Below, one piece after another: positions 1-64,000 of a DNA stretch of 64,000 nt; within the stretch, counting starts at the first letter, position 1; each line of letters opens with the position of its first letter. Under the pieces are notes generated by a model, which worked only from the letters and a program-made list of their open reading frames with translations, searched no databases and had not been told where the DNA came from. Both the position numbers and the translations under genes were made by a program. The stretch is taken from positions 25,073 to 89,072 of the IMG/VR virus record IMGVR_UViG_3300027816_000087, one strand, 5' to 3'. Origin of the DNA: a virus.

Positions 1-201
1 CTTAAAAAGCATAATGATGGTAGAGAGATACAAGTTGAAGCAGGACAATGGATGCAAACAGTTATAAATCAATTGGATGAGTCTATTCCTTTCTCAAGTT
101 ATGACATTAATATTAAATATTATTTGGAAGAAATCTATAAACAGATTGAACAAATAGAAAAAGAAAGTGTCAAAGAATATACACAACTAACATTGTTTTA
201 A
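1..201 (+). CDS. C-terminal end of a probable family B DNA polymerase (truncated by the window edge)
   Basis: Frame 1 is open from base 1 to TAA at 199-201 and reads ...YDINIKYYLEEIYKQIEQIEKESVKEYTQLTLF. The INxxYY ending resembles crAss-like PolB termini and QLTLF matches the QL[S/D]LF beta-clamp-binding motif. Not in the ORF track. Confidence 0.55.
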   Translation, partial: LKKHNDGREIQVEAGQWMQTVINQLDESIPFSSYDINIKYYLEEIYKQIEQIEKESVKEYTQLTLF

Positions 202-202
202 T

Positions 203-835
203 ATGGCATTAATTGGACTTTCAGGTTATAGTGGATCAGGTAAAGATACCTTTGGTCGTCTCATACAATACCACATTGCTAAAAATACTAAAGATATTAG
301 CACGATTGATGTAATTAGCAATTACATGGAAAATCAGTGGTGGTTAGAAGAAAAATCAGAATGGGAAATAAAAAAGTTTGCAGGGAAGCTAAAAGAAATA
401 GCTTCCTTGCTCACTGGTATCCCAGTGTATAAGTTTGAAGATCAAGAATATAAAAACACTTATCTAGGTGATGAATGGCGTATCCATGGTCTACCTATGA
501 AGGTGAGAGAGTTTTTACAATATCTTGGTACAAATGCACTTAGAGAATGTCTTCACCAAAACACATGGGTTAATGCTTTATTTGCAGACTATAAAGAAAG
601 TGACAATTGGATTATTACAGATGTTAGATTTCCTAATGAAGCCAAGGCTATTAAAGATAGAGGTGGTTTAATGATTAGAATTGATCGACCTTTTGTTAAA
701 CCTATTAATAGTCATCAATCAGAAACAGCACTTGATAATTGGAATTTTGATTATAAAGTGGCAAATGTTTCTGATCTTATATCATTATCATTTACAGTTG
801 AAACTATTTTACAAGAACAAAAACTAATATTATGA
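203..835 (+). CDS. Deoxynucleoside monophosphate kinase (T4 gp1-like)
   Basis: P-loop GLSGYSGSGKDT, FAGKLKE, REFLQYLGT, IITDVRFPNE and HQSE motifs typical of phage dNMP kinases. Confidence 0.85.
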   Translation: MALIGLSGYSGSGKDTFGRLIQYHIAKNTKDISTIDVISNYMENQWWLEEKSEWEIKKFAGKLKEIASLLTGIPVYKFEDQEYKNTYLGDEWRIHGLPMKVREFLQYLGTNALRECLHQNTWVNALFADYKESDNWIITDVRFPNEAKAIKDRGGLMIRIDRPFVKPINSHQSETALDNWNFDYKVANVSDLISLSFTVETILQEQKLIL

Positions 836-1590
836 TTTTTAAAATTAATTTTCAAAGCGTTATCATCGCTGCTCTTTTAGTAATTCTTTTTATGATGCTA
901 TTAGATAAATGTAGTTCTGAAGAAGAATTTAGAACATTAAAAATGAAATACGATGAAGACATTACACGTATCAAAGATAGCTTAGGTAATGTTATCACTG
1001 TTAAAGATGCTGAAATTGTTCAGAATCAAGAAAGTATGAAAGATTTAAGAGCTCGCTTGTTTGAAACAACAGAAAAGTATAACAAGAAAGTAAAAGAGGT
1101 ACAAGCTCTTATAGGACAAGAAACAGAAGTTGTTATTAAAGAAGTACCAGTTCCCTATGTAGATAGTGCTAAAATGAAAAAGTGGGCAGATAGTATCGCT
1201 ATTAAATGCGCTGAAGTAATTAAATATTATGAAGACAGCACTATTAGAATTGGTGCAAAAGCTAAAGACTCCACAGCTTATTACAAAATAGATGCCATAG
1301 TTGAAAAGAAAGGAATTAAAATGAATGAAATCAAATTCATTGATTCTCAGTATGTAGCAATTACAAAGATGAAAGGAGGCATCTTAAAAAGAAACACTAA
1401 AGGAAAATTTCGATTATATGTCCCTCCAACCACTAGAGTGGAGATTAAGCATACGAATCCCCATTTCCAAAATACAGGTGTTAATTCATTTATCTTTGAG
1501 AAGAAGACTAATCGTGGATATGGAGCTGGTATATTACATGGAGCTATAGGAGGACTTGTGTTTGGTTTACTATTAACATTATCCCCATGA
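832..1590 (+). CDS. Membrane-anchored coiled-coil protein, possible spanin
   Basis: N-terminal hydrophobic helix followed by DKC, charged coiled-coil segment, and a second hydrophobic Gly-rich segment at the C-terminus; ATGA overlaps with both neighbours. Confidence 0.45.
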   Translation: MIFKINFQSVIIAALLVILFMMLLDKCSSEEEFRTLKMKYDEDITRIKDSLGNVITVKDAEIVQNQESMKDLRARLFETTEKYNKKVKEVQALIGQETEVVIKEVPVPYVDSAKMKKWADSIAIKCAEVIKYYEDSTIRIGAKAKDSTAYYKIDAIVEKKGIKMNEIKFIDSQYVAITKMKGGILKRNTKGKFRLYVPPTTRVEIKHTNPHFQNTGVNSFIFEKKTNRGYGAGILHGAIGGLVFGLLLTLSP

Positions 1591-2444
1591 AGATAATACA
1601 TCAAAAAACAAAAACCCTTACAACAAAAGATAATGGGAGAAGCTCAGATGCAGTTTCTCCCAATTTTATCTATGGTTGTTTAGGAGGCTGCATGAACAGT
1701 TATTGTTATGTAGGTAGATACAATCACGATAAGGTGTATATAAATGAGAACTATGGTCAAATACTACAATCTATACATAACTGGGTAAAAGATAAACCTT
1801 GGCCTAAAACTCCTAATCAAGTAGATGATAAGTATTATGTCATAGACATAGGATGTAGTACAGATGTGGCTCTTATGAGTAAGCACTATGACTGGCAGGA
1901 AAATGTATTTCAGTTTTTTAATAATACAGATAGAGTAAAAAGTACATTTGCCACTAAGTATCCTAGTATGTTCCACCCTGAAACATATGACTTAGCCCCA
2001 GGTAAGCATAGAATTAGAGTGAGCTTAATGCCTCAGAAGTATAGTAATGTACTAGAACCTAACACAGATCTTATATCTGATCGCATACAATCTATCCCTA
2101 GACTACAGAAATATATGGAAGTGCATATAAATTTCAGTCCTATTATTTATGAAGAAGGGTGGTTAGATGAGTATAGGAAGCTTTTTGAAGAAATAAAAAG
2201 TTATGGTATACAAAACATAAAATGTGAATGTATATTCTTAACACATAATGTATTTCAACACGAACGTAATGCTCCACAAGTGAGAGATCTACTATGGAAA
2301 CCTGATATACAAGAAGCTAAAGACTCACAATACGCACCAGATAATATACGTTATCGTTATGATCTAAAGAGAGAGATGATAAAAGACTTCACTAAACTGT
2401 ATAGTGAATACTTTAATCCATCTCAGATTAGATATATTTTTTAA
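1587..2444 (+). CDS. Spore photoproduct lyase-like radical SAM protein
   Basis: YGCLGGCMNSYCY Fe-S motif, IDIGCSTD (equivalent of the SplB catalytic Cys region), FATK, RIRVSLMP, HINFSPII and terminal IRYIF as in SplB-family proteins. Confidence 0.8.
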   Translation: MKIIHQKTKTLTTKDNGRSSDAVSPNFIYGCLGGCMNSYCYVGRYNHDKVYINENYGQILQSIHNWVKDKPWPKTPNQVDDKYYVIDIGCSTDVALMSKHYDWQENVFQFFNNTDRVKSTFATKYPSMFHPETYDLAPGKHRIRVSLMPQKYSNVLEPNTDLISDRIQSIPRLQKYMEVHINFSPIIYEEGWLDEYRKLFEEIKSYGIQNIKCECIFLTHNVFQHERNAPQVRDLLWKPDIQEAKDSQYAPDNIRYRYDLKREMIKDFTKLYSEYFNPSQIRYIF

Positions 2445-2462
2445 ACTTTAAAACTAAATATT

Positions 2463-2630
2463 ATGACAAAGAACAAATTTCAAATACATTTTCTTCCTAT
2501 TAATCATATGCTTATAGGATTTAGCTATCAAGAAGGAACATCAGGAGATAATGAATCAGAACAAGTTGAAGAATTTTCAATTGGTTTTGGCTTAATATCA
2601 TTTTCTTTATATAGAATACACAAAGTATAA
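2463..2630 (+). CDS. Small hypothetical protein (55 aa, MTKNKFQIHF...LYRIHKV)
   Basis: ATG at 2463, TAA at 2628-2630, AT-rich leader; fills the gap between the SplB-like gene and the terminator. Below the ORF track cutoff. Confidence 0.6.
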   Translation: MTKNKFQIHFLPINHMLIGFSYQEGTSGDNESEQVEEFSIGFGLISFSLYRIHKV

Positions 2631-2661
2631 AAAAAGGGGAATTAACTTTCCCCCTTTTTTT
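2629..2661. terminator. Bidirectional intrinsic terminator between the convergent modules
   Basis: aaaaaaaggggaa-ttaact-ttccccctttttt: G/C stem flanked by an A tract and a T tract, exactly between the two convergent stop codons. Confidence 0.85.
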
Positions 2662-5600
2662 ATAACTTAAGCCCCATGCTTTTTCGAAAGTCTTCATTAA
2701 ACAATCCTATTATATCTTGAACAGGTCTTACAATAGGAATCATTTTATTAAAATATTTCATTGGATGCGACTCATCAACAAGTTTTTCATTTTTAGTTCC
2801 AAGTCCCCAAAGTTCTGTAATTATATTTTCAAAAAAGTTTCCTATATCAGTAAGTAAACCCATAACTGGAATAGGACTTTTAATTAGTTCTCTAAACTCT
2901 GTAGGATTATAGAAAAATGCCACCTCATTAAACCATTTATCCACTGCTTTAGCAAAACCTTTTCTAATACTTTTTGCATCTTCATCTTCATTATCTGGAC
3001 CACTTCTCGCCCACATTAATAAACTAAAGAATGCAAGCAATATTAGTAACTCACGCATCATTGATCTAAGATTACCAATATACATATCAACAAACTCAGC
3101 CTCAGACATTCTATCTTTAAAGTTTAAGTCCCCTTGCTCAGCTTTTCTTATAAGCATCTCTTGATATCTTGCTTTTGCTCTTTCAATTGTATTAGTTCCA
3201 AACCCTGTTACAAGCTCACCAACAAGAGGTAAAAACTTTTCTGATATTAAATGTTTAAAGAATATACGTGCCTTACCATAATTGTATGTTTCTAAATCTG
3301 TATCATAAGCTAAATCACCAAATCTTTCAATTACAAGACCAGGAATCCATGATCTAAATTGCATTATTACTTGACCTAACATTGTAGTTCTAACTAAATT
3401 AATATCTTCAGTTGTTGAGTTACCTAATATTAATTTATTTACTTTCTTTATTTTATTTCTAAACTCAATAAATGTATCACTTTTTCTATCAACACCTTCT
3501 ATTTCAAGCTTATCATTTACCACTTTACTTTTAGCATACAAAGAATTATTTTTTGTATATTCTTCTATTTCATCTTGAACTTTTTTCATTAACGCTTTGC
3601 GTTCTTGAGAAGGAAGATTGTATATATTATTATAGTTATTTTTAGCTTTTACATATTCACGTATAGAAACTATTTCTCCTTTTTCATCAACCATGTGAGA
3701 CCTATACATAGCTACTGATACAGGGTATGTAACAATTTTATCACCTGCTCTTTGAATTAAAAAGAATTTATCTGCTGTCCATTTTTGAAGAACACCACTA
3801 ACAGAAAGTTGATTACTTTTTAAAAAAGATTGATCTTCAAGATCTATACCTGCATAATCTATGAATGCCCATGCTTTTTCATCTTTTGATGTTAAAGCGT
3901 ATTGTCCAAATCCCCAATCACCATCACCAAAATAAATATTCTTTTTAGCAATAAATGATGCATTCACTGTACCCCCCACTAAGTTAGCTGTTCCTGATAT
4001 AGGATTAAAAGCAAGTGTTTTAATTGAAAAATATCTTAATACAGCTTGTAATGATTTAGTTGCTGATATTTCTTTTCCAGCAATTTTAAATGTAAAGTCA
4101 GCTCCTGCATCCATTTTTTGACCATATACATAAAAGTTTACAAATTTTTCTAATACTTCATAGTTAATTTTATTATTTTTTACAGGTTCACCACCTTGTT
4201 TAACCTTACCCCATTGATTTGTTTGTAAAACATCTTTATTCTTTTCAATGTATAATATCAAGTTAGCACTATCTTCTATAGAACTCATTGCTTTATAGTT
4301 AGATGTATGTGTTCCCCATATACTAAACACTTTAAATAAATCAAAGCTTTTATCTGCACCAAGTTCATATGTATAATAAACAGGTATTTTTTTAATTTGT
4401 TGCCCGTTAATATCTAGTTGACCAAATTCTTGAGCTGAGTCAACTGTAAGTGATTGTAAAAAAGATTGCATATTAAAAGCTTTTCCCATATCACCAAGAA
4501 CAGCAGATTCCATTTTAGTTCTAATAATAGAAGGAATAAAACCAAACTCATAATCAATCATGCCTGCTTTTTCAGAATCTCTTAACATTTGTTGAAACTC
4601 ATCATATACAGCTTTAAGAGGAGCATTCTCAGCTTTGTTTAAATCCTTATATTTATCACTCCACCAAATATCTTTTGGCTTTAAAAAATTTCCTTTAGGG
4701 AGTAGTGCAGCAACATTAGACTTTTCACCATTATGAAGCTCAACCCATTTGATAATAGCAGCATCTTTCTTTTCTCTATCTAGTTTAGGATCAGCACTAT
4801 ATGTTGTTCCTTCTACTAATTCTTTATATCTTTTAAATGCTTTTAAATATCCTTCTGAATCAAAAACAGTATTAGCTCTAATCCAAGCAAAGTCTCCTTT
4901 TTTAATAGCTTGATTTTTTAATCTAATGAACTCATCGCTATATATCTTTAAGAAGTCACCCGTTTTTTTACCTTCTGCATCAATATCAAGTATACCATCA
5001 AATATATTACTAATTGATATACCTTTTGCAGATGCCCATTTTTCTAAATTAGTTTTTAATTCAGCAAGTTTTGTGTTTGTTTCTTCTATTTCTAAATCTC
5101 TAGTTTGAAATGCTTTGTTACGAATTTTATAAAACACTTGAGCTGCTGCTGTTTCTAATTGTGAAAGAGCCCTAAAATTACGTTTTAATAAATCCATCAC
5201 ACGCTCAGGATTTAACAATCCTTTTACACCATTCTTTTTGGCTTCAGCATCACCAAGTTCTCTAGCTCTTTCATTAAGTAAAAAAACTAAATCTTTAGCG
5301 TTTAAGCTCATTGTTTTAAAATCATCTTGTATTTTCTCAAGTTTTCTTTTTTCAGAAGCATCTTGTTCATTTGCAATTTCATTTTTTAATTTTTTAAGAA
5401 GATCTCTTAAATAAACAGAGCTTTCAGAATATACATTAATAATATCTCTTGCTTCTAATATTTCTGATATGCCAATATCGTTATTGTCATACTTGTCAAA
5501 GTATTTATTTATTTCAATTAATCCACTATCCACAAAGTTTTTTAAATCCTTCTTAACTTGAAGTGTTCTAATTGTCTTTTTTAATTTGTTTAATTCAATA

Positions 5601-7486
5601 CTCTTTTTATCTTTTTCTTTAGATGATTTATTTGCTAATGTTTCATAAATAATATAAAGTCTTCTGATAAACTCATCTAATTTTTCATCGCCTGTTGATT
5701 CTGCTTTTGCAACAACAGGAAGCAAGTATTCTTTATTTTCAGGAATAAGCGCAGGATCTAATGGTCCAATTTCTATATTTTTAAGATTTTGAGGAACCCA
5801 ACCTCCTGACACTTTACCCATTTTAAATTCTGTACGAATTGGAATTGCTCTTATTTTGTTAAACTGTGTTATTCCAAATTGTTGTTCTATAGCTTGTTTA
5901 TATTCATCAAGCTGTAATCTATATGCAGGTTCTTTAAACCATTTTAATTCTGTTTCACCATCTCTAATTTCTTGAGATTTCCAATCATATATATCAGCTG
6001 AACCATCGTTTAAAAATACAAGTAAGTCAACAGTTCCAGGTAAGTTCTTCTTTGAATTATATATTCTTGCTTCAAACATAAATCTAGTACCTGGAGGATA
6101 TGATCTAATTAATGCTTTTATATATCCATCTAACTTTCTTTCCACTTCAGCATTAACATCTAACTTATCACCAGGAATTGCTGATGCACGTACTAATCCT
6201 GTAGCAGGATCAACATATCTATTTCCTATTTTTTCTATGTCTTTGTGTAATCCTATACCATACTCGGCTTTTAAATCATCTATAACTTTTTGAACATCAG
6301 ATCTTTTATCTGTAGGAAACATTTTCTTATACCATGGCTTCACTACATTTTCATTAACACTTCTTGGTGTACCATCTGCATCTACAATTGGTTTACCATC
6401 TTCCATGTAAATATGTTTCTTCTTACCTGTCTTAGGATCAATATCATCATCTAATGTTATTTTATTACGCAATGCCATAGCTTTATTAAAGTTAGCTTCA
6501 GCTGCATTACTCATTTGTAGATATTGCTCTTCACTTCTAAATTCTAAATTTAAATCACTAACATCTGCTTCCATTATTTTTTGAGCAGCTACTTTAAAAG
6601 GATTGTCTAATTTTTCGTTTATCTTTTCTCCTCTATTAAACATCTTTAACAAAGCTACCCACACTTTCTTCCACCAAGATTTTGCTGCTTCTACTCTTTT
6701 AGTAGTTTCTTGTTCATCAAATTTTTCTATAACATGCTGAGCAATAAGTTTACCTATTGCTTCTTTCTTAAGTTTGTCAAAGTTTATTGTACCATCTGAG
6801 TTTCTATATAACTTGCTGTTTTTATATTTCTCTACTGTTTCTGTATATAAAGCATAAGACGTAATCTTAGAATACATGTCCTTGTACAAAGGATGATTCT
6901 CTCCAAGCATCTCTACAAAGAAGTGAGCAGCTTCTTCAGGAAGTGTGGTGATATCTGCTTCACCATTAACCACTTGAATGATCTTATTAAGCATGTCTGC
7001 TTTAGCTATAGCATCAAGCTTATTTCCTTCTCTGTCTCTTATTTCATCTAATGATTGTACAGATACTCCTATACTTGCAAGAAATTTATTAATCTTAGAA
7101 TTTAGTTCTTGATTTGAAGGTCTTTCAGATGCTTTTTCTTTTTGAAAAAATTCACCCCTATCTTCTTCTGTATACATTCCTCTTTTTCTTTCTTCTTCTT
7201 GTAAAGCAGCAGCATCTCTAAGTAATTTATTTTGCTCATCTGTTTTATATTGTTCAAAATATACATTAACAAGCTTATCTGAGGGGTTAATGCTAAAAGA
7301 TCCTTTCTCACCTTCTTTTACTAGTATATCTTTAAAAGATTTATTTACTTCAGATATAGCTTTTGATGCTTTTGAAGGATTAGGAAAATACCCTGTATCA
7401 CCCATAACATCTGCACCTCTTTGTGCAAGCATGTTTCCAGCTTTATCAATTATATCTTTCTTAATATCTAATGAACACTTTGCCAT
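2660..7486 (-). CDS. Large RNA polymerase-associated virion protein with a PD-(D/E)xK nuclease domain
   Basis: About 1608 aa from the likely start MAKCSL. FEARIY...GTVDLL...IYDWKS...YRLQLDEYK nuclease signature; PEEAAH degenerate zincin-like helix; directly downstream of the giant RNAP gene as in crAss-like phages. Confidence 0.7.
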   Translation of the reverse strand: MAKCSLDIKKDIIDKAGNMLAQRGADVMGDTGYFPNPSKASKAISEVNKSFKDILVKEGEKGSFSINPSDKLVNVYFEQYKTDEQNKLLRDAAALQEEERKRGMYTEEDRGEFFQKEKASERPSNQELNSKINKFLASIGVSVQSLDEIRDREGNKLDAIAKADMLNKIIQVVNGEADITTLPEEAAHFFVEMLGENHPLYKDMYSKITSYALYTETVEKYKNSKLYRNSDGTINFDKLKKEAIGKLIAQHVIEKFDEQETTKRVEAAKSWWKKVWVALLKMFNRGEKINEKLDNPFKVAAQKIMEADVSDLNLEFRSEEQYLQMSNAAEANFNKAMALRNKITLDDDIDPKTGKKKHIYMEDGKPIVDADGTPRSVNENVVKPWYKKMFPTDKRSDVQKVIDDLKAEYGIGLHKDIEKIGNRYVDPATGLVRASAIPGDKLDVNAEVERKLDGYIKALIRSYPPGTRFMFEARIYNSKKNLPGTVDLLVFLNDGSADIYDWKSQEIRDGETELKWFKEPAYRLQLDEYKQAIEQQFGITQFNKIRAIPIRTEFKMGKVSGGWVPQNLKNIEIGPLDPALIPENKEYLLPVVAKAESTGDEKLDEFIRRLYIIYETLANKSSKEKDKKSIELNKLKKTIRTLQVKKDLKNFVDSGLIEINKYFDKYDNNDIGISEILEARDIINVYSESSVYLRDLLKKLKNEIANEQDASEKRKLEKIQDDFKTMSLNAKDLVFLLNERARELGDAEAKKNGVKGLLNPERVMDLLKRNFRALSQLETAAAQVFYKIRNKAFQTRDLEIEETNTKLAELKTNLEKWASAKGISISNIFDGILDIDAEGKKTGDFLKIYSDEFIRLKNQAIKKGDFAWIRANTVFDSEGYLKAFKRYKELVEGTTYSADPKLDREKKDAAIIKWVELHNGEKSNVAALLPKGNFLKPKDIWWSDKYKDLNKAENAPLKAVYDEFQQMLRDSEKAGMIDYEFGFIPSIIRTKMESAVLGDMGKAFNMQSFLQSLTVDSAQEFGQLDINGQQIKKIPVYYTYELGADKSFDLFKVFSIWGTHTSNYKAMSSIEDSANLILYIEKNKDVLQTNQWGKVKQGGEPVKNNKINYEVLEKFVNFYVYGQKMDAGADFTFKIAGKEISATKSLQAVLRYFSIKTLAFNPISGTANLVGGTVNASFIAKKNIYFGDGDWGFGQYALTSKDEKAWAFIDYAGIDLEDQSFLKSNQLSVSGVLQKWTADKFFLIQRAGDKIVTYPVSVAMYRSHMVDEKGEIVSIREYVKAKNNYNNIYNLPSQERKALMKKVQDEIEEYTKNNSLYAKSKVVNDKLEIEGVDRKSDTFIEFRNKIKKVNKLILGNSTTEDINLVRTTMLGQVIMQFRSWIPGLVIERFGDLAYDTDLETYNYGKARIFFKHLISEKFLPLVGELVTGFGTNTIERAKARYQEMLIRKAEQGDLNFKDRMSEAEFVDMYIGNLRSMMRELLILLAFFSLLMWARSGPDNEDEDAKSIRKGFAKAVDKWFNEVAFFYNPTEFRELIKSPIPVMGLLTDIGNFFENIITELWGLGTKNEKLVDESHPMKYFNKMIPIVRPVQDIIGLFNEDFRKSMGLKL

Positions 7487-7488
7487 AA

Positions 7489-10400
7489 TTATCCGCAATT
7501 ATTTTGATTATTGTTATCAATTGATGGTAGTCCTTCAGGTTGGATTTTTGATGGTCCAGTTACAGCTTGTGTAGGTTGAACTAGTGTATTTTCTCCTAAA
7601 GTGTTAACAGAATTTGGTTTAATGTACGTTGTAGAATCTGGATTTAAAAAATCTTGTCTCCTGTTTTCATTAGGATTTACATTTGTAATAAATCTAACTT
7701 TTACACCAGCTTTAGTTCCAATTCTAGATTCTTTTTCATACTCTTCTTGTGATATAATTTTCCAAACATTATATTTATCATCTTGCACTTGTTCACCAAC
7801 TTTAAACTCTTTTATGGTTTTTTTACCACTTACAGGAGCTTGTGTAATACTAGACAACACTCTATCTAACTCTTGTCTCCAATTAGGATTAGCCATATTA
7901 ATTGTAGGAATTCCTTTTCTTCTAGCCATTTCAACAGCTTGTCCTGTACCACCCTTGGGTCTTAAAGGATTATCTGTTTCTTCTGCATAGAATAAAACAA
8001 AGTCTACTGTACTATCAAGATTTTTACCAAATATTTGATTGGTATTTCTAGCCATTAATTTTAACCCACCAGGTGTTAATCTATCTGGAGCAGGATGAAT
8101 TTCTTTAACAACAGCTTCAGAAATTTTAGAAACATTATTATCATAAGTTTCTAAAGATGTATTTCCATTTACTGTTCTTCTAATACCAGAAGGACCAAAT
8201 AATATTTTATTTTTTGACCCATCTGAGAATGCTTTATCAGCACCTTCTTCATCTAATCCAGTTTCTTTATCTTTAAAAGTAAATCCTGTTTGTAAAGTAT
8301 ATCCAATTGAGTCTAAATATTTTGAAGCTTCAGTCATTAATTTTAGAACATCTGTTGGAGTTTCTCTACTACCAATACCTGCATAAGTCATTGTTCTTGT
8401 AGAAGATCTTCCTGGAAGTTTATCAAACTCAGGTAGTCCACTCTCTATTGTTTCTAAACTAACTTGTTTTCTCCATGCCATAACTGCTTCATCATGCATT
8501 GATTCATTTACATCACCATTAACTGCAAATCTTGATGCTTCTGTTAATGGATTAGGAGTTGTCTCTACTAAATACATACCATTTCCTAATTTATTAATAG
8601 GACGATATTTAACCACTGACTTATCTAATGTAACATCACTTCCAGTTGTATCTGTTATTTTAATTCTTTCATATAAGTTAAGCTTAAATCTTTCATCAAA
8701 TGGTAATTTATCATTTTTCGTATCAACTCCATCAACAGGAACATACATTTTAATATACTGATTTCTAGCAATATTTCTATCACCTCTTATAACAAGCAGA
8801 CCATTTTGAAGGTATTTTGCAGAATACTTTTGTTTAGGAACTATTTTATTGTTCTTATAGTTATTCTGATGAAAAGTTTTCCACACTTGATCTACATTTA
8901 CAACATCTGGTGAATTAGCATAATTTTTAAATATATCTGCTGTTAATCCTGCATACAGATTAAGTGGTAACACTTTTGTAAATGTTACAGGACTAAGCTG
9001 CACACCAGATTGCAAGATAGCTAATCTAGCTAAATTATCAATAAATTCTTTTAATTCAAAATCACCAATCATCTCAGCTTGAGAATATAATATGTCAATA
9101 GACTCACTTATAACATTAACATCATAAGATGACATTTTATTATTAAACATCTTAATGTTATCTGTACTAAGTCTATTCTGATTAATCACTGGGAATAAGT
9201 TCTTAAGAGCTAAGCTATCAGGATACTTATCCTTCATCCTTTTAAGACGTTTAGCCAAAGACTCGTTTTTACCATCTGTAAATAAGTTGAAATATTGGTT
9301 AAGTCTTTCATTATTTCCAAATGGTGTATTCTGTAATATATATGCAATAAAGAAGTTTTGGTATCTATTAAGATATTCAGCTTTATCTTCATTGGTCATA
9401 AATATACCATCGTCATCAAGCTTTTCTAATATAGGCTCAAATGCAGGTAGAGATTTAGGATTAAGAACAACAAAGAATTTCTCAAACATATTACGCACAT
9501 CATCTTTAACTTCCTTCACCTTTCCTAAGAATGTTTTATCAAACACTCTATCTAATGAATCTTGTTTAATAAAATTATCATTAACAGCACGATTATATCT
9601 AGATTGTTGTAAATGACTCTCAACTATGTTTTTAGTTTTAGTTGTATCATAAGATATACCTCTAATAAAGTTTGATAATTTATCAGCTTGTGTTTTATAA
9701 TCAAGCATATCCATAAGAATAGCCACTTGCATTAAGTTCTGTTCTTTTGTAAGTGTTTTACTTGATATTGCTTCTGCTAATTGTTGAGGAGTATATTGTT
9801 TGAATTGTTGTTGAATACCTCTAAATAATGCTAATGTTTTATCTGGATATTGTGTTGTATCAATAACATTCCCAGTTCCTTGTGTGTAATAAAGAGAAGC
9901 TGCTTTAATTATCACTTCGTTAAAATATAAGGCCTCATCATTCACTTCATTAACAAATGTCTTATTAGCATCTCTATATTTAAAGTAATCATCTATAACA
10001 GGTTGATTAAACATCAATGCTATATTCTCTTGAGACACACCACGTTTTGTTAAATAAAACCACGTAGCAGCAGTTTCTAGATTAAGACGTATATCAAATA
10101 TAAATGGATCTTTTGCAGCATCCACTGATCCTGTAAGAGCTTCATTAAACAAGTCAAATATATACATTCCATCTTCATCTACTGTAAGATCTAGTTTATT
10201 TGTATTTGAGTTTGGAAGTTTAATTTTCACTTGTCTAGTAGTACCATCATAATCTTTATATGTACCTGTTAACTCCACCTCACCAATTTGACTCATTGTG
10301 TGTGATGTAATCTGCAATGCTGCTACACCCACCAATTGTTTTGATGTTACAAATGTTTCACGCGTTTCTGACATAGTAACCCATTCAGAAAGCTTAGTCA

Positions 10401-13400
10401 TATTTGTGTCATCTCTTTTTATTCCTTTAAGCTCAAGAATATATTCAGATAGTTTTTTAAGTTTTGAAGCACTATTAGGAGTAAGAAGCTGACGTTGATT
10501 ATCAGGATGTTCAAGAATTGTCTTTATTATTTCAATCACCCTATTTTGTAATGCCTTTTTACTATTTTGGTCTTCAATAGATCTTTTTGAAAACTCTTGC
10601 AAACTATCTTTTGTAGTAATTTCAGTTTTAAGAGCATTGTAGTCATCTGCTGCTTTATCTAATGCCACTGATAAAGCTTCAACATTTAACTGATTCATTT
10701 TTAATTCTTCATCAGCTAACATTGCTTGTTGAATATTTTTAATCTTTTTATTAAAAAGATCAGAAACTAATTTTCCTTCAATAGCATTACCTTTATAAAT
10801 AAGCTCTTCAAAATAATATAATTCTTCTTCTAATTGTTTTATTTCTTTAACACCTGTTCTTATTTCTTCTTTTAGATTATTAATAATATTTATTACAGGT
10901 TTAATTATATCTGCATATTTATCATTAATGTATCTATTATAACGATTGTTTAATTCATCTGGTGATGAACTATATTTAATGTATTTAATCTCATTAGTTT
11001 TCTTACTAATATAGTAGTTAGCTAAAAACATATTGAGTTTATCCACGTCAAAGTCAGATCCTGTTTTACCTACCATTTCAGAAGGAACAACCACCATATC
11101 TCCATATGAAGGATCTAAGAATCCTTTAATAACAATAGAGTCAATCATATTTAACCCTGATGTAGGAATACGAGAACCTATAGAATTTAATAAGTCAGCA
11201 AAATCTTTACCTTCAGGAGCAACCCAAATTCCTTCTTCGTTTTGCACAAAGCCAGCTTCTTGTGGTGTAATTCCTTTAAAGTACCAAGGAGTGTACACTT
11301 CAATGTATCTACCGTAATCAGTATTATAGAAGTTAAGATTACTAGAAGATATTGTAACAGATTCTTTTTCTTTCTTTGAAAGTTTAGAGTAATCCTCTAC
11401 ATTTTGATACACTCCGTCTTTTATATAAAGTAGCTTTCTACCCTGAGCAAACAATGTAGATGACACCTGAACATTAGCCTTACCAAACATTTCTGTTCTG
11501 ATAATTCTATTGTCAACTAGTGAATTTAAAACAGATTCAATACGTTCTCTAGCTGGGTTTGCATCTAATGGATATTTTGGTACTTCTTTATTATCATCTA
11601 TAAATGTATCAAGCATTTCAACCACATTGTCAGGAAGATTTCTTTTTATAGCTTCTTGACGTAATGTTTCCATTAGTTTTCCAACATTCTCAATATCGTA
11701 TGAACCATCTTCATTTTGTTTTAATCCAAGCTCTTGTAAAAGAGCTTCTCTTTCAATATCTAATAAAGCATTTAATACATTTTTGTATTCTTCTGCATAA
11801 GGCTTAAGACTTTCAGGAAGATCACTTAGAATAAGTTTTCTTATCTGGCTACCAAAGATTACAACATTTTTAGCATAGTCAGGGGTAGATACCTGTATAC
11901 CAAAATATTTACTGAATATATCTTGCAGGATGGGAACTTCTTTAGATATAGTTCCATCTTCATTATAAAATGGTGTAAGCTTTCCATTAGGTTTAGTCAT
12001 TGCACCCACTTTATGTCCTGATCCAAAGTCAATAATATCAACACCTTGATTTTTAGCATCAATATATTTAGACATCATCTCTGGATTGTTCTTCACTCTA
12101 CTCCAAGTTAAAGGAAACACTGAGTTTTTAAGGAAATTAATATGGGACATTCCATCAGTGTTTTGAAATCCAAAACCTTGTGGTTTTAACACTTGAAGAA
12201 TAGCTTCTGGTTTTGGTTTACTAAGAACTTCTTTAGCTTTTTGAATTTGTTCTTTAGTGTATTTAGGATTATAATAAGGATGAGATTTATCAGAACGATC
12301 AATTATTTCTAAAGCATTTTCATAATCCAATAATGCTTCTTGTTCTTTTGATAACATTCCAGATAGATATAACATATCTCTAAAATAATCAGGCATAATC
12401 ATTGCTTGACCATCAGCTTCATCCATATTAATATATGAACTAATATATGTTCCTTTACCCCCTACTATAGATTTAAGAGAACCATCTTCATTAAACTTAG
12501 CACCAATCAATTGCTCTGCTCTTTTCTTATCAACCTTAGTAGAAATATCTTTGAACAATTCTTCAGCAATATATTTTAAATAAGGACTTGTCACCTTTGG
12601 ATCAGCATAAGATATACTTCTCATTACAGGATTATCTGCATCACGAACTCTACCATCATAACGAGGTTTGTTTTGTTCCATCCAAGAAATAACATGAGGA
12701 TTTTCGCTTATAACATTCTTTTGAGAATTAGCACCACTAGAACGTTTAGCTAAGTCTTTATATAATGCAGGATGACCATAAAACAACTTATGTTGCTCAT
12801 ATACAGCAAGTTGTCTATTTACAACGAGGAATCTAGCAAGTTTGTTAAACTCCGCTTCACTCATTTCTTTAGTGTTAATACCAGATATAGCATCTGCATC
12901 TTTTGGAATACCAAGAGCTTTAAATCTGTTTAGCACATTTATAACAGTGACCCCTGCATCAATTTCAACAGTTTTAACTATTTCTTTATTTACCAACCAT
13001 TGTTTTGTTTCCTTCACTTGAGATTCAACATAATCTTTTAATATACCTTCATTCTTTACCGTGCTAACAAAGTTTTCTGTTAATGCTTCAAATATTAATG
13101 TAGCATTTTCAATTTTTGTTCTTTTAGTTATTTTAGTATCCTTAACAAGTTTTTCAAAATAATTACGAAGGTTTGATCCTTTCTCTAGTCCAGGGATATT
13201 AGAAAAATGTCCAAGCTCAAGTATTCTATCTTGATGATTCTGAATATTATTAGGATAGAAATGAAATCTTAAAGCATGCATCACCTCAGCTTTAAGAGCA
13301 TTGATATACTTATCTTCAATTAAACCAAGATTAGATATCTCACTCATTTTTACAAAGTGACCCATTTTAACTGCAAACTCACTAGACTTATCTGAATTGA

Positions 13401-16400
13401 TTACAGTGAAATAAGATCCTCTTAGTATGTGATAGATTTCTTGAATAATCTTATCATTAAAGTTAAGTTTATCAGTGTTCTCACCATCGCTTTCACGTTC
13501 TGCAGCCATACCTGATATATACTCATAATCTATTTTAACACCTTCTCTTTTTCTTCCCTTAGCATCAAATACAATACCACCAGGAGAAAGTATTTCAGAC
13601 GTAGAGTTATATGGATTTAACTTTATAATATCCCCAACCACTGTACCATATTGTGGGTTGGACATAATAAACTCTTCTAAAGTATTTGCACTATTAAGAG
13701 AATGCAATACATAAGATATTTCAGAAGGAAGTGTAATAGCATACTGAGTTTTACCATCAGCAGTTTGGTGAGAAAGCAATGTATCTTCTGAACGGAAGTT
13801 TAGTTCTAATTCAAGAAGAGCATTTAAAGGACCACCTATTAAATCAGTTCCAAATAAAGAATCATATTTAATAGTTTTATTATTTTTAACAGCATCTTCT
13901 AATACATATTTTAAACTATTATATGCATTCTTAATTATATTCTTATTAGTCTCAGAAAGATTTTCTGGTTTAGTAGATAGACTAATACCTAATGCATTAA
14001 ACGCACCTAAATGTCCTTTTACATCAGAAGCACCTAAAATATATGTAAGTCTTGGACTACTTAAGTTTATTTCAATTGTATTAGCAGGACTAATATAAAC
14101 TATTCCACCTGTATCAAGTTTTGAAATATCTACTTTGTATGCCTTCTCTTTAATACCATTTCTCCACTCTTCACGTATCTTTTCTTTTGTATTAACGCTT
14201 ACAGCATTAACGTGACGTATTTTACCATCAGCACCTACAATAATTTTAAGAGGATTATTTCTGTTTCTTGTAAAAGAAGTTTCAAACGCTACAAGAAGAC
14301 GAACATCATCATCAGAAACAATACCACCATTTTTTAATGTATCATATTTAAGTCTTGATTTTAAGTTCTCAATCCACTGATATCCATCCTTATATCTAAA
14401 TTTATAAATGGGATCTTTAAACTTCTTATCAAGCTTATTAAACATTTCTTCTAATGCACTAGTCTTTTTAAACGTACCATCTTCTTGCTTTCTCATCATT
14501 GGTACAACGTCAGAAAGTTCGTTAAGAAGAATATTCATTTTACGTTTATAAGAAACAAGAGAAGGAAGATTTAACTTATTTCTTACATCACTAACTTTTC
14601 CTGATTCATCCGTTTTATTATCTGGAAGAGAAAGAATAAGAAGTCTTACAGTGGGGTTAGTTAAACTAGTAGGATCTACATATATAACATCTCTAATCCC
14701 TAGTGTATTAGCATTTTCTTCTTTTGCTTCTATTTCAGCAATATCTTCTTCAGATTTCTTAACATCTTCAACTTGTTTAAATTTCAAGCCAAACTGAGAA
14801 AGGTAATTTTTAAATTGCTCTTTAACTTCTGTATTATATATTTCGCTATTTAAAACACGTTCTTTTTGAAAATAAAGATTGCTTGCAATTTTTTGATCTT
14901 CAGCTATTCTATATTCTCTATATTGATTTATAAATTCAGTTTGTACTTCAGGAGATGCATATTTAAATTCATCTCTTTGCATTACATCATTTAACCCTGG
15001 CATAAACCTGTTAAATATTGTAGACCAGCTAGCTTTAAACAAATCTTCAAAAATGTTATTGTCTTCATCAAACATTTTTTCAATAGTATATCCCTTAGCT
15101 TTATATGATTCATTATTAAGTTTACTAAAGAATATAGCTGTCAAGCCTTCCATAAGTTGCTGTGTAAACTCTACAGAGGTTCCACTTACAGAAGCGCGAT
15201 TGTGTTTAACAGAAGGATCAAAGTTTTGTAGTGGTGTAGCATCTTTAAATTCACCCTTAGCAATTTGACCAAATAGTTTTGTAGTTTCATCTTCTATCTC
15301 AGCCACCTTTTCTTTGGTTAATCCAAGAATCTTTTTAAGCCAATTCCAGAGTCTTCTAAAAAATGTGTTTCGTTTAGGAGATTCTGCTTTTACTTCTGTA
15401 CCTTCTTTAAGCATGTATTCTCTAAACTCTTCAGCAAGAGCTTCTTTTATAAGTCTTTTTTCATCTTGAGTTTTGTAGTTTGCTACAGCCCACAGATAAG
15501 AAGGTTGTGACTTGTAATCTTTTCTTTTCTTATATTCATCTATAAGAGCTTGTTGTTTTTCAGGAGATAGATATGCATTCCATACAGCTTCAAAAGCTTC
15601 GTGGAAACCTGTACCTTCTTCAGCAAACTTATACATGCGAATCATTCCATTAACGAATTGACCCATGTATTTACCATCTACTAATTCATCTAATATATCT
15701 AATGGAATTTGAGGAAGCACCTTACTAAGCCACTCTTTAAACTTAGCAATATCTTCTGTTTTAGTAGCAGCTGTTATTTCACCCACCCTTGCATTAGCAT
15801 CATAATCATCTTTTGGCTTAGCTTGTTTAGCCATATCCAAAAGATTTTGAGCTGAAGTTTGAGCTGATACTTGTACCTTACTTTTATATTCTAAGTTTAA
15901 TTGTTTATTATATTTGGTAGTGTATTCTTCTTTTGACAAAGGTGTAGCACCTTGAGACCTAGCTTCACTAACGTAGTCTTTATATTTCTGATTTACAAAA
16001 TCATCAAATGTAATACCACTAGCTGCTAGTGTTTTACCAACAACAGGTGCAGCTGTAGATTTTAAACTAATTGGTTGTTTAGATGCTAACGCTTTATTAA
16101 TCAAATCTTGATCAAACAAAACAAACTCGTTTTGTAAAGCCCCATCTATAGAACCTATTTCAGCTTTAATGCCAAGGTTTTGTTTAAACTCATGTAGTGT
16201 TTCTAAAGAAGGTCTTGCTTGATTTTTCTTATTAATAAACTCATCTTCTGAAATTTTTCCATATCCAAACTTTCTATCTAATAGATTTTCAGGAGATATC
16301 TCAATCTCAACTGTATATATTTCTTCTCCAGGATAAGGTTTATCTAGAGATAAGTACAATCCTTTACCTCTTTGAAATTGATTTTTAGAAGTAGGTCCAA

Positions 16401-19400
16401 CTTTTTCAGTCCTATAAGCAACTATTCTTAAGTTTCCATTAGGTAAAACAGTTATTCCTGGTTTTCTTTCTATATCAGACGTTTTAGTAACATCATAGAC
16501 AACACTTCCATCAGGATTTTCTATCTTAACAATAGTTGATAAATCTACTGTTACTCCTTTATTTCCTATACCAAGCTCATTACCACTTAAAGATATTCTA
16601 ACCGCAGACTCTCTAGTACCATCTGATAGAGTTACAAAGAACTGTCCACCTTCTCCTTGTCCTGCTTTTTGTATAGCAGCTCTCACTTCTTTTCTTTTAG
16701 CTTCTACATTAAAGACAGGAGCTGTAGAAGCTATTTCATCTTTATACTTCTCATCAATTTGCTTTAAAACATCTTCTCTTGTATCTCCAATTAATTCATC
16801 AGCAGAAGCTCCACCTGGATCATCAGCAATAGCTCTCCATCCATCTGTTACTTTTTCTATAGATGCAATTGCTTTATTTTTTCTAGTTTGTGCATCAGAA
16901 ACAGAAACTGGTGTTACAGGAGTAGATTGACTTGTAAGAACTTGAGCCACCTTAACATCATTAACTGTTTCTCCTTGTTTAGCGTATTCTTCTATGCGAA
17001 TAAATGTTTCTTTAAAACTATCTATCATTTCCAACTGAATAGATTTTCCCTGCGCAACAGTTTGAGAAAATTTATTAACAGCTTCAAATCTTTTATCAAA
17101 TTCACCTTGATAGAAGTCTTTAACTTTTTGACCATTTAAATCTGCATTAGTTAGATCTTCTCCTTTTTCATCTATAACTTGAAATATTTCATATTTACCA
17201 TTTTTATATTCAGTGTGTAAATACAATTCATTTCCATTTCTACGTCTAGTTACAAATGTAACTTTACCTTCTTTTGGAATGTTGTTTTCAATATTATAAA
17301 ATATAGATCCATCATCTGCTCTTACTTCTTTTTGATATAAAGAATATTGCTTAATGCTTTTTGGTGTTGTAGTGGGTTGATCACCAGCAGCTTGTACAGG
17401 TTCTGCTACAAATCCTGAAGCATCATATTTAAAATAAACATTTTTAAGTTGATAGTTTTGAGCCTCAGTTTTATTTTCTGAAGGAGATGTGTATGGTTTA
17501 ATATTAGTGTATAACACTGATCCACCAGGTCTTTCAGCTAAAAGATAATGTTGATAGTTAACATATTGTTTTCCTCTAACTATCTTACCATCTATCACTT
17601 TAACATCATAAAATGACTCTGTTTTGTTCTTATCATTTAATAATGTATTATTAACTTTATGATATTGAAGAGCTTCTAATATTTTATCTCTATTTTTTTC
17701 TATAGAGTCAGCTGTAAATAAAATATTAGTAGAGCCAATATTTAATCCACTCTGTACAGATAGTTGAAAAGGACTTGGTTTTTTACCTTCTTGAACAGGA
17801 GACCAATATGTAACACCTTGCAAATATCTTAAAGCTGTTTGAAACTCAGCAAGTTGCTCTTCATTAAGTCCTAATTCAGAATTCTTTTGAATGAATAATT
17901 CTGAAAGTCTTTTTAATATATTAATTACATTCTCTTGTTCTTCTGCTGTAAACTTACGATTGTAAACAACAATAGGAGGTTCACCAGGTCTAACAACCAT
18001 GGCTCTACCTGCTTTCACCCTAGTATCGTTCTTACTAATTACAATTCTTACAGGTCTACCATCAGGATGTTTAAGATTTGTAAAATCAGGATTGTCTTCT
18101 ATAAGTCTACCTTCTAAAGAAAGCTCTTGAGGACGTTGAGGTGTAGGATTACCATCTTCATCATAACCACCTACCAATGGTTCTCTATTATATATACCAG
18201 GACTTTTATCAATAATAGGTAATACAACTGTTTCACCAGCTTTTACCTTTTCTTTAATAGCATTACGTACTTGTTTAAAATAAGTTGCAAATGCTAACGC
18301 TTGTTCTTTTGTTACACGATTCTTTTGTGTTTTCTTATCGTATATAGCAAAGTTATCTTTTAACCACTCATATGTAGCATCAGCATCATCACCTAACAAC
18401 TCTTTACTACCATGCATTCCTGTATAAACCATGTTCTCTTTAGTGGGATTTTCAAGTATGTTCCCATCCATTCCAACTGGTTTAAAATTACCCATTGCAT
18501 CTCTTCTAACAACAACTAGTCTAATATCATCCTCAAATCCTTCAGATCTTAATTCTTGAAACTCCTTTGAGTCTTTTGTAACAGGCATTAAATAAAACAC
18601 AGACCCATTCTCATCACTAAGTTTAGCTGTTTCACTAAATTTAAAAAATCTAGCTTCTTGTGGTGATGTAATTTGTGTATCATTTTTATCAGCAAAATGC
18701 CTACCTGCTGTTTTAAATAAAGCATTCTCATCTAATATAGGAGCAAATGCTTCCATTTGCTTAAATGTTTCTGCTTCTTCTTCACTACCAGGTGCAATAT
18801 CTATAATAGGTTCTGTACTAAAAAGAGCATCTACTCCTTGAATCATTTCATCTTTTACAGGAACTGAATTTGGTTTTGTTATTATTTTATTTCCTTCTTG
18901 TTTTATTATTCCTTCTTTTTGTTGAATTAAATTATAACCAAGAATAATTCCTTCTTGAACAGCTTGAAGCATTCCAATTCTTTTTTCAAGAGCTGAAATT
19001 TCACCTCTCTGTTGATAGGCTAAAGTGAGTCTATCATATCTATCTTGAAGATATCTAGCTTGTTCCAATAACTCTTTAAGTTCCTTTTTAGAATCAACCA
19101 CTCTATCTACTAATTCAAATATATAAGCCAACTCCATAGAGTCGCCATCATTTAATGAATTAATAATATTCTGAATTGTTTTTTTATTATCAGCATCTTT
19201 CTCTTGTCTTTTCATTAGAACAAGCTGATTAAGAAGCTGTTTTTTATCGTTTATACCTGCAAGCGTATCAAATAAATCTGTAACACGATTAATTCTTTCT
19301 AATAGTTTATTAGAATAATCAATCATGTTTTGAAGAATAGATATTCTTTCATTAACTAAATCTAATTCAAGTTCAGTTTCATCAAGCATACCACTAATTT

Positions 19401-22400
19401 GATCTGTAGTAATACCTCTTGATGGTTTAATTATTTCTTGTTGCTGAGCTTCATTTAATCTTTCTTGTTCAGATGTGTAAATTTTACCATCAACCATTGT
19501 AAATGGTTGACCAGATTGTTCAATTTCTTCAATACCTTCAAAATAATATTCTAAAAGTTGATTTAGTACATCTTGTTGTTTTTGTAACTCTTGACTTTGA
19601 ATTTGTAAATTCTCAATTAATCGCTCAGCACTTTGAACAAGATTTATCAATACCTCTTTACGTTGTTCAAGTTCAATTCTCACCTTAGACTTTCTACCTC
19701 TTACATAAGGTTTATTTTGAAACTCTTCTTCAATTAATTCTATTTCAGCAATATAATCTTCTAATTCTTTTTTAATTTTATTATATTCTTCTTCATTTTT
19801 ATTTCTATCTACCAACAATTTATCACTCTTAGACATAACATCTTCAAGAGCTTCATTTAACATTTTTAATTGCGACTGTCTTCTAGTTTCTGTTCTTCTA
19901 CTAACAACTTCATCTTCACTTTCTGTTATATCTAAAACATCTTTTTTATTACTAGCATATTTTTTTAGATATTCTGCATTATAATAAATAGATTCTTTAA
20001 CATTTCTTACAGGGTTTATATAAACAATTTTTAAAACATATTCTCCATTTTCTTTAATTAATTCTAAACGAGCTTTAACATTTATTCCTGTAGAACTAAA
20101 ATCTTTGTTAGCATATTTACCTTTTGTATAATGTGGTTTACCAGTCTTTTTAAATACATTTAGATCAAATACAACATCTCTATTTTTAAAATATATACGT
20201 TCATGATCTGTCATTGAACTTAATGGATAAAGTTTTCCTATTTGTGAAAACTCATCCACTGACATTATTATCACTTCTTTTTCATCATTATATGTAAAAC
20301 TAATACCTCTATCATCAATAGATACAATTTTAATTATATCTTGATCATATTGTATTACTGGTACTTTTCCTTTATATATACGTTTTTTAGGACTTGATTC
20401 AGTTATATAATTCTCACCTTCTTTTATTTCAAATGTTACTTCTTTACCTTCTTTGTCTTTTGTAACAATTGTTGTTACTGCTTTAGGTGTATCATCTTCA
20501 ACTCCAGCATTTTTTTCTATTTCTTTTAAATGCTCCTCTAATTTCTTTTTCTCAACAGCTATAATTGCATCAGTTATTCTTTCTTGCATTTTAGCAAACT
20601 CAATTGGATTGGCCAATTTATTATAAGCATCAATATATTCTTTATTATCTTTATTTAATTCAATATAGTCTAATAAATTAGTATATATTTCATCCAACTG
20701 ATCTTCTTTAATTACAATATCAATTTTAGATTCTTTATTTTTAGAATTTAAATATGTAACTAAAGCTTTTTTAGCTTTATCAGATTTTAACTTATCTCCG
20801 CGTTCCATGTTAGCTAACTGAGAATAGTTTTCTTTCCATTCTTCTAAACTAGCTAATTGTTCTTTTTTTGCTTCTATTAAATCTTTTGTTGCATTGTCTT
20901 TTGTTTCTTGAGACTCTAAATTTTTAATCTCCATTTTTAGAAGATCTATTTCTGCCTCTGTATTTTTAGTAGCGCCAATATTTCTAAATGCTATAGCTGC
21001 TGTAGATCCTAATACAGGAACACCAGCCATTTTAACTTGCAATTCTCCAGCGCGCATTGTAGCTTTTCTAGCTTTGTAATCAACTGTGGCAAGCACTTCA
21101 ATAGCATCATCCAAAGCTCGTTTAGCTCTTAATGCTGTTTTTCTCTCAGGTGTACCTTCTTTATAAAGTTCAGGAATAACTAAATCACCAAAACGATTTT
21201 TTAAATCTCTCCATGTTTTATGAAAATCAATAACATTATCAGCAATCTTATTAAAGAATTCTTTAGTTGAAGCTACGTTTTCTTCTGTCTTATCAAATCC
21301 AAAAGCTTCTTTAAATTCATTATCATTAAAAGCATCCCCGTAGGCACGAATTGTTTCAATAACACCATCAATCATATCTGTCTTAATAGCAGCAGATATC
21401 ATTTTAGCAAATGCTGAATCTTTATTATTATGAAAAACATATGCATCTCTATTAGCAATAGCCTCTTGCATATTTTGTGCAGTTTTGTTCTGCACTTTGA
21501 CATTAGCTATATGCTCAGGTAGATACTTATTAGGATTTTCATAAAAAGCATTAAGGGCTTGAATACTTTCTGTAAGTTGTTTTTTTCTTTCTTTTACTTG
21601 TAGTGGATCACTGCCTATTTTTTCTTTTGCTTTACCAACAGCAAAATTAATAGGTGATAACAATCTACCTGTTAAAGCACCCATTAAGAATGTCTTTAAG
21701 CCTTGTGTACTATACTGTTCTTTAGCAGCTTTACTTATGTAGTCAGTTAATTCAGAACCTTTTGCTCCATGATACAAATCATAATAATAATCTTGTAAAG
21801 CTTTATTTGATGTTTCTTGAAAAAGTTCTTGAATACCTTCACTTGCTTCCCATTTAAATACATTTCTACCTACAGACTTAGTTGCTTCCCAAGCTGCTTT
21901 TTTAACACCAAAATCTTTAGAAATTTCAGAAAACAAACCTAAAGTTCCTAATGTACCTTTTTCATACACTTTAGTTAATGATTTACCAACACCTTCTTTT
22001 GCAGCTGCTTTACCAGAAACTTTTAAAACATCTTCAGCAAACTCAGAAGTTCCTTCACCTAACACTTTTCTACCAAAAGAAAACTTGGTAAATAAGTTAT
22101 CAAATTGAAGTCTATTAGCAAGCATTAAAATACCACTATTTACTTGAAAGTTATCAAATGCTGCATCTTTAGCTATTTGTTCTATAGCAGTTAATTTATC
22201 AGGTGTAGGAGCTTCACCTGTTTTAAATAACTCTTCATCGTATAGTTTAGTATAAAGATCACCATATGTACCAGCTGCTTCCATTCTAGCTTCTGTCATT
22301 GCCATATTAGCTTCTGATAAGAAACGTCTCACCCCACCTAATCCAATAGCACCTAGTTGCAAAGCTCCAGCTCCTGCTTTACCATACTTAGCTAGTGCAT

Positions 22401-23268
22401 ATCCTGTATCAACAAATGGTATTATTTTACGAGCTCCTGTTACAAGAAACTCAGGAATACTATTTGACTTCCAAATAGGCGTACCTAATTTTACCATATC
22501 TTTGGCAATATCAGCTTTGGTAACTATTCTACCTGCCCACTTAGGAGCACTTAAACCAAGTTTAGCTACTGAAAATTCTGTAGATAAACCTAAAGTTAAA
22601 AGTTCTTCAGAAAGAAATTGACCTATAGTTCCAAGAGCAAATCCTGATTGCTGAAGCATGTCACCAAAAAACTTCCTATTAAATATGCCTTCTTCATATT
22701 CAGGTAAATTATAAATGGCATATTTATTCATTATTTCTTTAGTAGCTCTATCTTGCTCTAATAAATCTTCAGGTGAACCTATTAAATCTGTTTTAGCTTC
22801 ATCCCAATTTGTACTCCATATAGCATCAATTAGATTACCCCATCCTTTCCATCCTTCAACAAATGTATTCCCAGCAAGTTTAAACATTCCTGTTAATCCA
22901 TTACCCCATACATCACCCCATGTTTGACGTTTAGCATATGCAAATTCATTTTGAGGACCAAGATATGGATTATAACCAAGTTGGGCAAAGTCACGTGTAT
23001 TACTAGTATATCTCTCTACTTGAGATCTATCCCAATCAAAAAATACAGGAGCAGCCATAGCTGTGCCTGAAGGTGCTTTATTTTCAAATGATTGCAAACC
23101 TTTTTCTACTGGATCAAGTTGAGCTGGTGGTTGATATCCAAAACCATCGTTAATACTAGTATTAATAAGATCCAACATATCTGGACCTCTATCTGGAAGT
23201 GGAAGTTCAGGCTCACTTAAATATGCACCTTGTAGTTGTTCAGGAATTATACCAGTACCAAAATCCAT
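7489..23268 (-). CDS. Giant virion-packaged DNA-dependent RNA polymerase polyprotein (5259 aa)
   Basis: Catalytic GSDFDVDKL (DxDxD at 11041-11055) preceded by SRIPTSG; DEADGQ motif near 12410; GFHEAFE zincin-like helix at 15589-15603; size and context match the crAss-like (phi14:2-type) virion RNAP. Confidence 0.9.
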   Translation of the reverse strand: MDFGTGIIPEQLQGAYLSEPELPLPDRGPDMLDLINTSINDGFGYQPPAQLDPVEKGLQSFENKAPSGTAMAAPVFFDWDRSQVERYTSNTRDFAQLGYNPYLGPQNEFAYAKRQTWGDVWGNGLTGMFKLAGNTFVEGWKGWGNLIDAIWSTNWDEAKTDLIGSPEDLLEQDRATKEIMNKYAIYNLPEYEEGIFNRKFFGDMLQQSGFALGTIGQFLSEELLTLGLSTEFSVAKLGLSAPKWAGRIVTKADIAKDMVKLGTPIWKSNSIPEFLVTGARKIIPFVDTGYALAKYGKAGAGALQLGAIGLGGVRRFLSEANMAMTEARMEAAGTYGDLYTKLYDEELFKTGEAPTPDKLTAIEQIAKDAAFDNFQVNSGILMLANRLQFDNLFTKFSFGRKVLGEGTSEFAEDVLKVSGKAAAKEGVGKSLTKVYEKGTLGTLGLFSEISKDFGVKKAAWEATKSVGRNVFKWEASEGIQELFQETSNKALQDYYYDLYHGAKGSELTDYISKAAKEQYSTQGLKTFLMGALTGRLLSPINFAVGKAKEKIGSDPLQVKERKKQLTESIQALNAFYENPNKYLPEHIANVKVQNKTAQNMQEAIANRDAYVFHNNKDSAFAKMISAAIKTDMIDGVIETIRAYGDAFNDNEFKEAFGFDKTEENVASTKEFFNKIADNVIDFHKTWRDLKNRFGDLVIPELYKEGTPERKTALRAKRALDDAIEVLATVDYKARKATMRAGELQVKMAGVPVLGSTAAIAFRNIGATKNTEAEIDLLKMEIKNLESQETKDNATKDLIEAKKEQLASLEEWKENYSQLANMERGDKLKSDKAKKALVTYLNSKNKESKIDIVIKEDQLDEIYTNLLDYIELNKDNKEYIDAYNKLANPIEFAKMQERITDAIIAVEKKKLEEHLKEIEKNAGVEDDTPKAVTTIVTKDKEGKEVTFEIKEGENYITESSPKKRIYKGKVPVIQYDQDIIKIVSIDDRGISFTYNDEKEVIIMSVDEFSQIGKLYPLSSMTDHERIYFKNRDVVFDLNVFKKTGKPHYTKGKYANKDFSSTGINVKARLELIKENGEYVLKIVYINPVRNVKESIYYNAEYLKKYASNKKDVLDITESEDEVVSRRTETRRQSQLKMLNEALEDVMSKSDKLLVDRNKNEEEYNKIKKELEDYIAEIELIEEEFQNKPYVRGRKSKVRIELEQRKEVLINLVQSAERLIENLQIQSQELQKQQDVLNQLLEYYFEGIEEIEQSGQPFTMVDGKIYTSEQERLNEAQQQEIIKPSRGITTDQISGMLDETELELDLVNERISILQNMIDYSNKLLERINRVTDLFDTLAGINDKKQLLNQLVLMKRQEKDADNKKTIQNIINSLNDGDSMELAYIFELVDRVVDSKKELKELLEQARYLQDRYDRLTLAYQQRGEISALEKRIGMLQAVQEGIILGYNLIQQKEGIIKQEGNKIITKPNSVPVKDEMIQGVDALFSTEPIIDIAPGSEEEAETFKQMEAFAPILDENALFKTAGRHFADKNDTQITSPQEARFFKFSETAKLSDENGSVFYLMPVTKDSKEFQELRSEGFEDDIRLVVVRRDAMGNFKPVGMDGNILENPTKENMVYTGMHGSKELLGDDADATYEWLKDNFAIYDKKTQKNRVTKEQALAFATYFKQVRNAIKEKVKAGETVVLPIIDKSPGIYNREPLVGGYDEDGNPTPQRPQELSLEGRLIEDNPDFTNLKHPDGRPVRIVISKNDTRVKAGRAMVVRPGEPPIVVYNRKFTAEEQENVINILKRLSELFIQKNSELGLNEEQLAEFQTALRYLQGVTYWSPVQEGKKPSPFQLSVQSGLNIGSTNILFTADSIEKNRDKILEALQYHKVNNTLLNDKNKTESFYDVKVIDGKIVRGKQYVNYQHYLLAERPGGSVLYTNIKPYTSPSENKTEAQNYQLKNVYFKYDASGFVAEPVQAAGDQPTTTPKSIKQYSLYQKEVRADDGSIFYNIENNIPKEGKVTFVTRRRNGNELYLHTEYKNGKYEIFQVIDEKGEDLTNADLNGQKVKDFYQGEFDKRFEAVNKFSQTVAQGKSIQLEMIDSFKETFIRIEEYAKQGETVNDVKVAQVLTSQSTPVTPVSVSDAQTRKNKAIASIEKVTDGWRAIADDPGGASADELIGDTREDVLKQIDEKYKDEIASTAPVFNVEAKRKEVRAAIQKAGQGEGGQFFVTLSDGTRESAVRISLSGNELGIGNKGVTVDLSTIVKIENPDGSVVYDVTKTSDIERKPGITVLPNGNLRIVAYRTEKVGPTSKNQFQRGKGLYLSLDKPYPGEEIYTVEIEISPENLLDRKFGYGKISEDEFINKKNQARPSLETLHEFKQNLGIKAEIGSIDGALQNEFVLFDQDLINKALASKQPISLKSTAAPVVGKTLAASGITFDDFVNQKYKDYVSEARSQGATPLSKEEYTTKYNKQLNLEYKSKVQVSAQTSAQNLLDMAKQAKPKDDYDANARVGEITAATKTEDIAKFKEWLSKVLPQIPLDILDELVDGKYMGQFVNGMIRMYKFAEEGTGFHEAFEAVWNAYLSPEKQQALIDEYKKRKDYKSQPSYLWAVANYKTQDEKRLIKEALAEEFREYMLKEGTEVKAESPKRNTFFRRLWNWLKKILGLTKEKVAEIEDETTKLFGQIAKGEFKDATPLQNFDPSVKHNRASVSGTSVEFTQQLMEGLTAIFFSKLNNESYKAKGYTIEKMFDEDNNIFEDLFKASWSTIFNRFMPGLNDVMQRDEFKYASPEVQTEFINQYREYRIAEDQKIASNLYFQKERVLNSEIYNTEVKEQFKNYLSQFGLKFKQVEDVKKSEEDIAEIEAKEENANTLGIRDVIYVDPTSLTNPTVRLLILSLPDNKTDESGKVSDVRNKLNLPSLVSYKRKMNILLNELSDVVPMMRKQEDGTFKKTSALEEMFNKLDKKFKDPIYKFRYKDGYQWIENLKSRLKYDTLKNGGIVSDDDVRLLVAFETSFTRNRNNPLKIIVGADGKIRHVNAVSVNTKEKIREEWRNGIKEKAYKVDISKLDTGGIVYISPANTIEINLSSPRLTYILGASDVKGHLGAFNALGISLSTKPENLSETNKNIIKNAYNSLKYVLEDAVKNNKTIKYDSLFGTDLIGGPLNALLELELNFRSEDTLLSHQTADGKTQYAITLPSEISYVLHSLNSANTLEEFIMSNPQYGTVVGDIIKLNPYNSTSEILSPGGIVFDAKGRKREGVKIDYEYISGMAAERESDGENTDKLNFNDKIIQEIYHILRGSYFTVINSDKSSEFAVKMGHFVKMSEISNLGLIEDKYINALKAEVMHALRFHFYPNNIQNHQDRILELGHFSNIPGLEKGSNLRNYFEKLVKDTKITKRTKIENATLIFEALTENFVSTVKNEGILKDYVESQVKETKQWLVNKEIVKTVEIDAGVTVINVLNRFKALGIPKDADAISGINTKEMSEAEFNKLARFLVVNRQLAVYEQHKLFYGHPALYKDLAKRSSGANSQKNVISENPHVISWMEQNKPRYDGRVRDADNPVMRSISYADPKVTSPYLKYIAEELFKDISTKVDKKRAEQLIGAKFNEDGSLKSIVGGKGTYISSYINMDEADGQAMIMPDYFRDMLYLSGMLSKEQEALLDYENALEIIDRSDKSHPYYNPKYTKEQIQKAKEVLSKPKPEAILQVLKPQGFGFQNTDGMSHINFLKNSVFPLTWSRVKNNPEMMSKYIDAKNQGVDIIDFGSGHKVGAMTKPNGKLTPFYNEDGTISKEVPILQDIFSKYFGIQVSTPDYAKNVVIFGSQIRKLILSDLPESLKPYAEEYKNVLNALLDIEREALLQELGLKQNEDGSYDIENVGKLMETLRQEAIKRNLPDNVVEMLDTFIDDNKEVPKYPLDANPARERIESVLNSLVDNRIIRTEMFGKANVQVSSTLFAQGRKLLYIKDGVYQNVEDYSKLSKKEKESVTISSSNLNFYNTDYGRYIEVYTPWYFKGITPQEAGFVQNEEGIWVAPEGKDFADLLNSIGSRIPTSGLNMIDSIVIKGFLDPSYGDMVVVPSEMVGKTGSDFDVDKLNMFLANYYISKKTNEIKYIKYSSSPDELNNRYNRYINDKYADIIKPVINIINNLKEEIRTGVKEIKQLEEELYYFEELIYKGNAIEGKLVSDLFNKKIKNIQQAMLADEELKMNQLNVEALSVALDKAADDYNALKTEITTKDSLQEFSKRSIEDQNSKKALQNRVIEIIKTILEHPDNQRQLLTPNSASKLKKLSEYILELKGIKRDDTNMTKLSEWVTMSETRETFVTSKQLVGVAALQITSHTMSQIGEVELTGTYKDYDGTTRQVKIKLPNSNTNKLDLTVDEDGMYIFDLFNEALTGSVDAAKDPFIFDIRLNLETAATWFYLTKRGVSQENIALMFNQPVIDDYFKYRDANKTFVNEVNDEALYFNEVIIKAASLYYTQGTGNVIDTTQYPDKTLALFRGIQQQFKQYTPQQLAEAISSKTLTKEQNLMQVAILMDMLDYKTQADKLSNFIRGISYDTTKTKNIVESHLQQSRYNRAVNDNFIKQDSLDRVFDKTFLGKVKEVKDDVRNMFEKFFVVLNPKSLPAFEPILEKLDDDGIFMTNEDKAEYLNRYQNFFIAYILQNTPFGNNERLNQYFNLFTDGKNESLAKRLKRMKDKYPDSLALKNLFPVINQNRLSTDNIKMFNNKMSSYDVNVISESIDILYSQAEMIGDFELKEFIDNLARLAILQSGVQLSPVTFTKVLPLNLYAGLTADIFKNYANSPDVVNVDQVWKTFHQNNYKNNKIVPKQKYSAKYLQNGLLVIRGDRNIARNQYIKMYVPVDGVDTKNDKLPFDERFKLNLYERIKITDTTGSDVTLDKSVVKYRPINKLGNGMYLVETTPNPLTEASRFAVNGDVNESMHDEAVMAWRKQVSLETIESGLPEFDKLPGRSSTRTMTYAGIGSRETPTDVLKLMTEASKYLDSIGYTLQTGFTFKDKETGLDEEGADKAFSDGSKNKILFGPSGIRRTVNGNTSLETYDNNVSKISEAVVKEIHPAPDRLTPGGLKLMARNTNQIFGKNLDSTVDFVLFYAEETDNPLRPKGGTGQAVEMARRKGIPTINMANPNWRQELDRVLSSITQAPVSGKKTIKEFKVGEQVQDDKYNVWKIISQEEYEKESRIGTKAGVKVRFITNVNPNENRRQDFLNPDSTTYIKPNSVNTLGENTLVQPTQAVTGPSKIQPEGLPSIDNNNQNNCG

Positions 23269-23287
23269 ATCTTTATATTAATTTTAT

Positions 23288-26200
23288 TTATTTTAAATTA
23301 ATTCCATTTTGATTAAAAAACAAATCTCTACTAATTATTGAAGGCGACCCTCCTCCAGTATTTTGAGTATTTTTTCTATTTTTTAAATACTCTTCATACT
23401 TTTGTTGTAGATCAAAATTAGCTTTTAAATTATCATAGTAAATCTTTTGTATTTCAAAAACAATTTCATCAGGAGTTTTTTCTTGAAGACTAAATATTCT
23501 ATCAGTAATTTGTCTTTCTTCAAGTCTTGTTCTCATTTCATTTGTTTTAGGATCTATTTCGTTTATACGAACATTATATTTTAAATTAAGCCTCACTGTA
23601 CTAGGCATAGATTGAGGTGTAGATCCATCTCTATCAGGAGTTAATGTAAAATTAAAACCTGTTGCATTCATCATATCATCAGATTTAAATTGCTTTCCTC
23701 TTAATAATGTTTGATAAATATAATATCCAGAATTCTTAGGCATATCACGTAAGTTCGGACCTAAACTAGGACTTCCTTCATTAATTGCAAATACAAATTT
23801 TTTGCCAGCCAAATCTGTTAATTTTTCAGTTCCTAAAACAATTTTTGAACCATCAGTAATAGCTCCAAAATCTACAGATATATTTGCTCTTCCTGCTATT
23901 AATCCACCACCTGCTGTATTGTATTTAAAACCTCCAAAATACTGTTCTGTTTGTTTTTCATTTTGTTGCAGTTTTCTTATTGCAGCCATTTCAGGAATAG
24001 TAGCTTCTCTTATTGTTCCATTACTTTCTTCTATATAAACTTCGGCATTTGCAGGTTCTAACACTTCTTGAAAAAGAGCAAATGCTTTATCACCATCTCT
24101 TGTACTTTTTTCTGGATCAAATAAATAACTAAAGTTAGTCCCCACTTTACCTGTTTGACTTGAAAAAAATTGTAAACTGGGAACTACTGAATTATATACT
24201 TTGTTATAGTTTTTTCTAAAATCCCAAGGTTCTCCAAATTTATCAGTAAAGTTATCTATTGTCTGTTTAAGTTTTAAAAGATCTTTTTCCTGTGCATAAA
24301 GAGTTTCTCCATTCATTTCAATTTGAATAGACTTTAAAGCTGTTGGATCTGTAGATACAGGTGTTTTATAACCACCAATAATTTTATAACTAAATTTATT
24401 ATTAAAAATAGCTTGAGCTATTGCTTCAGGTTTAAGTTTAATATTAAACATATTTGGTACCTGAATTGGTAAATTTGCACCTATAATTGGAACACCAGCA
24501 TAAGTAGTAAACGTAAAATCTTTAAATGCTTTAACTTCAGATATTTGTGCAAGTTTTTCAGAAGTTAGTAACTCATATGTACCATCATTTTTTTTAGTAA
24601 AATATTTATTTGCTTCTGCTGGATTTGTTTTTGCATATTTATCTAATATTTGTTTTCTATTTTCTTCATTAGCCAAATAAACTTCTAGGTTTGTTTTAGC
24701 AACGTTATAATTAATTAATGCTTTTTGTTCTTGAGCTGTTAACATAAAATCTAATGGTTGAGGTTTTCCATCTGCACCAATATGATTTTTAGCCTCATCC
24801 ATTCTATCTTTTAAATAACCCTGCGTATATGCAATTAAAGCATTACGCATTGTTCCTGGTCCTGTAAGTTTTGTTATACCAGCTTCTTTAACATATTTAT
24901 TTTCAATAAGTAACTTTTCTAATTTTTTTGAAGCAGCAGCTTGCTCAGGTGTAAATTTATAATCAGGAGCTCCTGGATTAAACAGACCACCTCTTAATTC
25001 ATTATCAAAAGCTGATGAAATACTTGCTACTTCAGCATCAGTTAATCCTAAACCATTCTTTGCAAAATATAATAAACCATCAGGACTAAATGCAAGATTA
25101 TATGAACTATAAAAAAGTTCTTTTTGACGTCTATCAAATATTTCAGCAGCAGTTCCTTGTTCAATAACATTAGTTGTACCTAGTCCAAGATATCTACCAC
25201 CAGTTACTGTTTCAATTCCTTTTATAGGTTCAGTTAAAACATTTCCTTTTTTGTCTACTAACTGACCTAATGCATTTGTAGTTACACCTGAAGATCCACC
25301 AGATCCACCAGATCCATCAGTTTTTTTATTAGGATTAGCTCTTTCCCACAAATCCTGGTCACGTTTCCACTCTGCTTCTTGTTTATTTAACTCATAATTT
25401 AAAACATCTAAATCAAATTTTCTTTGATTAAGTTGGGCTTCTTGTGCTTTAAAATATGTTTCATTAGGCTTAATCTTTCTAGATTCTAATGAAGACACAC
25501 CTGTAGACCAATTATCTACAAGACGTTGTTTAGCAAGTTTACCAAAGAAACCTTCAGGATTTAAAATAATATTGTTTTTAAGTTGGGCTTGATAATTTTT
25601 AGGAAAATTAATTTCGTATTCTTTATCTATAGCATTTGATTTTCCTAATAACTCAGCTTTTTGTTTTTGATATTGTAACGCAGCTTGTTGATATTCAGGA
25701 GTGAGATTTTTTGGAAGAGCGTTTAATAACCCATTAATTCTAGCAATTTCTACAGCTACATTATTTTTTCTTTTTTGATATCCTTTATCAAACTCACCTA
25801 CTACATCATCAGCCATTTTTTCGTAAATCTGAGCATCTGTTAGATTAGGAAATTGATTTTTGTATTGTTTGTATCTTTCTTCTTTTTCCACTCTACCTGT
25901 TACACTAAATTGCTCATAGAAATTATTACCTATCATTGACTCAGCCCATGTAGCAAAATGTTTTTTAGATCTCTCTCCATTTTCTGTACTAATTAAATAT
26001 GCACCATCAGCACTTGTCTCATCCCAAACTATTTTTAAACCATCTTTACCAGCAACTTCATTTAAATATTTTTCAATATTAGTAAAAGGAATAGCTTTAC
26101 GCTTTTGTACTTTTGAAAAATCATCATCTGTTCTATTAGCATTAATCAAAACATCTAAACCGTTCTGAAGATCTTTAGCTACAACACCACTATATTGTTC

Positions 26201-26602
26201 TCTTATCTTAGGGTCATCACTATTTTTCCAACTTTCAAGAGTTTGAAATTCATTTTGATAAGCTTTGGTAAGTTGTGCATCTTTTACAATAAAATTATCT
26301 TCCCAAAAAGGAGCAAATATTCCACGAGCAGCAGCTACATTTTGAGGTTGAGCAAAATCAAACCCAGCCATTTTTTGAAGATTTGCTCTAGCTTGTTTAA
26401 TATACTCATCTCTTATTTGTATATTGTACTTATTAGAAAGAGGAGCATTAAGTACTGATTCCCAAGCACTTCTAGCTTTAGAAATACCTTCCTCATACAA
26501 TGCAGTTTTCCTTTGAAGCATTTTATCATAAAATGCTAAATCAGGTTTGTATATATAAGGTTCAGGAAAAACGTCTGTAATATTGGGAATATAAGTTGCC
26601 AT
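23288..26602 (-). CDS. Large virion (ejected) protein upstream of the RNAP gene
   Basis: 1104-aa intact ORF with helical N-terminal half and a GSGGSGGSSG linker; syntenic with the large gene preceding RNAP in crAss-like phages; no catalytic motif recognised. Confidence 0.6.
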   Translation of the reverse strand: MATYIPNITDVFPEPYIYKPDLAFYDKMLQRKTALYEEGISKARSAWESVLNAPLSNKYNIQIRDEYIKQARANLQKMAGFDFAQPQNVAAARGIFAPFWEDNFIVKDAQLTKAYQNEFQTLESWKNSDDPKIREQYSGVVAKDLQNGLDVLINANRTDDDFSKVQKRKAIPFTNIEKYLNEVAGKDGLKIVWDETSADGAYLISTENGERSKKHFATWAESMIGNNFYEQFSVTGRVEKEERYKQYKNQFPNLTDAQIYEKMADDVVGEFDKGYQKRKNNVAVEIARINGLLNALPKNLTPEYQQAALQYQKQKAELLGKSNAIDKEYEINFPKNYQAQLKNNIILNPEGFFGKLAKQRLVDNWSTGVSSLESRKIKPNETYFKAQEAQLNQRKFDLDVLNYELNKQEAEWKRDQDLWERANPNKKTDGSGGSGGSSGVTTNALGQLVDKKGNVLTEPIKGIETVTGGRYLGLGTTNVIEQGTAAEIFDRRQKELFYSSYNLAFSPDGLLYFAKNGLGLTDAEVASISSAFDNELRGGLFNPGAPDYKFTPEQAAASKKLEKLLIENKYVKEAGITKLTGPGTMRNALIAYTQGYLKDRMDEAKNHIGADGKPQPLDFMLTAQEQKALINYNVAKTNLEVYLANEENRKQILDKYAKTNPAEANKYFTKKNDGTYELLTSEKLAQISEVKAFKDFTFTTYAGVPIIGANLPIQVPNMFNIKLKPEAIAQAIFNNKFSYKIIGGYKTPVSTDPTALKSIQIEMNGETLYAQEKDLLKLKQTIDNFTDKFGEPWDFRKNYNKVYNSVVPSLQFFSSQTGKVGTNFSYLFDPEKSTRDGDKAFALFQEVLEPANAEVYIEESNGTIREATIPEMAAIRKLQQNEKQTEQYFGGFKYNTAGGGLIAGRANISVDFGAITDGSKIVLGTEKLTDLAGKKFVFAINEGSPSLGPNLRDMPKNSGYYIYQTLLRGKQFKSDDMMNATGFNFTLTPDRDGSTPQSMPSTVRLNLKYNVRINEIDPKTNEMRTRLEERQITDRIFSLQEKTPDEIVFEIQKIYYDNLKANFDLQQKYEEYLKNRKNTQNTGGGSPSIISRDLFFNQNGINLK

Positions 26603-26609
26603 ACTGTTA

Positions 26610-26664
26610 CATTATAAATATACTATAAAATTTTCTAAGTTTAAAACTAAACTTCTAAGGTTTA
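26610..26664 (-). promoter_or_regulatory. Candidate late promoter motif plus upstream palindrome (copy 1)
   Basis: Minus-strand AGTATATTTATAATG at 26610-26624 and imperfect inverted repeat taaactt-cta-aggttta at 26648-26664; same architecture as 46426-46480. Confidence 0.55.
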
Positions 26665-29217
26665 TGACATAAATGGATATGCGCTAGCTCCAAAGTTAAA
26701 TGCTACATCATCATCTGAAGAAGATCCACGTCTTGAAGATGGTCCATATTTTATTTTAAGATATTGATTAAGAGCATCTTTATCCATTGTGCCTTTGTAT
26801 TTATCGTAGTCTTTTAAAAATTCAGAAGACATGTTTGAACCAGAGGCTGTTGAACCCATAATAGCATCAGCTGCATTAACACCTGGTTTAAGTCTAAGTC
26901 TACCAAAAGGATCTGATGTATAATATTTAGATGTATCATAAAGTTGTCCTTTTTTAATACCTGCTTCAATACCTTCACCAAGCGTTTCTGCAAAATCAGT
27001 ACCATATTTACGCATAGCATTTTGATATTGTTGTGCAGCAACAGTTTCACCCGTATATCTTTTATTTCTTGTTTCACGTTTTTGAGCAGCAAGAGAATTA
27101 TATACTTGAGCTTGCAATGGAGAATACTGATTAGCCACACCAACATTAAGATTTTGATATCTTCCTATAGTGTCAGCTGATGTTTTAGCAGCATTTGCTT
27201 GTATATAGTTAGCCATAGCTCCAGCAGCTTGAGGATTGATCATACCAGCCATTTGTTCTAATCCTCTAGCAGTTTCTTGTGCTGAAGCAAGTTCTCTTTC
27301 AGGATCATAAAATGTAGGTCTAGGTATAACTCCTTGAGGCTCATCGTAAAAAGGACGAAGATAGAGAGGAGGATAAGCAGCAGCTGCCATTATTCCTAAT
27401 GTGTTTTGAAAAGGAATTCCATAATAACCACCACCAAAATTACCACCAGTTACATCACCTGCTTTAGGTCCTTCTTCACCTTCTTCATATGTTATATATT
27501 CTTGAATTTCTTTTTTTCTTTCACACTTTCCTGTTTTTTCATTATACTCTAATGTAGGATCAGGATTACCTTTTTCATCAAGACACGTACCTTTTGTTTC
27601 AGGAACTACTTCATCTGGTGTTGCTTGTTGTATAGGTTTATAATATGATTTATATTTTTGTAAACCACTAACAGTACCATGACCCTTTTTAGCAAGTTCT
27701 TCTATTGTAACACCTTTTGCTAATTGTGCTTTAATCCAATCTTCCCAAGCTTTACCAGGTTTACCACCAGAAACAGCTCCTCTAACTTCAACTGATTTAC
27801 CAGGTGATCCTTTTTTAGTATATCCTGGTGTACCTGGTTTGTATGTACCAGCTACCTCAATAACTGTATTTCCTTTTCTTGCTTTATTAGTTCCTTGTAT
27901 ACGTTGATATTCTCCACTAGCAACTTTAGCTTCAAAATCTTTTTTTGACACTTTATTTGGAGATTGTAATCCACCTTGAGCTTTTGGTAGCATGTAGTTA
28001 TCATAGTCATATATCTCACCACCAAACTGATCATTATAAGAACTATCTCCATATGTAGGAACAAATGATCCTCCATTAGCAAAATATGTTCCTTGATAAT
28101 ATGTACCACTATAAGAACCTCCTCTTCTCATTTGTTGAGTTTCTTCTTCTTCTGTAGGTTGTTCTTCTTGAGCTTGTTGCATAGCATAATCTGGTTCTCC
28201 ACCTGGAGCACTATAGTATCCCGATGTATCTTGTTGCTGCATCATTTGCTGATCTCCACCACCACCACCTTGTTGTTGAGAAATAACGTCTTCAACAGTT
28301 TGCATAATGTTTTGCAATGCTTCTTGTTGTTGTGCACGACCAAGCGATTGAAGTGCTTGATATATTTCTTCCTCAGACTTTTTTGTTAGTTGAGCATAAA
28401 CAGAAATGTATTGAGCTATCTTCTTATCTTGACTACGAGATGATCCACCAGCTTGATATCTATACATATCACCTATACTACTATAGTCAGGAACAAATCC
28501 TCCATAGTTCATAGTGTTATATCCATACATAGCCATAGGTTGTTGACCCATCATAGGTGGTTGTTGCATCATTTGATCTTGAGGTTGCTGCTCCATTTGT
28601 TGTTGTTGAGATTGTTGCATATATTGTTGCATTTTAGCAAATTTTTCTTTAGCAATTTCTGGAATCCCCTGTGGAAAACCTTTTTTAGATTCTTGTAATA
28701 TAGCTAGACTAGCAAGCTTATCATCATATTTTTGTATCATTGCTGCTGCTGTTGCTTTTTGTAAAGGATCTGCTTTATCATTTTGAAGAATATCATAATA
28801 TTTATTTGGTCTATATTGACCAGCTAATTCTGCAAAAGAATAAGTTTTTTTATCTTTTTCTGATTTACCAAATTGAGATAGAACACTACCTTTCACTCCC
28901 ATTTTTCCTTTTCTTTTAGAATAAACAAATGAGTTATCAGGTAGATTCATAGGAACACCACCTTCTTTATTAGGATCGGGATTATGATTAGGACCCACTG
29001 CTTTTTGTAATGGACCAGTTGTATATTTAATTTCTTCACCTCCTTCAACTTCTACATTTGAATCCTCTCTAGGATCAGCACTACGAGTGTTTTTTCTTTC
29101 AACATCATTGTAATCAGGATCATAATCATCAATCGTTGTTCTCACTATATCAAGTGAGTGTTTCTTTTGTCCACCATAAACCATCTTTTGAGGAGCTCTT
29201 GTAATTCTAACTTTCAT
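26662..29217 (-). CDS. Putative internal virion (cargo) protein with Q-rich region and repeated xxxGG motifs
   Basis: 851 aa; NVEVEGGE...GPNH...GGVP N-terminal motif; poly-Q/M/P low-complexity region; motifs MVYGG, MNYGG, YQAGG, MRRGG, FANGG, KAQGG. Confidence 0.55.
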   Translation of the reverse strand: MKVRITRAPQKMVYGGQKKHSLDIVRTTIDDYDPDYNDVERKNTRSADPREDSNVEVEGGEEIKYTTGPLQKAVGPNHNPDPNKEGGVPMNLPDNSFVYSKRKGKMGVKGSVLSQFGKSEKDKKTYSFAELAGQYRPNKYYDILQNDKADPLQKATAAAMIQKYDDKLASLAILQESKKGFPQGIPEIAKEKFAKMQQYMQQSQQQQMEQQPQDQMMQQPPMMGQQPMAMYGYNTMNYGGFVPDYSSIGDMYRYQAGGSSRSQDKKIAQYISVYAQLTKKSEEEIYQALQSLGRAQQQEALQNIMQTVEDVISQQQGGGGGDQQMMQQQDTSGYYSAPGGEPDYAMQQAQEEQPTEEEETQQMRRGGSYSGTYYQGTYFANGGSFVPTYGDSSYNDQFGGEIYDYDNYMLPKAQGGLQSPNKVSKKDFEAKVASGEYQRIQGTNKARKGNTVIEVAGTYKPGTPGYTKKGSPGKSVEVRGAVSGGKPGKAWEDWIKAQLAKGVTIEELAKKGHGTVSGLQKYKSYYKPIQQATPDEVVPETKGTCLDEKGNPDPTLEYNEKTGKCERKKEIQEYITYEEGEEGPKAGDVTGGNFGGGYYGIPFQNTLGIMAAAAYPPLYLRPFYDEPQGVIPRPTFYDPERELASAQETARGLEQMAGMINPQAAGAMANYIQANAAKTSADTIGRYQNLNVGVANQYSPLQAQVYNSLAAQKRETRNKRYTGETVAAQQYQNAMRKYGTDFAETLGEGIEAGIKKGQLYDTSKYYTSDPFGRLRLKPGVNAADAIMGSTASGSNMSSEFLKDYDKYKGTMDKDALNQYLKIKYGPSSRRGSSSDDDVAFNFGASAYPFMS

Positions 29218-29237
29218 ATTGTTTGTTTTAATATATT

Positions 29238-32200
29238 TTAAATATACTCTATGTCACCACCGTTTTCAAGAATTTGTCTTATTTGATCTTCTGTTAAATC
29301 ATATTCTTCACCTTCATTATAACTCACTTCTCCTCCTAATTCAAAATATTTTTTAAGATCTTTCATTTTTTTATATAAGATATTATCTTCATATTTTACA
29401 AATAAAGAAGCAAGTTTATTAAATTGATCTTGAGTTAAATCTCTAATCTTTAAATTAGCACCAACTCCTAATTCTTTTAAAATAAATTTAGAAGAATCAG
29501 TAATTTTATTAGGATCACCAGTAACCCATTTATTCCTAGCCTGTTCTATAGTAAAATCACTATAATCTGGTCCCGACAAAAGTTTTTTGTGTGCATCCCA
29601 TCCTTCATCTAAAGATTTAAATTTAGCTACATGTCCTTTGTTATCATACGCTCCTTTTTCAGCTCCCCATTGACTTGTAAACTTACCAAAGTGAATGTTA
29701 CCAGGATTGTTATGTGTTAAAGCTATACTTTCTCCAGTTTTTTTATCATTCTTTTTTCCTTCATAGGGAAAGAAACTTATATGAACATGAGTGGTATGTG
29801 GATTATTGCCATTAGCTTTAGTGGGTATATATTTATGCCAACCTTCTTGTGGATTCCATACTCTTCTATTAAATATAACATATTTTACTCTTTTTTCTTT
29901 TGCTTGACTAATAATCTGTTCAGCAATCTTATTACCTTGATCAATGTTAACTATACCAATATCAAGAGCATTACCTGTATTATGATCACTTTCTCTTTGT
30001 CTATGTTTTTTATCACCCCATATACCAGACATTCTTACACCTGCATATTGTTTAAGAATTTCATCCCATGTTTGTTCTATCACAGGATTTACACCAGCAA
30101 AATTATATTTTTTTGGTTTAGACGAAGATGATGATGGTGGAGTTGTTGTTGTATTTGTAGTTTGTGGTTGAACAGAAGAAGCAGGTGTTTCAACAACAAC
30201 TTCAGGAGTAACTATAGGAGAAAATTCAGTTTCTGGAACTACTAGTTGCTCACCAATAATACCTCCACCAAATTGAGCAAACTGTTGTGTACCTACTATT
30301 GCACCTGGCATATTAGATGTGTACATTCCTTTATTTACTGTATACTCATTAGGTCTAAATGCTCCAGTTTGTGTATAGTCTCCTCTAGATCCTGATACAG
30401 AAGGCATTACAGGTTGTGTAAATATTTTATTTCTTAAATTCTTTTCATAACTTTTTTGAAAATCTCTATGTTGTTTTTCAGCAGCAAGTCTATTACCAAG
30501 AGCAAATCCTGTATTTAAACCTTTAGCTACTTGAGTAAAAGCAGCTGCGCCTTTTTTATCCATCCATTCTCCAAACTTACCAAAAAGATATCTAGGAGCT
30601 TTTGTAGTGGTACTAGTTATTACATTACCATACATATCTGTTTCCTTAGAAGGATCGTATGTAGGATCACCCTCCCATTTCATATCCATAATACTTTTTC
30701 CACTTGGAGGATCAATAACAGAGTTTGCTAAATTTTGATTATACCACTGAACCCATGTAGTTGTAGTTGAAGTTGTAGAAAATGGATCACCAAATGTCTC
30801 ATCATCCATAGATGGTGGTTTAAACATAGCAAAAATATTAGGATCTTGAATACACTTTGTAGGATCATTTGGATCAGGCATATAACCAGGATCACAATTA
30901 GGTGGTGTTCCTCCTCCTTGCATTTTAGAAAGAACAGATCCTCCATGTCTTTTTTGTTTTAAATAAAAAGCAGCTCCACCTGTATGATTAAAATTATCAT
31001 ATCTATTTTGATCTTTATTTGTTATAACGCCATCTTTTGTAAACAAACCTCTAGCAAATGTACCATTATCAAGTGGAATTAATTTAATTACTGATAGACC
31101 TGTTGCTTTTTTAAACTGTTCAACATAGTCATCAATATTTTTTAAAGAACCTGCAACTAGTACTTTTTTCTTTAAATCAGGTGTAGCTAAAATATACCTA
31201 CCACCTCCAACAGCTCCAAATGATTCATGACCTTTATCAATTTGTTTTTTAGGAATTAAAATATTTAAATTAACTGTTGGATTACCGTTTTCATCAAAAG
31301 CCATTGCTGTTCTTGCTACCTCATAATTAGATGTAGCATCACTATACATGTATTTTCCATTCTTTTCTTTTGCAATTCCAGTAATTTCCGCAGATCTAAA
31401 ATCAGCCATTTCTAAATTCTTTCCTTTCAAATTTTTACCATAATCTAAATAGAATTTACCTTCAGCATCAATTCCCCCGTATATTTTATCATCTGCTATT
31501 TCATTATCGCTGTATCTTCTAATTGTATTTGTACCATTATTATCAGTATACCCCTCACCCATTCCATATTCTTTTGCAAATGGTGTTATAACAAAACCTT
31601 CCGTTTTAATATCACCTAATCTACTACCTCTATTTCTTGCTCCTAATCTTAAACTAGAACTGCTTAGATCAAGCCATAATGGTTTTGTAATATATCTTTT
31701 ATTCTTTTTATCATACGCTTCATTTTTATCATACATTTCTATTGCACTACCTTCTGCATATGGTGTACTTTCAAGTACTAATGGTGATTGACTAACAACT
31801 GGTTTTTCTACTTTTGGAATTGAAATTGTTGACTTTGATTTATTAAGATCATCACCTTCTTTAAGTGCATTTTTTCTTGCAAAATAATTTTGACCGAGTT
31901 GAAATATATCATTAACACCGCTGCTTATTCTTTCTATGTTTTTAGTAGGATCTAAAAATTCACCCAAAAAAAGTCCAGCAGCTTTAGTACCAAGATTTAA
32001 ATAATCAAAAAAACCTAAGTTGTTTTTTTGATTTTGTTTATTAGGTAAACCTTCTTCAGGTAATACATCAAACTCAGTATATTCTTCTTTTCTTTGTGAA
32101 ATAGGTTGTTGACCAGGTCTAAATGGAATTTGAAGCAAACTTCTAGAATAATCTAAATATTTATTAAACTGATCCATTGCTCCTTTTTTAGCTTTAATTT

Positions 32201-34748
32201 CTTGAATTTGTTTTTTAGTTACAGGTGATGTAACTACCACTTCAGGAAGAACAAAAGCTTCTTCACCTTCTTGTATGGTTTTATAATAACCACCAGGATC
32301 TGCAGTGTAATCTTCAGTAGTAGGATCAGATGAGTATTCTTCAGTAGAGACACTTGGTTTTTTATTCATTGCTGCATATTGAGAAGCATTATTAAAACCA
32401 AACTGAGGCATTGTCCCCATTCCTTTATTAATGTCCATAGTAGCAATATCTAAAAGAGCATTTAGTTTATCAGCATTATAATTACTTCTAGCTTCTTCTT
32501 TTCCAGGAAGAGATGAATGTCTATCTAATCCTGCTTTATTTTTTGCATGCAATTGCTCAATTGTTTCAACACTAACTGGAGTAAATGATTGTTGATGAGC
32601 TAAAAGAATATCTTGATTTTGTCTAAGTTTTTCAAGAAGCTCTAAGTTTTTTGCTGCCGAATAATCATACCCTTCAACACCATATTCTTTAGCAAGTTGT
32701 CCTCTAAATGGTTTAGATCCTTGATACCCTTTTGTTGCTAAATAGTCTACAATACTTGAACCTGTATATTCTGCACCATCTTGTGCTTTTACTAAACCAC
32801 CATCTTGTTTTTTATTTCTTTGACTTCCTAAATATGCTCCTGAAGCTACTGATCCTGTACCAAGTCCTAATTGAAGTGCTGTTTCTCCAACTTTACCCCA
32901 ATCAATAACTCTAGATGGTGTTTCACCAAAAGTAAAAAATCTTCCTGTTTCACCAAAAGGATCTATTTCACCTCTATTCATTCTAGAAATTTCATCAAAG
33001 TTTACTTCAAATTTTTGAGGTCCTCCAGGTTTAGTAAAATATTGTTTTGGGTTACGAATCATTTGTCCAAGATCCCTTGTATTTAATAATCCAGATTGTA
33101 AAGGTTGACCTTGAATCCCACTTTTACCTACAAAATTAAAACTACCCGATGTCAGATTAGGTTTAGGACTTTCAGAAATTAAAGTTCCAAAATTTCTACT
33201 ATATTGACCTTGATAAGGTTTAATAAGCTCTAAAGGATCTGGAGTATGTCCATATAGTCTATTTAACCAATATCTTGTATTTTTATCCCATATCTTACCT
33301 GTTGGATCTATAACTAATCCTTGGTCATTATTCGTAGGAATTGATTTACCAATTCCTTTAAAATTTTTTCTAAACCAATGTTCTACAGGACCAATTTTTA
33401 AATCCTTTAATAAACTTGGTATTTTATGTTGCACATCTTCAAACGATCTTCCTGGTATAATCTGTTCTGGTATATCAACAAGTCTAGTTTCATACATTTT
33501 AGTTTTAGGATTAAATGATTGTATTGTAGCTTGTCTTGTTGATGTAGAAGTTGGTGCTACAAGTCTACTAGCAGTTCTACCTGCCATTGGTATTGCTCTA
33601 GCTCCTAAAGAAAGTGCACCTTCTAACAAAGGTGCTGCTGTTAAACCAACATTTAATATTCTACCTAATCTTTCTTTATACTTATTTGCTTCATCTAAAT
33701 CTCTTTGTGTAGTTCCTTCAGGAATACCTAGTACTTCTGTTCTATATTTATTAACATCATCTACTTTTTGCTGCGCAACCTTTCTTTCATAATCTGTTCT
33801 ATTATCTTGACCAACTGTTACATTTGATTTTTTCTGTGTTTGTTGTTGACGTATTTGTTGAGCAACAGGCCTACTTGCTCCTGTTTTTTTCATTATTTGT
33901 TTAACAACTTGTTCCTCTTTAATTTGTGGTTGAATTGCAGCTTTTGTTCCAACACTCATTCCTCTGTTTACTATATCCCCTTGACTACCATATTGTTTAT
34001 CTCTAACTTGAAGATAACCAGGAAGCGAAGCGTTACTACCACCTGGTTGAAATTGAGTTAATGCACCACCTGCTCTAAAATATGAAGGTGCAATTTGATT
34101 TTTAGGAGTATATCTTTCATTAACTAAATTTTCTATATCATTTTTATTTAGTTTGTAGTCTTGAAAATATCTCATTATAGTTTCACGACTTGGAGTGGGA
34201 TTATTAAACGTAGATCTCACCCAAGGAATATAAGGTTGTGAAGAATATGCACGAGGATCTTTCCCTTCTATTGGATTACCTTGTTCATCAAAATAGTTAT
34301 TGTATTGAGATTGATTTAATCTATTATTTCTTTCTAGTTGATTAGCAGCAAAAAATTCATCATATGTTAAACCAGGATAATTTTTACTTGTTTGCTCCCA
34401 TTCTTTTTTTAACATCTCATTCTCATTCTCAAGTCCTACTTTTGATGTTATATTTTGCCAAGGAGTTGTAGGTTTTGCTTCTTTTTGTTTGTTAATAATA
34501 TTCATCATCCTATTATCAACAAAATTATCTGGATTGTTACAACCTCCTTTGCCACATGTTGCAGCTGGTCTTGTACTTTCACTTGTAACATTAAACCCAC
34601 CAACTGCTTTTACTAAACCACCATACCTTTTTTGTACTAGTTTTTTAGCTTCAGGAAACATGCCAAAGAATGCTTGTTCTGTTGGAAACAATTTGTAGAA
34701 ATCTTTTTCATTTTCTACACCAGCCATTTTTAAAAATTCTTTCTTCAT
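29238..34748 (-). CDS. Multidomain virion protein with putative peptidoglycan hydrolase domains
   Basis: Likely start MKKEFL at 34748. DUF3597-like SIVDYL...RGQLAKEYGV...KNLELLEKLR; M15/DD-peptidase-like SDHNTGNALD...HTTHVHISF; lysozyme-like HNNPGNI module; modules separated by xxxGG motifs. Confidence 0.65.
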   Translation of the reverse strand: MKKEFLKMAGVENEKDFYKLFPTEQAFFGMFPEAKKLVQKRYGGLVKAVGGFNVTSESTRPAATCGKGGCNNPDNFVDNRMMNIINKQKEAKPTTPWQNITSKVGLENENEMLKKEWEQTSKNYPGLTYDEFFAANQLERNNRLNQSQYNNYFDEQGNPIEGKDPRAYSSQPYIPWVRSTFNNPTPSRETIMRYFQDYKLNKNDIENLVNERYTPKNQIAPSYFRAGGALTQFQPGGSNASLPGYLQVRDKQYGSQGDIVNRGMSVGTKAAIQPQIKEEQVVKQIMKKTGASRPVAQQIRQQQTQKKSNVTVGQDNRTDYERKVAQQKVDDVNKYRTEVLGIPEGTTQRDLDEANKYKERLGRILNVGLTAAPLLEGALSLGARAIPMAGRTASRLVAPTSTSTRQATIQSFNPKTKMYETRLVDIPEQIIPGRSFEDVQHKIPSLLKDLKIGPVEHWFRKNFKGIGKSIPTNNDQGLVIDPTGKIWDKNTRYWLNRLYGHTPDPLELIKPYQGQYSRNFGTLISESPKPNLTSGSFNFVGKSGIQGQPLQSGLLNTRDLGQMIRNPKQYFTKPGGPQKFEVNFDEISRMNRGEIDPFGETGRFFTFGETPSRVIDWGKVGETALQLGLGTGSVASGAYLGSQRNKKQDGGLVKAQDGAEYTGSSIVDYLATKGYQGSKPFRGQLAKEYGVEGYDYSAAKNLELLEKLRQNQDILLAHQQSFTPVSVETIEQLHAKNKAGLDRHSSLPGKEEARSNYNADKLNALLDIATMDINKGMGTMPQFGFNNASQYAAMNKKPSVSTEEYSSDPTTEDYTADPGGYYKTIQEGEEAFVLPEVVVTSPVTKKQIQEIKAKKGAMDQFNKYLDYSRSLLQIPFRPGQQPISQRKEEYTEFDVLPEEGLPNKQNQKNNLGFFDYLNLGTKAAGLFLGEFLDPTKNIERISSGVNDIFQLGQNYFARKNALKEGDDLNKSKSTISIPKVEKPVVSQSPLVLESTPYAEGSAIEMYDKNEAYDKKNKRYITKPLWLDLSSSSLRLGARNRGSRLGDIKTEGFVITPFAKEYGMGEGYTDNNGTNTIRRYSDNEIADDKIYGGIDAEGKFYLDYGKNLKGKNLEMADFRSAEITGIAKEKNGKYMYSDATSNYEVARTAMAFDENGNPTVNLNILIPKKQIDKGHESFGAVGGGRYILATPDLKKKVLVAGSLKNIDDYVEQFKKATGLSVIKLIPLDNGTFARGLFTKDGVITNKDQNRYDNFNHTGGAAFYLKQKRHGGSVLSKMQGGGTPPNCDPGYMPDPNDPTKCIQDPNIFAMFKPPSMDDETFGDPFSTTSTTTTWVQWYNQNLANSVIDPPSGKSIMDMKWEGDPTYDPSKETDMYGNVITSTTTKAPRYLFGKFGEWMDKKGAAAFTQVAKGLNTGFALGNRLAAEKQHRDFQKSYEKNLRNKIFTQPVMPSVSGSRGDYTQTGAFRPNEYTVNKGMYTSNMPGAIVGTQQFAQFGGGIIGEQLVVPETEFSPIVTPEVVVETPASSVQPQTTNTTTTPPSSSSSKPKKYNFAGVNPVIEQTWDEILKQYAGVRMSGIWGDKKHRQRESDHNTGNALDIGIVNIDQGNKIAEQIISQAKEKRVKYVIFNRRVWNPQEGWHKYIPTKANGNNPHTTHVHISFFPYEGKKNDKKTGESIALTHNNPGNIHFGKFTSQWGAEKGAYDNKGHVAKFKSLDEGWDAHKKLLSGPDYSDFTIEQARNKWVTGDPNKITDSSKFILKELGVGANLKIRDLTQDQFNKLASLFVKYEDNILYKKMKDLKKYFELGGEVSYNEGEEYDLTEDQIRQILENGGDIEYI

Positions 34749-34753
34749 ATTAG

Positions 34754-37700
34754 TTAGTTGTAGTTTTCTAGCCAATTAGTTTGTCCAGTATTTTTAACAT
34801 TAAACCCTTTATTTGCAATAGGTAAAGAAGAACCCTCCACTCCTACTAATAAATTATTTAAATTGTTTAATTTCTCAAAATCATTTCCATGAATATTAAA
34901 TAAATCAAGAAAATGTTCATATCTTAATCTCTTCTCTGAATCTTTATTTTGAATAGCTTCCTCATAAGATTTTTTAGCTTTTTCGTAAATATTTTTAAAA
35001 TCTTCGGATGTAGTGTTTGCTGCAGGATCAATTCCGTATTCTGTTCTAAGTTCCATCAAGGCTCTGTAAAGTTCTGAATTTTTCATATTTTTTACATTTC
35101 CTTTTTTATTCACTCTAAAATTAGGAAATCCTGTTCCAGTCATCCAATCATAAGCATAACCAGCATCTCTATCAAAATTAGCTTGAGCCCATTTACCAGC
35201 AGCTTCTTTTGATAAATCTGGTTTACCAATTCTTTCATAAAGATGTTGTGCATAAACTTCAGGTCCAGCAAATCCAGAATATATTTGATCACTATATTGA
35301 TCTAGAATTGGTTCAACAGTTTTATGAAGATCTCTATGTTTGCCCTCATGTTTTATAGGTTCTTCTGTTCTTGAAAGCTGATGAGCTTTTATATAACGAT
35401 CTCTTAATTCTGGATTTTTATTTATATAGCCAAATCCTGGTTTTTTTAATTGTTCTTCTATTGAAAGATATGGGTTAGCTATTTCTATTGTTTCATCATA
35501 AGGCATGTATTGTCCTAAAAGACCTTGTGGAATTAAATAATGAACTCCTTTATACTCAATACCTTTAGAAACATCAGATGGAAGTTTACTAAAATTTTCT
35601 AATACTTGTTTAGCTTCATTGCTAATTCTTGGATCAGAATGGTTTACACGTGCTGTATACCAATCTAAAAGTTCTTTTCTTGCTTTATTTAAAATATCTA
35701 CATCAGATTGAAGAGGAGGATATTTTGTTGTTTCATCTGTAGTTAAAAATCCACCTGGTGCAAATTGTTGTAATTGTCCACCTGCTTTAAATTCTTTTCT
35801 ATCTTCTTCATTTAATATACCTGTATTTGAAATACTCGTTCCTGTGTATAATTTATTTTCAGATAGATATTTCATAAAATCATCTGCCTCATTTCCTCTT
35901 AATAATCTTCTATGGGGAAGATTATCTAAACCACGCCACTCTACCATTCTATCAGCTTTAGACAATATCCTTTGATTTGCTCTTGGTGTTTTATATAATT
36001 GTTCAAAATTTGGTCCATAATTAAGATCCTCAGATTCTCTAGATGCTCTAATAATATCATCAGTAAGAACTACATCATCTACCGATTTTCCAAGAGGTTT
36101 GCTAGGTCCTACTTTTACTGTAACACTACCTTTTAGTTCATTTTCCCAATCTCTAAGTTGTCTTCTAGTATCTCTTCTAGATAAACCTTTATAATCTCTT
36201 AAATAATCTTTTGCTATACCTTTCATTCTATCCATTGTCCATTCACTAGGATTATAATTACGATGATATGCAAATGCTAGTTCAGGATTATCAACAAACA
36301 TTTGATTAAAATCTTGCAATCTTTTAAAAGGATTTTCATTTCCAAAACCAGTAAGGGTACCTGTATTAGGAGCTGTTTTATTTATTATTACATCTCTAAA
36401 ATATTCATTATTTATTCTTGGATCAATTTCTTTTCTAACAAATCTTTTAGCTTCTCTCCATGCTTTATCTTTATTATCAGGATATTGTAACATGTAATAT
36501 TTGTACATATCAGCTAAAACATTATTTCTATTTTGTTCAACTGTTGTTCCACTTTGATTTAAATTTGGATAATTCTTTCCAAATTCAACATCTATAATCC
36601 CTCTATCAATATTCCAATGTTTATCACCTTTAAATGGAACAGACATAGCATCTTTTTTGTTAGATGCATTTCTATACCAATAAAGAAAATCTACATCTTC
36701 ACCTGACGTTGGCATTTCTGTAAACTTTCTTATTTCATCCTCTGTTTTATATGGAGTTACTGTTCTACGTATAGCATAATCTGTTTTACCACCAACAGAT
36801 GGATTATGTACATATCTAGTTTCTTTTGGTAAAGTTGTAGTGTCTGTTGTTACAAATCCACCAGGTTGAAATTGTTTAAACTGACCACCACGTTTGTAAT
36901 TACCTTGTGTTGTTAAATTACCATAATATGTTCCTGTTTCATAACGTCTTTGATTTTCTTTTTGTAGAAAATCCATCATATCATCTGCCTCTTTTCTAGT
37001 CTTAAAAAAAACTTCTCTTGGTTGATTTTGTCCTTCAGAATTTAATTCACTAAATCTTAAAACATAATCTCCTGATTGATTAGGTTGTATACTAGGTTGT
37101 CTATTTATTGATGGAGTTCCAACACTCAAAGGTTCTATACCAATTGTATTACGAACCATTTTTAATTGTGGTGGTAAAGAAGAAACGCTAGGAGGAATAA
37201 CTTTGTTTTCTGGTTTATCGCCATATAATTTTTCCCATTCAAGATTTTCTTTTTTACTTCTTAAATGAGGTGGTTTTATATATAAAGGATCATAATCAAA
37301 AACTTCAACATTTCCACCTGGATAACCTGATAAATTTCCTGATACAGGTTCATATCGAATTACTCTTTGTGGCTTTACTCTTTTATCAACAAGTGCAAAT
37401 GGTGAAACTAAATTTTGAGCTGGCGTAACAATATCTCTATAATAAAGTTGATTATTACTATTTGATTTTTGTATTTGTTCAAGAGATTTACGCTCTAAAT
37501 CTCTAATTTGTGAAGGTGATAAATTATATATTTTTTTATAAAGAGCATCGTAAAATGCACCTGGGGGATGTTTATAAAAACTTAAATTTCCTTCTTTTAG
37601 TTTATTATACTCACGATTTGAAATAGATGGTTGATTAAAAGTTTTAGTACTAGTGCGTTTTAATCTTCCTTGTCTTACTTCATTTTCATAAAAATTGTTA

Positions 37701-39394
37701 AGTGCAATTTGTGAATTGTATAAAGCTTCATGTTCTTCTCGTGTAAGTATAGGAAATGTAGTTTCATCTGTAGTTAATCCACCTTCATCATATCTATCTA
37801 ACCAATTACCTTCTTCTAGATTTGGTATAGATATATCTCCACCATTTTGAGCTTTTTGTAAATAACTTTCTCCACCATATTGTTTTTTATCAACACCTTC
37901 ATCCATAGTTTTTACATCACTTCCAAATTTTAAACCACCAATAGTAGCATTATATAATTTTTGTAAAAGTGTGTAATACTCATCTCCTTTCATTCCTTTC
38001 AATGCTTTAGAATAAGGGATAAGTCCTAAAAGACCTTGTGTATAATCTTCACCAGCCTTACTCCAATTTTTATCAAGAGCATATCTAGTTCCAGTGTAAA
38101 AATCTCCTGTTGCACCTGCTAATTGAATAAGATATTGAATTTCAGGAGCTGCCATTGTAGAAAGCGCAGCTGCAGAAAGTGCTCCTTTATTATACTTTAC
38201 AGCATTAGATGGTTCATATCTTTCTACAGGTTTAGAAGGTCTGTCTAATATCTTTTCATAAAATCTTTTTCCTTGATCATCTAAATGTGGAGCTATAACT
38301 ATATTTGGAAGAATCCCCACCTCACCTATTCCTTCTCTATTTTCATATCGTATTGGATCAACATCAACGATAGGCTCAGTGGAACCAAGAGGTGTTGTTG
38401 TTTGAACGGTAGTTGCAAACCCACCATTCTTAAGTCCTAAAATATTAGAAGAATTAGATGGTTTATAATTAGCAAATGCCTTTATCATTTTATATGGTCC
38501 TGCAGTTTGACTAGGATATTTATCATTTGGATCATAACCTATTAACTCATTATCCATTTTTCTGTCTACAAAACCAACTTTTGGTTTAGGTTGTCTATCA
38601 TAATGTTGCACGTAACCATCAGCTATATTTTTTCTTTCCCAACCAGAAGAATAAATAGGCATTCCTGGAAGATTTTTTATTTTTTTATGATAATATTTAT
38701 CAAACCCATCATCTTTTCTTAAATAAGGAGGTTTATTAAAATCTTCATAAAATTTGTTATAATCTTGGTATTCTTTATCTGTATATTCTTTACTATAAGG
38801 AACTACTATTGGTCCACCATTTTCAAATCTATGTGTAAATCTTAATTCTGGAAAAAATTGCGGTTTACCAAATAATTCTACACCACCTGGATAACCAACA
38901 GATACACTATTAACATTTCCTGTTAGTCCTAATTTATTTTTTTTACTATTAAAAAGATTTACATAACCTTGTGCTCCAATACCGTGAATGTTTACACCAC
39001 GTTGAGGATTAAAACCAAACATGTATGGATTAACACCAACTTTTTTATCTTCTTGTCTACTATATTTTGGAAGATTTAGATGAACATCAGGAAGATCTAG
39101 CATTTGAATACCATTTTGAGCTTTTGTTAAAGGATATTCATCTACATACTCTGCATCAGGAAAAGTATGTTCTTCTTCTGGATACATCATTCGTTCACTA
39201 CCATCACTACCTCTACCTAACACAGGATAGGGTACTCCTTGCATTGTTATTCTATTAGAAGGAATACGTGTAACTTGTCCAGGATGAGCCCATTGACCCA
39301 TAGGATCAACTATCCTATCTTTAGGTTTTGGTTGAGTCTTTTTTTGTTTTGACTCAGCTATCATTTGACTTAATAATTTTCTATTAAAACTCAT
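34754..39394 (-). CDS. Multidomain virion protein with xxxGG-delimited modules and a C-terminal zincin-like domain
   Basis: 1546 aa; N-terminal GQWAHPG...ITMQGVPYPVLG...VDEYP domain; repeated GG[F/L]xTTDxTT junctions; GQY...KHEGKH...SELYRALMELR in the last module. Confidence 0.55.
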   Translation of the reverse strand: MSFNRKLLSQMIAESKQKKTQPKPKDRIVDPMGQWAHPGQVTRIPSNRITMQGVPYPVLGRGSDGSERMMYPEEEHTFPDAEYVDEYPLTKAQNGIQMLDLPDVHLNLPKYSRQEDKKVGVNPYMFGFNPQRGVNIHGIGAQGYVNLFNSKKNKLGLTGNVNSVSVGYPGGVELFGKPQFFPELRFTHRFENGGPIVVPYSKEYTDKEYQDYNKFYEDFNKPPYLRKDDGFDKYYHKKIKNLPGMPIYSSGWERKNIADGYVQHYDRQPKPKVGFVDRKMDNELIGYDPNDKYPSQTAGPYKMIKAFANYKPSNSSNILGLKNGGFATTVQTTTPLGSTEPIVDVDPIRYENREGIGEVGILPNIVIAPHLDDQGKRFYEKILDRPSKPVERYEPSNAVKYNKGALSAAALSTMAAPEIQYLIQLAGATGDFYTGTRYALDKNWSKAGEDYTQGLLGLIPYSKALKGMKGDEYYTLLQKLYNATIGGLKFGSDVKTMDEGVDKKQYGGESYLQKAQNGGDISIPNLEEGNWLDRYDEGGLTTDETTFPILTREEHEALYNSQIALNNFYENEVRQGRLKRTSTKTFNQPSISNREYNKLKEGNLSFYKHPPGAFYDALYKKIYNLSPSQIRDLERKSLEQIQKSNSNNQLYYRDIVTPAQNLVSPFALVDKRVKPQRVIRYEPVSGNLSGYPGGNVEVFDYDPLYIKPPHLRSKKENLEWEKLYGDKPENKVIPPSVSSLPPQLKMVRNTIGIEPLSVGTPSINRQPSIQPNQSGDYVLRFSELNSEGQNQPREVFFKTRKEADDMMDFLQKENQRRYETGTYYGNLTTQGNYKRGGQFKQFQPGGFVTTDTTTLPKETRYVHNPSVGGKTDYAIRRTVTPYKTEDEIRKFTEMPTSGEDVDFLYWYRNASNKKDAMSVPFKGDKHWNIDRGIIDVEFGKNYPNLNQSGTTVEQNRNNVLADMYKYYMLQYPDNKDKAWREAKRFVRKEIDPRINNEYFRDVIINKTAPNTGTLTGFGNENPFKRLQDFNQMFVDNPELAFAYHRNYNPSEWTMDRMKGIAKDYLRDYKGLSRRDTRRQLRDWENELKGSVTVKVGPSKPLGKSVDDVVLTDDIIRASRESEDLNYGPNFEQLYKTPRANQRILSKADRMVEWRGLDNLPHRRLLRGNEADDFMKYLSENKLYTGTSISNTGILNEEDRKEFKAGGQLQQFAPGGFLTTDETTKYPPLQSDVDILNKARKELLDWYTARVNHSDPRISNEAKQVLENFSKLPSDVSKGIEYKGVHYLIPQGLLGQYMPYDETIEIANPYLSIEEQLKKPGFGYINKNPELRDRYIKAHQLSRTEEPIKHEGKHRDLHKTVEPILDQYSDQIYSGFAGPEVYAQHLYERIGKPDLSKEAAGKWAQANFDRDAGYAYDWMTGTGFPNFRVNKKGNVKNMKNSELYRALMELRTEYGIDPAANTTSEDFKNIYEKAKKSYEEAIQNKDSEKRLRYEHFLDLFNIHGNDFEKLNNLNNLLVGVEGSSLPIANKGFNVKNTGQTNWLENYN

Positions 39395-42300
39395 CGATTG
39401 CTAATTAGAAGTTTTTCATTAGAAAGCTTAAATAGCATTTTATTTTTACCACTAGCTGTTTTTCTTAAAAATACACGATTTATATTATGTCTAAACTTTT
39501 TACGCTCAAGAGGATTTTTACCATAGTTTACATAATCTTGATTAATAGGATACTCATATCCATTTCCTTTTGTAGTAAACATCGGAACAACTCCTGTTGA
39601 ACTAAACTCACCTCTATTTTTAGTAATGTCCCAAAACTGATTAAATCTATATTTTTGTTCCTCTTTAGAAAAATAAATATCTATAGAGTCAAAATTAATC
39701 GTTGGTTGAGATATAAGAGCTAATGGATTGTTCTTTGGTTTAATTGTCAAATTAAGCAATCCAGAAATTTGCTCTGAGTTATATATTATAGCTTGATCAA
39801 AGTTTTCATCAAGTACATGAAATCTATCTCTACAGTCATTGTAGTAATTATACACCTCAAGCATATATTCAACATTTCTTACAGATGTCACTGTTTGACC
39901 TGTTGATGAAATAAACTCTATTTCAAAAGGATAATCTTTATTATAAAAATTACAATAATTATCACAACGAACATTATGCTTCCATATACTATTTGTATTA
40001 ACACTCATAAAATGAGTCTTACTTGGAAGTAACGCTGTTGGTTTCCAATCATGAAAACTTATCCAAGTTTGTGATTTTGTATCATAACTAGCTGTCCAAC
40101 TTATATCTTCAAAATAATTAGTATCTTTTAAACTAATTTTAGCTCTACCAGATAAAAAAGTTATTCCATCATCAGCTAATACTATATTATCTCTAATAGG
40201 TATATAATCTTTTTTTGTAATGTAAAATACTTCATTTACATTATCATATGTGCATTGAACACCCACACCTTCTATAGGGTTATCAAAAAGTTTATAATTT
40301 GAAAATTTTTCTACAAGTCTTGATGGAAGATATTTTGCAAACCACCACTTCAATCCTGAATTAGATATTTCATTTAACTGTCCAATATATTGAAATATTT
40401 TACCTTGATTTTGACTCACCCAAAATACACCTTTTCTTGTACTTATAGCAGAGTTTCTGTTTTGACAAGAACCATATTCATAAGAATCATCTGCATTTAC
40501 AATCGCTTGTAATTGCTGAGTTCCTGTAAATAATCCTCCATCACCAATAGTCACCTTTGTATTTGTAGCATCTAATTTTAGTTCTTCTACACCTAAAAAC
40601 TGCAAAGGACTACTTTGTTTCATCATAAACAAAGCACCTGTTTTATTTACAGATTTAATTGATGTTACAGGTGTTGGAAATTCTTTATAATTATTTGTTA
40701 GAAAAACACGCCAATTATCTTTTTTAGATTCTTGTTGTTGAGGAAGTGAGTATATCACTTTGTTAGGCTGATATGAAAAACATGTAGAAGATACAATTGG
40801 ATCATAATCTCTTGGTAATAAAGAAGCCCAACTAACATTATTATTAAATAGTTTAGATACACTTAATGAATAATCATATTTATAATAGTTACCAGCTACA
40901 ATTATATCACTCCTAAACATTCCTGATAAATCAGTAAATGAATTAATATCATAATGTCTAGCATTAATATCATCTTCCCAATCTCTATATGCAAGATTAA
41001 TTTCTGATTCTACAAAAAAATCTCTAACTCCTGAATTAAAAAGATAAAAATAACCTTTATTTAAATAAAAGAAATTTGCATTTTCAACTTTATCAAGACT
41101 TCTAAGCTCACTTGCTTTTTCAGCAAATAATCCAATATATTTTTGATTATTAATCCAATAACGAGGATAAGGAATTGCTGGATACAATGTGTAGTTAAAT
41201 TCAGAACCATCTGGTTCACCTTGCATCCATGTTGAAAAGAAAAACATTGTATTTTTTTCGGTAAATCTATTTATATAGGTATCACCTCCAAATAATACAT
41301 TACTTGTTAATCGAGATGTTGTAGAAGCAATTGTGGGTTCAATACATGTAGAAATAGGTAATTGCTCAACTGATTCTAATTGTCCATATTGACTTGGAAT
41401 TGAAAGTTTAAGAGCACCGTAATAAGAGCAAATATTAGATGTAACAGATTTATTGTAATCTGTGTTTATGTCGCCAATTGTAAATCTACTATTGTCTACA
41501 ACTGAAGAAGGATTATCTATTGTATTTCCAACTTCTAATACAACAAATCTACTTCTATTTATATTATTAACTTGATATTGTGCTGTAAATTGTTGAATAG
41601 AAGAATCAATATATCTTGCATCAATAATTTCTCTACGCATATTTCCTTGAATATTCGTTTGCGATTCAGAATAAAAACCGTGAGAATTATATTGAGCTGC
41701 AAATTGTCTAAATGGCATTAACGCTAATGCCATTGCTAAAGATTGTTCTTTATAAGTTTTTACACCAAACAATAAAGTGTAAGCACCTGCAAATATAGAG
41801 TTTGCAATTATAGCTCCTGCTGTTGCTATTGTAGCAATACCACCAGAAACACCTTCAGCAATAACGTATGGAATTCCAATATTTTGCACAGGTAATGGTG
41901 AATCTCCACCTATTTGATATGTTAATCCACCTGCAATAGCAGCAACTGCTTGAATTGTTGCAACAGCAGATGCAAATATATCTAAAGCAGTATCAAGATC
42001 ATTTGTTATTTGTTTAAACTTAGGGTGAAGATATGGAACTTCAAATCTACCTTTTGCTTCACCATATAATTCTTGATATATTTTAATTTCATTAGGATTT
42101 AAAAAAGGATTTGAAAATGCAACTTCTGGACCATGAAATGAAAATACATCTTTTCTATAAGCTGTTGATTTAGGAGAATTTGGTTTGTCATTTTTAGGAC
42201 CATTTTTTCCATCTTGCTCAACAGATGTTATATAACTATCTGGACGAAGATCGTTATAGGGATAGTTTTGATAAAGACCTTTAATAGTAGGACTTTCAAC

Positions 42301-43938
42301 AACTTTATATTCCCTCATATTATTTAAAATACCTTTAGAAATAATTGATTTATTTCCTTCTCTTGAACCTCTAAGAATTTCATAACCAACAATTGATTCA
42401 ATTGGATTACCGTTTTCGTCTAAAGGATGCTGTATATTATTAAATTGAACACCTAAAATTGTTATTGTATTACCAGAATTACCAAAATGATTTAATAATG
42501 GGTTTACTGTTATATCAGGAAATTTATGATGTCTAATTGGTTTACCACATAACTCACCCCATATATCTGGTCTATCAGCAGGGTATCTTTCTGTAGATTC
42601 CCAATATCCCATTCTACCTGATGCAACCACTTTACCTCCATCACTTAGCTTATAAGCTGTTGTTGAATCAATACTTCCTGTATTATATACTTGCCATTTT
42701 TTCATTTTAACACCACTTGCTGTTTCAAAAACATCAGTGTTTATAACAAATGATAAATCAGATGATACTGATTCTCTACCTGGAATATGATATGACTCAG
42801 AGCGTTCTCCTGTATTATAAATCCATCTTATAAAAAAAGAATATTGTTCATCTCTTAAATAACCAGTATTGTTGCCACCTTTTATATAATAAGAAGCTGG
42901 ATATTCAACAGCCACCCAACTAGTTTTAATTTCATTTGCTAAAGGTTGATAATTAAACTTAAACTTACTATATGTACCTACACGCAATAAATAGTTATTA
43001 ACAGAAAACATTGCATCTGTTTTCTCAACAGGTTCAGATCTAAATACAACATCTGAAATTGGAACTGTAATGTATTCAGGGTCCCATCTATCTACATATA
43101 TTCTACCTTGAGATGTAGAATAATACCCTATTCTTTTAGCAACGGATTGTTGATTTATATTAGCTACAATAACAAGTTCAAATTCGTCAAATGATTGATC
43201 TATTTCTTTTATTTCAAGAATAAGAGATGAACTTACATTTTCATGAGTAAATAATCCCTGCACCTCAGATAAACCAATGTAGTCAGTTACCTTCACTTGA
43301 TTTATTGTATACGCTATACAAGCTTGGTAAGATCCATTTGGTAGTGTACCTGCTATATTACCAGCTTTAATATCAATACAAGGATATTTAATTAAAGAAA
43401 CAATTCTTATAGCTTCACAATCTAACTCAGTTGTAAATTCTTTAACTATACAATCATTTACTACCTTTTCTGTATATTTAAAAGGAATATCATCAATATT
43501 TAAACTACGAGTGGGATTCAACCCATCATCCCAATAAATCATTTTATCACAATCAAATCTATCTCTAAAAACACCTGTTATAAGATTTGTTGTTTTAAAA
43601 TTAAGACAATCACTATTTATTATTTTTCTATAAGAACATTCTGATTCATCAAATATTCCTATTTCAGATTTTATATTATTAGTTGTAAATACAACCCATC
43701 TATCTCCTTCTATATGAATAGACCCAATATAAGTATATGGAAGTTGAACACAAAATAAATTAGAAGGTTCGTTACCAATAACTCCTACATTACCTTCATA
43801 AGAATTATTAACAGCATTACGCGCATGTGTGTACAATCCTTCTCCTACAAAAGATTCATTGTAATCTTTAACCATTCCTTTTGTAAAGGAATTTGTACTA
43901 GTTAAAGGATTGCTACCACCTTGTTCTTGTTTAGCCAT
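39391..43938 (-). CDS. Tail stabilization / muzzle protein (P22 gp10-like, crAss type)
   Basis: 1515 aa, beta-rich; N-terminal NSFTKGMVKD...ARNA, central GYLRDEQYSFFI, GGDTYI and YGSCQN, late WISFHDW; follows the ring-protein genes. Confidence 0.75.
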   Translation of the reverse strand: MAKQEQGGSNPLTSTNSFTKGMVKDYNESFVGEGLYTHARNAVNNSYEGNVGVIGNEPSNLFCVQLPYTYIGSIHIEGDRWVVFTTNNIKSEIGIFDESECSYRKIINSDCLNFKTTNLITGVFRDRFDCDKMIYWDDGLNPTRSLNIDDIPFKYTEKVVNDCIVKEFTTELDCEAIRIVSLIKYPCIDIKAGNIAGTLPNGSYQACIAYTINQVKVTDYIGLSEVQGLFTHENVSSSLILEIKEIDQSFDEFELVIVANINQQSVAKRIGYYSTSQGRIYVDRWDPEYITVPISDVVFRSEPVEKTDAMFSVNNYLLRVGTYSKFKFNYQPLANEIKTSWVAVEYPASYYIKGGNNTGYLRDEQYSFFIRWIYNTGERSESYHIPGRESVSSDLSFVINTDVFETASGVKMKKWQVYNTGSIDSTTAYKLSDGGKVVASGRMGYWESTERYPADRPDIWGELCGKPIRHHKFPDITVNPLLNHFGNSGNTITILGVQFNNIQHPLDENGNPIESIVGYEILRGSREGNKSIISKGILNNMREYKVVESPTIKGLYQNYPYNDLRPDSYITSVEQDGKNGPKNDKPNSPKSTAYRKDVFSFHGPEVAFSNPFLNPNEIKIYQELYGEAKGRFEVPYLHPKFKQITNDLDTALDIFASAVATIQAVAAIAGGLTYQIGGDSPLPVQNIGIPYVIAEGVSGGIATIATAGAIIANSIFAGAYTLLFGVKTYKEQSLAMALALMPFRQFAAQYNSHGFYSESQTNIQGNMRREIIDARYIDSSIQQFTAQYQVNNINRSRFVVLEVGNTIDNPSSVVDNSRFTIGDINTDYNKSVTSNICSYYGALKLSIPSQYGQLESVEQLPISTCIEPTIASTTSRLTSNVLFGGDTYINRFTEKNTMFFFSTWMQGEPDGSEFNYTLYPAIPYPRYWINNQKYIGLFAEKASELRSLDKVENANFFYLNKGYFYLFNSGVRDFFVESEINLAYRDWEDDINARHYDINSFTDLSGMFRSDIIVAGNYYKYDYSLSVSKLFNNNVSWASLLPRDYDPIVSSTCFSYQPNKVIYSLPQQQESKKDNWRVFLTNNYKEFPTPVTSIKSVNKTGALFMMKQSSPLQFLGVEELKLDATNTKVTIGDGGLFTGTQQLQAIVNADDSYEYGSCQNRNSAISTRKGVFWVSQNQGKIFQYIGQLNEISNSGLKWWFAKYLPSRLVEKFSNYKLFDNPIEGVGVQCTYDNVNEVFYITKKDYIPIRDNIVLADDGITFLSGRAKISLKDTNYFEDISWTASYDTKSQTWISFHDWKPTALLPSKTHFMSVNTNSIWKHNVRCDNYCNFYNKDYPFEIEFISSTGQTVTSVRNVEYMLEVYNYYNDCRDRFHVLDENFDQAIIYNSEQISGLLNLTIKPKNNPLALISQPTINFDSIDIYFSKEEQKYRFNQFWDITKNRGEFSSTGVVPMFTTKGNGYEYPINQDYVNYGKNPLERKKFRHNINRVFLRKTASGKNKMLFKLSNEKLLISNR

Positions 43939-44290
43939 TATTTACTTCTATTGCTTTTTTCTTCAAAAATTTATAAACATCTCCTGTAATATGCCCAACT
44001 AACCATGCTTGAGCTTCTTCATCTTTTATATCTCTATCCTCGGTAATTTTCATTACAGCATGAAACACTTCATGAGCAATTGTATTATGAGAAAGATATT
44101 TTACATCTATAAAAAGAAAGTATTTGTCAATGTCTGGTGTAAATAAAACTCCCTCAGCACTATCTTCAAATACTTCATCCATTTTATATTTTTTATACAC
44201 TTTATTTATTTCAGCGTTTAACTGATCTAAAACATAAAATTGAAGCTCGCAATTATATGTTGGTAGCTTAATTTTTAGTGTATATTTCAT
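43931..44290 (-). CDS. Small zincin-like metallopeptidase
   Basis: TIAHEVFHAV followed by DEEAQAWL (third ligand Glu). Confidence 0.65.
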   Translation of the reverse strand: MKYTLKIKLPTYNCELQFYVLDQLNAEINKVYKKYKMDEVFEDSAEGVLFTPDIDKYFLFIDVKYLSHNTIAHEVFHAVMKITEDRDIKDEEAQAWLVGHITGDVYKFLKKKAIEVNNG

Positions 44291-44292
44291 AA

Positions 44293-45150
44293 CTATAATC
44301 CTCCGTATGATTTAAACATATCGTAGTACTTATAATATTGTGCTTTTCTATTAGTTTCCCACAACTGTTGCATCTCTTCAAAATTAGGCGTGTTAACAAT
44401 AGTAAGAGCATTATTTCTAGCTGGTCTCATACGTTGCTCAATTAACTGCATTCTCTGAACAACATCTTCACCATTAATATATAAATTTTCAAGAATACGT
44501 TGTTTTAGAGCATACTCATAGTATTCATTTATAACAGGATGATCCAAAACTAATAAGTTTCCATGATCATCTTCTAATGCTCCTTGATATGATATAAAAA
44601 CATTTCCTTTATCAAGATTTGTGTAAATAAATCCATTTTTAATATATCCTGTAGGAAAGCTATTATCTAAAGCATCTGTTCTACCAGTAGTTGCAACAAT
44701 CTTAATATCTACAAATTGCTTGTATGTTCTAACTTCTTGCTTACGTTTTTCTATCACTTGTACATAAATCTTCTCACCATTCTGACATTCTTGTACATAT
44801 GTTGCTTCACATTCACATCCTGTATTACATCCACATTTAGGACAACTATCCATTATTACATTTTCAGTATGTCTACCATGTAATACTGGATCTCTAAGCG
44901 TATACTCTCCACAAAGTTTAGCATAATTGAGAACATAAAAATCATCAGGAAGTTTCATCTTCTTACTTTCAATCTCTAACACCTTCTCTTTTGTACCATG
45001 AATTCTAAGTCCTAAATCATAACTTACCCTTTGAGCCACCTTAATTAATTGTCCTGGCTCAATCATACCTTCTGTATTAAACATTGTAAAATCTGTAATC
45101 ACCTCTGCAAGAAGCTGATCAAACGTGCGATATTTTAATTCTGTCTTCAT
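44293..45150 (-). CDS. Tail ring / tubular protein
   Basis: 285 aa; KLPDDFY, GYIKNGFIYTN...GNVFISY, DDHGNLLV pattern and position upstream of the muzzle gene as for crAss-like ring proteins; contains a CPKCGCNTGCEC insertion. Confidence 0.6.
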   Translation of the reverse strand: MKTELKYRTFDQLLAEVITDFTMFNTEGMIEPGQLIKVAQRVSYDLGLRIHGTKEKVLEIESKKMKLPDDFYVLNYAKLCGEYTLRDPVLHGRHTENVIMDSCPKCGCNTGCECEATYVQECQNGEKIYVQVIEKRKQEVRTYKQFVDIKIVATTGRTDALDNSFPTGYIKNGFIYTNLDKGNVFISYQGALEDDHGNLLVLDHPVINEYYEYALKQRILENLYINGEDVVQRMQLIEQRMRPARNNALTIVNTPNFEEMQQLWETNRKAQYYKYYDMFKSYGGL

Positions 45151-45155
45151 AGATA

Positions 45156-45830
45156 TTAGCGAGTTAAGCTTTGTTTATCGTTATCAGTATCAGCAGGAAT
45201 TTGAAGCATTGTTCCTAAATCTTTAAATACTTGAGATTCAATCTCACCCCATAAATAATCAGGTACATTAAAACTCATATCTTGTTTTTGCATGCAAAAA
45301 TCATCTTTACATGTAAATTGACTAATATCATCTTCAAATATTCCTTCTATCATAACAGCATCCCAATCAAGATTAGGAAAATATAAATAATCATTCATGT
45401 ACCAAAAATACTTAGTCTTATTATACTTAGCATTCTTAGATTTAGAACTATAAACGTATGTAGAAGGAAGAATAGGTTGAAGACGTTCTGATCCATCTAT
45501 TGAACTAACACTTCTAATAAGTGGCCCCCAATATCCCTGAAGAAAAACAGGAAGTTTTTCTTTTGTTCTTTTAATTGTGCAATTAGAAGTAATACCTGTA
45601 CATTGAGCTTCCACTTTATCAACTTCTATAAGCTCAACAAAATCAAGTGTTTGAATAACAGCAGAAAAAGAAAGAAGTTTACTTTTAGAATCTTCACGCT
45701 TCATTAACCATTTAGCATGCTTAAGAACAAAACTATAAATAACACGATCAGTTAGCAAGGCATCTTGTCTAACTGCTTTTACTTGAGTACGAATTCTGGA
45801 GCATACATCTCCTATTGTTACTTTAGCCAT
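45156..45830 (-). CDS. Tail ring protein
   Basis: 224 aa; LTDRVIY, RTKEKLP, YFWYMNDYLY, IEGIFED and C-terminal PADTDND resemble crAss-like ring proteins. Confidence 0.6.
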   Translation of the reverse strand: MAKVTIGDVCSRIRTQVKAVRQDALLTDRVIYSFVLKHAKWLMKREDSKSKLLSFSAVIQTLDFVELIEVDKVEAQCTGITSNCTIKRTKEKLPVFLQGYWGPLIRSVSSIDGSERLQPILPSTYVYSSKSKNAKYNKTKYFWYMNDYLYFPNLDWDAVMIEGIFEDDISQFTCKDDFCMQKQDMSFNVPDYLWGEIESQVFKDLGTMLQIPADTDNDKQSLTR

Positions 45831-45831
45831 T

Positions 45832-46416
45832 TTAATCTAGATTAAATTCATCATATTCTTGAAGCAAATCTTTTGTTTCTTTTTTCTTAAATTGTACAAA
45901 ACTTTGATTTCTAAATATTCTACTCACTCTCACCATATTATCAACCATGACATATTTCTTCCATTCTTTAGGATAGGTTTGGCCTACGCTTCTTTTAAAA
46001 TCTCTTACTGCTGTAAACCCCCATAATTCATGATTTCTAAATTTATATTTACCTTCATAGTTTGTATAAAAGATTTTAGCAACATATTGATCTGATTCCC
46101 AATTTTGATTTTGAATCTTTACACCATAGTGTTCTGATTTTTTAAAATCAACATTGCTTTTCTTTCTTGGACAAGTTCCTATAAAAATATACCCTAATTG
46201 TTCTGGTAGTTCCACTCCATCTCTACTCTCTATTACAGATTGCCAAATCTTACCATTAAATGTTTTAATAACTTCTTTAAATTTATTTAAACAAATTCTT
46301 TCAAGATGAGGATTTTCTTCAAGGAACTTATTGTAAATATCTATGTTGGTAAGATTTAATTTCTTAGGTCTATACCTAGGAGCATTTAAATCTGGTTTTT
46401 TATAAGGTTTTGACAC
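45832..46416 (-). CDS. IHF/HU-like DNA-binding protein of the crAss-like virion module
   Basis: Basic 194-aa protein (GTG start) with GVELPEQLGYIFI beta-ribbon motif and FTAVRDFKR. Confidence 0.6.
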   Translation of the reverse strand: MSKPYKKPDLNAPRYRPKKLNLTNIDIYNKFLEENPHLERICLNKFKEVIKTFNGKIWQSVIESRDGVELPEQLGYIFIGTCPRKKSNVDFKKSEHYGVKIQNQNWESDQYVAKIFYTNYEGKYKFRNHELWGFTAVRDFKRSVGQTYPKEWKKYVMVDNMVRVSRIFRNQSFVQFKKKETKDLLQEYDEFNLD

Positions 46417-46425
46417 AATGATCTA

Positions 46426-46480
46426 CATTAATAATTTACTAAAAACTTGGAACATTTTAAAATTAAACTTAGAAGGTTTA
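46426..46480 (-). promoter_or_regulatory. Candidate late promoter motif plus upstream palindrome (copy 2)
   Basis: Minus-strand AGTAAATTATTAATG at 46426-46440 and taaactt-aga-aggttta at 46464-46480; 23-nt gap identical to copy 1. Confidence 0.55.
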
Positions 46481-47791
46481 GGCATTATAGGTAAACTCCG
46501 AAATTTTACCATGTTTCCTATCGTGGATTTCCATAATAGCTTGGCGTTTAGAGCCAGTGAATTTATTATGATAGTGCCAATAATCAGATCTTGAAAGAGA
46601 AGGAAGGTGTTTAATAGCAAACCCATGCACCTCATTGTCAGTAACAAACTCAGTTACCTTCTTACTATGAAAATGTCCTGTATAACAAGTTCTATAACTT
46701 GTATCACCCCATTGCTTAGGGAATTCTGTAGCATATACAAGAGGTGTGTTTTTCTTTGTTACATCACCATGTTCAAAAGCAAAAAAGTTGTTACCAAAGG
46801 TTACAACTTTTCTTTCAGAATAATCTACGTTAAACTTAATATCAGATTGGTTAAAACATTTAGATAGAGAATGTGCTATATGATATGAGCTTAATCTATC
46901 ATGATTACCAGGAACATACACAACTTCTAGTGTTTCACAAAAGTTTTTAATAAAACTAATAGACCAATGTAAAGCATCAAACGCTTGATTATAAGCCTCT
47001 TGTGCTTTAAGCTCATTATCTACAGGTGTGCCCTTTGTAGTTTTACCATCAAAACTATCCATATTTAAAAGATCACCTCCTACAACATATATAATTTTTT
47101 CTAATCTATGACTCGCGTACGCGCGCATGACTAGATCTCTTACAGCATTTTTAAAGTCTTCTGTTATTGTAAAATTGTCCTCTTTGCCAAAATGTAAATC
47201 TTGTATAGATAATACTCCGCAAGAGGAATTTTCGTATTTATCGTTGATAATAACCTCTGTGATTGGTTGGTAACTAGGCTTAAATGTTTCAAGCGTTTTT
47301 GCAAGTAGGTCGATTTCATTAATTTGTTTTTGCGTTACCATTGCTGACACTAACCAATAATCTTTATGTTGCTTATTCCAATAAGAACTAAGCTTCCATT
47401 TGTTAGTATCAATCTTTAATATTCTGATTATTTCTTCTGGAGACTTAGGCTCTGAGAAAGCCACTCCTTTTATTTCTGCTGATCCTTGATCAAGATCTTC
47501 TTTAAATTCAATTACCTTTTCTTTTTTCTGGTTAATTGCTTCTATTAAATGATCTTCTAAATTAGCAATATACTCTGTTTTAAGTGCTTCGTCATCAATC
47601 AAGTCTAACATTCGTTTTCCTACAATATCAACCATGCTATCTTCTAGCTCGTCTTGTAGTGTGGATTTAATGTCAAGAATTTGTCTTTTGATGTCTTGGT
47701 ATTTTTCAAGAGAAATACCTAATTTTGAAGCACAAAACTCATCAGATTTCTTCCATCTTAATGAGCCATAAACCAGTTTAATTAAATTCAT
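46478..47791 (-). CDS. Calcineurin-like metallophosphoesterase with a possible N-terminal helix-turn-helix
   Basis: All five motifs present: DLHFG, GDLLNMD, GNHD, HGD, GHFH; N-terminal CASKLGISLEKY is HTH-like. Confidence 0.85.
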   Translation of the reverse strand: MNLIKLVYGSLRWKKSDEFCASKLGISLEKYQDIKRQILDIKSTLQDELEDSMVDIVGKRMLDLIDDEALKTEYIANLEDHLIEAINQKKEKVIEFKEDLDQGSAEIKGVAFSEPKSPEEIIRILKIDTNKWKLSSYWNKQHKDYWLVSAMVTQKQINEIDLLAKTLETFKPSYQPITEVIINDKYENSSCGVLSIQDLHFGKEDNFTITEDFKNAVRDLVMRAYASHRLEKIIYVVGGDLLNMDSFDGKTTKGTPVDNELKAQEAYNQAFDALHWSISFIKNFCETLEVVYVPGNHDRLSSYHIAHSLSKCFNQSDIKFNVDYSERKVVTFGNNFFAFEHGDVTKKNTPLVYATEFPKQWGDTSYRTCYTGHFHSKKVTEFVTDNEVHGFAIKHLPSLSRSDYWHYHNKFTGSKRQAIMEIHDRKHGKISEFTYNA

Positions 47792-47817
47792 ATTATTAGA
47801 TGTTGGTATATGGAGGA

Positions 47818-47848
47818 TAAAGTTATGGTTTATATTTTAATAAACAAA
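47818..47848 (-). promoter_or_regulatory. Bacteroidota sigma70-type promoter candidate for the phosphoesterase gene
   Basis: Minus strand TTTG-N19-TAACTTTA against the Bacteroidota consensus TTTG-N19-21-TAnnTTTG (one mismatch), just downstream of a terminator. Confidence 0.45.
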
Positions 47849-47858
47849 ATAATTTTCT

Positions 47859-47888
47859 AAAAAAAAGCCCTCCCTAGAAAAGGAGGGC
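47859..47888 (-). terminator. Intrinsic terminator
   Basis: Minus strand GCCCTCC-loop-GGAGGGC followed by a run of T. Confidence 0.8.
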
Positions 47889-47942
47889 GTAGATTAGTCG
47901 AAGAAAACCAACTAAACTCCGACATTTTTAATTATTTTAAAA

Positions 47943-48641
47943 TTAATTTACTACTACTACAGGAGCGGTAGTAGTTGGTGTTGTAGGATTATAATCAGGT
48001 CCACAAGAACATGCTGATTCTAATCCAGTATCAAGAGGTATATCACCATTATCAACAATTTCATCCCACGTAAATAATGGAAGTAAATAATAAGGATTAA
48101 CAACTTGAATAGTTGCATCATATATTTTTACTTGCATTTTTTTTGCAATAGAAGGTACTGTTTTAAAACAAAAAACTCTTGTAGAAACATTTTGATTATT
48201 TTGTGTAAACACTGTAATATTTGATATTAGCCCATTTAAAGAAACACTTTCTAATCCAGCAGTGTACTGAGAAAAAAGAGTAAAATTTGTAGTTGCACCA
48301 TCTAATCCTTCATCAGTAACAGAAGTAGTAAATTCATAAAAAACTCCATCAATTACTATACCTAAAATTTGTACTGTTTCATTTGGATCTTCTAAAGTAT
48401 TATCATTACTTTGAACATTATAATAAAATAAATAACAAGTAAGTTCTTCTAATCCATCTAGATCGACACAATCTGTTTGTAGTAGATCTTTATCAGTAGC
48501 AGCTACTAATGTAGCACCAGGAGGTAATACAAAAGAATTACCTGCATTTAATGTAATAGATACATATGTAGGAACACATGTTGTAGTGCTTGTTGTTGGT
48601 GTAGGAACACCTACAGAAGCATATGGATTAGGAATAGACAT
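47943..48641 (-). CDS. Putative virion accessory protein with Thr/Pro-rich termini
   Basis: 232 aa acidic, beta-rich; PTPTTSTTT at the N-terminus and PTTPTTTAP at the C-terminus. Confidence 0.55.
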   Translation of the reverse strand: MSIPNPYASVGVPTPTTSTTTCVPTYVSITLNAGNSFVLPPGATLVAATDKDLLQTDCVDLDGLEELTCYLFYYNVQSNDNTLEDPNETVQILGIVIDGVFYEFTTSVTDEGLDGATTNFTLFSQYTAGLESVSLNGLISNITVFTQNNQNVSTRVFCFKTVPSIAKKMQVKIYDATIQVVNPYYLLPLFTWDEIVDNGDIPLDTGLESACSCGPDYNPTTPTTTAPVVVVN

Positions 48642-48644
48642 ATA

Positions 48645-49925
48645 TTAACAAGTTTTATATGTAATAGTTACAGTATCAGTAGCCTTAATTTCACAACAAG
48701 TATTTTTACTAGGATTGATTGTCCATTGAACACACTGAATACATTCATTAGTACCATTTGTAAAACACAACTCTGCTTTTACTGTAATTGGTGAAGTTAA
48801 TAACAAACCTGGACCTCCTAAATCAATATCAACCCAACCAAAATTAGAAGTACTATCTAATACACCATTTGTATTTGTAGGATAGTCAATATATCTAAAA
48901 GTTATAGGATATGAATATTCAAATCCTGTAGCGTCTATAAACGTTAATTCATTAATTCCATCTGGATTTCCAGGTTGACCACAATCATAAAATCCAACTG
49001 GAAGTGAACTTTTAGAACGGAAATTAAGTTGAAGAATTTCAGAATTATCAGAAGACCAACGTTGATAAAAATCAATTTTAATTGCATCACATGTAGGTGC
49101 ACAACAATTATCAAGAATAGATCTTACAGCAGCTCTAATGTCACAAACAGTAAGCCAAAGATTATTAATAGATTGAGCTAAGTTTTGAGGACTTACAATC
49201 CATGTACCTGCTGGTCCTACAAGTGAATTCATATTTTGAGATGAATCCGTTAATTGTTTTTGAATACCTAAATTTTCACATATTTGACCAGAGGCAATTG
49301 CTATATCTCCTGCTTCCCCAAGAGCATCTTTTATATCACAAAATTCATTCTCTAAATATTCTACTAAATCATCTAAAACTTTATCAGTTCCTGTTAAACA
49401 ACTATTTAACTCAGGAAGTGGTGTTGGTACTTGTGCTTCTAAATCTGTAACTCTTTCATCAAGACTATCAATATCTAATGTATTTTGATTGGTTTGAAAA
49501 CTTATGTCACATATTTTATCTGCTAAATTTTTAGTATAAACACTAAGAACATCATTAGATAAAGAAAAACAACTTGGATATATAAGAGTAGGTTCTATGT
49601 AAGGATCTGGAGGAGTAGGAATACCCTCTACTATTTCAGAAAGACAACAAACTTTGCTAATTAAAAGTTCAAAAATATTAGCAAGTGTTTTGCTTGGTTC
49701 TGGTGTAGTTTGACAAACCTTTACAATACAAGTTAAATCAACATCAGTAACACCAATGTTTTCTTTTAACTCACATATTTCTAAAGCTAACTTATAAGTA
49801 ACATCTGAAACAGTGTCTCCTGTACATAGATTAATACACTCAATATCAGGACCCTGCCAAATCACGCAATTAGATGATATTGGAGAACAGTTTTCTTTTG
49901 AAAGATTGGATTTAGAAGGTATCAT
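48645..49925 (-). CDS. Cys-rich putative structural protein
   Basis: 426 aa; SSNCVIWQGPDIECINLCTGDTVSDV domain (shared with three nearby ORFs), short coiled coil, beta-rich C-terminus. Confidence 0.6.
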   Translation of the reverse strand: MIPSKSNLSKENCSPISSNCVIWQGPDIECINLCTGDTVSDVTYKLALEICELKENIGVTDVDLTCIVKVCQTTPEPSKTLANIFELLISKVCCLSEIVEGIPTPPDPYIEPTLIYPSCFSLSNDVLSVYTKNLADKICDISFQTNQNTLDIDSLDERVTDLEAQVPTPLPELNSCLTGTDKVLDDLVEYLENEFCDIKDALGEAGDIAIASGQICENLGIQKQLTDSSQNMNSLVGPAGTWIVSPQNLAQSINNLWLTVCDIRAAVRSILDNCCAPTCDAIKIDFYQRWSSDNSEILQLNFRSKSSLPVGFYDCGQPGNPDGINELTFIDATGFEYSYPITFRYIDYPTNTNGVLDSTSNFGWVDIDLGGPGLLLTSPITVKAELCFTNGTNECIQCVQWTINPSKNTCCEIKATDTVTITYKTC

Positions 49926-50023
49926 AACTTATTGAATATCAATGATGTACGATAATAATATAAAATGTAGACAAGTTGTTTACAATATAATATATGAAAA
50001 AATTAGCAATTTTTCAAATATAT

Positions 50024-50650
50024 TTACATATATTTCTCATAAAGTGTTTTTGCAATAACTACTTTTTCTTTAAGGGGTCTAGCCATAAAATGGTATATGA
50101 ACTGACCATCATTTGAATTAATATCGTATAACCAATATGAATTTATTTCATTCATTGGAAAAACATCCATAGGAACACCACTTTCATACATCTTTGTTAT
50201 AACAGTTTGTTCCCATGGAAAACCAAATTTTTGATGCTGCATGTCTGTATTTGATTTTTCAATACATTTTTCTAATATAGAAACAGCATCTTTACTAGCA
50301 ATAAAACAACCAGTATTTATCAAATCTCCACCATTCCACCCATTTTCTGAAAAAGCAATAGATGTTTTCATTTTATCAATTACATCTTCAATTTTTTTAT
50401 TTTGATTTATTACAACAGCATCAGCATCTAAAAAGAAAATATGTGTATAATTTTCTTTTTCCAAAAGATCTTTGGTATAAAATATCTTACTCCAAGCAGG
50501 CGCGTGTGTTTTAGTATTTATAGCATCTAAATTTAAATAATCATAATTATGTTTTTTACAATATTCTTTATTAATAGGACAAGAATATTGAGAATAATCA
50601 TGTATTTCAGGACTTGTAACCTGTAAAAAACAAATATTTACTTTATACAT
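50024..50650 (-). CDS. Glycosyltransferase, GT34 (GMA12/MNN10)-like
   Basis: NKEYCKKHNYDY, WSKI, FFLDADAVVIN (DxD), INTGCFI, WEQ and FIYHF motifs. Confidence 0.85.
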   Translation of the reverse strand: MYKVNICFLQVTSPEIHDYSQYSCPINKEYCKKHNYDYLNLDAINTKTHAPAWSKIFYTKDLLEKENYTHIFFLDADAVVINQNKKIEDVIDKMKTSIAFSENGWNGGDLINTGCFIASKDAVSILEKCIEKSNTDMQHQKFGFPWEQTVITKMYESGVPMDVFPMNEINSYWLYDINSNDGQFIYHFMARPLKEKVVIAKTLYEKYM

Positions 50651-51558
50651 GATTTTTTACCTGTTTCTAGTAATTGCTCTGTATATTTATAAGAACAAAA
50701 TTTATTGCTTACATTCTCTAATTTCACCTCATCATATGGAAGTTTATTAATATACGCTGCTTTAAAGAATAAATCTTTCCTATCTTCTGTTACACCTGCA
50801 TTGTGAAATATTGAACATTGTTCCCATCTATGTACAAAACATGTAGCCCAACAAAAATCTAATCTTTTATCTACTTTTGTTGTATGTCCAAATTTCCATG
50901 CGTTCCACAATAAAGACCACATTCCAGCTGTCCATTTTTGTATAGGGTGTCCTTCTCCTTTATAATTAGGTTCTTGTTCGCAAAAATGTTTATATAGCTT
51001 TATAGAGTCTTTCTCCACCTTATCCCAATATTCATAAGTGGTGTTTTTTACAATATGTTGAGCGCCACCAGAATCTGCATTTCTTTCTTTAGGAATAGCA
51101 GGATCTATTTCCATTACACGACACATATCTAAGTATACATCTTCACCTTTCGTTAAAATATACTGCGTACCTATATACCCCACTGTGTCACTTAAATACC
51201 AAGTGTCCCCTTTTTCCATATCGCTAAAATCAATAGGACGTGTAAGTATAATATCACAATCATGAAGAAATAAAGCTTCTTTTTCAAGTTCAGGATGTGC
51301 TTGAATATGTTGCTTCATCATATTAAAATAAATAGAAGGAATATAAAACTGCGTACTTCTTGTATCCTTATAAAAGAAAAAACATACATCACTATAATGC
51401 ATTTGTAGTTTTTTCCATGTTTTTGGAACTACATCATAATATGCACATAGAATATGTATGTCATTAGGATTAACACCATTTTTAATAAAGTTGTTAATCA
51501 TCACTTCAACCTGCCACGTATAGTATGGAATAGCAGGTTGCGCACATACAAATTTCAT
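50638..51558 (-). CDS. GT-A glycosyltransferase resembling HPAT/SERGT1 peptidyl O-glycosyltransferases
   Basis: DxD motif LHDCDIILTRPI; YYTWQVEVMINNF and KWTAGMWSLLWNA resemble the YxxWQ and WxxEMY motifs I recall from plant SERGT1/HPAT; late IFH motif. Confidence 0.65.
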   Translation of the reverse strand: MKFVCAQPAIPYYTWQVEVMINNFIKNGVNPNDIHILCAYYDVVPKTWKKLQMHYSDVCFFFYKDTRSTQFYIPSIYFNMMKQHIQAHPELEKEALFLHDCDIILTRPIDFSDMEKGDTWYLSDTVGYIGTQYILTKGEDVYLDMCRVMEIDPAIPKERNADSGGAQHIVKNTTYEYWDKVEKDSIKLYKHFCEQEPNYKGEGHPIQKWTAGMWSLLWNAWKFGHTTKVDKRLDFCWATCFVHRWEQCSIFHNAGVTEDRKDLFFKAAYINKLPYDEVKLENVSNKFCSYKYTEQLLETGKKSCIK

Positions 51559-51592
51559 AAATGTTGGTTTTTATAATATATAAAGTTAATAA

Positions 51593-52642
51593 TTATGATA
51601 TACATGCATCATATCCTATAATTTCATAGTTATTTCCACCAATAGTAACTACTTGAGGACTTGATGTAATAGTAACTCCCCCTACTACAAGACTTTTCAA
51701 ATTTAATGATAATGATCCACTCACCCAAGAATTTATTAAATCAAATGTTGTAGATGGAGAACCTGCTGTTAACGTAAACGAAGATACATTAAAATCAGGA
51801 CCATTTGTTGGTAAATTACAAGACATATTTGCATGTTGAGAAACAACTCCTGTAAATGATATATTAGAAAGCGTTGTTCCACTTAAAACATCAACTTGAA
51901 GATAAATAAATGGATCACCAAATTCAAATTTAATTTCAATTACAGCTTGAATAGGTTGATTTGATGTAGTTGTTGTAGTAGAACAATTTTCTAAAACAAC
52001 ACTACTTAAATACCCATCTTGACCAATTGTTGGTACAGGTGTCCAAATAGGAAAATTTATACCATCTGAAATAGGATATTGAGCTGTTGAATTTAATGTT
52101 TGCAGTATACCTCCCTGAGAAATACATTCATTAACCCATTGTGTTCCATTATAATAAACTCTACGTAATGGAGAATTAGATAAAATATATTGAGGTCTGC
52201 CATTTATTTGTGGAGCATTTCCAGCTGTAGGAAGTTGTAAATTATCAAAACAAAGTGAATTTCCAATACACTCGTATGATATAGAAAAACAAATATTAGG
52301 AGAAATAGTAGTAGTACTAGTAGTAGATGTACTAGTACTAGTAGTAGATGTACTAGTAGTAGTAGTAGTAGTGGTGGTTGTTGTTGTAGTGGTACTAGTA
52401 GTAGTAGTAGTAGTAGGTAATATATATGTTGCTATATTATCTAGTTCGCAACAATCATTGCATAATAGACCTGTAGATTCAATAAAAATATTTTGTGAAT
52501 TAGGATTTATAGTTAATACTACACCATCTAATAATTGTTGTTTTGTTACCTCAGAAGGAGATACTAAACCAAAATCATCTTTAACTAAAAATGTTGGTCC
52601 TAAACCACTACCTAAAGAATTTATTTGAAAAAATATTTGCAT
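51593..52642 (-). CDS. Mucin-like poly-Thr protein, putative virion surface protein
   Basis: 349 aa; three beta-rich domains joined by a ~35-residue pure Thr/Ser tract and a shorter STTTTTS tract. Confidence 0.65.
   Translation of the reverse strand: MQIFFQINSLGSGLGPTFLVKDDFGLVSPSEVTKQQLLDGVVLTINPNSQNIFIESTGLLCNDCCELDNIATYILPTTTTTTSTTTTTTTTTTTTTSTSTTSTSTSTTSTTTISPNICFSISYECIGNSLCFDNLQLPTAGNAPQINGRPQYILSNSPLRRVYYNGTQWVNECISQGGILQTLNSTAQYPISDGINFPIWTPVPTIGQDGYLSSVVLENCSTTTTTSNQPIQAVIEIKFEFGDPFIYLQVDVLSGTTLSNISFTGVVSQHANMSCNLPTNGPDFNVSSFTLTAGSPSTTFDLINSWVSGSLSLNLKSLVVGGVTITSSPQVVTIGGNNYEIIGYDACIS
52306..52414 (-). repeat. Imperfect trinucleotide (ACT/ACA)n tract encoding poly-Thr/Ser
   Basis: (agt)n runs with a duplicated gtactagtagtagatgtacta unit. 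Confidence 0.9.
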
Positions 52643-52656
52643 TATACATTATATTA

Positions 52657-52908
52657 TTAACAACAGTCACCTGTCACTTTGTGAAATAAAGATGATAGAG
52701 TATCTAATAAATTATTATTATATATCAGTAAACACTCTGATTGTATATTATGTACAACACATTGTAAATCAATAATTTGTTCACAATTATTAACATCACA
52801 AGAAACTGAAATTGTTGTTGTGCTAGTAGTGGTGGTTGTTTTTTTACAACCACATGGTGTGCTACAGCAAGAGTTACAACAACTATATGTATTTGTAGGA
52901 CAATTCAT
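52657..52908 (-). CDS. Small Cys-rich, Thr-tract protein
   Basis: 83 aa; CCNSCCSTPCGC, TTTTTSTTT and a degenerate CVVH...C domain. Confidence 0.6.
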   Translation of the reverse strand: MNCPTNTYSCCNSCCSTPCGCKKTTTTTSTTTISVSCDVNNCEQIIDLQCVVHNIQSECLLIYNNNLLDTLSSLFHKVTGDCC

Positions 52909-53900
52909 TAATTAACTATTGTAGTGGTAGTAGTTGTTGGACAAGTACCAGCTTTTGTTTTAAAAGTAACAAATGGATCTAAAGGAGCAGTTATTATCCA
53001 ATTTATATAATCTGTCGTTTCTAAATTTTCTTCTAGTGTATACCCAACTGGATCACCATTGCTAGCAGTAAGCTCATATTTACCTGTAAATATATTCCAT
53101 TCTATTTTAAAAACTTCACGTGGCGTAACAATACATCCTATATATGAATGTTTTAGTACTAAAGGTTGAGATGGAAGACTTGCAATAGTATCATATTGTG
53201 ACTTGATTGTAACTTGAGAAGAATCATCTTTAGTAGTATATAATACACATAATTCTTCAGGACAACACTCTCTTGTTGTAACAAGTATAGAATCAACACC
53301 ATACATTGTCCAAGAAAGTTCAGGTTGTGTTAATATGTCTCCTTTTAATGGAGCAATAGGATGTTCACTATCTGATTCTAAATATGCTAAAGGAAACGCA
53401 AGATAAGTTGCTAAATATAATTCCCATCTTTCATCTACAATAGACCATCTAATAGTATAATCAATTGAGTTATAAGTAAATGAATAGCTTTCTTTACCAT
53501 TTACAAAAGCACCCGATATTATTTCTTGTACAGTAAAATTACAATTATTTTCTTGATATAATGTAAAACATAGATTGTTTTGAGGTATAGTAGTTGTAGA
53601 TGTTGTTGTAGATGTAGAAGTTGTTGTTGTAATAAAATCTATAATAGCACTTCCGTACTGACAACTACAATTATCAGGAGTTATTTTAGCTATTATCTTA
53701 TCAATAATATCTTTTATTGTATCTCCTTTTTTCACTCCATAACACTCATTATCTTCTCCATCATATATAATACATTCAGAAGCATAAATGTCACTACATA
53801 TAGTAATACATGGTTGCTCTGCTACAGGACTACATGTAGTAGTAGTTGTGCAGTTGCAATCGCAAACATCTAAACAATTATTACATTTATTACAAGACAT
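52908..53900 (-). CDS. Cys-rich protein with three Thr tracts
   Basis: Likely start MSCNKC at 53900 (the track's GTG start overlaps the upstream gene); SECIIYDGEDNECYGVKKGDTI domain; CFTL...NGK...YS...RW...HPI domain shared with 51593-52642. Confidence 0.65.
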   Translation of the reverse strand: MSCNKCNNCLDVCDCNCTTTTTCSPVAEQPCITICSDIYASECIIYDGEDNECYGVKKGDTIKDIIDKIIAKITPDNCSCQYGSAIIDFITTTTSTSTTTSTTTIPQNNLCFTLYQENNCNFTVQEIISGAFVNGKESYSFTYNSIDYTIRWSIVDERWELYLATYLAFPLAYLESDSEHPIAPLKGDILTQPELSWTMYGVDSILVTTRECCPEELCVLYTTKDDSSQVTIKSQYDTIASLPSQPLVLKHSYIGCIVTPREVFKIEWNIFTGKYELTASNGDPVGYTLEENLETTDYINWIITAPLDPFVTFKTKAGTCPTTTTTTIVN

Positions 53901-53910
53901 TGAAAAATAT

Positions 53911-54501
53911 TTATGCAACTGGATAATAGGTATCCACATAAGTTTCTAAACTACCTACAAATGTTCCATTTGGTCTACATGATACAACAAGTCCTTGTTC
54001 TAATATTTCTAGCATGTATTCTTCAGCAACAAGAGGAGTTTTTGTTTTTAATATTTCTACAAGTTCACAAAATCCAAAATTTTGATTAATTGTATTATAT
54101 TCAAAAAGACCTGTAGCAGAACCTGAAATATAAAACCATTCTTTTAATGCTGTTGAGTTTGTATGTTCAAGTAATTCATTGATACACTTTGCTGTTGTAT
54201 TTGTATTACAACATACTCTATATAAAATAGTATCATTAATTAAAACATCTGCCTTAGAATAAAGATTTACACAACATTGATCAAAATTAAATCCTATATT
54301 TGCATCATAATCAGTAATAAGTGACACATCACCAAACAATAAATACTCTTGAGAACAATAATCAGGACAACACATGTTTATTGTATTAGGAAAAATATGT
54401 CCAGCTTTAAATACATTATATGGTGTTAAACCAGGATCTGTAGATAATTGATAATCTACATATTCAATAAAATATTCTATAGGACTTGAGCAGCAACTCA
54501 T
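53911..54501 (-). CDS. Cys-rich paralog family member 4
   Basis: PIEYF...CCPD...CCVN...ILEQGLVVSC...SLETY pattern shared with the three upstream ORFs. Confidence 0.65.
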   Translation of the reverse strand: MSCCSSPIEYFIEYVDYQLSTDPGLTPYNVFKAGHIFPNTINMCCPDYCSQEYLLFGDVSLITDYDANIGFNFDQCCVNLYSKADVLINDTILYRVCCNTNTTAKCINELLEHTNSTALKEWFYISGSATGLFEYNTINQNFGFCELVEILKTKTPLVAEEYMLEILEQGLVVSCRPNGTFVGSLETYVDTYYPVA

Positions 54502-55229
54502 GATTCAATATATTTTAAAAATGTTTCAACTGAAGAAATAAACATTCTACCACCTGTACAATCTATAACAATACCTTTGCCAAGTATAGTAATAAACTCT
54601 TCTACAAAACATTGTAGCCCAAAATAATCTTTCATGTTTTCAAATATTCTACATACTTGAGTTTCACTATTTATTGATCCTTGTTCTACAATACCTATAT
54701 CCAATAGTGCTGTATAAAGATTTAATAAACTAAATATGCCCAAATCAGATTCTACTTCGCAATTATTTTGAACAAAATAATCAAAAATAGAATCGGCACA
54801 CTCTGTAAAATTATTACAGCAATTTGTTTTATAAAAGTCAGATGCAGGTGATGATAATGTTGCAAAGTAACTACCATAAAGATTAATACAACATACAGTA
54901 TCTGAATCACTTGATAAATTAGCTTCAAGTGGTGGAGATATTCCAAAAATTGCTTCAATAAAGATTTCATAGGTTTCTTTAGATGCAAATATATATCTAC
55001 AATCAGGGCAGCATGTTCCACAGCTATTTAATACAAAACCATTGTCTAGAACTTCTACTAACCCTTCTAATTTTGTTAAACCATTAACCTCAGAAACTTG
55101 TGTAGCTATTTCAAATAACTGATCAATTGGATTAATACACGGAATTGTTGTTGTTGTAGTACATTCTACAAAACAACAATCTGTCGTTGTACTTGTACAA
55201 GAATTTGTATTTATATTATTTTCTAACAT
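54498..55229 (-). CDS. Cys-rich paralog family member 3
   Basis: CINPIDQLFE...LDNG...CCPDC...LLDIGIVE...ILGKGIVIDC...SSVETFLKY. Confidence 0.65.
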   Translation of the reverse strand: MLENNINTNSCTSTTTDCCFVECTTTTTIPCINPIDQLFEIATQVSEVNGLTKLEGLVEVLDNGFVLNSCGTCCPDCRYIFASKETYEIFIEAIFGISPPLEANLSSDSDTVCCINLYGSYFATLSSPASDFYKTNCCNNFTECADSIFDYFVQNNCEVESDLGIFSLLNLYTALLDIGIVEQGSINSETQVCRIFENMKDYFGLQCFVEEFITILGKGIVIDCTGGRMFISSVETFLKYIES

Positions 55230-55240
55230 TTTATATAATA

Positions 55241-55915
55241 TTATCCAACTGCTTCTGCGTATTGAATATAGGTTGCTATAGAACTAATAATTATACCATT
55301 TTCTCCACATTCTACAATAATACCAGTAGTTAGTAAACGATCTAAAAATTCTGTTTTGCTTTCTCCAATATTTAAATTACAATATTTTTTAAAAAATTCA
55401 GATATGTAACATAACCCTGATGTACTTTCATTAGTGCATTTATCATAAAATGCTCCATATTCAATTATACCCTTATCTAAAAGTCTATCTAAAACATTAG
55501 TAGAACCTTCTGGTTTATTTAACCAACAATATAATTTATTAAAACAATCTTGAAATTGTGTATCACAACAATTATTTGGAATATTATTTGGTGGTACAGA
55601 AGATACAACTTCACGATATTTTAACCAAGCTTCATTAGATCCAAACAAATTTAAACAACACTCTGCATCAAAACCAAAAAATTCAAGATATTGTAAAAAA
55701 CTTTCTACCTCTGTTAAAACATAAATTCCACAATCTGAGCAACAAATATTACAATTTTGAATAAATAATCCTTGATCTAAAATTGTAATTAATGCTTCTG
55801 AAAATGAAACTTTATTTTCTAAACCAAGTGTAGCCTTGTAAGCATTCTCAAAAAGATATTCTAGAGGATGTTTACAAGGTACACATGGTTCTATAACTGG
55901 TGTTGAACACTGCAT
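55241..55915 (-). CDS. Cys-rich paralog family member 2
   Basis: CVPCKHPLEYLFE...ILDQG...CCSDC...LLDKGIIEYG...LLTTGIIVEC. Confidence 0.65.
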   Translation of the reverse strand: MQCSTPVIEPCVPCKHPLEYLFENAYKATLGLENKVSFSEALITILDQGLFIQNCNICCSDCGIYVLTEVESFLQYLEFFGFDAECCLNLFGSNEAWLKYREVVSSVPPNNIPNNCCDTQFQDCFNKLYCWLNKPEGSTNVLDRLLDKGIIEYGAFYDKCTNESTSGLCYISEFFKKYCNLNIGESKTEFLDRLLTTGIIVECGENGIIISSIATYIQYAEAVG

Positions 55916-55940
55916 TGTGTTTTATTCTTTAATGTATTTA

Positions 55941-56702
55941 TTATACAGTAGTAGTAGTGGTAGTTGTAGTATTTGAAATTGCTGGAACTGGATTAAATGC
56001 ATTAATAGCTTCTCCGTATTTTAACCAAGTTTCAGTGGATGCAATATGTGTTTCTCCTTCAAAACAAGATATTGTTATTCCTTTATCTAAAAGAATATCA
56101 ATAAGTTGAGCTCTTGAACCTGCTAAAGAAATATTCTCATATCTCTCTAAAAGATCAACTAATTTACAAATACTACTAGATACAGCACCTGTGCAATTAT
56201 TTTGTATTGCACCGTATTCAACAATTCCTTTGTCTATGATTCTATCAATTGAGTCTTGTGAATTTCTTGCTGTTTCTGTAAACCAACATATTAATTCATC
56301 TTTACATTCATTAAATCCATTACAACACTCTATAATAGAATATCCAGATTGGTTACCAGCTTCTGCAAATTCAGCTAATTTTAAAAATGTTTCTGTTGAA
56401 GTAAACGTATTAGTGCAACAAGCACCAGGTTGATCATAAAAATCTGGCCAATTTACTATAGCTTCTATTAATTTCAAAAATGTTTCAACACTAGAGAAAG
56501 AATAAACACCATCGCAATCTGGACAGCATAATTTACATGATGGAATACTTATTCCTTTATCTAATAGTCTATCAATTGCTTCATCAAAACCTGTTCTATT
56601 ATTGGTACCAGTTGTTGTAACATAAGCTAATTCAAATAGATATTCAAAAGGATGAATACATGGAACACATGCAGTTGTAGGGGGAGGGGTAGCGCAAAGC
56701 AT
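55941..56702 (-). CDS. Cys-rich paralog family member 1
   Basis: CVPCIHPFEYLFE...LLDKG...CCPDC...IIDKGIVEYG...LLDKGITISC; ends in NTTTTTTTV. Confidence 0.65.
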   Translation of the reverse strand: MLCATPPPTTACVPCIHPFEYLFELAYVTTTGTNNRTGFDEAIDRLLDKGISIPSCKLCCPDCDGVYSFSSVETFLKLIEAIVNWPDFYDQPGACCTNTFTSTETFLKLAEFAEAGNQSGYSIIECCNGFNECKDELICWFTETARNSQDSIDRIIDKGIVEYGAIQNNCTGAVSSSICKLVDLLERYENISLAGSRAQLIDILLDKGITISCFEGETHIASTETWLKYGEAINAFNPVPAISNTTTTTTTTV

Positions 56703-56733
56703 AATTTTAAGTTTTAAGTTTTATAAAAAGTTT

Positions 56734-57066
56734 TTAAGGACAATCGTCACATATTTTAAATAATGTTGTTGTAGTGGTTGTAGGTGCTATTGTAGTAGTT
56801 GGAGCTATTGTTGTTGTACTTGTTGTTGTGCTTGTAGATGTTGTTGTTGTACAACCACCATAAATAACATCTAATAGTTTATTAATAACAACAGTTAAAT
56901 TATCACCAGATTCAACACCATAACACTCTAAGCAATCACCTGTATATATTACACAACTGCTGTAATAAACCTCTTGACATCCTGTACCTACACATGAAAC
57001 ACAAGGTGCTCCAGGAATTACATAAGATGAACATTTTTCACAAGTATTATTACAGCTATTTTTCAT
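56734..57066 (-). CDS. Small Cys-rich protein with a long mucin-like tail
   Basis: 110 aa; SSCVIYTGDCLECYGVESGDNL domain then TTTTSTSTTTSTTTIAPTTTIAPTTTTTT. Confidence 0.65.
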   Translation of the reverse strand: MKNSCNNTCEKCSSYVIPGAPCVSCVGTGCQEVYYSSCVIYTGDCLECYGVESGDNLTVVINKLLDVIYGGCTTTTSTSTTTSTTTIAPTTTIAPTTTTTTLFKICDDCP

Positions 57067-57113
57067 TTAGAATACACAATATAATTTACACAATTTTATT
57101 TACTTTTCAAAGT

Positions 57114-58517
57114 TTAAAAACCTACTTTTTGTCTAATTCTTAAACTATCATTTTGTATTGTGGTACATCCAAGTGAATTAGGACCTATCCACCATATCCC
57201 TTCTCTAAAATATGAATTACCCATAAGTGGAGCAAATGATCCACTTCCTCCATTATATTCTGTAAGAAATGTTCCTGTTGAAGAACATTGAATTTGGTGA
57301 TATAGTCCTAATGTATGACCTATTTCATGAGAAGTTGCTTCCCAAGTGTATTTCTGATTGTAAGAAAGAGCCTTAGGAAAAACAAAACCAGGCACTTCTC
57401 CAAAAGAATAACTTCCTCCTCCCCAATCAATTCCACCAATATAAGCCACCCCACCTGTTCCTCCATACCACTCATTGTATTCTGTTATCACCATTCTTTG
57501 TCTTTTAAATGGATTGGCTTTTAGATATATTGTAGAATCTGTTGTTATAGTGATAGGAAACGAAGCATAGTCTTTCTTCACCTCAGCCACTATATTGTTT
57601 ATTTCTACAGCACTCAATCCTGATGGTGTGGCATAAAATGGTATTCCATTATTCCAATACACTGTATTTACACTGTGCCCATCAAAATCTAAATATATCA
57701 CCCAAGAATATATTACAGCAGGAGGATCTACAGGATCACAAGCATCCCCTTTTCCATCCCCATCACTATCCATTTGATTTGAATTAGGATTAAGAGGACA
57801 ATTGTCAATATTGTCTGCTACACCATCGCCATCAGCATCAAGTATGGGTGTTGGATCACAAACATCACCAATACCATCACTATCGCTGTCTTTTTGATCA
57901 GTGTTTGGTGTAGTGGGACAGTTATCATTTACATCAGGTATACTATCTTTATCAGTGTCTGTATTATTAAAACTATCACAAACATCCCCTATGCCATCTC
58001 CATCAACATCCTTTTGGTCAGGATTAGGTGTATTTAAACAATTATCGTTTGTATCAGGAACACCATCACCATCCACATCTGAAGGAGGAACAACATCACA
58101 AACATCACCTATACCATCTGCATCTGTATCTGTTTGTGTAGGATTGAATACATTTGGACAATTGTCCACTGCTGTTAACACCCCATCCTTATCAGGATCA
58201 TCATTAACAACATCACATGCATCTCCTTTACCATCACCATCTATATCAGCTTGATCAGGATTAAATGTCCCAGGACAATTGTCATTAACATCTCTTACAC
58301 CATCACCATCTGTATCTCTTCTACCAGGAGAGTTTCCTCCTCCTTTTCTAAAAGCTTCTTCTTGTTCTTCTCTAGACATCCTTGCTACAGTGTTATATTT
58401 TCCATCAAGAAAATCACACGTTTCAGGAAGTTTTTTATCTTCTAAAACATCATTTGTTTTTCTACATGTTACAATAAACATTGAAAACAGTAAAACAAAA
58501 AAGATCTTTTTTAACAT
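57114..58517 (-). CDS. Putative lipoprotein: thrombospondin type-3 repeats plus metzincin metalloprotease
   Basis: Signal MLKKIFFVLLFSMFIVT-C; five DxDxDxxxxxxDNC...DxDxDGxGDxCD units; YLDFDG, HEIGHTLGLYH and Met-turn PLMG. Confidence 0.85.
   Translation of the reverse strand: MLKKIFFVLLFSMFIVTCRKTNDVLEDKKLPETCDFLDGKYNTVARMSREEQEEAFRKGGGNSPGRRDTDGDGVRDVNDNCPGTFNPDQADIDGDGKGDACDVVNDDPDKDGVLTAVDNCPNVFNPTQTDTDADGIGDVCDVVPPSDVDGDGVPDTNDNCLNTPNPDQKDVDGDGIGDVCDSFNNTDTDKDSIPDVNDNCPTTPNTDQKDSDSDGIGDVCDPTPILDADGDGVADNIDNCPLNPNSNQMDSDGDGKGDACDPVDPPAVIYSWVIYLDFDGHSVNTVYWNNGIPFYATPSGLSAVEINNIVAEVKKDYASFPITITTDSTIYLKANPFKRQRMVITEYNEWYGGTGGVAYIGGIDWGGGSYSFGEVPGFVFPKALSYNQKYTWEATSHEIGHTLGLYHQIQCSSTGTFLTEYNGGSGSFAPLMGNSYFREGIWWIGPNSLGCTTIQNDSLRIRQKVGF
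57735..58315 (-). repeat. Five tandem TSP3-like Ca-binding repeat units (~39 aa each)
   Basis: Repeated DNCP...NPDQxDxDGDGxGDxCD visible in protein and in DNA (atcacaaacatc...ataccatc). Confidence 0.85.
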
Positions 58518-58528
58518 AGGTTATAGAT

Positions 58529-59407
58529 TTAAGGTCGTTTCTCTGTAGCTAAACACACTTCACCTTGCATTCTGATAAGTCTAGCCATATCATTAAAAGA
58601 TATAAAAGCTCTACCATTTTGTCCCCATTTTCTACCCCAACTATTCTTAATTCTAAATAGTCTTCTTTTTGTATCAACACCATTTATAACATAAGCATGA
58701 CCCCCTGATAAAGGACCAGAAACTGAAATAATACCTGTAGTTCTATTAGGAAAAAACATATTTCTATACCACAATGTACCAACAACAACAGGACCTATAT
58801 TTAATACAGTGGAAATCAATGTATTAATATTAGTAGTCCAAAGATAGTTTTGTATAAAACCTAAGTTTTGAAGTATTTTAGCACCTGCTCTAACAGATGT
58901 ACCATTGTAGTTTTCACCTGGCCATTCATCTATTTTTTGAGCTTCTCTATAAACAGGATTAGGTTGTATAATTGGATGAGGTGTAGATGCTTGATAAAAA
59001 GGACCATCTTCTAACCAATGCACCCAAGCATATGCTACACATTCTGATGTTTGTCCTTGATCTCCCCACCACTGTTCATCATCCCAATAACGAGATGTTA
59101 GTGGTTTAGTATTACTTAAAAGACCACTATTCTCTATAAGATAATTATTATCTCTATCATCGCGCGCGTACACGCGACCCAATCCTAAATCCACTTGAGA
59201 ATGACTAAAATCATCTTCTAATGTTTGCCAATCTACAAGAGTTTTACGTATATCAAGAAGATCCCAATCTCTTGTCTTTTTACATGATTCTAAACCATAC
59301 TTCATTTCTACCATCAATTGATAGGTAGTATCAGCAAATTCTTTGTATATCTCTACCTTTTTAGCAGATAGATCTCTACAAGGTTTAGTATCTGTATTAC
59401 AATACAT
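58529..59407 (-). CDS. Papain-like (C1) cysteine protease with an unrelated N-terminal extension
   Basis: DQGQTSECVAYAW (oxyanion Gln and catalytic Cys), GPVVVG, GGHAYVING (His), IKNSWG (Asn). Confidence 0.9.
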   Translation of the reverse strand: MYCNTDTKPCRDLSAKKVEIYKEFADTTYQLMVEMKYGLESCKKTRDWDLLDIRKTLVDWQTLEDDFSHSQVDLGLGRVYARDDRDNNYLIENSGLLSNTKPLTSRYWDDEQWWGDQGQTSECVAYAWVHWLEDGPFYQASTPHPIIQPNPVYREAQKIDEWPGENYNGTSVRAGAKILQNLGFIQNYLWTTNINTLISTVLNIGPVVVGTLWYRNMFFPNRTTGIISVSGPLSGGHAYVINGVDTKRRLFRIKNSWGRKWGQNGRAFISFNDMARLIRMQGEVCLATEKRP

Positions 59408-59574
59408 TAGGTATCTTTTTTATCTTCTTGAGTTTTAGATGTTGCTTCTTTTAGCTCAACTAGTTTTTTTTCGTAATCAGCTATGCAGTTTACACAAACT
59501 AGTTTTCCATCAGTAGCGTGACGTCTTTTGCAACTGCATGTTATTTGAGCATCGCAGTTTAAACACTTTTGCAT
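59407..59574 (-). CDS. Small Cys-rich (zinc-finger-like) protein
   Basis: Likely start MQKCLNC; CxxC...CxC...CxxC. Confidence 0.6.
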   Translation of the reverse strand: MQKCLNCDAQITCSCKRRHATDGKLVCVNCIADYEKKLVELKEATSKTQEDKKDT

Positions 59575-59591
59575 ATATGGTTGGTTTTTAA

Positions 59592-60149
59592 TTACTTGCA
59601 ATTATTGCAGCAAGTATCTGGAAATTTGTCAAGTCTACGCTTAGCATAGTTATATAAATCCATACCAGCTGCGCTATCATGACAATATTCCACTTTAGCT
59701 TTTGCTGCGTCTATAAATGATTTAATAAGTCTAAGTTCTTTTAAAGATTCTTTAACATCTGCGTTAGGTTCGCAAGCAGCAAGTTCTAATTGACAAAGTT
59801 GTTTATTCCACTGATCTAATAAAGCTGTTACACGTAAATGTGTGTATTCTACATACACTTTATCATTAGGGCTCACTGAATATCTTATAGTATAAACACC
59901 ATCTGGAATATCTTGTACCACTTCTCCACAACCACTAGTTTGTATATACAAATCACAACCATCTAAAACTAGATCAAATCCTTTTATCACCTCAATTGCA
60001 ACAGGTTTATTAAAACCTGGAACAGTGATATGTACTGTTTCGCAGTCTACATCAATCTTATCTGTATATACGCTTGTATCAGTTATTTTAAGAATACCTA
60101 GATTTTTTACATCAAGCACTTCTAAACTTAATTGGTGTTTTGAAGCCAT
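59592..60149 (-). CDS. Conserved crAss-like virion protein
   Basis: 185 aa; DTSVY, ITVPGF, IPDGVYTIRYSVSP and helical C-terminus resemble conserved crAss-like structural proteins. Confidence 0.55.
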   Translation of the reverse strand: MASKHQLSLEVLDVKNLGILKITDTSVYTDKIDVDCETVHITVPGFNKPVAIEVIKGFDLVLDGCDLYIQTSGCGEVVQDIPDGVYTIRYSVSPNDKVYVEYTHLRVTALLDQWNKQLCQLELAACEPNADVKESLKELRLIKSFIDAAKAKVEYCHDSAAGMDLYNYAKRRLDKFPDTCCNNCK

Positions 60150-60226
60150 CGTAAATGTTTTACTTTATTACAAAATTATATAGATCTCTCCAATAAAAAT
60201 ATACTAATTTTTGTGGAGTATTCCAA

Positions 60227-60267
60227 AAGAAAAAAGGGAGGGACGATTTGTCCTCTCCCTTTTTCTT
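60227..60267. terminator. Intrinsic terminator downstream of the 477-aa structural gene
   Basis: aagaaaaaagggagggac-gattt-gtcctctccctttttctt hairpin with A and T flanks. Confidence 0.85.
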
Positions 60268-60286
60268 ATTTAGGATAGTTTTGTTA

Positions 60287-61720
60287 TTATCCTTGAGCTT
60301 GAGTTGTTGTTTCTACAGCAGGAGATGCTGGAACAGCAGGAGCTACTGCTAAAGCACAAGCACAATTGCCATAATTAGGATATGCACCATCTCCAAGAGG
60401 ACCAGCAGGAACTGCAGGTGCACTTTCACTACCAGCACAATAGTATTCAATTTCAAGATTTGTACAACAAGTATCAATGATATCTTCAAGTTGATTAATT
60501 AGTGTAGTAGCTGTTGCAGCTTCTTCAACATAAATAGTCAACAAATATTGATCATTGTCAAATGTTCCTGTAGGATTGTTAAAGCGAGGAACACTATGAA
60601 GAATGTTAATACTATTGTAAAAGCTATTACGATCAACAGATTCAAGAACAGGGTTTGCTTCAATCTCTCTCATCCTCAAATGATCTACACGAGAACTATC
60701 AGGATAAGCCTCTTGACGATAGCGACCATCAAGAATCAAGTTACGAAGAACTGTTTCACCAACACCTTGAGCTTGAACAGGTTCTTGAACATCAGGAGTG
60801 TATACACCATTGTTCCAAGTACCAGTGATGCTAACGCATTGTACATTACAAGGATCTCCAGACTCATCAACTACAGAAGCATAAAGCTGCAAAGGTTGAA
60901 GTTCATAGAAATCAGTAGGAGTGAAGGTACAATATCCGAATTTAGTTTCAAGATATGCCACTTCAAAACGCACTTTAGCTTTGATGTCGCAATCGTTAAA
61001 ATCTTCTTCTGTGTTAGGAACATAAGCGTTAAGAGCTTCAACAAATTCACCTACAGTGTTAAAATCTTCACTAGCAGCTACTTCACCACCATCCCAATCA
61101 TAAACTGTAACTTTCAAGAAGTTAGTGATGATAGGATTTTCAAGTGCTTGCTTAGCCCACTGAATAGCAACAATTGTAGGATCTACAATAGCACCAGTAC
61201 ATACAGCTGTACAATCATCTGTGCAACATCCACTAAACGCATCAAGTGTACGATAGATGTTGTGAGACAAGAAACGAAGTGCAGGAGAACCTTTCAGATC
61301 AATACGAAGACGATAGGTTTTACCACACTCAATTTTACCAATCTCAATATCTTTAACTTGGTTTACAGGAGGAGTAGAACAAGTGACAAACACCTTATTG
61401 ATATACTTAGGGTTGATCACTTTAGATTTTACAGACTCTTGATAACCACCATGGTAAGGGCCAATCTTATCTTTAGTAAAATAAGATCCTTGAGCAAGGA
61501 TAAAAGGTTTACCATTGTTAGTGTCACTAAATGCTGTGTACTTTTGAGCATCAAACAAACCAATTTGACCAGGTAAAAGATCAGCAGTTGATCCAGAAGT
61601 AAGTTGATCAACATAACTACCTGGAGGAACAATTCCTAATTGTCCAGAAGTAGCAGGAACAGGACCTGCTTCAATAACTTTCGCTAGAAAGGATTTTCGA
61701 AACGCGTGATTAAAATACAT
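60287..61720 (-). CDS. Abundant structural protein, possible auxiliary capsid (decoration) protein
   Basis: 477 aa; own promoter-like motif and strong terminator; higher GC codon usage; HSVPRFNNPTGTFDND near the end; A/P/T-rich tail; position after a ring-protein gene as in crAss-like capsid modules. Confidence 0.55.
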   Translation of the reverse strand: MYFNHAFRKSFLAKVIEAGPVPATSGQLGIVPPGSYVDQLTSGSTADLLPGQIGLFDAQKYTAFSDTNNGKPFILAQGSYFTKDKIGPYHGGYQESVKSKVINPKYINKVFVTCSTPPVNQVKDIEIGKIECGKTYRLRIDLKGSPALRFLSHNIYRTLDAFSGCCTDDCTAVCTGAIVDPTIVAIQWAKQALENPIITNFLKVTVYDWDGGEVAASEDFNTVGEFVEALNAYVPNTEEDFNDCDIKAKVRFEVAYLETKFGYCTFTPTDFYELQPLQLYASVVDESGDPCNVQCVSITGTWNNGVYTPDVQEPVQAQGVGETVLRNLILDGRYRQEAYPDSSRVDHLRMREIEANPVLESVDRNSFYNSINILHSVPRFNNPTGTFDNDQYLLTIYVEEAATATTLINQLEDIIDTCCTNLEIEYYCAGSESAPAVPAGPLGDGAYPNYGNCACALAVAPAVPASPAVETTTQAQG

Positions 61721-61789
61721 AGTTTTAAAATTTAAGGTTTACAAATAAAAAATAAGTTTATAATATAATATACAAATTATTTTACAATT

Positions 61790-62383
61790 CTACAAATAAT
61801 CTTTTATTTCATGGTCAAGAAGACGCATTGCTATCTTATCTTCTCCAAATGCATTAAGCTGATCTATCCAGTTTTGCATTTTACCATGCTCCTCATTTTG
61901 TTCTCTAAGATAGTGAAGAGCAAGCTCATATAACATATGGGAACCATCTTTAAGAGCATGATTGGCTAACTCACTACATTGATTAGTGATTTCTATCTCA
62001 TGATCAAAAGATTGTCTAATAATATCAGGAAGACCACCAAATGTTTCAGAAGGTTGTTCAAGAGAAGCTGTTGCAGGTTGAACTCCCATGTTTAAAAGAT
62101 ACTCACGAGCAATGTCAGCATGTCCTCTTTCTTCATCTGAATACTTTTTCCAAAGTTTGGCTGCATTTACATAGCCAGCATTATCTAACCAAAGAGACAT
62201 TGCTAAATAAATACGAGAAGATTGATCTTCTTGTTGTACGCGATAATTAAGAAAACTAATACAAGAATCATCAATTAAAGGATTTTTTCCTTTAATAGGT
62301 GCAGTTTTAATACCTGTTTTAATAGGTTCTGCTGTTGCAGATCCTTTTGTACTAAAAATTGTAGGGCGAGCTATTTTTTGCAT
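61790..62383 (-). CDS. Non-heme ferritin (FtnA-like)
   Basis: Ferroxidase-centre pattern QQE...IYLAMS, DEERGH, DHE, EQNEE. Confidence 0.85.
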   Translation of the reverse strand: MQKIARPTIFSTKGSATAEPIKTGIKTAPIKGKNPLIDDSCISFLNYRVQQEDQSSRIYLAMSLWLDNAGYVNAAKLWKKYSDEERGHADIAREYLLNMGVQPATASLEQPSETFGGLPDIIRQSFDHEIEITNQCSELANHALKDGSHMLYELALHYLREQNEEHGKMQNWIDQLNAFGEDKIAMRLLDHEIKDYL

Positions 62384-62385
62384 TG

Positions 62386-63087
62386 TTAACTATTTGTTTG
62401 TACTGCTTGTTGTTCTCTTTGAAACTGAGTAATAGATTCTATATCACCAGCAAGAATTGTAACAGCTTGATCTACAATTACTTCTACAACATCATCTTTT
62501 AACTCACATTCTTGATCAGTAAGAGTTATTAATCCAGTACTTGGATTTATACAATCTTTAAAAAGAACTTCAACAGGTTTTCTAAAATAGGTGAGCGTAA
62601 GATCTGTTATATCAAACTCATCATTAGTATACACTCTTACAGTGTTTCCTACAAGTGTAGATAATGTTTCTCCCCAATCAAAACTAGGACCTTTTGTATC
62701 ACTAGTAAGAAGAATCCCCATATTAGCTTCTTCTGTTTGATATATTACCATCCTGCGTTTTTCTTTGCAACATTCACTTATAGCAAATGCATCTACACGC
62801 ACGTAATATAGATAATCTTCTGGAAGTTCCCCTTCGTAAAAATACTTTTTATCTACTGGAAAAATTTTTTGCCCTTTTAAAAGAACTTGTAAATCATCCA
62901 CTAATCCTGTAGATTCTTCAGATCCTTCTTTTCTGGTATTTATACCATAAATCTGTCTACGCACCCATTCTAATTGAGCTTTATTGAAAGCTTCTTGAAT
63001 CTGCCAACATTCTATATTATCATAATCAAATGAAGCTAATTTATTTAGCCTCTGTTTGATTTTTATTTGTAAAAGATTATTATTCAT
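62386..63087 (-). CDS. Head-tail connector / ring protein
   Basis: 233 aa; RLNKL...FNKAQ, DDLQVLL, LPEDYLY, LTYFRKP, EVIVDQAV pattern typical of crAss-like ring proteins. Confidence 0.65.
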   Translation of the reverse strand: MNNNLLQIKIKQRLNKLASFDYDNIECWQIQEAFNKAQLEWVRRQIYGINTRKEGSEESTGLVDDLQVLLKGQKIFPVDKKYFYEGELPEDYLYYVRVDAFAISECCKEKRRMVIYQTEEANMGILLTSDTKGPSFDWGETLSTLVGNTVRVYTNDEFDITDLTLTYFRKPVEVLFKDCINPSTGLITLTDQECELKDDVVEVIVDQAVTILAGDIESITQFQREQQAVQTNS

Positions 63088-63517
63088 TTTCTAAAATTAA
63101 GCCACCCCATTTTACTTCACATTCTCCACAACTACATTCACCTCTTAAATATAAAGCAGCAAGTTCAAGTAATTCAGGATTATCTTTAAAATGTCCTAAA
63201 CCAAGATTACAATTTTGACAAAGTTTACCTCTTATTCTGCCTGTTTTATGATCATGATCAATAGCTTGACCAGGTTCTCCACATATTATACATTCAAATT
63301 CTTCATTAGCATCAATAAATCTTTCTATTTCACTATCAGGTATATTCCAACTTTTTGGAGGAACCTTTTTTCTTCTATTATTTCTATACTCTTTTGCGCA
63401 ATCTCTACACCAACTATCTAAACCTGAGTTCATATTTTTATTAACTCTAAAGTGTTGAGCATCTTCAGGTTTAACAACTTTGCATTTAGTACAAGCTTTA
63501 ACTATTAGCATTTCCAT
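63080..63517 (-). CDS. Endonuclease VII-like HNH (putative homing) endonuclease
   Basis: CIICG...IDHDHKTGRIRGKLCQNCNLGLGHFKDN...AALYL plus N-terminal CTKC...CRDC zinc finger. Confidence 0.85.
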   Translation of the reverse strand: MEMLIVKACTKCKVVKPEDAQHFRVNKNMNSGLDSWCRDCAKEYRNNRRKKVPPKSWNIPDSEIERFIDANEEFECIICGEPGQAIDHDHKTGRIRGKLCQNCNLGLGHFKDNPELLELAALYLRGECSCGECEVKWGGLILENE

Positions 63518-63747
63518 TTTTTTCTTGCTAATCTTAATCTACTATTTGGATCTTTTGCAGCTTTAGGCCACATTTTCATTTGACCTTCTGATCTAGCACA
63601 AAAAGACTTTTTACGAGAACCACCTTGTGGTTGTGGTGGTTTAAGATTACCACCAGTTGCTTTATTGTAAGAAGCTCTTCCTTTAGCGTTCAAACCACCT
63701 TCAGGATTCTTACCTTCTTTTCTTTGCCATGCTGGAGACTTTGCCAT
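63505..63747 (-). CDS. Small basic phage protein (DUF6321-like)
   Basis: AWQRKEGKNPEGGLNAKGRASY...RKKSFCAR...DPNSR...KWKC. Confidence 0.65.
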   Translation of the reverse strand: MAKSPAWQRKEGKNPEGGLNAKGRASYNKATGGNLKPPQPQGGSRKKSFCARSEGQMKMWPKAAKDPNSRLRLARKKWKC

Positions 63748-63988
63748 TGCTTTTATTTTTAGGATAAGGATTTTCTTTATGCCATTTCTTGGTAGCTGCT
63801 ACACCTTGTGCTACTGTTTTAGCTCCAGCTTTTTTAGTAAGATCTATAGTGTCCCATTCTCCTTTATCTTTAGTGGGGTGGTTCACCATAATATTTCCTT
63901 TCTTACCTTCACCAACTCCAGTGGGACTAGTCTTTTTATAAACTATATGTTTTTCACCACCTGCTGAAACTTTAACTTTCTTAGGCAT
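63710..63988 (-). CDS. Small basic hypothetical phage protein
   Basis: 92-aa Lys-rich ORF, co-oriented and overlapping the next gene. Confidence 0.6.
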   Translation of the reverse strand: MPKKVKVSAGGEKHIVYKKTSPTGVGEGKKGNIMVNHPTKDKGEWDTIDLTKKAGAKTVAQGVAATKKWHKENPYPKNKSNGKVSSMAKKRR

Positions 63989-64000
63989 ATTATTTACCTC

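Follow-up and report, generated by a model that had tools for sequence, protein, structure and literature searches.

A row of Cys-rich, Thr-rich proteins around two glycosyltransferase genes

The window analysed here, meaning the whole 64-kb stretch of viral DNA, contains at positions 47943-57066 a row of 12 ORFs, all on the minus strand and either overlapping or separated by 0 to 98 nt. The features of the row, beginning at its upstream end, are as follows:

56734..57066, minus strand: 110-aa Cys-rich protein, candidate acceptor, with an N-terminal module followed by TTTTSTSTTTSTTT, TTTIAP repeats and TTTTTT
55941..56702, minus strand: 253-aa Cys-rich protein, candidate acceptor, one of four tandem paralogues, with a C-terminal T8 tail
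55241..55915, minus strand: 224-aa paralogue of the 253-aa protein (37% identity), without a Thr run
54498..55229, minus strand: 243-aa paralogue, candidate acceptor, with two short N-terminal runs (TSTTT and TTTTT) and flanking Cys
53911..54501, minus strand: 196-aa distant paralogue of the 253-aa family, without a Thr run
52908..53939, minus strand: 343-aa protein, candidate acceptor, with a Cys-rich N-terminal module, a TTTTSTSTTTSTTT linker, a C-terminal domain and a T6 tail
52657..52908, minus strand: 83-aa protein, candidate acceptor, 15.7% Cys, with the run TTTTTSTTT
51593..52642, minus strand: 349-aa protein, encoded directly upstream of the 306-aa enzyme, with a 36-residue Thr/Ser tract (52307-52414)
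50638..51558, minus strand: 306-aa glycosyltransferase with a predicted GT-A fold, of the unnamed family phrog_4417, with conserved D100-x-D102 and H252
50024..50650, minus strand: 208-aa GT34-like glycosyltransferase (Pfam PF05637, DAD motif), proposed extender
48645..49925, minus strand: 426-aa Cys-rich protein with a shared N-terminal module, long helices and a C-terminal beta-sandwich, without a Thr run
47943..48641, minus strand: 232-aa protein, the last gene of the unit, 14.2% Thr, with TTSTTT by a Cys near the N-terminus
47867..47888, minus strand: strong intrinsic-terminator-like hairpin (9-bp stem with 6 G-C pairs, then T8) that closes the transcription unit

The two enzyme genes overlap by 13 nt, so the co-oriented row with two overlapping glycosyltransferase genes described in an earlier note on this DNA was recovered. 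The region is flanked by matches to CrAss_Ring_1, CrAss_Ring_2 and crAss_MUZ of the Crassvirales structural module, and by a run of giant cargo genes of Crassvirales type (ORFs of 851-5259 aa). The row is best explained as the 3' part of the structural-gene operon of a crAss-like phage. A dNMP kinase gene is located in the same window at 203-835. None of the 12 proteins had a signal-peptide-like N-terminus in a crude hydropathy check (best 10-residue Kyte-Doolittle mean ≤1.53, versus 3.0 for a 467-aa neighbour), in line with the earlier claim that signal peptides are absent from the row.

Thr/Ser tracts are concentrated in the row

By a loose rule (at least four consecutive Ser or Thr residues, at least three of these Thr), runs occurred in seven of the ten ORFs other than the enzyme genes, encoding the 232-, 349-, 83-, 343-, 243-, 253- and 110-aa proteins, and were absent from the other three (224, 196 and 426 aa). 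Elsewhere in the window, only 1 of the 25 other tabulated ORFs had such runs (a 1845-aa ORF, 29238-34775). With a strict rule applied in all six frames (10-aa window, S+T ≥9 and T ≥6), five ORFs were detected in the whole 64 kb, all on the coding strand inside 51596-57066. The count of at least seven tract genes given in the earlier note therefore holds, as do the places it assigned to the long tract of the 349-aa protein and to the TTTIAP repeats of the 110-aa protein (about 56764-56850). A Cys lies within three residues of 8 of 13 runs, which roughly agrees with its statement that the tracts usually adjoin Cys. Cys made up 2.6-15.7% of these proteins, compared to 0-2.5% in most other ORFs.

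The tracts do not look like simple microsatellites at the DNA level: their Thr codons were mixed (ACT/ACA/ACC), Ser was drawn from both TCN and AGY, and the period-3 match was only 63-78%. Furthermore, the 14-mer TTTTSTSTTTSTTT was identical in three different proteins of the genome despite different codons, including both Ser codon families, which points to selection on the peptide.

The N-terminal module of the 110-aa protein was common to the 343- and 426-aa proteins. In the 349-aa protein, the N-terminal 76 aa were kept in two relatives, with variable C-terminal domains after the tract, and its gene occupies the position where acceptor candidates typically sit in relatives. The 232-aa protein has an additional TTPTTT stretch (NPTTPTTTAP) close to its C-terminus. 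The 426-aa protein was kept in 70 of 79 crAss-like relatives, with or without a 306-aa-type enzyme, and is likely a fibre-like structural protein outside the mobile cassette; its structure model was mediocre (pLDDT 69.6, pTM 0.40). The earlier note had placed the Thr-tract proteins in virion appendages. Two features suggest that they are virion parts, the location of their genes among the structural genes and an architecture like that of fibre proteins, although none of the tract proteins of the row matched Pfam or PHROG and no candidate acceptor resembled a known virion protein family.

The 306-aa protein is predicted to be a retaining-type GT-A enzyme

PHROG assigned the 306-aa protein to phrog_4417, annotated as "unknown function", and it matched no Pfam family. 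Its AlphaFold2 model (mean pLDDT 94.2, pTM 0.91) comprised a single Rossmann-like alpha/beta/alpha domain that aligned with solved enzymes over most of its length. There were 107 solved chains matching at Z ≥8, the top ones at Z 14-15 over 210-244 residues, and the best of these (Z 14.2-14.9) were retaining GT-A enzymes, namely AgtA, glycogenin, the UGGT catalytic domain, LgtC, WbbM and an Anaerococcus GT8-family protein. Lower matches included GlyE of the pneumococcal serine-rich-repeat pathway (Z 12.8) and the capsid-glycosylating A64R of PBCV-1 (Z 11.4). Foldseek returned 290 matches at E ≤0.001 (best about 1e-6), and those among the matches listed were all glycosyltransferases. On the strength of the model, we are confident in assigning the protein to the GT-A glycosyltransferases, with GT8/GT24/GT77 predicted to be nearest; since the nearest folds are retaining enzymes, it would be expected to share this chemistry.

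Sequence comparison placed a DxD-type motif, HDCDII, with D100 and D102 directly after the fourth strand of the model (residues 96-99). Both residues were invariant in 28 close family members, and among 53 diverse members (32-52% identity) D102, Q167, H252 and K266 were invariant and D100 was kept in at least 90%. This invariance of catalytic-type residues argues that the family, which comprises 862 clusters at 50% identity, is an active enzyme. With glycogenin, LgtC, UGGT and Dictyostelium AgtA (GT8/GT24/GT77), and with GlyE, the modelled protein shares the fold (Z 12.8-14.9, 210-244 residues), and the DxD after the fourth strand and the conserved His add to the likeness. Sequence identity to these enzymes was only 8-12%, and neither the window protein nor the 81 family members scanned matched Pfam GT8 (Glyco_transf_8; 28 close members to E 10, 53 diverse members to E 1). 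Sequence searches of the PDB gave no significant match, even by profile. The likeness to CAZy GT8 lies at the level of the predicted fold only.

Several enzymes of these types act on proteins or protein-bound glycans, and several of the highest-scoring ones, such as LgtC and WbbM, have lipooligosaccharide or polysaccharide substrates; the predicted fold does not in itself specify a protein acceptor.

Plant and algal HPAT enzymes (GT95, PF23452) attach the first sugar of O-glycans to repetitive stretches of hydroxy amino acids in structural proteins. Their acceptor is Hyp, whereas the candidate acceptor here is Thr. The label "HPAT/SERGT1-type" used in the earlier note is borne out weakly in its HPAT part: PF23452 was touched by 2 of the 53 diverse members (best E 1.3e-4) and was the sole Pfam family matched by more than one of them, but the window protein and 27 closer relatives gave no match, and the nearest folds were GT8/GT24/GT77. 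A search of the genome with the PF23452 model found nothing, and the same search also found nothing in 14 control genomes.

The second enzyme is a rare accessory

The 208-aa protein passed the PF05637 cut-off (33.2 bits against 23, E 5.9e-8) over 65 residues only, the match spanning residues 27-91 and profile positions 32-99 of 238. It carries FLDADAVV and had a weak PDB sequence match to AgtA (E 0.022). By this score and motif it resembles GT34 (GMA12/MNN10, xyloglucan xylosyltransferase type), but it is short, soluble and without a membrane anchor. We found 21 relatives in a large protein collection, 20 of which had a precomputed PF05637 assignment, and a GT34-like gene in none of the 82 other loci compared. 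The second enzyme is thus GT34-like, in keeping with the earlier note, but it does not belong to the conserved unit; we propose, from these sequence comparisons, that it is a rare, lineage-specific accessory.

In relatives, the slot after the enzyme gene was filled by varied other glycosyltransferases or methyltransferases. A glycosyltransferase, methyltransferase, acetyltransferase or nucleotidyltransferase was found within the next one to three ORFs in 31 of 59 loci, and a second Pfam glycosyltransferase domain (GT2, GT6 or GT7C) was fused to 8 of 21 long family members. This variety fits the initiator-plus-extender arrangement that had been suggested.

We also considered a mucin-type system in the sense of the GT27 polypeptide GalNAc-transferases. 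Neither enzyme matched a GT2/GT27-type Pfam model, and the term "mucin-type" was kept only as an analogy that describes the acceptor tracts.

The 306-aa family is coupled to poly-Thr ORFs in very different phages

The earlier note had named the independent occurrence of the glycosyltransferases and the Thr-tract genes as a check, and for the 306-aa family the two proved tightly and repeatedly tied. A strict poly-Thr ORF was present in 68 of 80 viral loci with a 306-aa relative. With roughly equal amounts of DNA scanned around the enzyme (639 kb and 619 kb), 107 tract ORFs were upstream on the same strand, 3 were downstream and 1 was on the other strand. Where more than 1.5 kb of upstream DNA was available (72 loci), a same-strand upstream poly-Thr ORF was found in 63, and in 45 of the 72 it ended less than 100 nt from the enzyme start. 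Strict tracts were missing from 12 of the 80 loci. Two of these have less than 100 nt upstream, one (L029) lies at a contig end with a short run in a truncated upstream ORF, and one (L006) has short runs in the adjacent upstream ORF; the remaining 8, with at least 2.3 kb upstream, had no same-strand Thr run within 6 kb. The loci are phylogenetically non-independent, so there are fewer independent observations than these raw counts imply; the family is nevertheless strongly linked to poly-Thr ORFs, and in unrelated phages.

Within the crAss-like lineage, we compared 79 loci that share an adjacent exonuclease. Enzyme and tract were both present in 13 and both absent in 63; the three exceptions were one locus with the enzyme only and two with a marginal tract only (Fisher p = 5e-12). 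On the exonuclease tree, enzyme presence required at least four changes, three of them forced by well-supported branches, and the sister loci L124 and L123 differed in enzyme and tract together. Enzyme and tracts were thus gained or lost together in this lineage.

Seven cultured phages were examined of the 77 records with a homologue, and in all seven Thr runs were found near the enzyme gene, on head proteins, tail proteins or proteins encoded beside it. In Enterococcus, Lactobacillus, Staphylococcus and Arcanobacterium phages, the runs were at the C-termini of the capsid or tail-tube proteins or in small adjoining ORFs. In Clostridium phage phiCTP1, a small protein of the head region, encoded about 3.4 kb upstream, carried the run, and Chryseobacterium phage MA9V-3 had runs in two ORFs upstream, one of them directly adjacent.

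For mycobacteriophages, it has been proposed that glycosyltransferases encoded by the phage act in the cytoplasm on its own structural proteins (Freeman et al. 2023, Cell Host Microbe, as cited in PMC12619734), and in the cases cited there the glycans are carried on the C-terminal ends of capsid and tail-tube subunits. As far as that description goes, these are the positions of the Thr runs in the cultured phages with the 306-aa family. Compared by description, the systems differ in that the acceptor here would be a recognisable poly-Thr tag, and in that the tag also serves as a linker inside many Cys-rich proteins of the crAss-like phage. Literature searches found no description of the enzyme-plus-poly-Thr pairing.

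A proposed O-glycosylation system and its alternatives

Because the 306-aa family travels with Thr stretches in very different phages, the crAss-like phage probably sugar-coats its own particle proteins. The reading we favour, and consider fairly probable, is that the 306-aa protein is an initiating O-glycosyltransferase for poly-Thr tags that works with a variable extender. In the proposed scheme, Cys-rich, fibre- or decoration-like proteins with poly-Thr(/Ser) tags would be made in the cytoplasm, where the 306-aa enzyme, using a nucleotide sugar and a divalent metal at its DxD, would place the first sugar onto hydroxyls of the Thr runs. The overlapping GT34-like enzyme might then add a further sugar, giving glycan-coated linkers and tails on particle proteins, with a possible role in shielding, adhesion or stability.

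Poly-Thr can also act simply as a flexible linker. Accordingly, the Thr runs could be plain linkers or spacers of fibre proteins, with the 306-aa enzyme acting on a non-protein target (host surface polysaccharide, lipid-linked glycan or phage DNA) and the two travelling together in exchangeable tail-fibre cassettes. LgtC and WbbM, among the nearest folds, are LOS and O-antigen enzymes, the window encodes a dNMP kinase, a gene type associated with modified DNA in some phages, and the eight tract-less loci with ample upstream DNA would fit. We regard this explanation as unlikely, however, because the coupling is also seen without any fibre cassette, as in Gram-positive siphophages, where the gene before that of the enzyme encodes the major capsid or tail-tube protein, and it is this protein that ends in a Thr run. 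The strong bias in strand and order (107 upstream against 3 downstream) and the joint change of both traits between sister loci such as L124 and L123 argue against it as well.

Still less probable, in our view, is that the proteins are glycosylated but that the GT34-like or a host enzyme initiates, the 306-aa enzyme being an extender or a non-catalytic, chaperone-like partner of Thr-rich proteins. DxD-type motifs are indeed present in both enzymes, but it is the 306-aa family, with its invariant catalytic-type residues, that is the constant partner of the tracts, while the GT34-like gene, with only 21 relatives, was absent from the 82 other loci. Finally, Tandem Repeats Finder reported period-3 arrays at 52306-52416 and 56764-56850, as slippage producing ACN repeats in AT-rich phage DNA and ORFs that are not real proteins would predict, but such an artefact is highly improbable and largely refuted by the confinement of the tracts to one frame and strand (1 of 111 on the other strand), the mixed codons with both Ser families, the finding of only two marginal tracts in 65 enzyme-free relatives of the same composition, and the conservation of flanking domains in relatives.

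The favoured reading, initiation by the 306-aa enzyme on Thr runs, leads to a wider one to which we give about an even chance, that poly-Thr is a portable phage glycosylation tag. One GT-A family, with its 862 clusters, would read Thr runs appended to or inserted in capsid, tail-tube or fibre proteins and start a glycan that swappable partners diversify, and glycan-coated virions would be a common feature among the tailed phages of Bacteroidota, Bacillota and Actinomycetota. In the phage studied here, the tag would have spread to about eight Cys-rich proteins and converged on TTTTSTSTTTSTTT as a preferred 14-residue acceptor. Virion glycosylation would then be widespread and no mycobacteriophage curiosity.

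The hypothesis is directly testable in phages already in culture. If it is true, the pair offers a simple genetically encoded tag and enzyme for cytoplasmic O-glycosylation of chosen proteins. Many phages would have overlooked sugar-coated particles, among them well-studied Enterococcus, Staphylococcus, Lactobacillus and Lactococcus phages that are in culture, and the coat would matter for the stability and adsorption of phages, for binding to mucus, for immune recognition during phage therapy and for how cryo-EM maps are read.

The cluster lies beside the tail genes of a crAss-like phage

Glycosylation of virions by phage enzymes is known from mycobacteriophages, and an earlier note had proposed that protein O-glycosylation is likewise encoded here, by two glycosyltransferases among poly-Thr virion proteins; its coordinates and counts proved correct. 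The viral record (89,072 bp, estimated 69% complete, ~30% G+C) carries hallmarks of crAss-like phages, i.e., tail ring proteins, a muzzle protein and very long ORFs, with ORFs of 851 to 5259 aa occurring in a run. Positions 47943 to 57066 are occupied by 12 co-oriented ORFs separated by 98 nt or less, and this cluster sits between the tail genes (ring and muzzle) and two peptidase-like genes in one minus-strand block. Among GenBank phages, megablast found nothing matching the region, and a promoter scan performed no better than chance (92 found, 87.5 expected from shuffles).

Features in and around the cluster
39391-43938: muzzle protein
44293-45830: tail ring proteins 1 and 2
47888-47867: strong terminator-like hairpin after the cluster (9-bp stem with 6 G-C pairs, then T8)
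50024-50650, minus: 208-aa, GT34-like enzyme gene, overlapping the 306-aa gene by 13 nt
50638-51558, minus: 306-aa enzyme gene (phrog_4417, "unknown function", E 1e-71)
57114-58517, minus: 467-aa protein, directly upstream of the cluster
58529-59407, minus: papain-family (C1) peptidase-like protein (phrog_16701), after the 467-aa gene
61790-62383, minus: ferritin-like protein (PF00210, E 6e-22), among structural genes

The N-terminus of the 467-aa protein resembles that of a lipoprotein (MLKKIFFVLLFSMFIVTC), and the protein carries five thrombospondin type-3 repeats (E 9.5e-48) together with a zinc-metallopeptidase motif of the reprolysin-like kind; a pair of peptidase-like genes is unusual in a phage structural block. 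At the start of the window, on the strand opposite to the cluster, are genes for a deoxynucleotide monophosphate kinase (203-835, plus; PF21448), an enzyme often encoded by phages whose nucleotides are modified, and a spore-photoproduct-lyase-like radical SAM protein (1587-2444, plus; PF20903).

The 306-aa enzyme is predicted to adopt a GT-A fold

A Pfam search with the 306-aa protein gave no family. Its relatives, 1442 proteins at E ≤0.001 in a word-indexed collection, are all unnamed or "hypothetical", and in an exhaustive search the family comprised 862 clusters at 50% identity. When the PDB was searched by sequence, the single protein and a profile of 53 members both returned noise only, e.g., kinases and TAL-effector repeats. 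An AlphaFold2 model built with 28 sequences (pLDDT 94.2) has a GT-A fold, and its best solved matches, by structure comparison and Foldseek, are retaining enzymes: AgtA (Z 14.9), glycogenin (14.8), the UGGT catalytic domain (14.7), LgtC (14.7), WbbM (14.4) and an Anaerococcus GT8-family protein (14.2), with GlyE (12.8) and the chlorovirus capsid-glycosylating A64R (11.4) at lower ranks. The 306-aa enzyme would probably be retaining as well. A strand at residues 96 to 99 leads into D100-x-D102, and D102, Q167, H252 and K266 are invariant in 53 members (32-52% identity).

The link to plant HPAT enzymes, a type named in the earlier note, is faint at the level of sequence: the HPAT family PF23452 is matched by 2 of 53 diverse members (best E 1.3e-4), but not by the 306-aa protein of the window itself. 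PF23452 found no match in the phage's own record either, and this search was uninformative, since control genomes were equally blank.

Thr/Ser tracts are concentrated in the cluster

Runs of at least four Ser/Thr residues occur in seven of the ten non-enzyme cluster proteins. Outside the cluster, they are found in one of 25 tabulated ORFs, the 1845-aa ORF (29238-34775, minus; TSTST, STTSTTTT, TSTTT and TTTT), which could be a further acceptor or could carry its runs by chance, being a long protein. Under a strict rule (at least nine Ser/Thr, at least six of them Thr, in 10 residues, six frames), the whole window has five tract ORFs, all on the coding strand within 51596-57066; the longest spans 36 residues (52307-52414). 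Thr codons in the tracts are mixed and Ser is drawn from both codon families, which argues that the tracts are kept at the protein level.

Cysteine makes up 2.6-15.7% of the cluster proteins, with frequent CC, CxxC or CCPDC motifs; these residues might form metal-binding knots, or disulfides once the cell has lysed. By a crude hydropathy measure, none of the cluster proteins has a signal-peptide-like N-terminus, unlike the neighboring 467-aa protein.

The enzyme family is genomically coupled to poly-Thr genes

The earlier note had made the tie between the glycosyltransferases and Thr-tract genes in relatives its own test, and the tie held. Among 80 viral-contig loci encoding relatives of the 306-aa enzyme (52-89% identity), 68 contained a strict poly-Thr ORF. 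Over all 80, 107 tract ORFs lay upstream on the same strand, against 3 downstream and a single one on the other strand, with similar amounts of DNA scanned on the two sides (639 kb upstream, 619 kb downstream). An upstream tract ORF was present in 63 of the 72 loci having >1.5 kb of upstream DNA, and in 45 of these it ended within 100 nt of the enzyme start codon. Of the 12 loci lacking a strict tract, two offer <100 nt of sequence upstream; L029 is cut by the contig end, with a short Thr run at the start of its truncated upstream ORF; and in L006 the adjacent ORF carries shorter runs. The remaining eight each have 2.3 kb or more upstream, and in none does a Thr run occur on the enzyme's strand within 6 kb.

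A control set of 79 crAss-like loci was retrieved via the neighboring exonuclease gene (six share contigs with the first set). Enzyme and tracts were both present in 13 of these and both absent in 63, the exceptions being one locus with the enzyme alone and two with a marginal 10-residue tract alone (Fisher p = 5e-12). On a FastTree phylogeny of the exonuclease, enzyme presence requires at least four changes, three of them forced by starred branches, and the tracts follow the enzyme at every change; e.g., locus L124 has both and its sister L123 neither.

By tblastn, the 306-aa family was found in 77 GenBank phage records, mostly from Lactobacillus, Enterococcus, Staphylococcus, Lactococcus and Clostridium hosts. 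Seven cultured phages, selected for diversity, were inspected for tracts.

Thr/Ser tracts in seven cultured phages
Enterococcus phiFL1A: enzyme gene after that of the major tail protein, which ends in a Thr/Ser run of 23 residues; Thr runs likewise at the C-terminus of a 332-aa protein encoded upstream in the head region ("conserved hypothetical protein")
Lactobacillus iLp84: C-terminal Thr runs on the capsid protein, a small neighboring protein and the tail protein
Staphylococcus SA2: tail protein C-terminus of T8-T9; overlapping out-of-frame ORF with a far longer tract (L087 3649-3927)
Arcanobacterium TPWB06: as for SA2 (L086 3660-3923)
Enterococcus Planchet: tract on an unannotated, out-of-frame ORF overlapping the capsid gene end (L084 3742-3885)
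Clostridium phiCTP1: tract 3.4 kb upstream, on a small head-region protein; adjacent gene without one
Chryseobacterium MA9V-3: long tracts in two ORFs upstream of the enzyme gene, one directly adjacent

In SA2, TPWB06 and Planchet, the long poly-Thr ORF is out of frame with the major tail or capsid gene whose 3' end it overlaps, so that some subunits might receive the long tag by programmed frameshifting.

The second enzyme varies among relatives

Over 65 residues, the 208-aa protein scores above the Pfam cut-off for GT34; it also contains a DAD motif. Its gene is rare: it was missing in all 82 other loci compared, only 21 relatives were found in a large collection, a viral-contig scan gave just two weak partial matches, and tblastn against cultured phages gave no match. 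In relatives, its slot is usually taken by sugar-tailoring genes. Scanning 89 downstream ORFs, hand-picked from 169 listed (the first one to three per locus, 59 loci), identified a Pfam glycosyltransferase, methyltransferase, hexapeptide acyltransferase or nucleotidyltransferase in 31 of the 59 loci, with a glycosyltransferase (GT2, GT7C, GT11, Fringe-like or GT1) in 17. Among 21 long members of the 306-aa family, eight are fused to a second glycosyltransferase domain and one to radical-SAM/SPASM. A constant first enzyme with changing partners is the pattern that an initiator-plus-extender system would show.

The radical-SAM/SPASM fusion, P0122 (658 aa, 58% identity to the 306-aa enzyme), joins the glycosyltransferase to an unexpected partner.

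Candidate acceptor proteins

The 196-, 243-, 224- and 253-aa proteins are tandem paralogues, and the 110-, 343- and 426-aa proteins have a common Cys-containing N-terminal module of ~40 residues. Searches of Pfam and PHROGs with the ten non-enzyme proteins gave nothing above threshold (sub-threshold noise, e.g., Gas_vesicle), neither the 253-aa protein nor the C-terminal region of the 349-aa protein had a usable match in the ESM Atlas, and tblastn against cultured phages found no match for the 426- and 253-aa proteins. The 343-aa protein has only 10 relatives, all unannotated. Both the 349- and 343-aa proteins combine a conserved N-terminal part, a Thr linker and variable C-terminal domains, a layout typical of fibers, and may be particle proteins.

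Relatives of the 426-aa protein occur in 70 of the 79 crAss-like loci, both with and without the enzyme, which places the protein in the lineage core and not in the cassette. Its model (pLDDT 69.6) has long helices and a better predicted C-terminal beta-sandwich; against viral models, one clear relative was found, an uncharacterized protein of Virus NIOZ-UU157 (E 4.5e-18). A second match, to a Cellulophaga phage "structural protein" (132 columns, E 9.5e-4), was weak, and the two are insufficient to call the 426-aa protein a fiber.

An identical 14-residue linker, TTTTSTSTTTSTTT, occurs in the otherwise unrelated 276-, 343- and 110-aa proteins. Two copies are inside the window (53590-53631 and 56809-56850); the 276-aa gene lies outside it (8091-8921 of the full record, minus), adjoining a phrog_1645 "virion structural protein". 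The three copies share 31-35 of 42 nucleotides, with Ser encoded by TCT in one and AGC/AGT in the others. Identity of the peptide despite this divergence suggests that selection acts on the amino acid sequence and favors a particular acceptor pattern.

A putative phage-encoded protein O-glycosylation system

Setting the directly observed gene anatomy and genomic coupling beside the modeled fold, we consider it probable that O-glycans are initiated by the 306-aa enzyme on Thr runs in structural proteins of the phage itself, and that the GT34-like enzyme extends them. The first sugar would be added in the cytoplasm, and the 208-aa enzyme would then lengthen the glycans. Inferred here are the acceptor and the donor sugar, which enzyme acts first, the retaining chemistry, the presence of the acceptors in the virion and whatever role the glycans may have. 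The main rival explanation is that the enzyme has a non-protein target and the Thr runs are plain linkers; the enzyme loci lacking Thr runs would suit it, and, given how closely tracts follow the enzyme elsewhere, we regard it as rather improbable.

PMC12619734 describes virion glycosylation by phage enzymes in mycobacteriophages, and PMC9863714 concerns glycosylation of the host wall only. In the literature searched, with most subscription journals outside it, neither the 306-aa family nor poly-Thr tags were described in phages. What sets this window apart is how many Cys-rich proteins carry the tag, along with the 14-residue motif that recurs and the rarity of the GT34-like partner.
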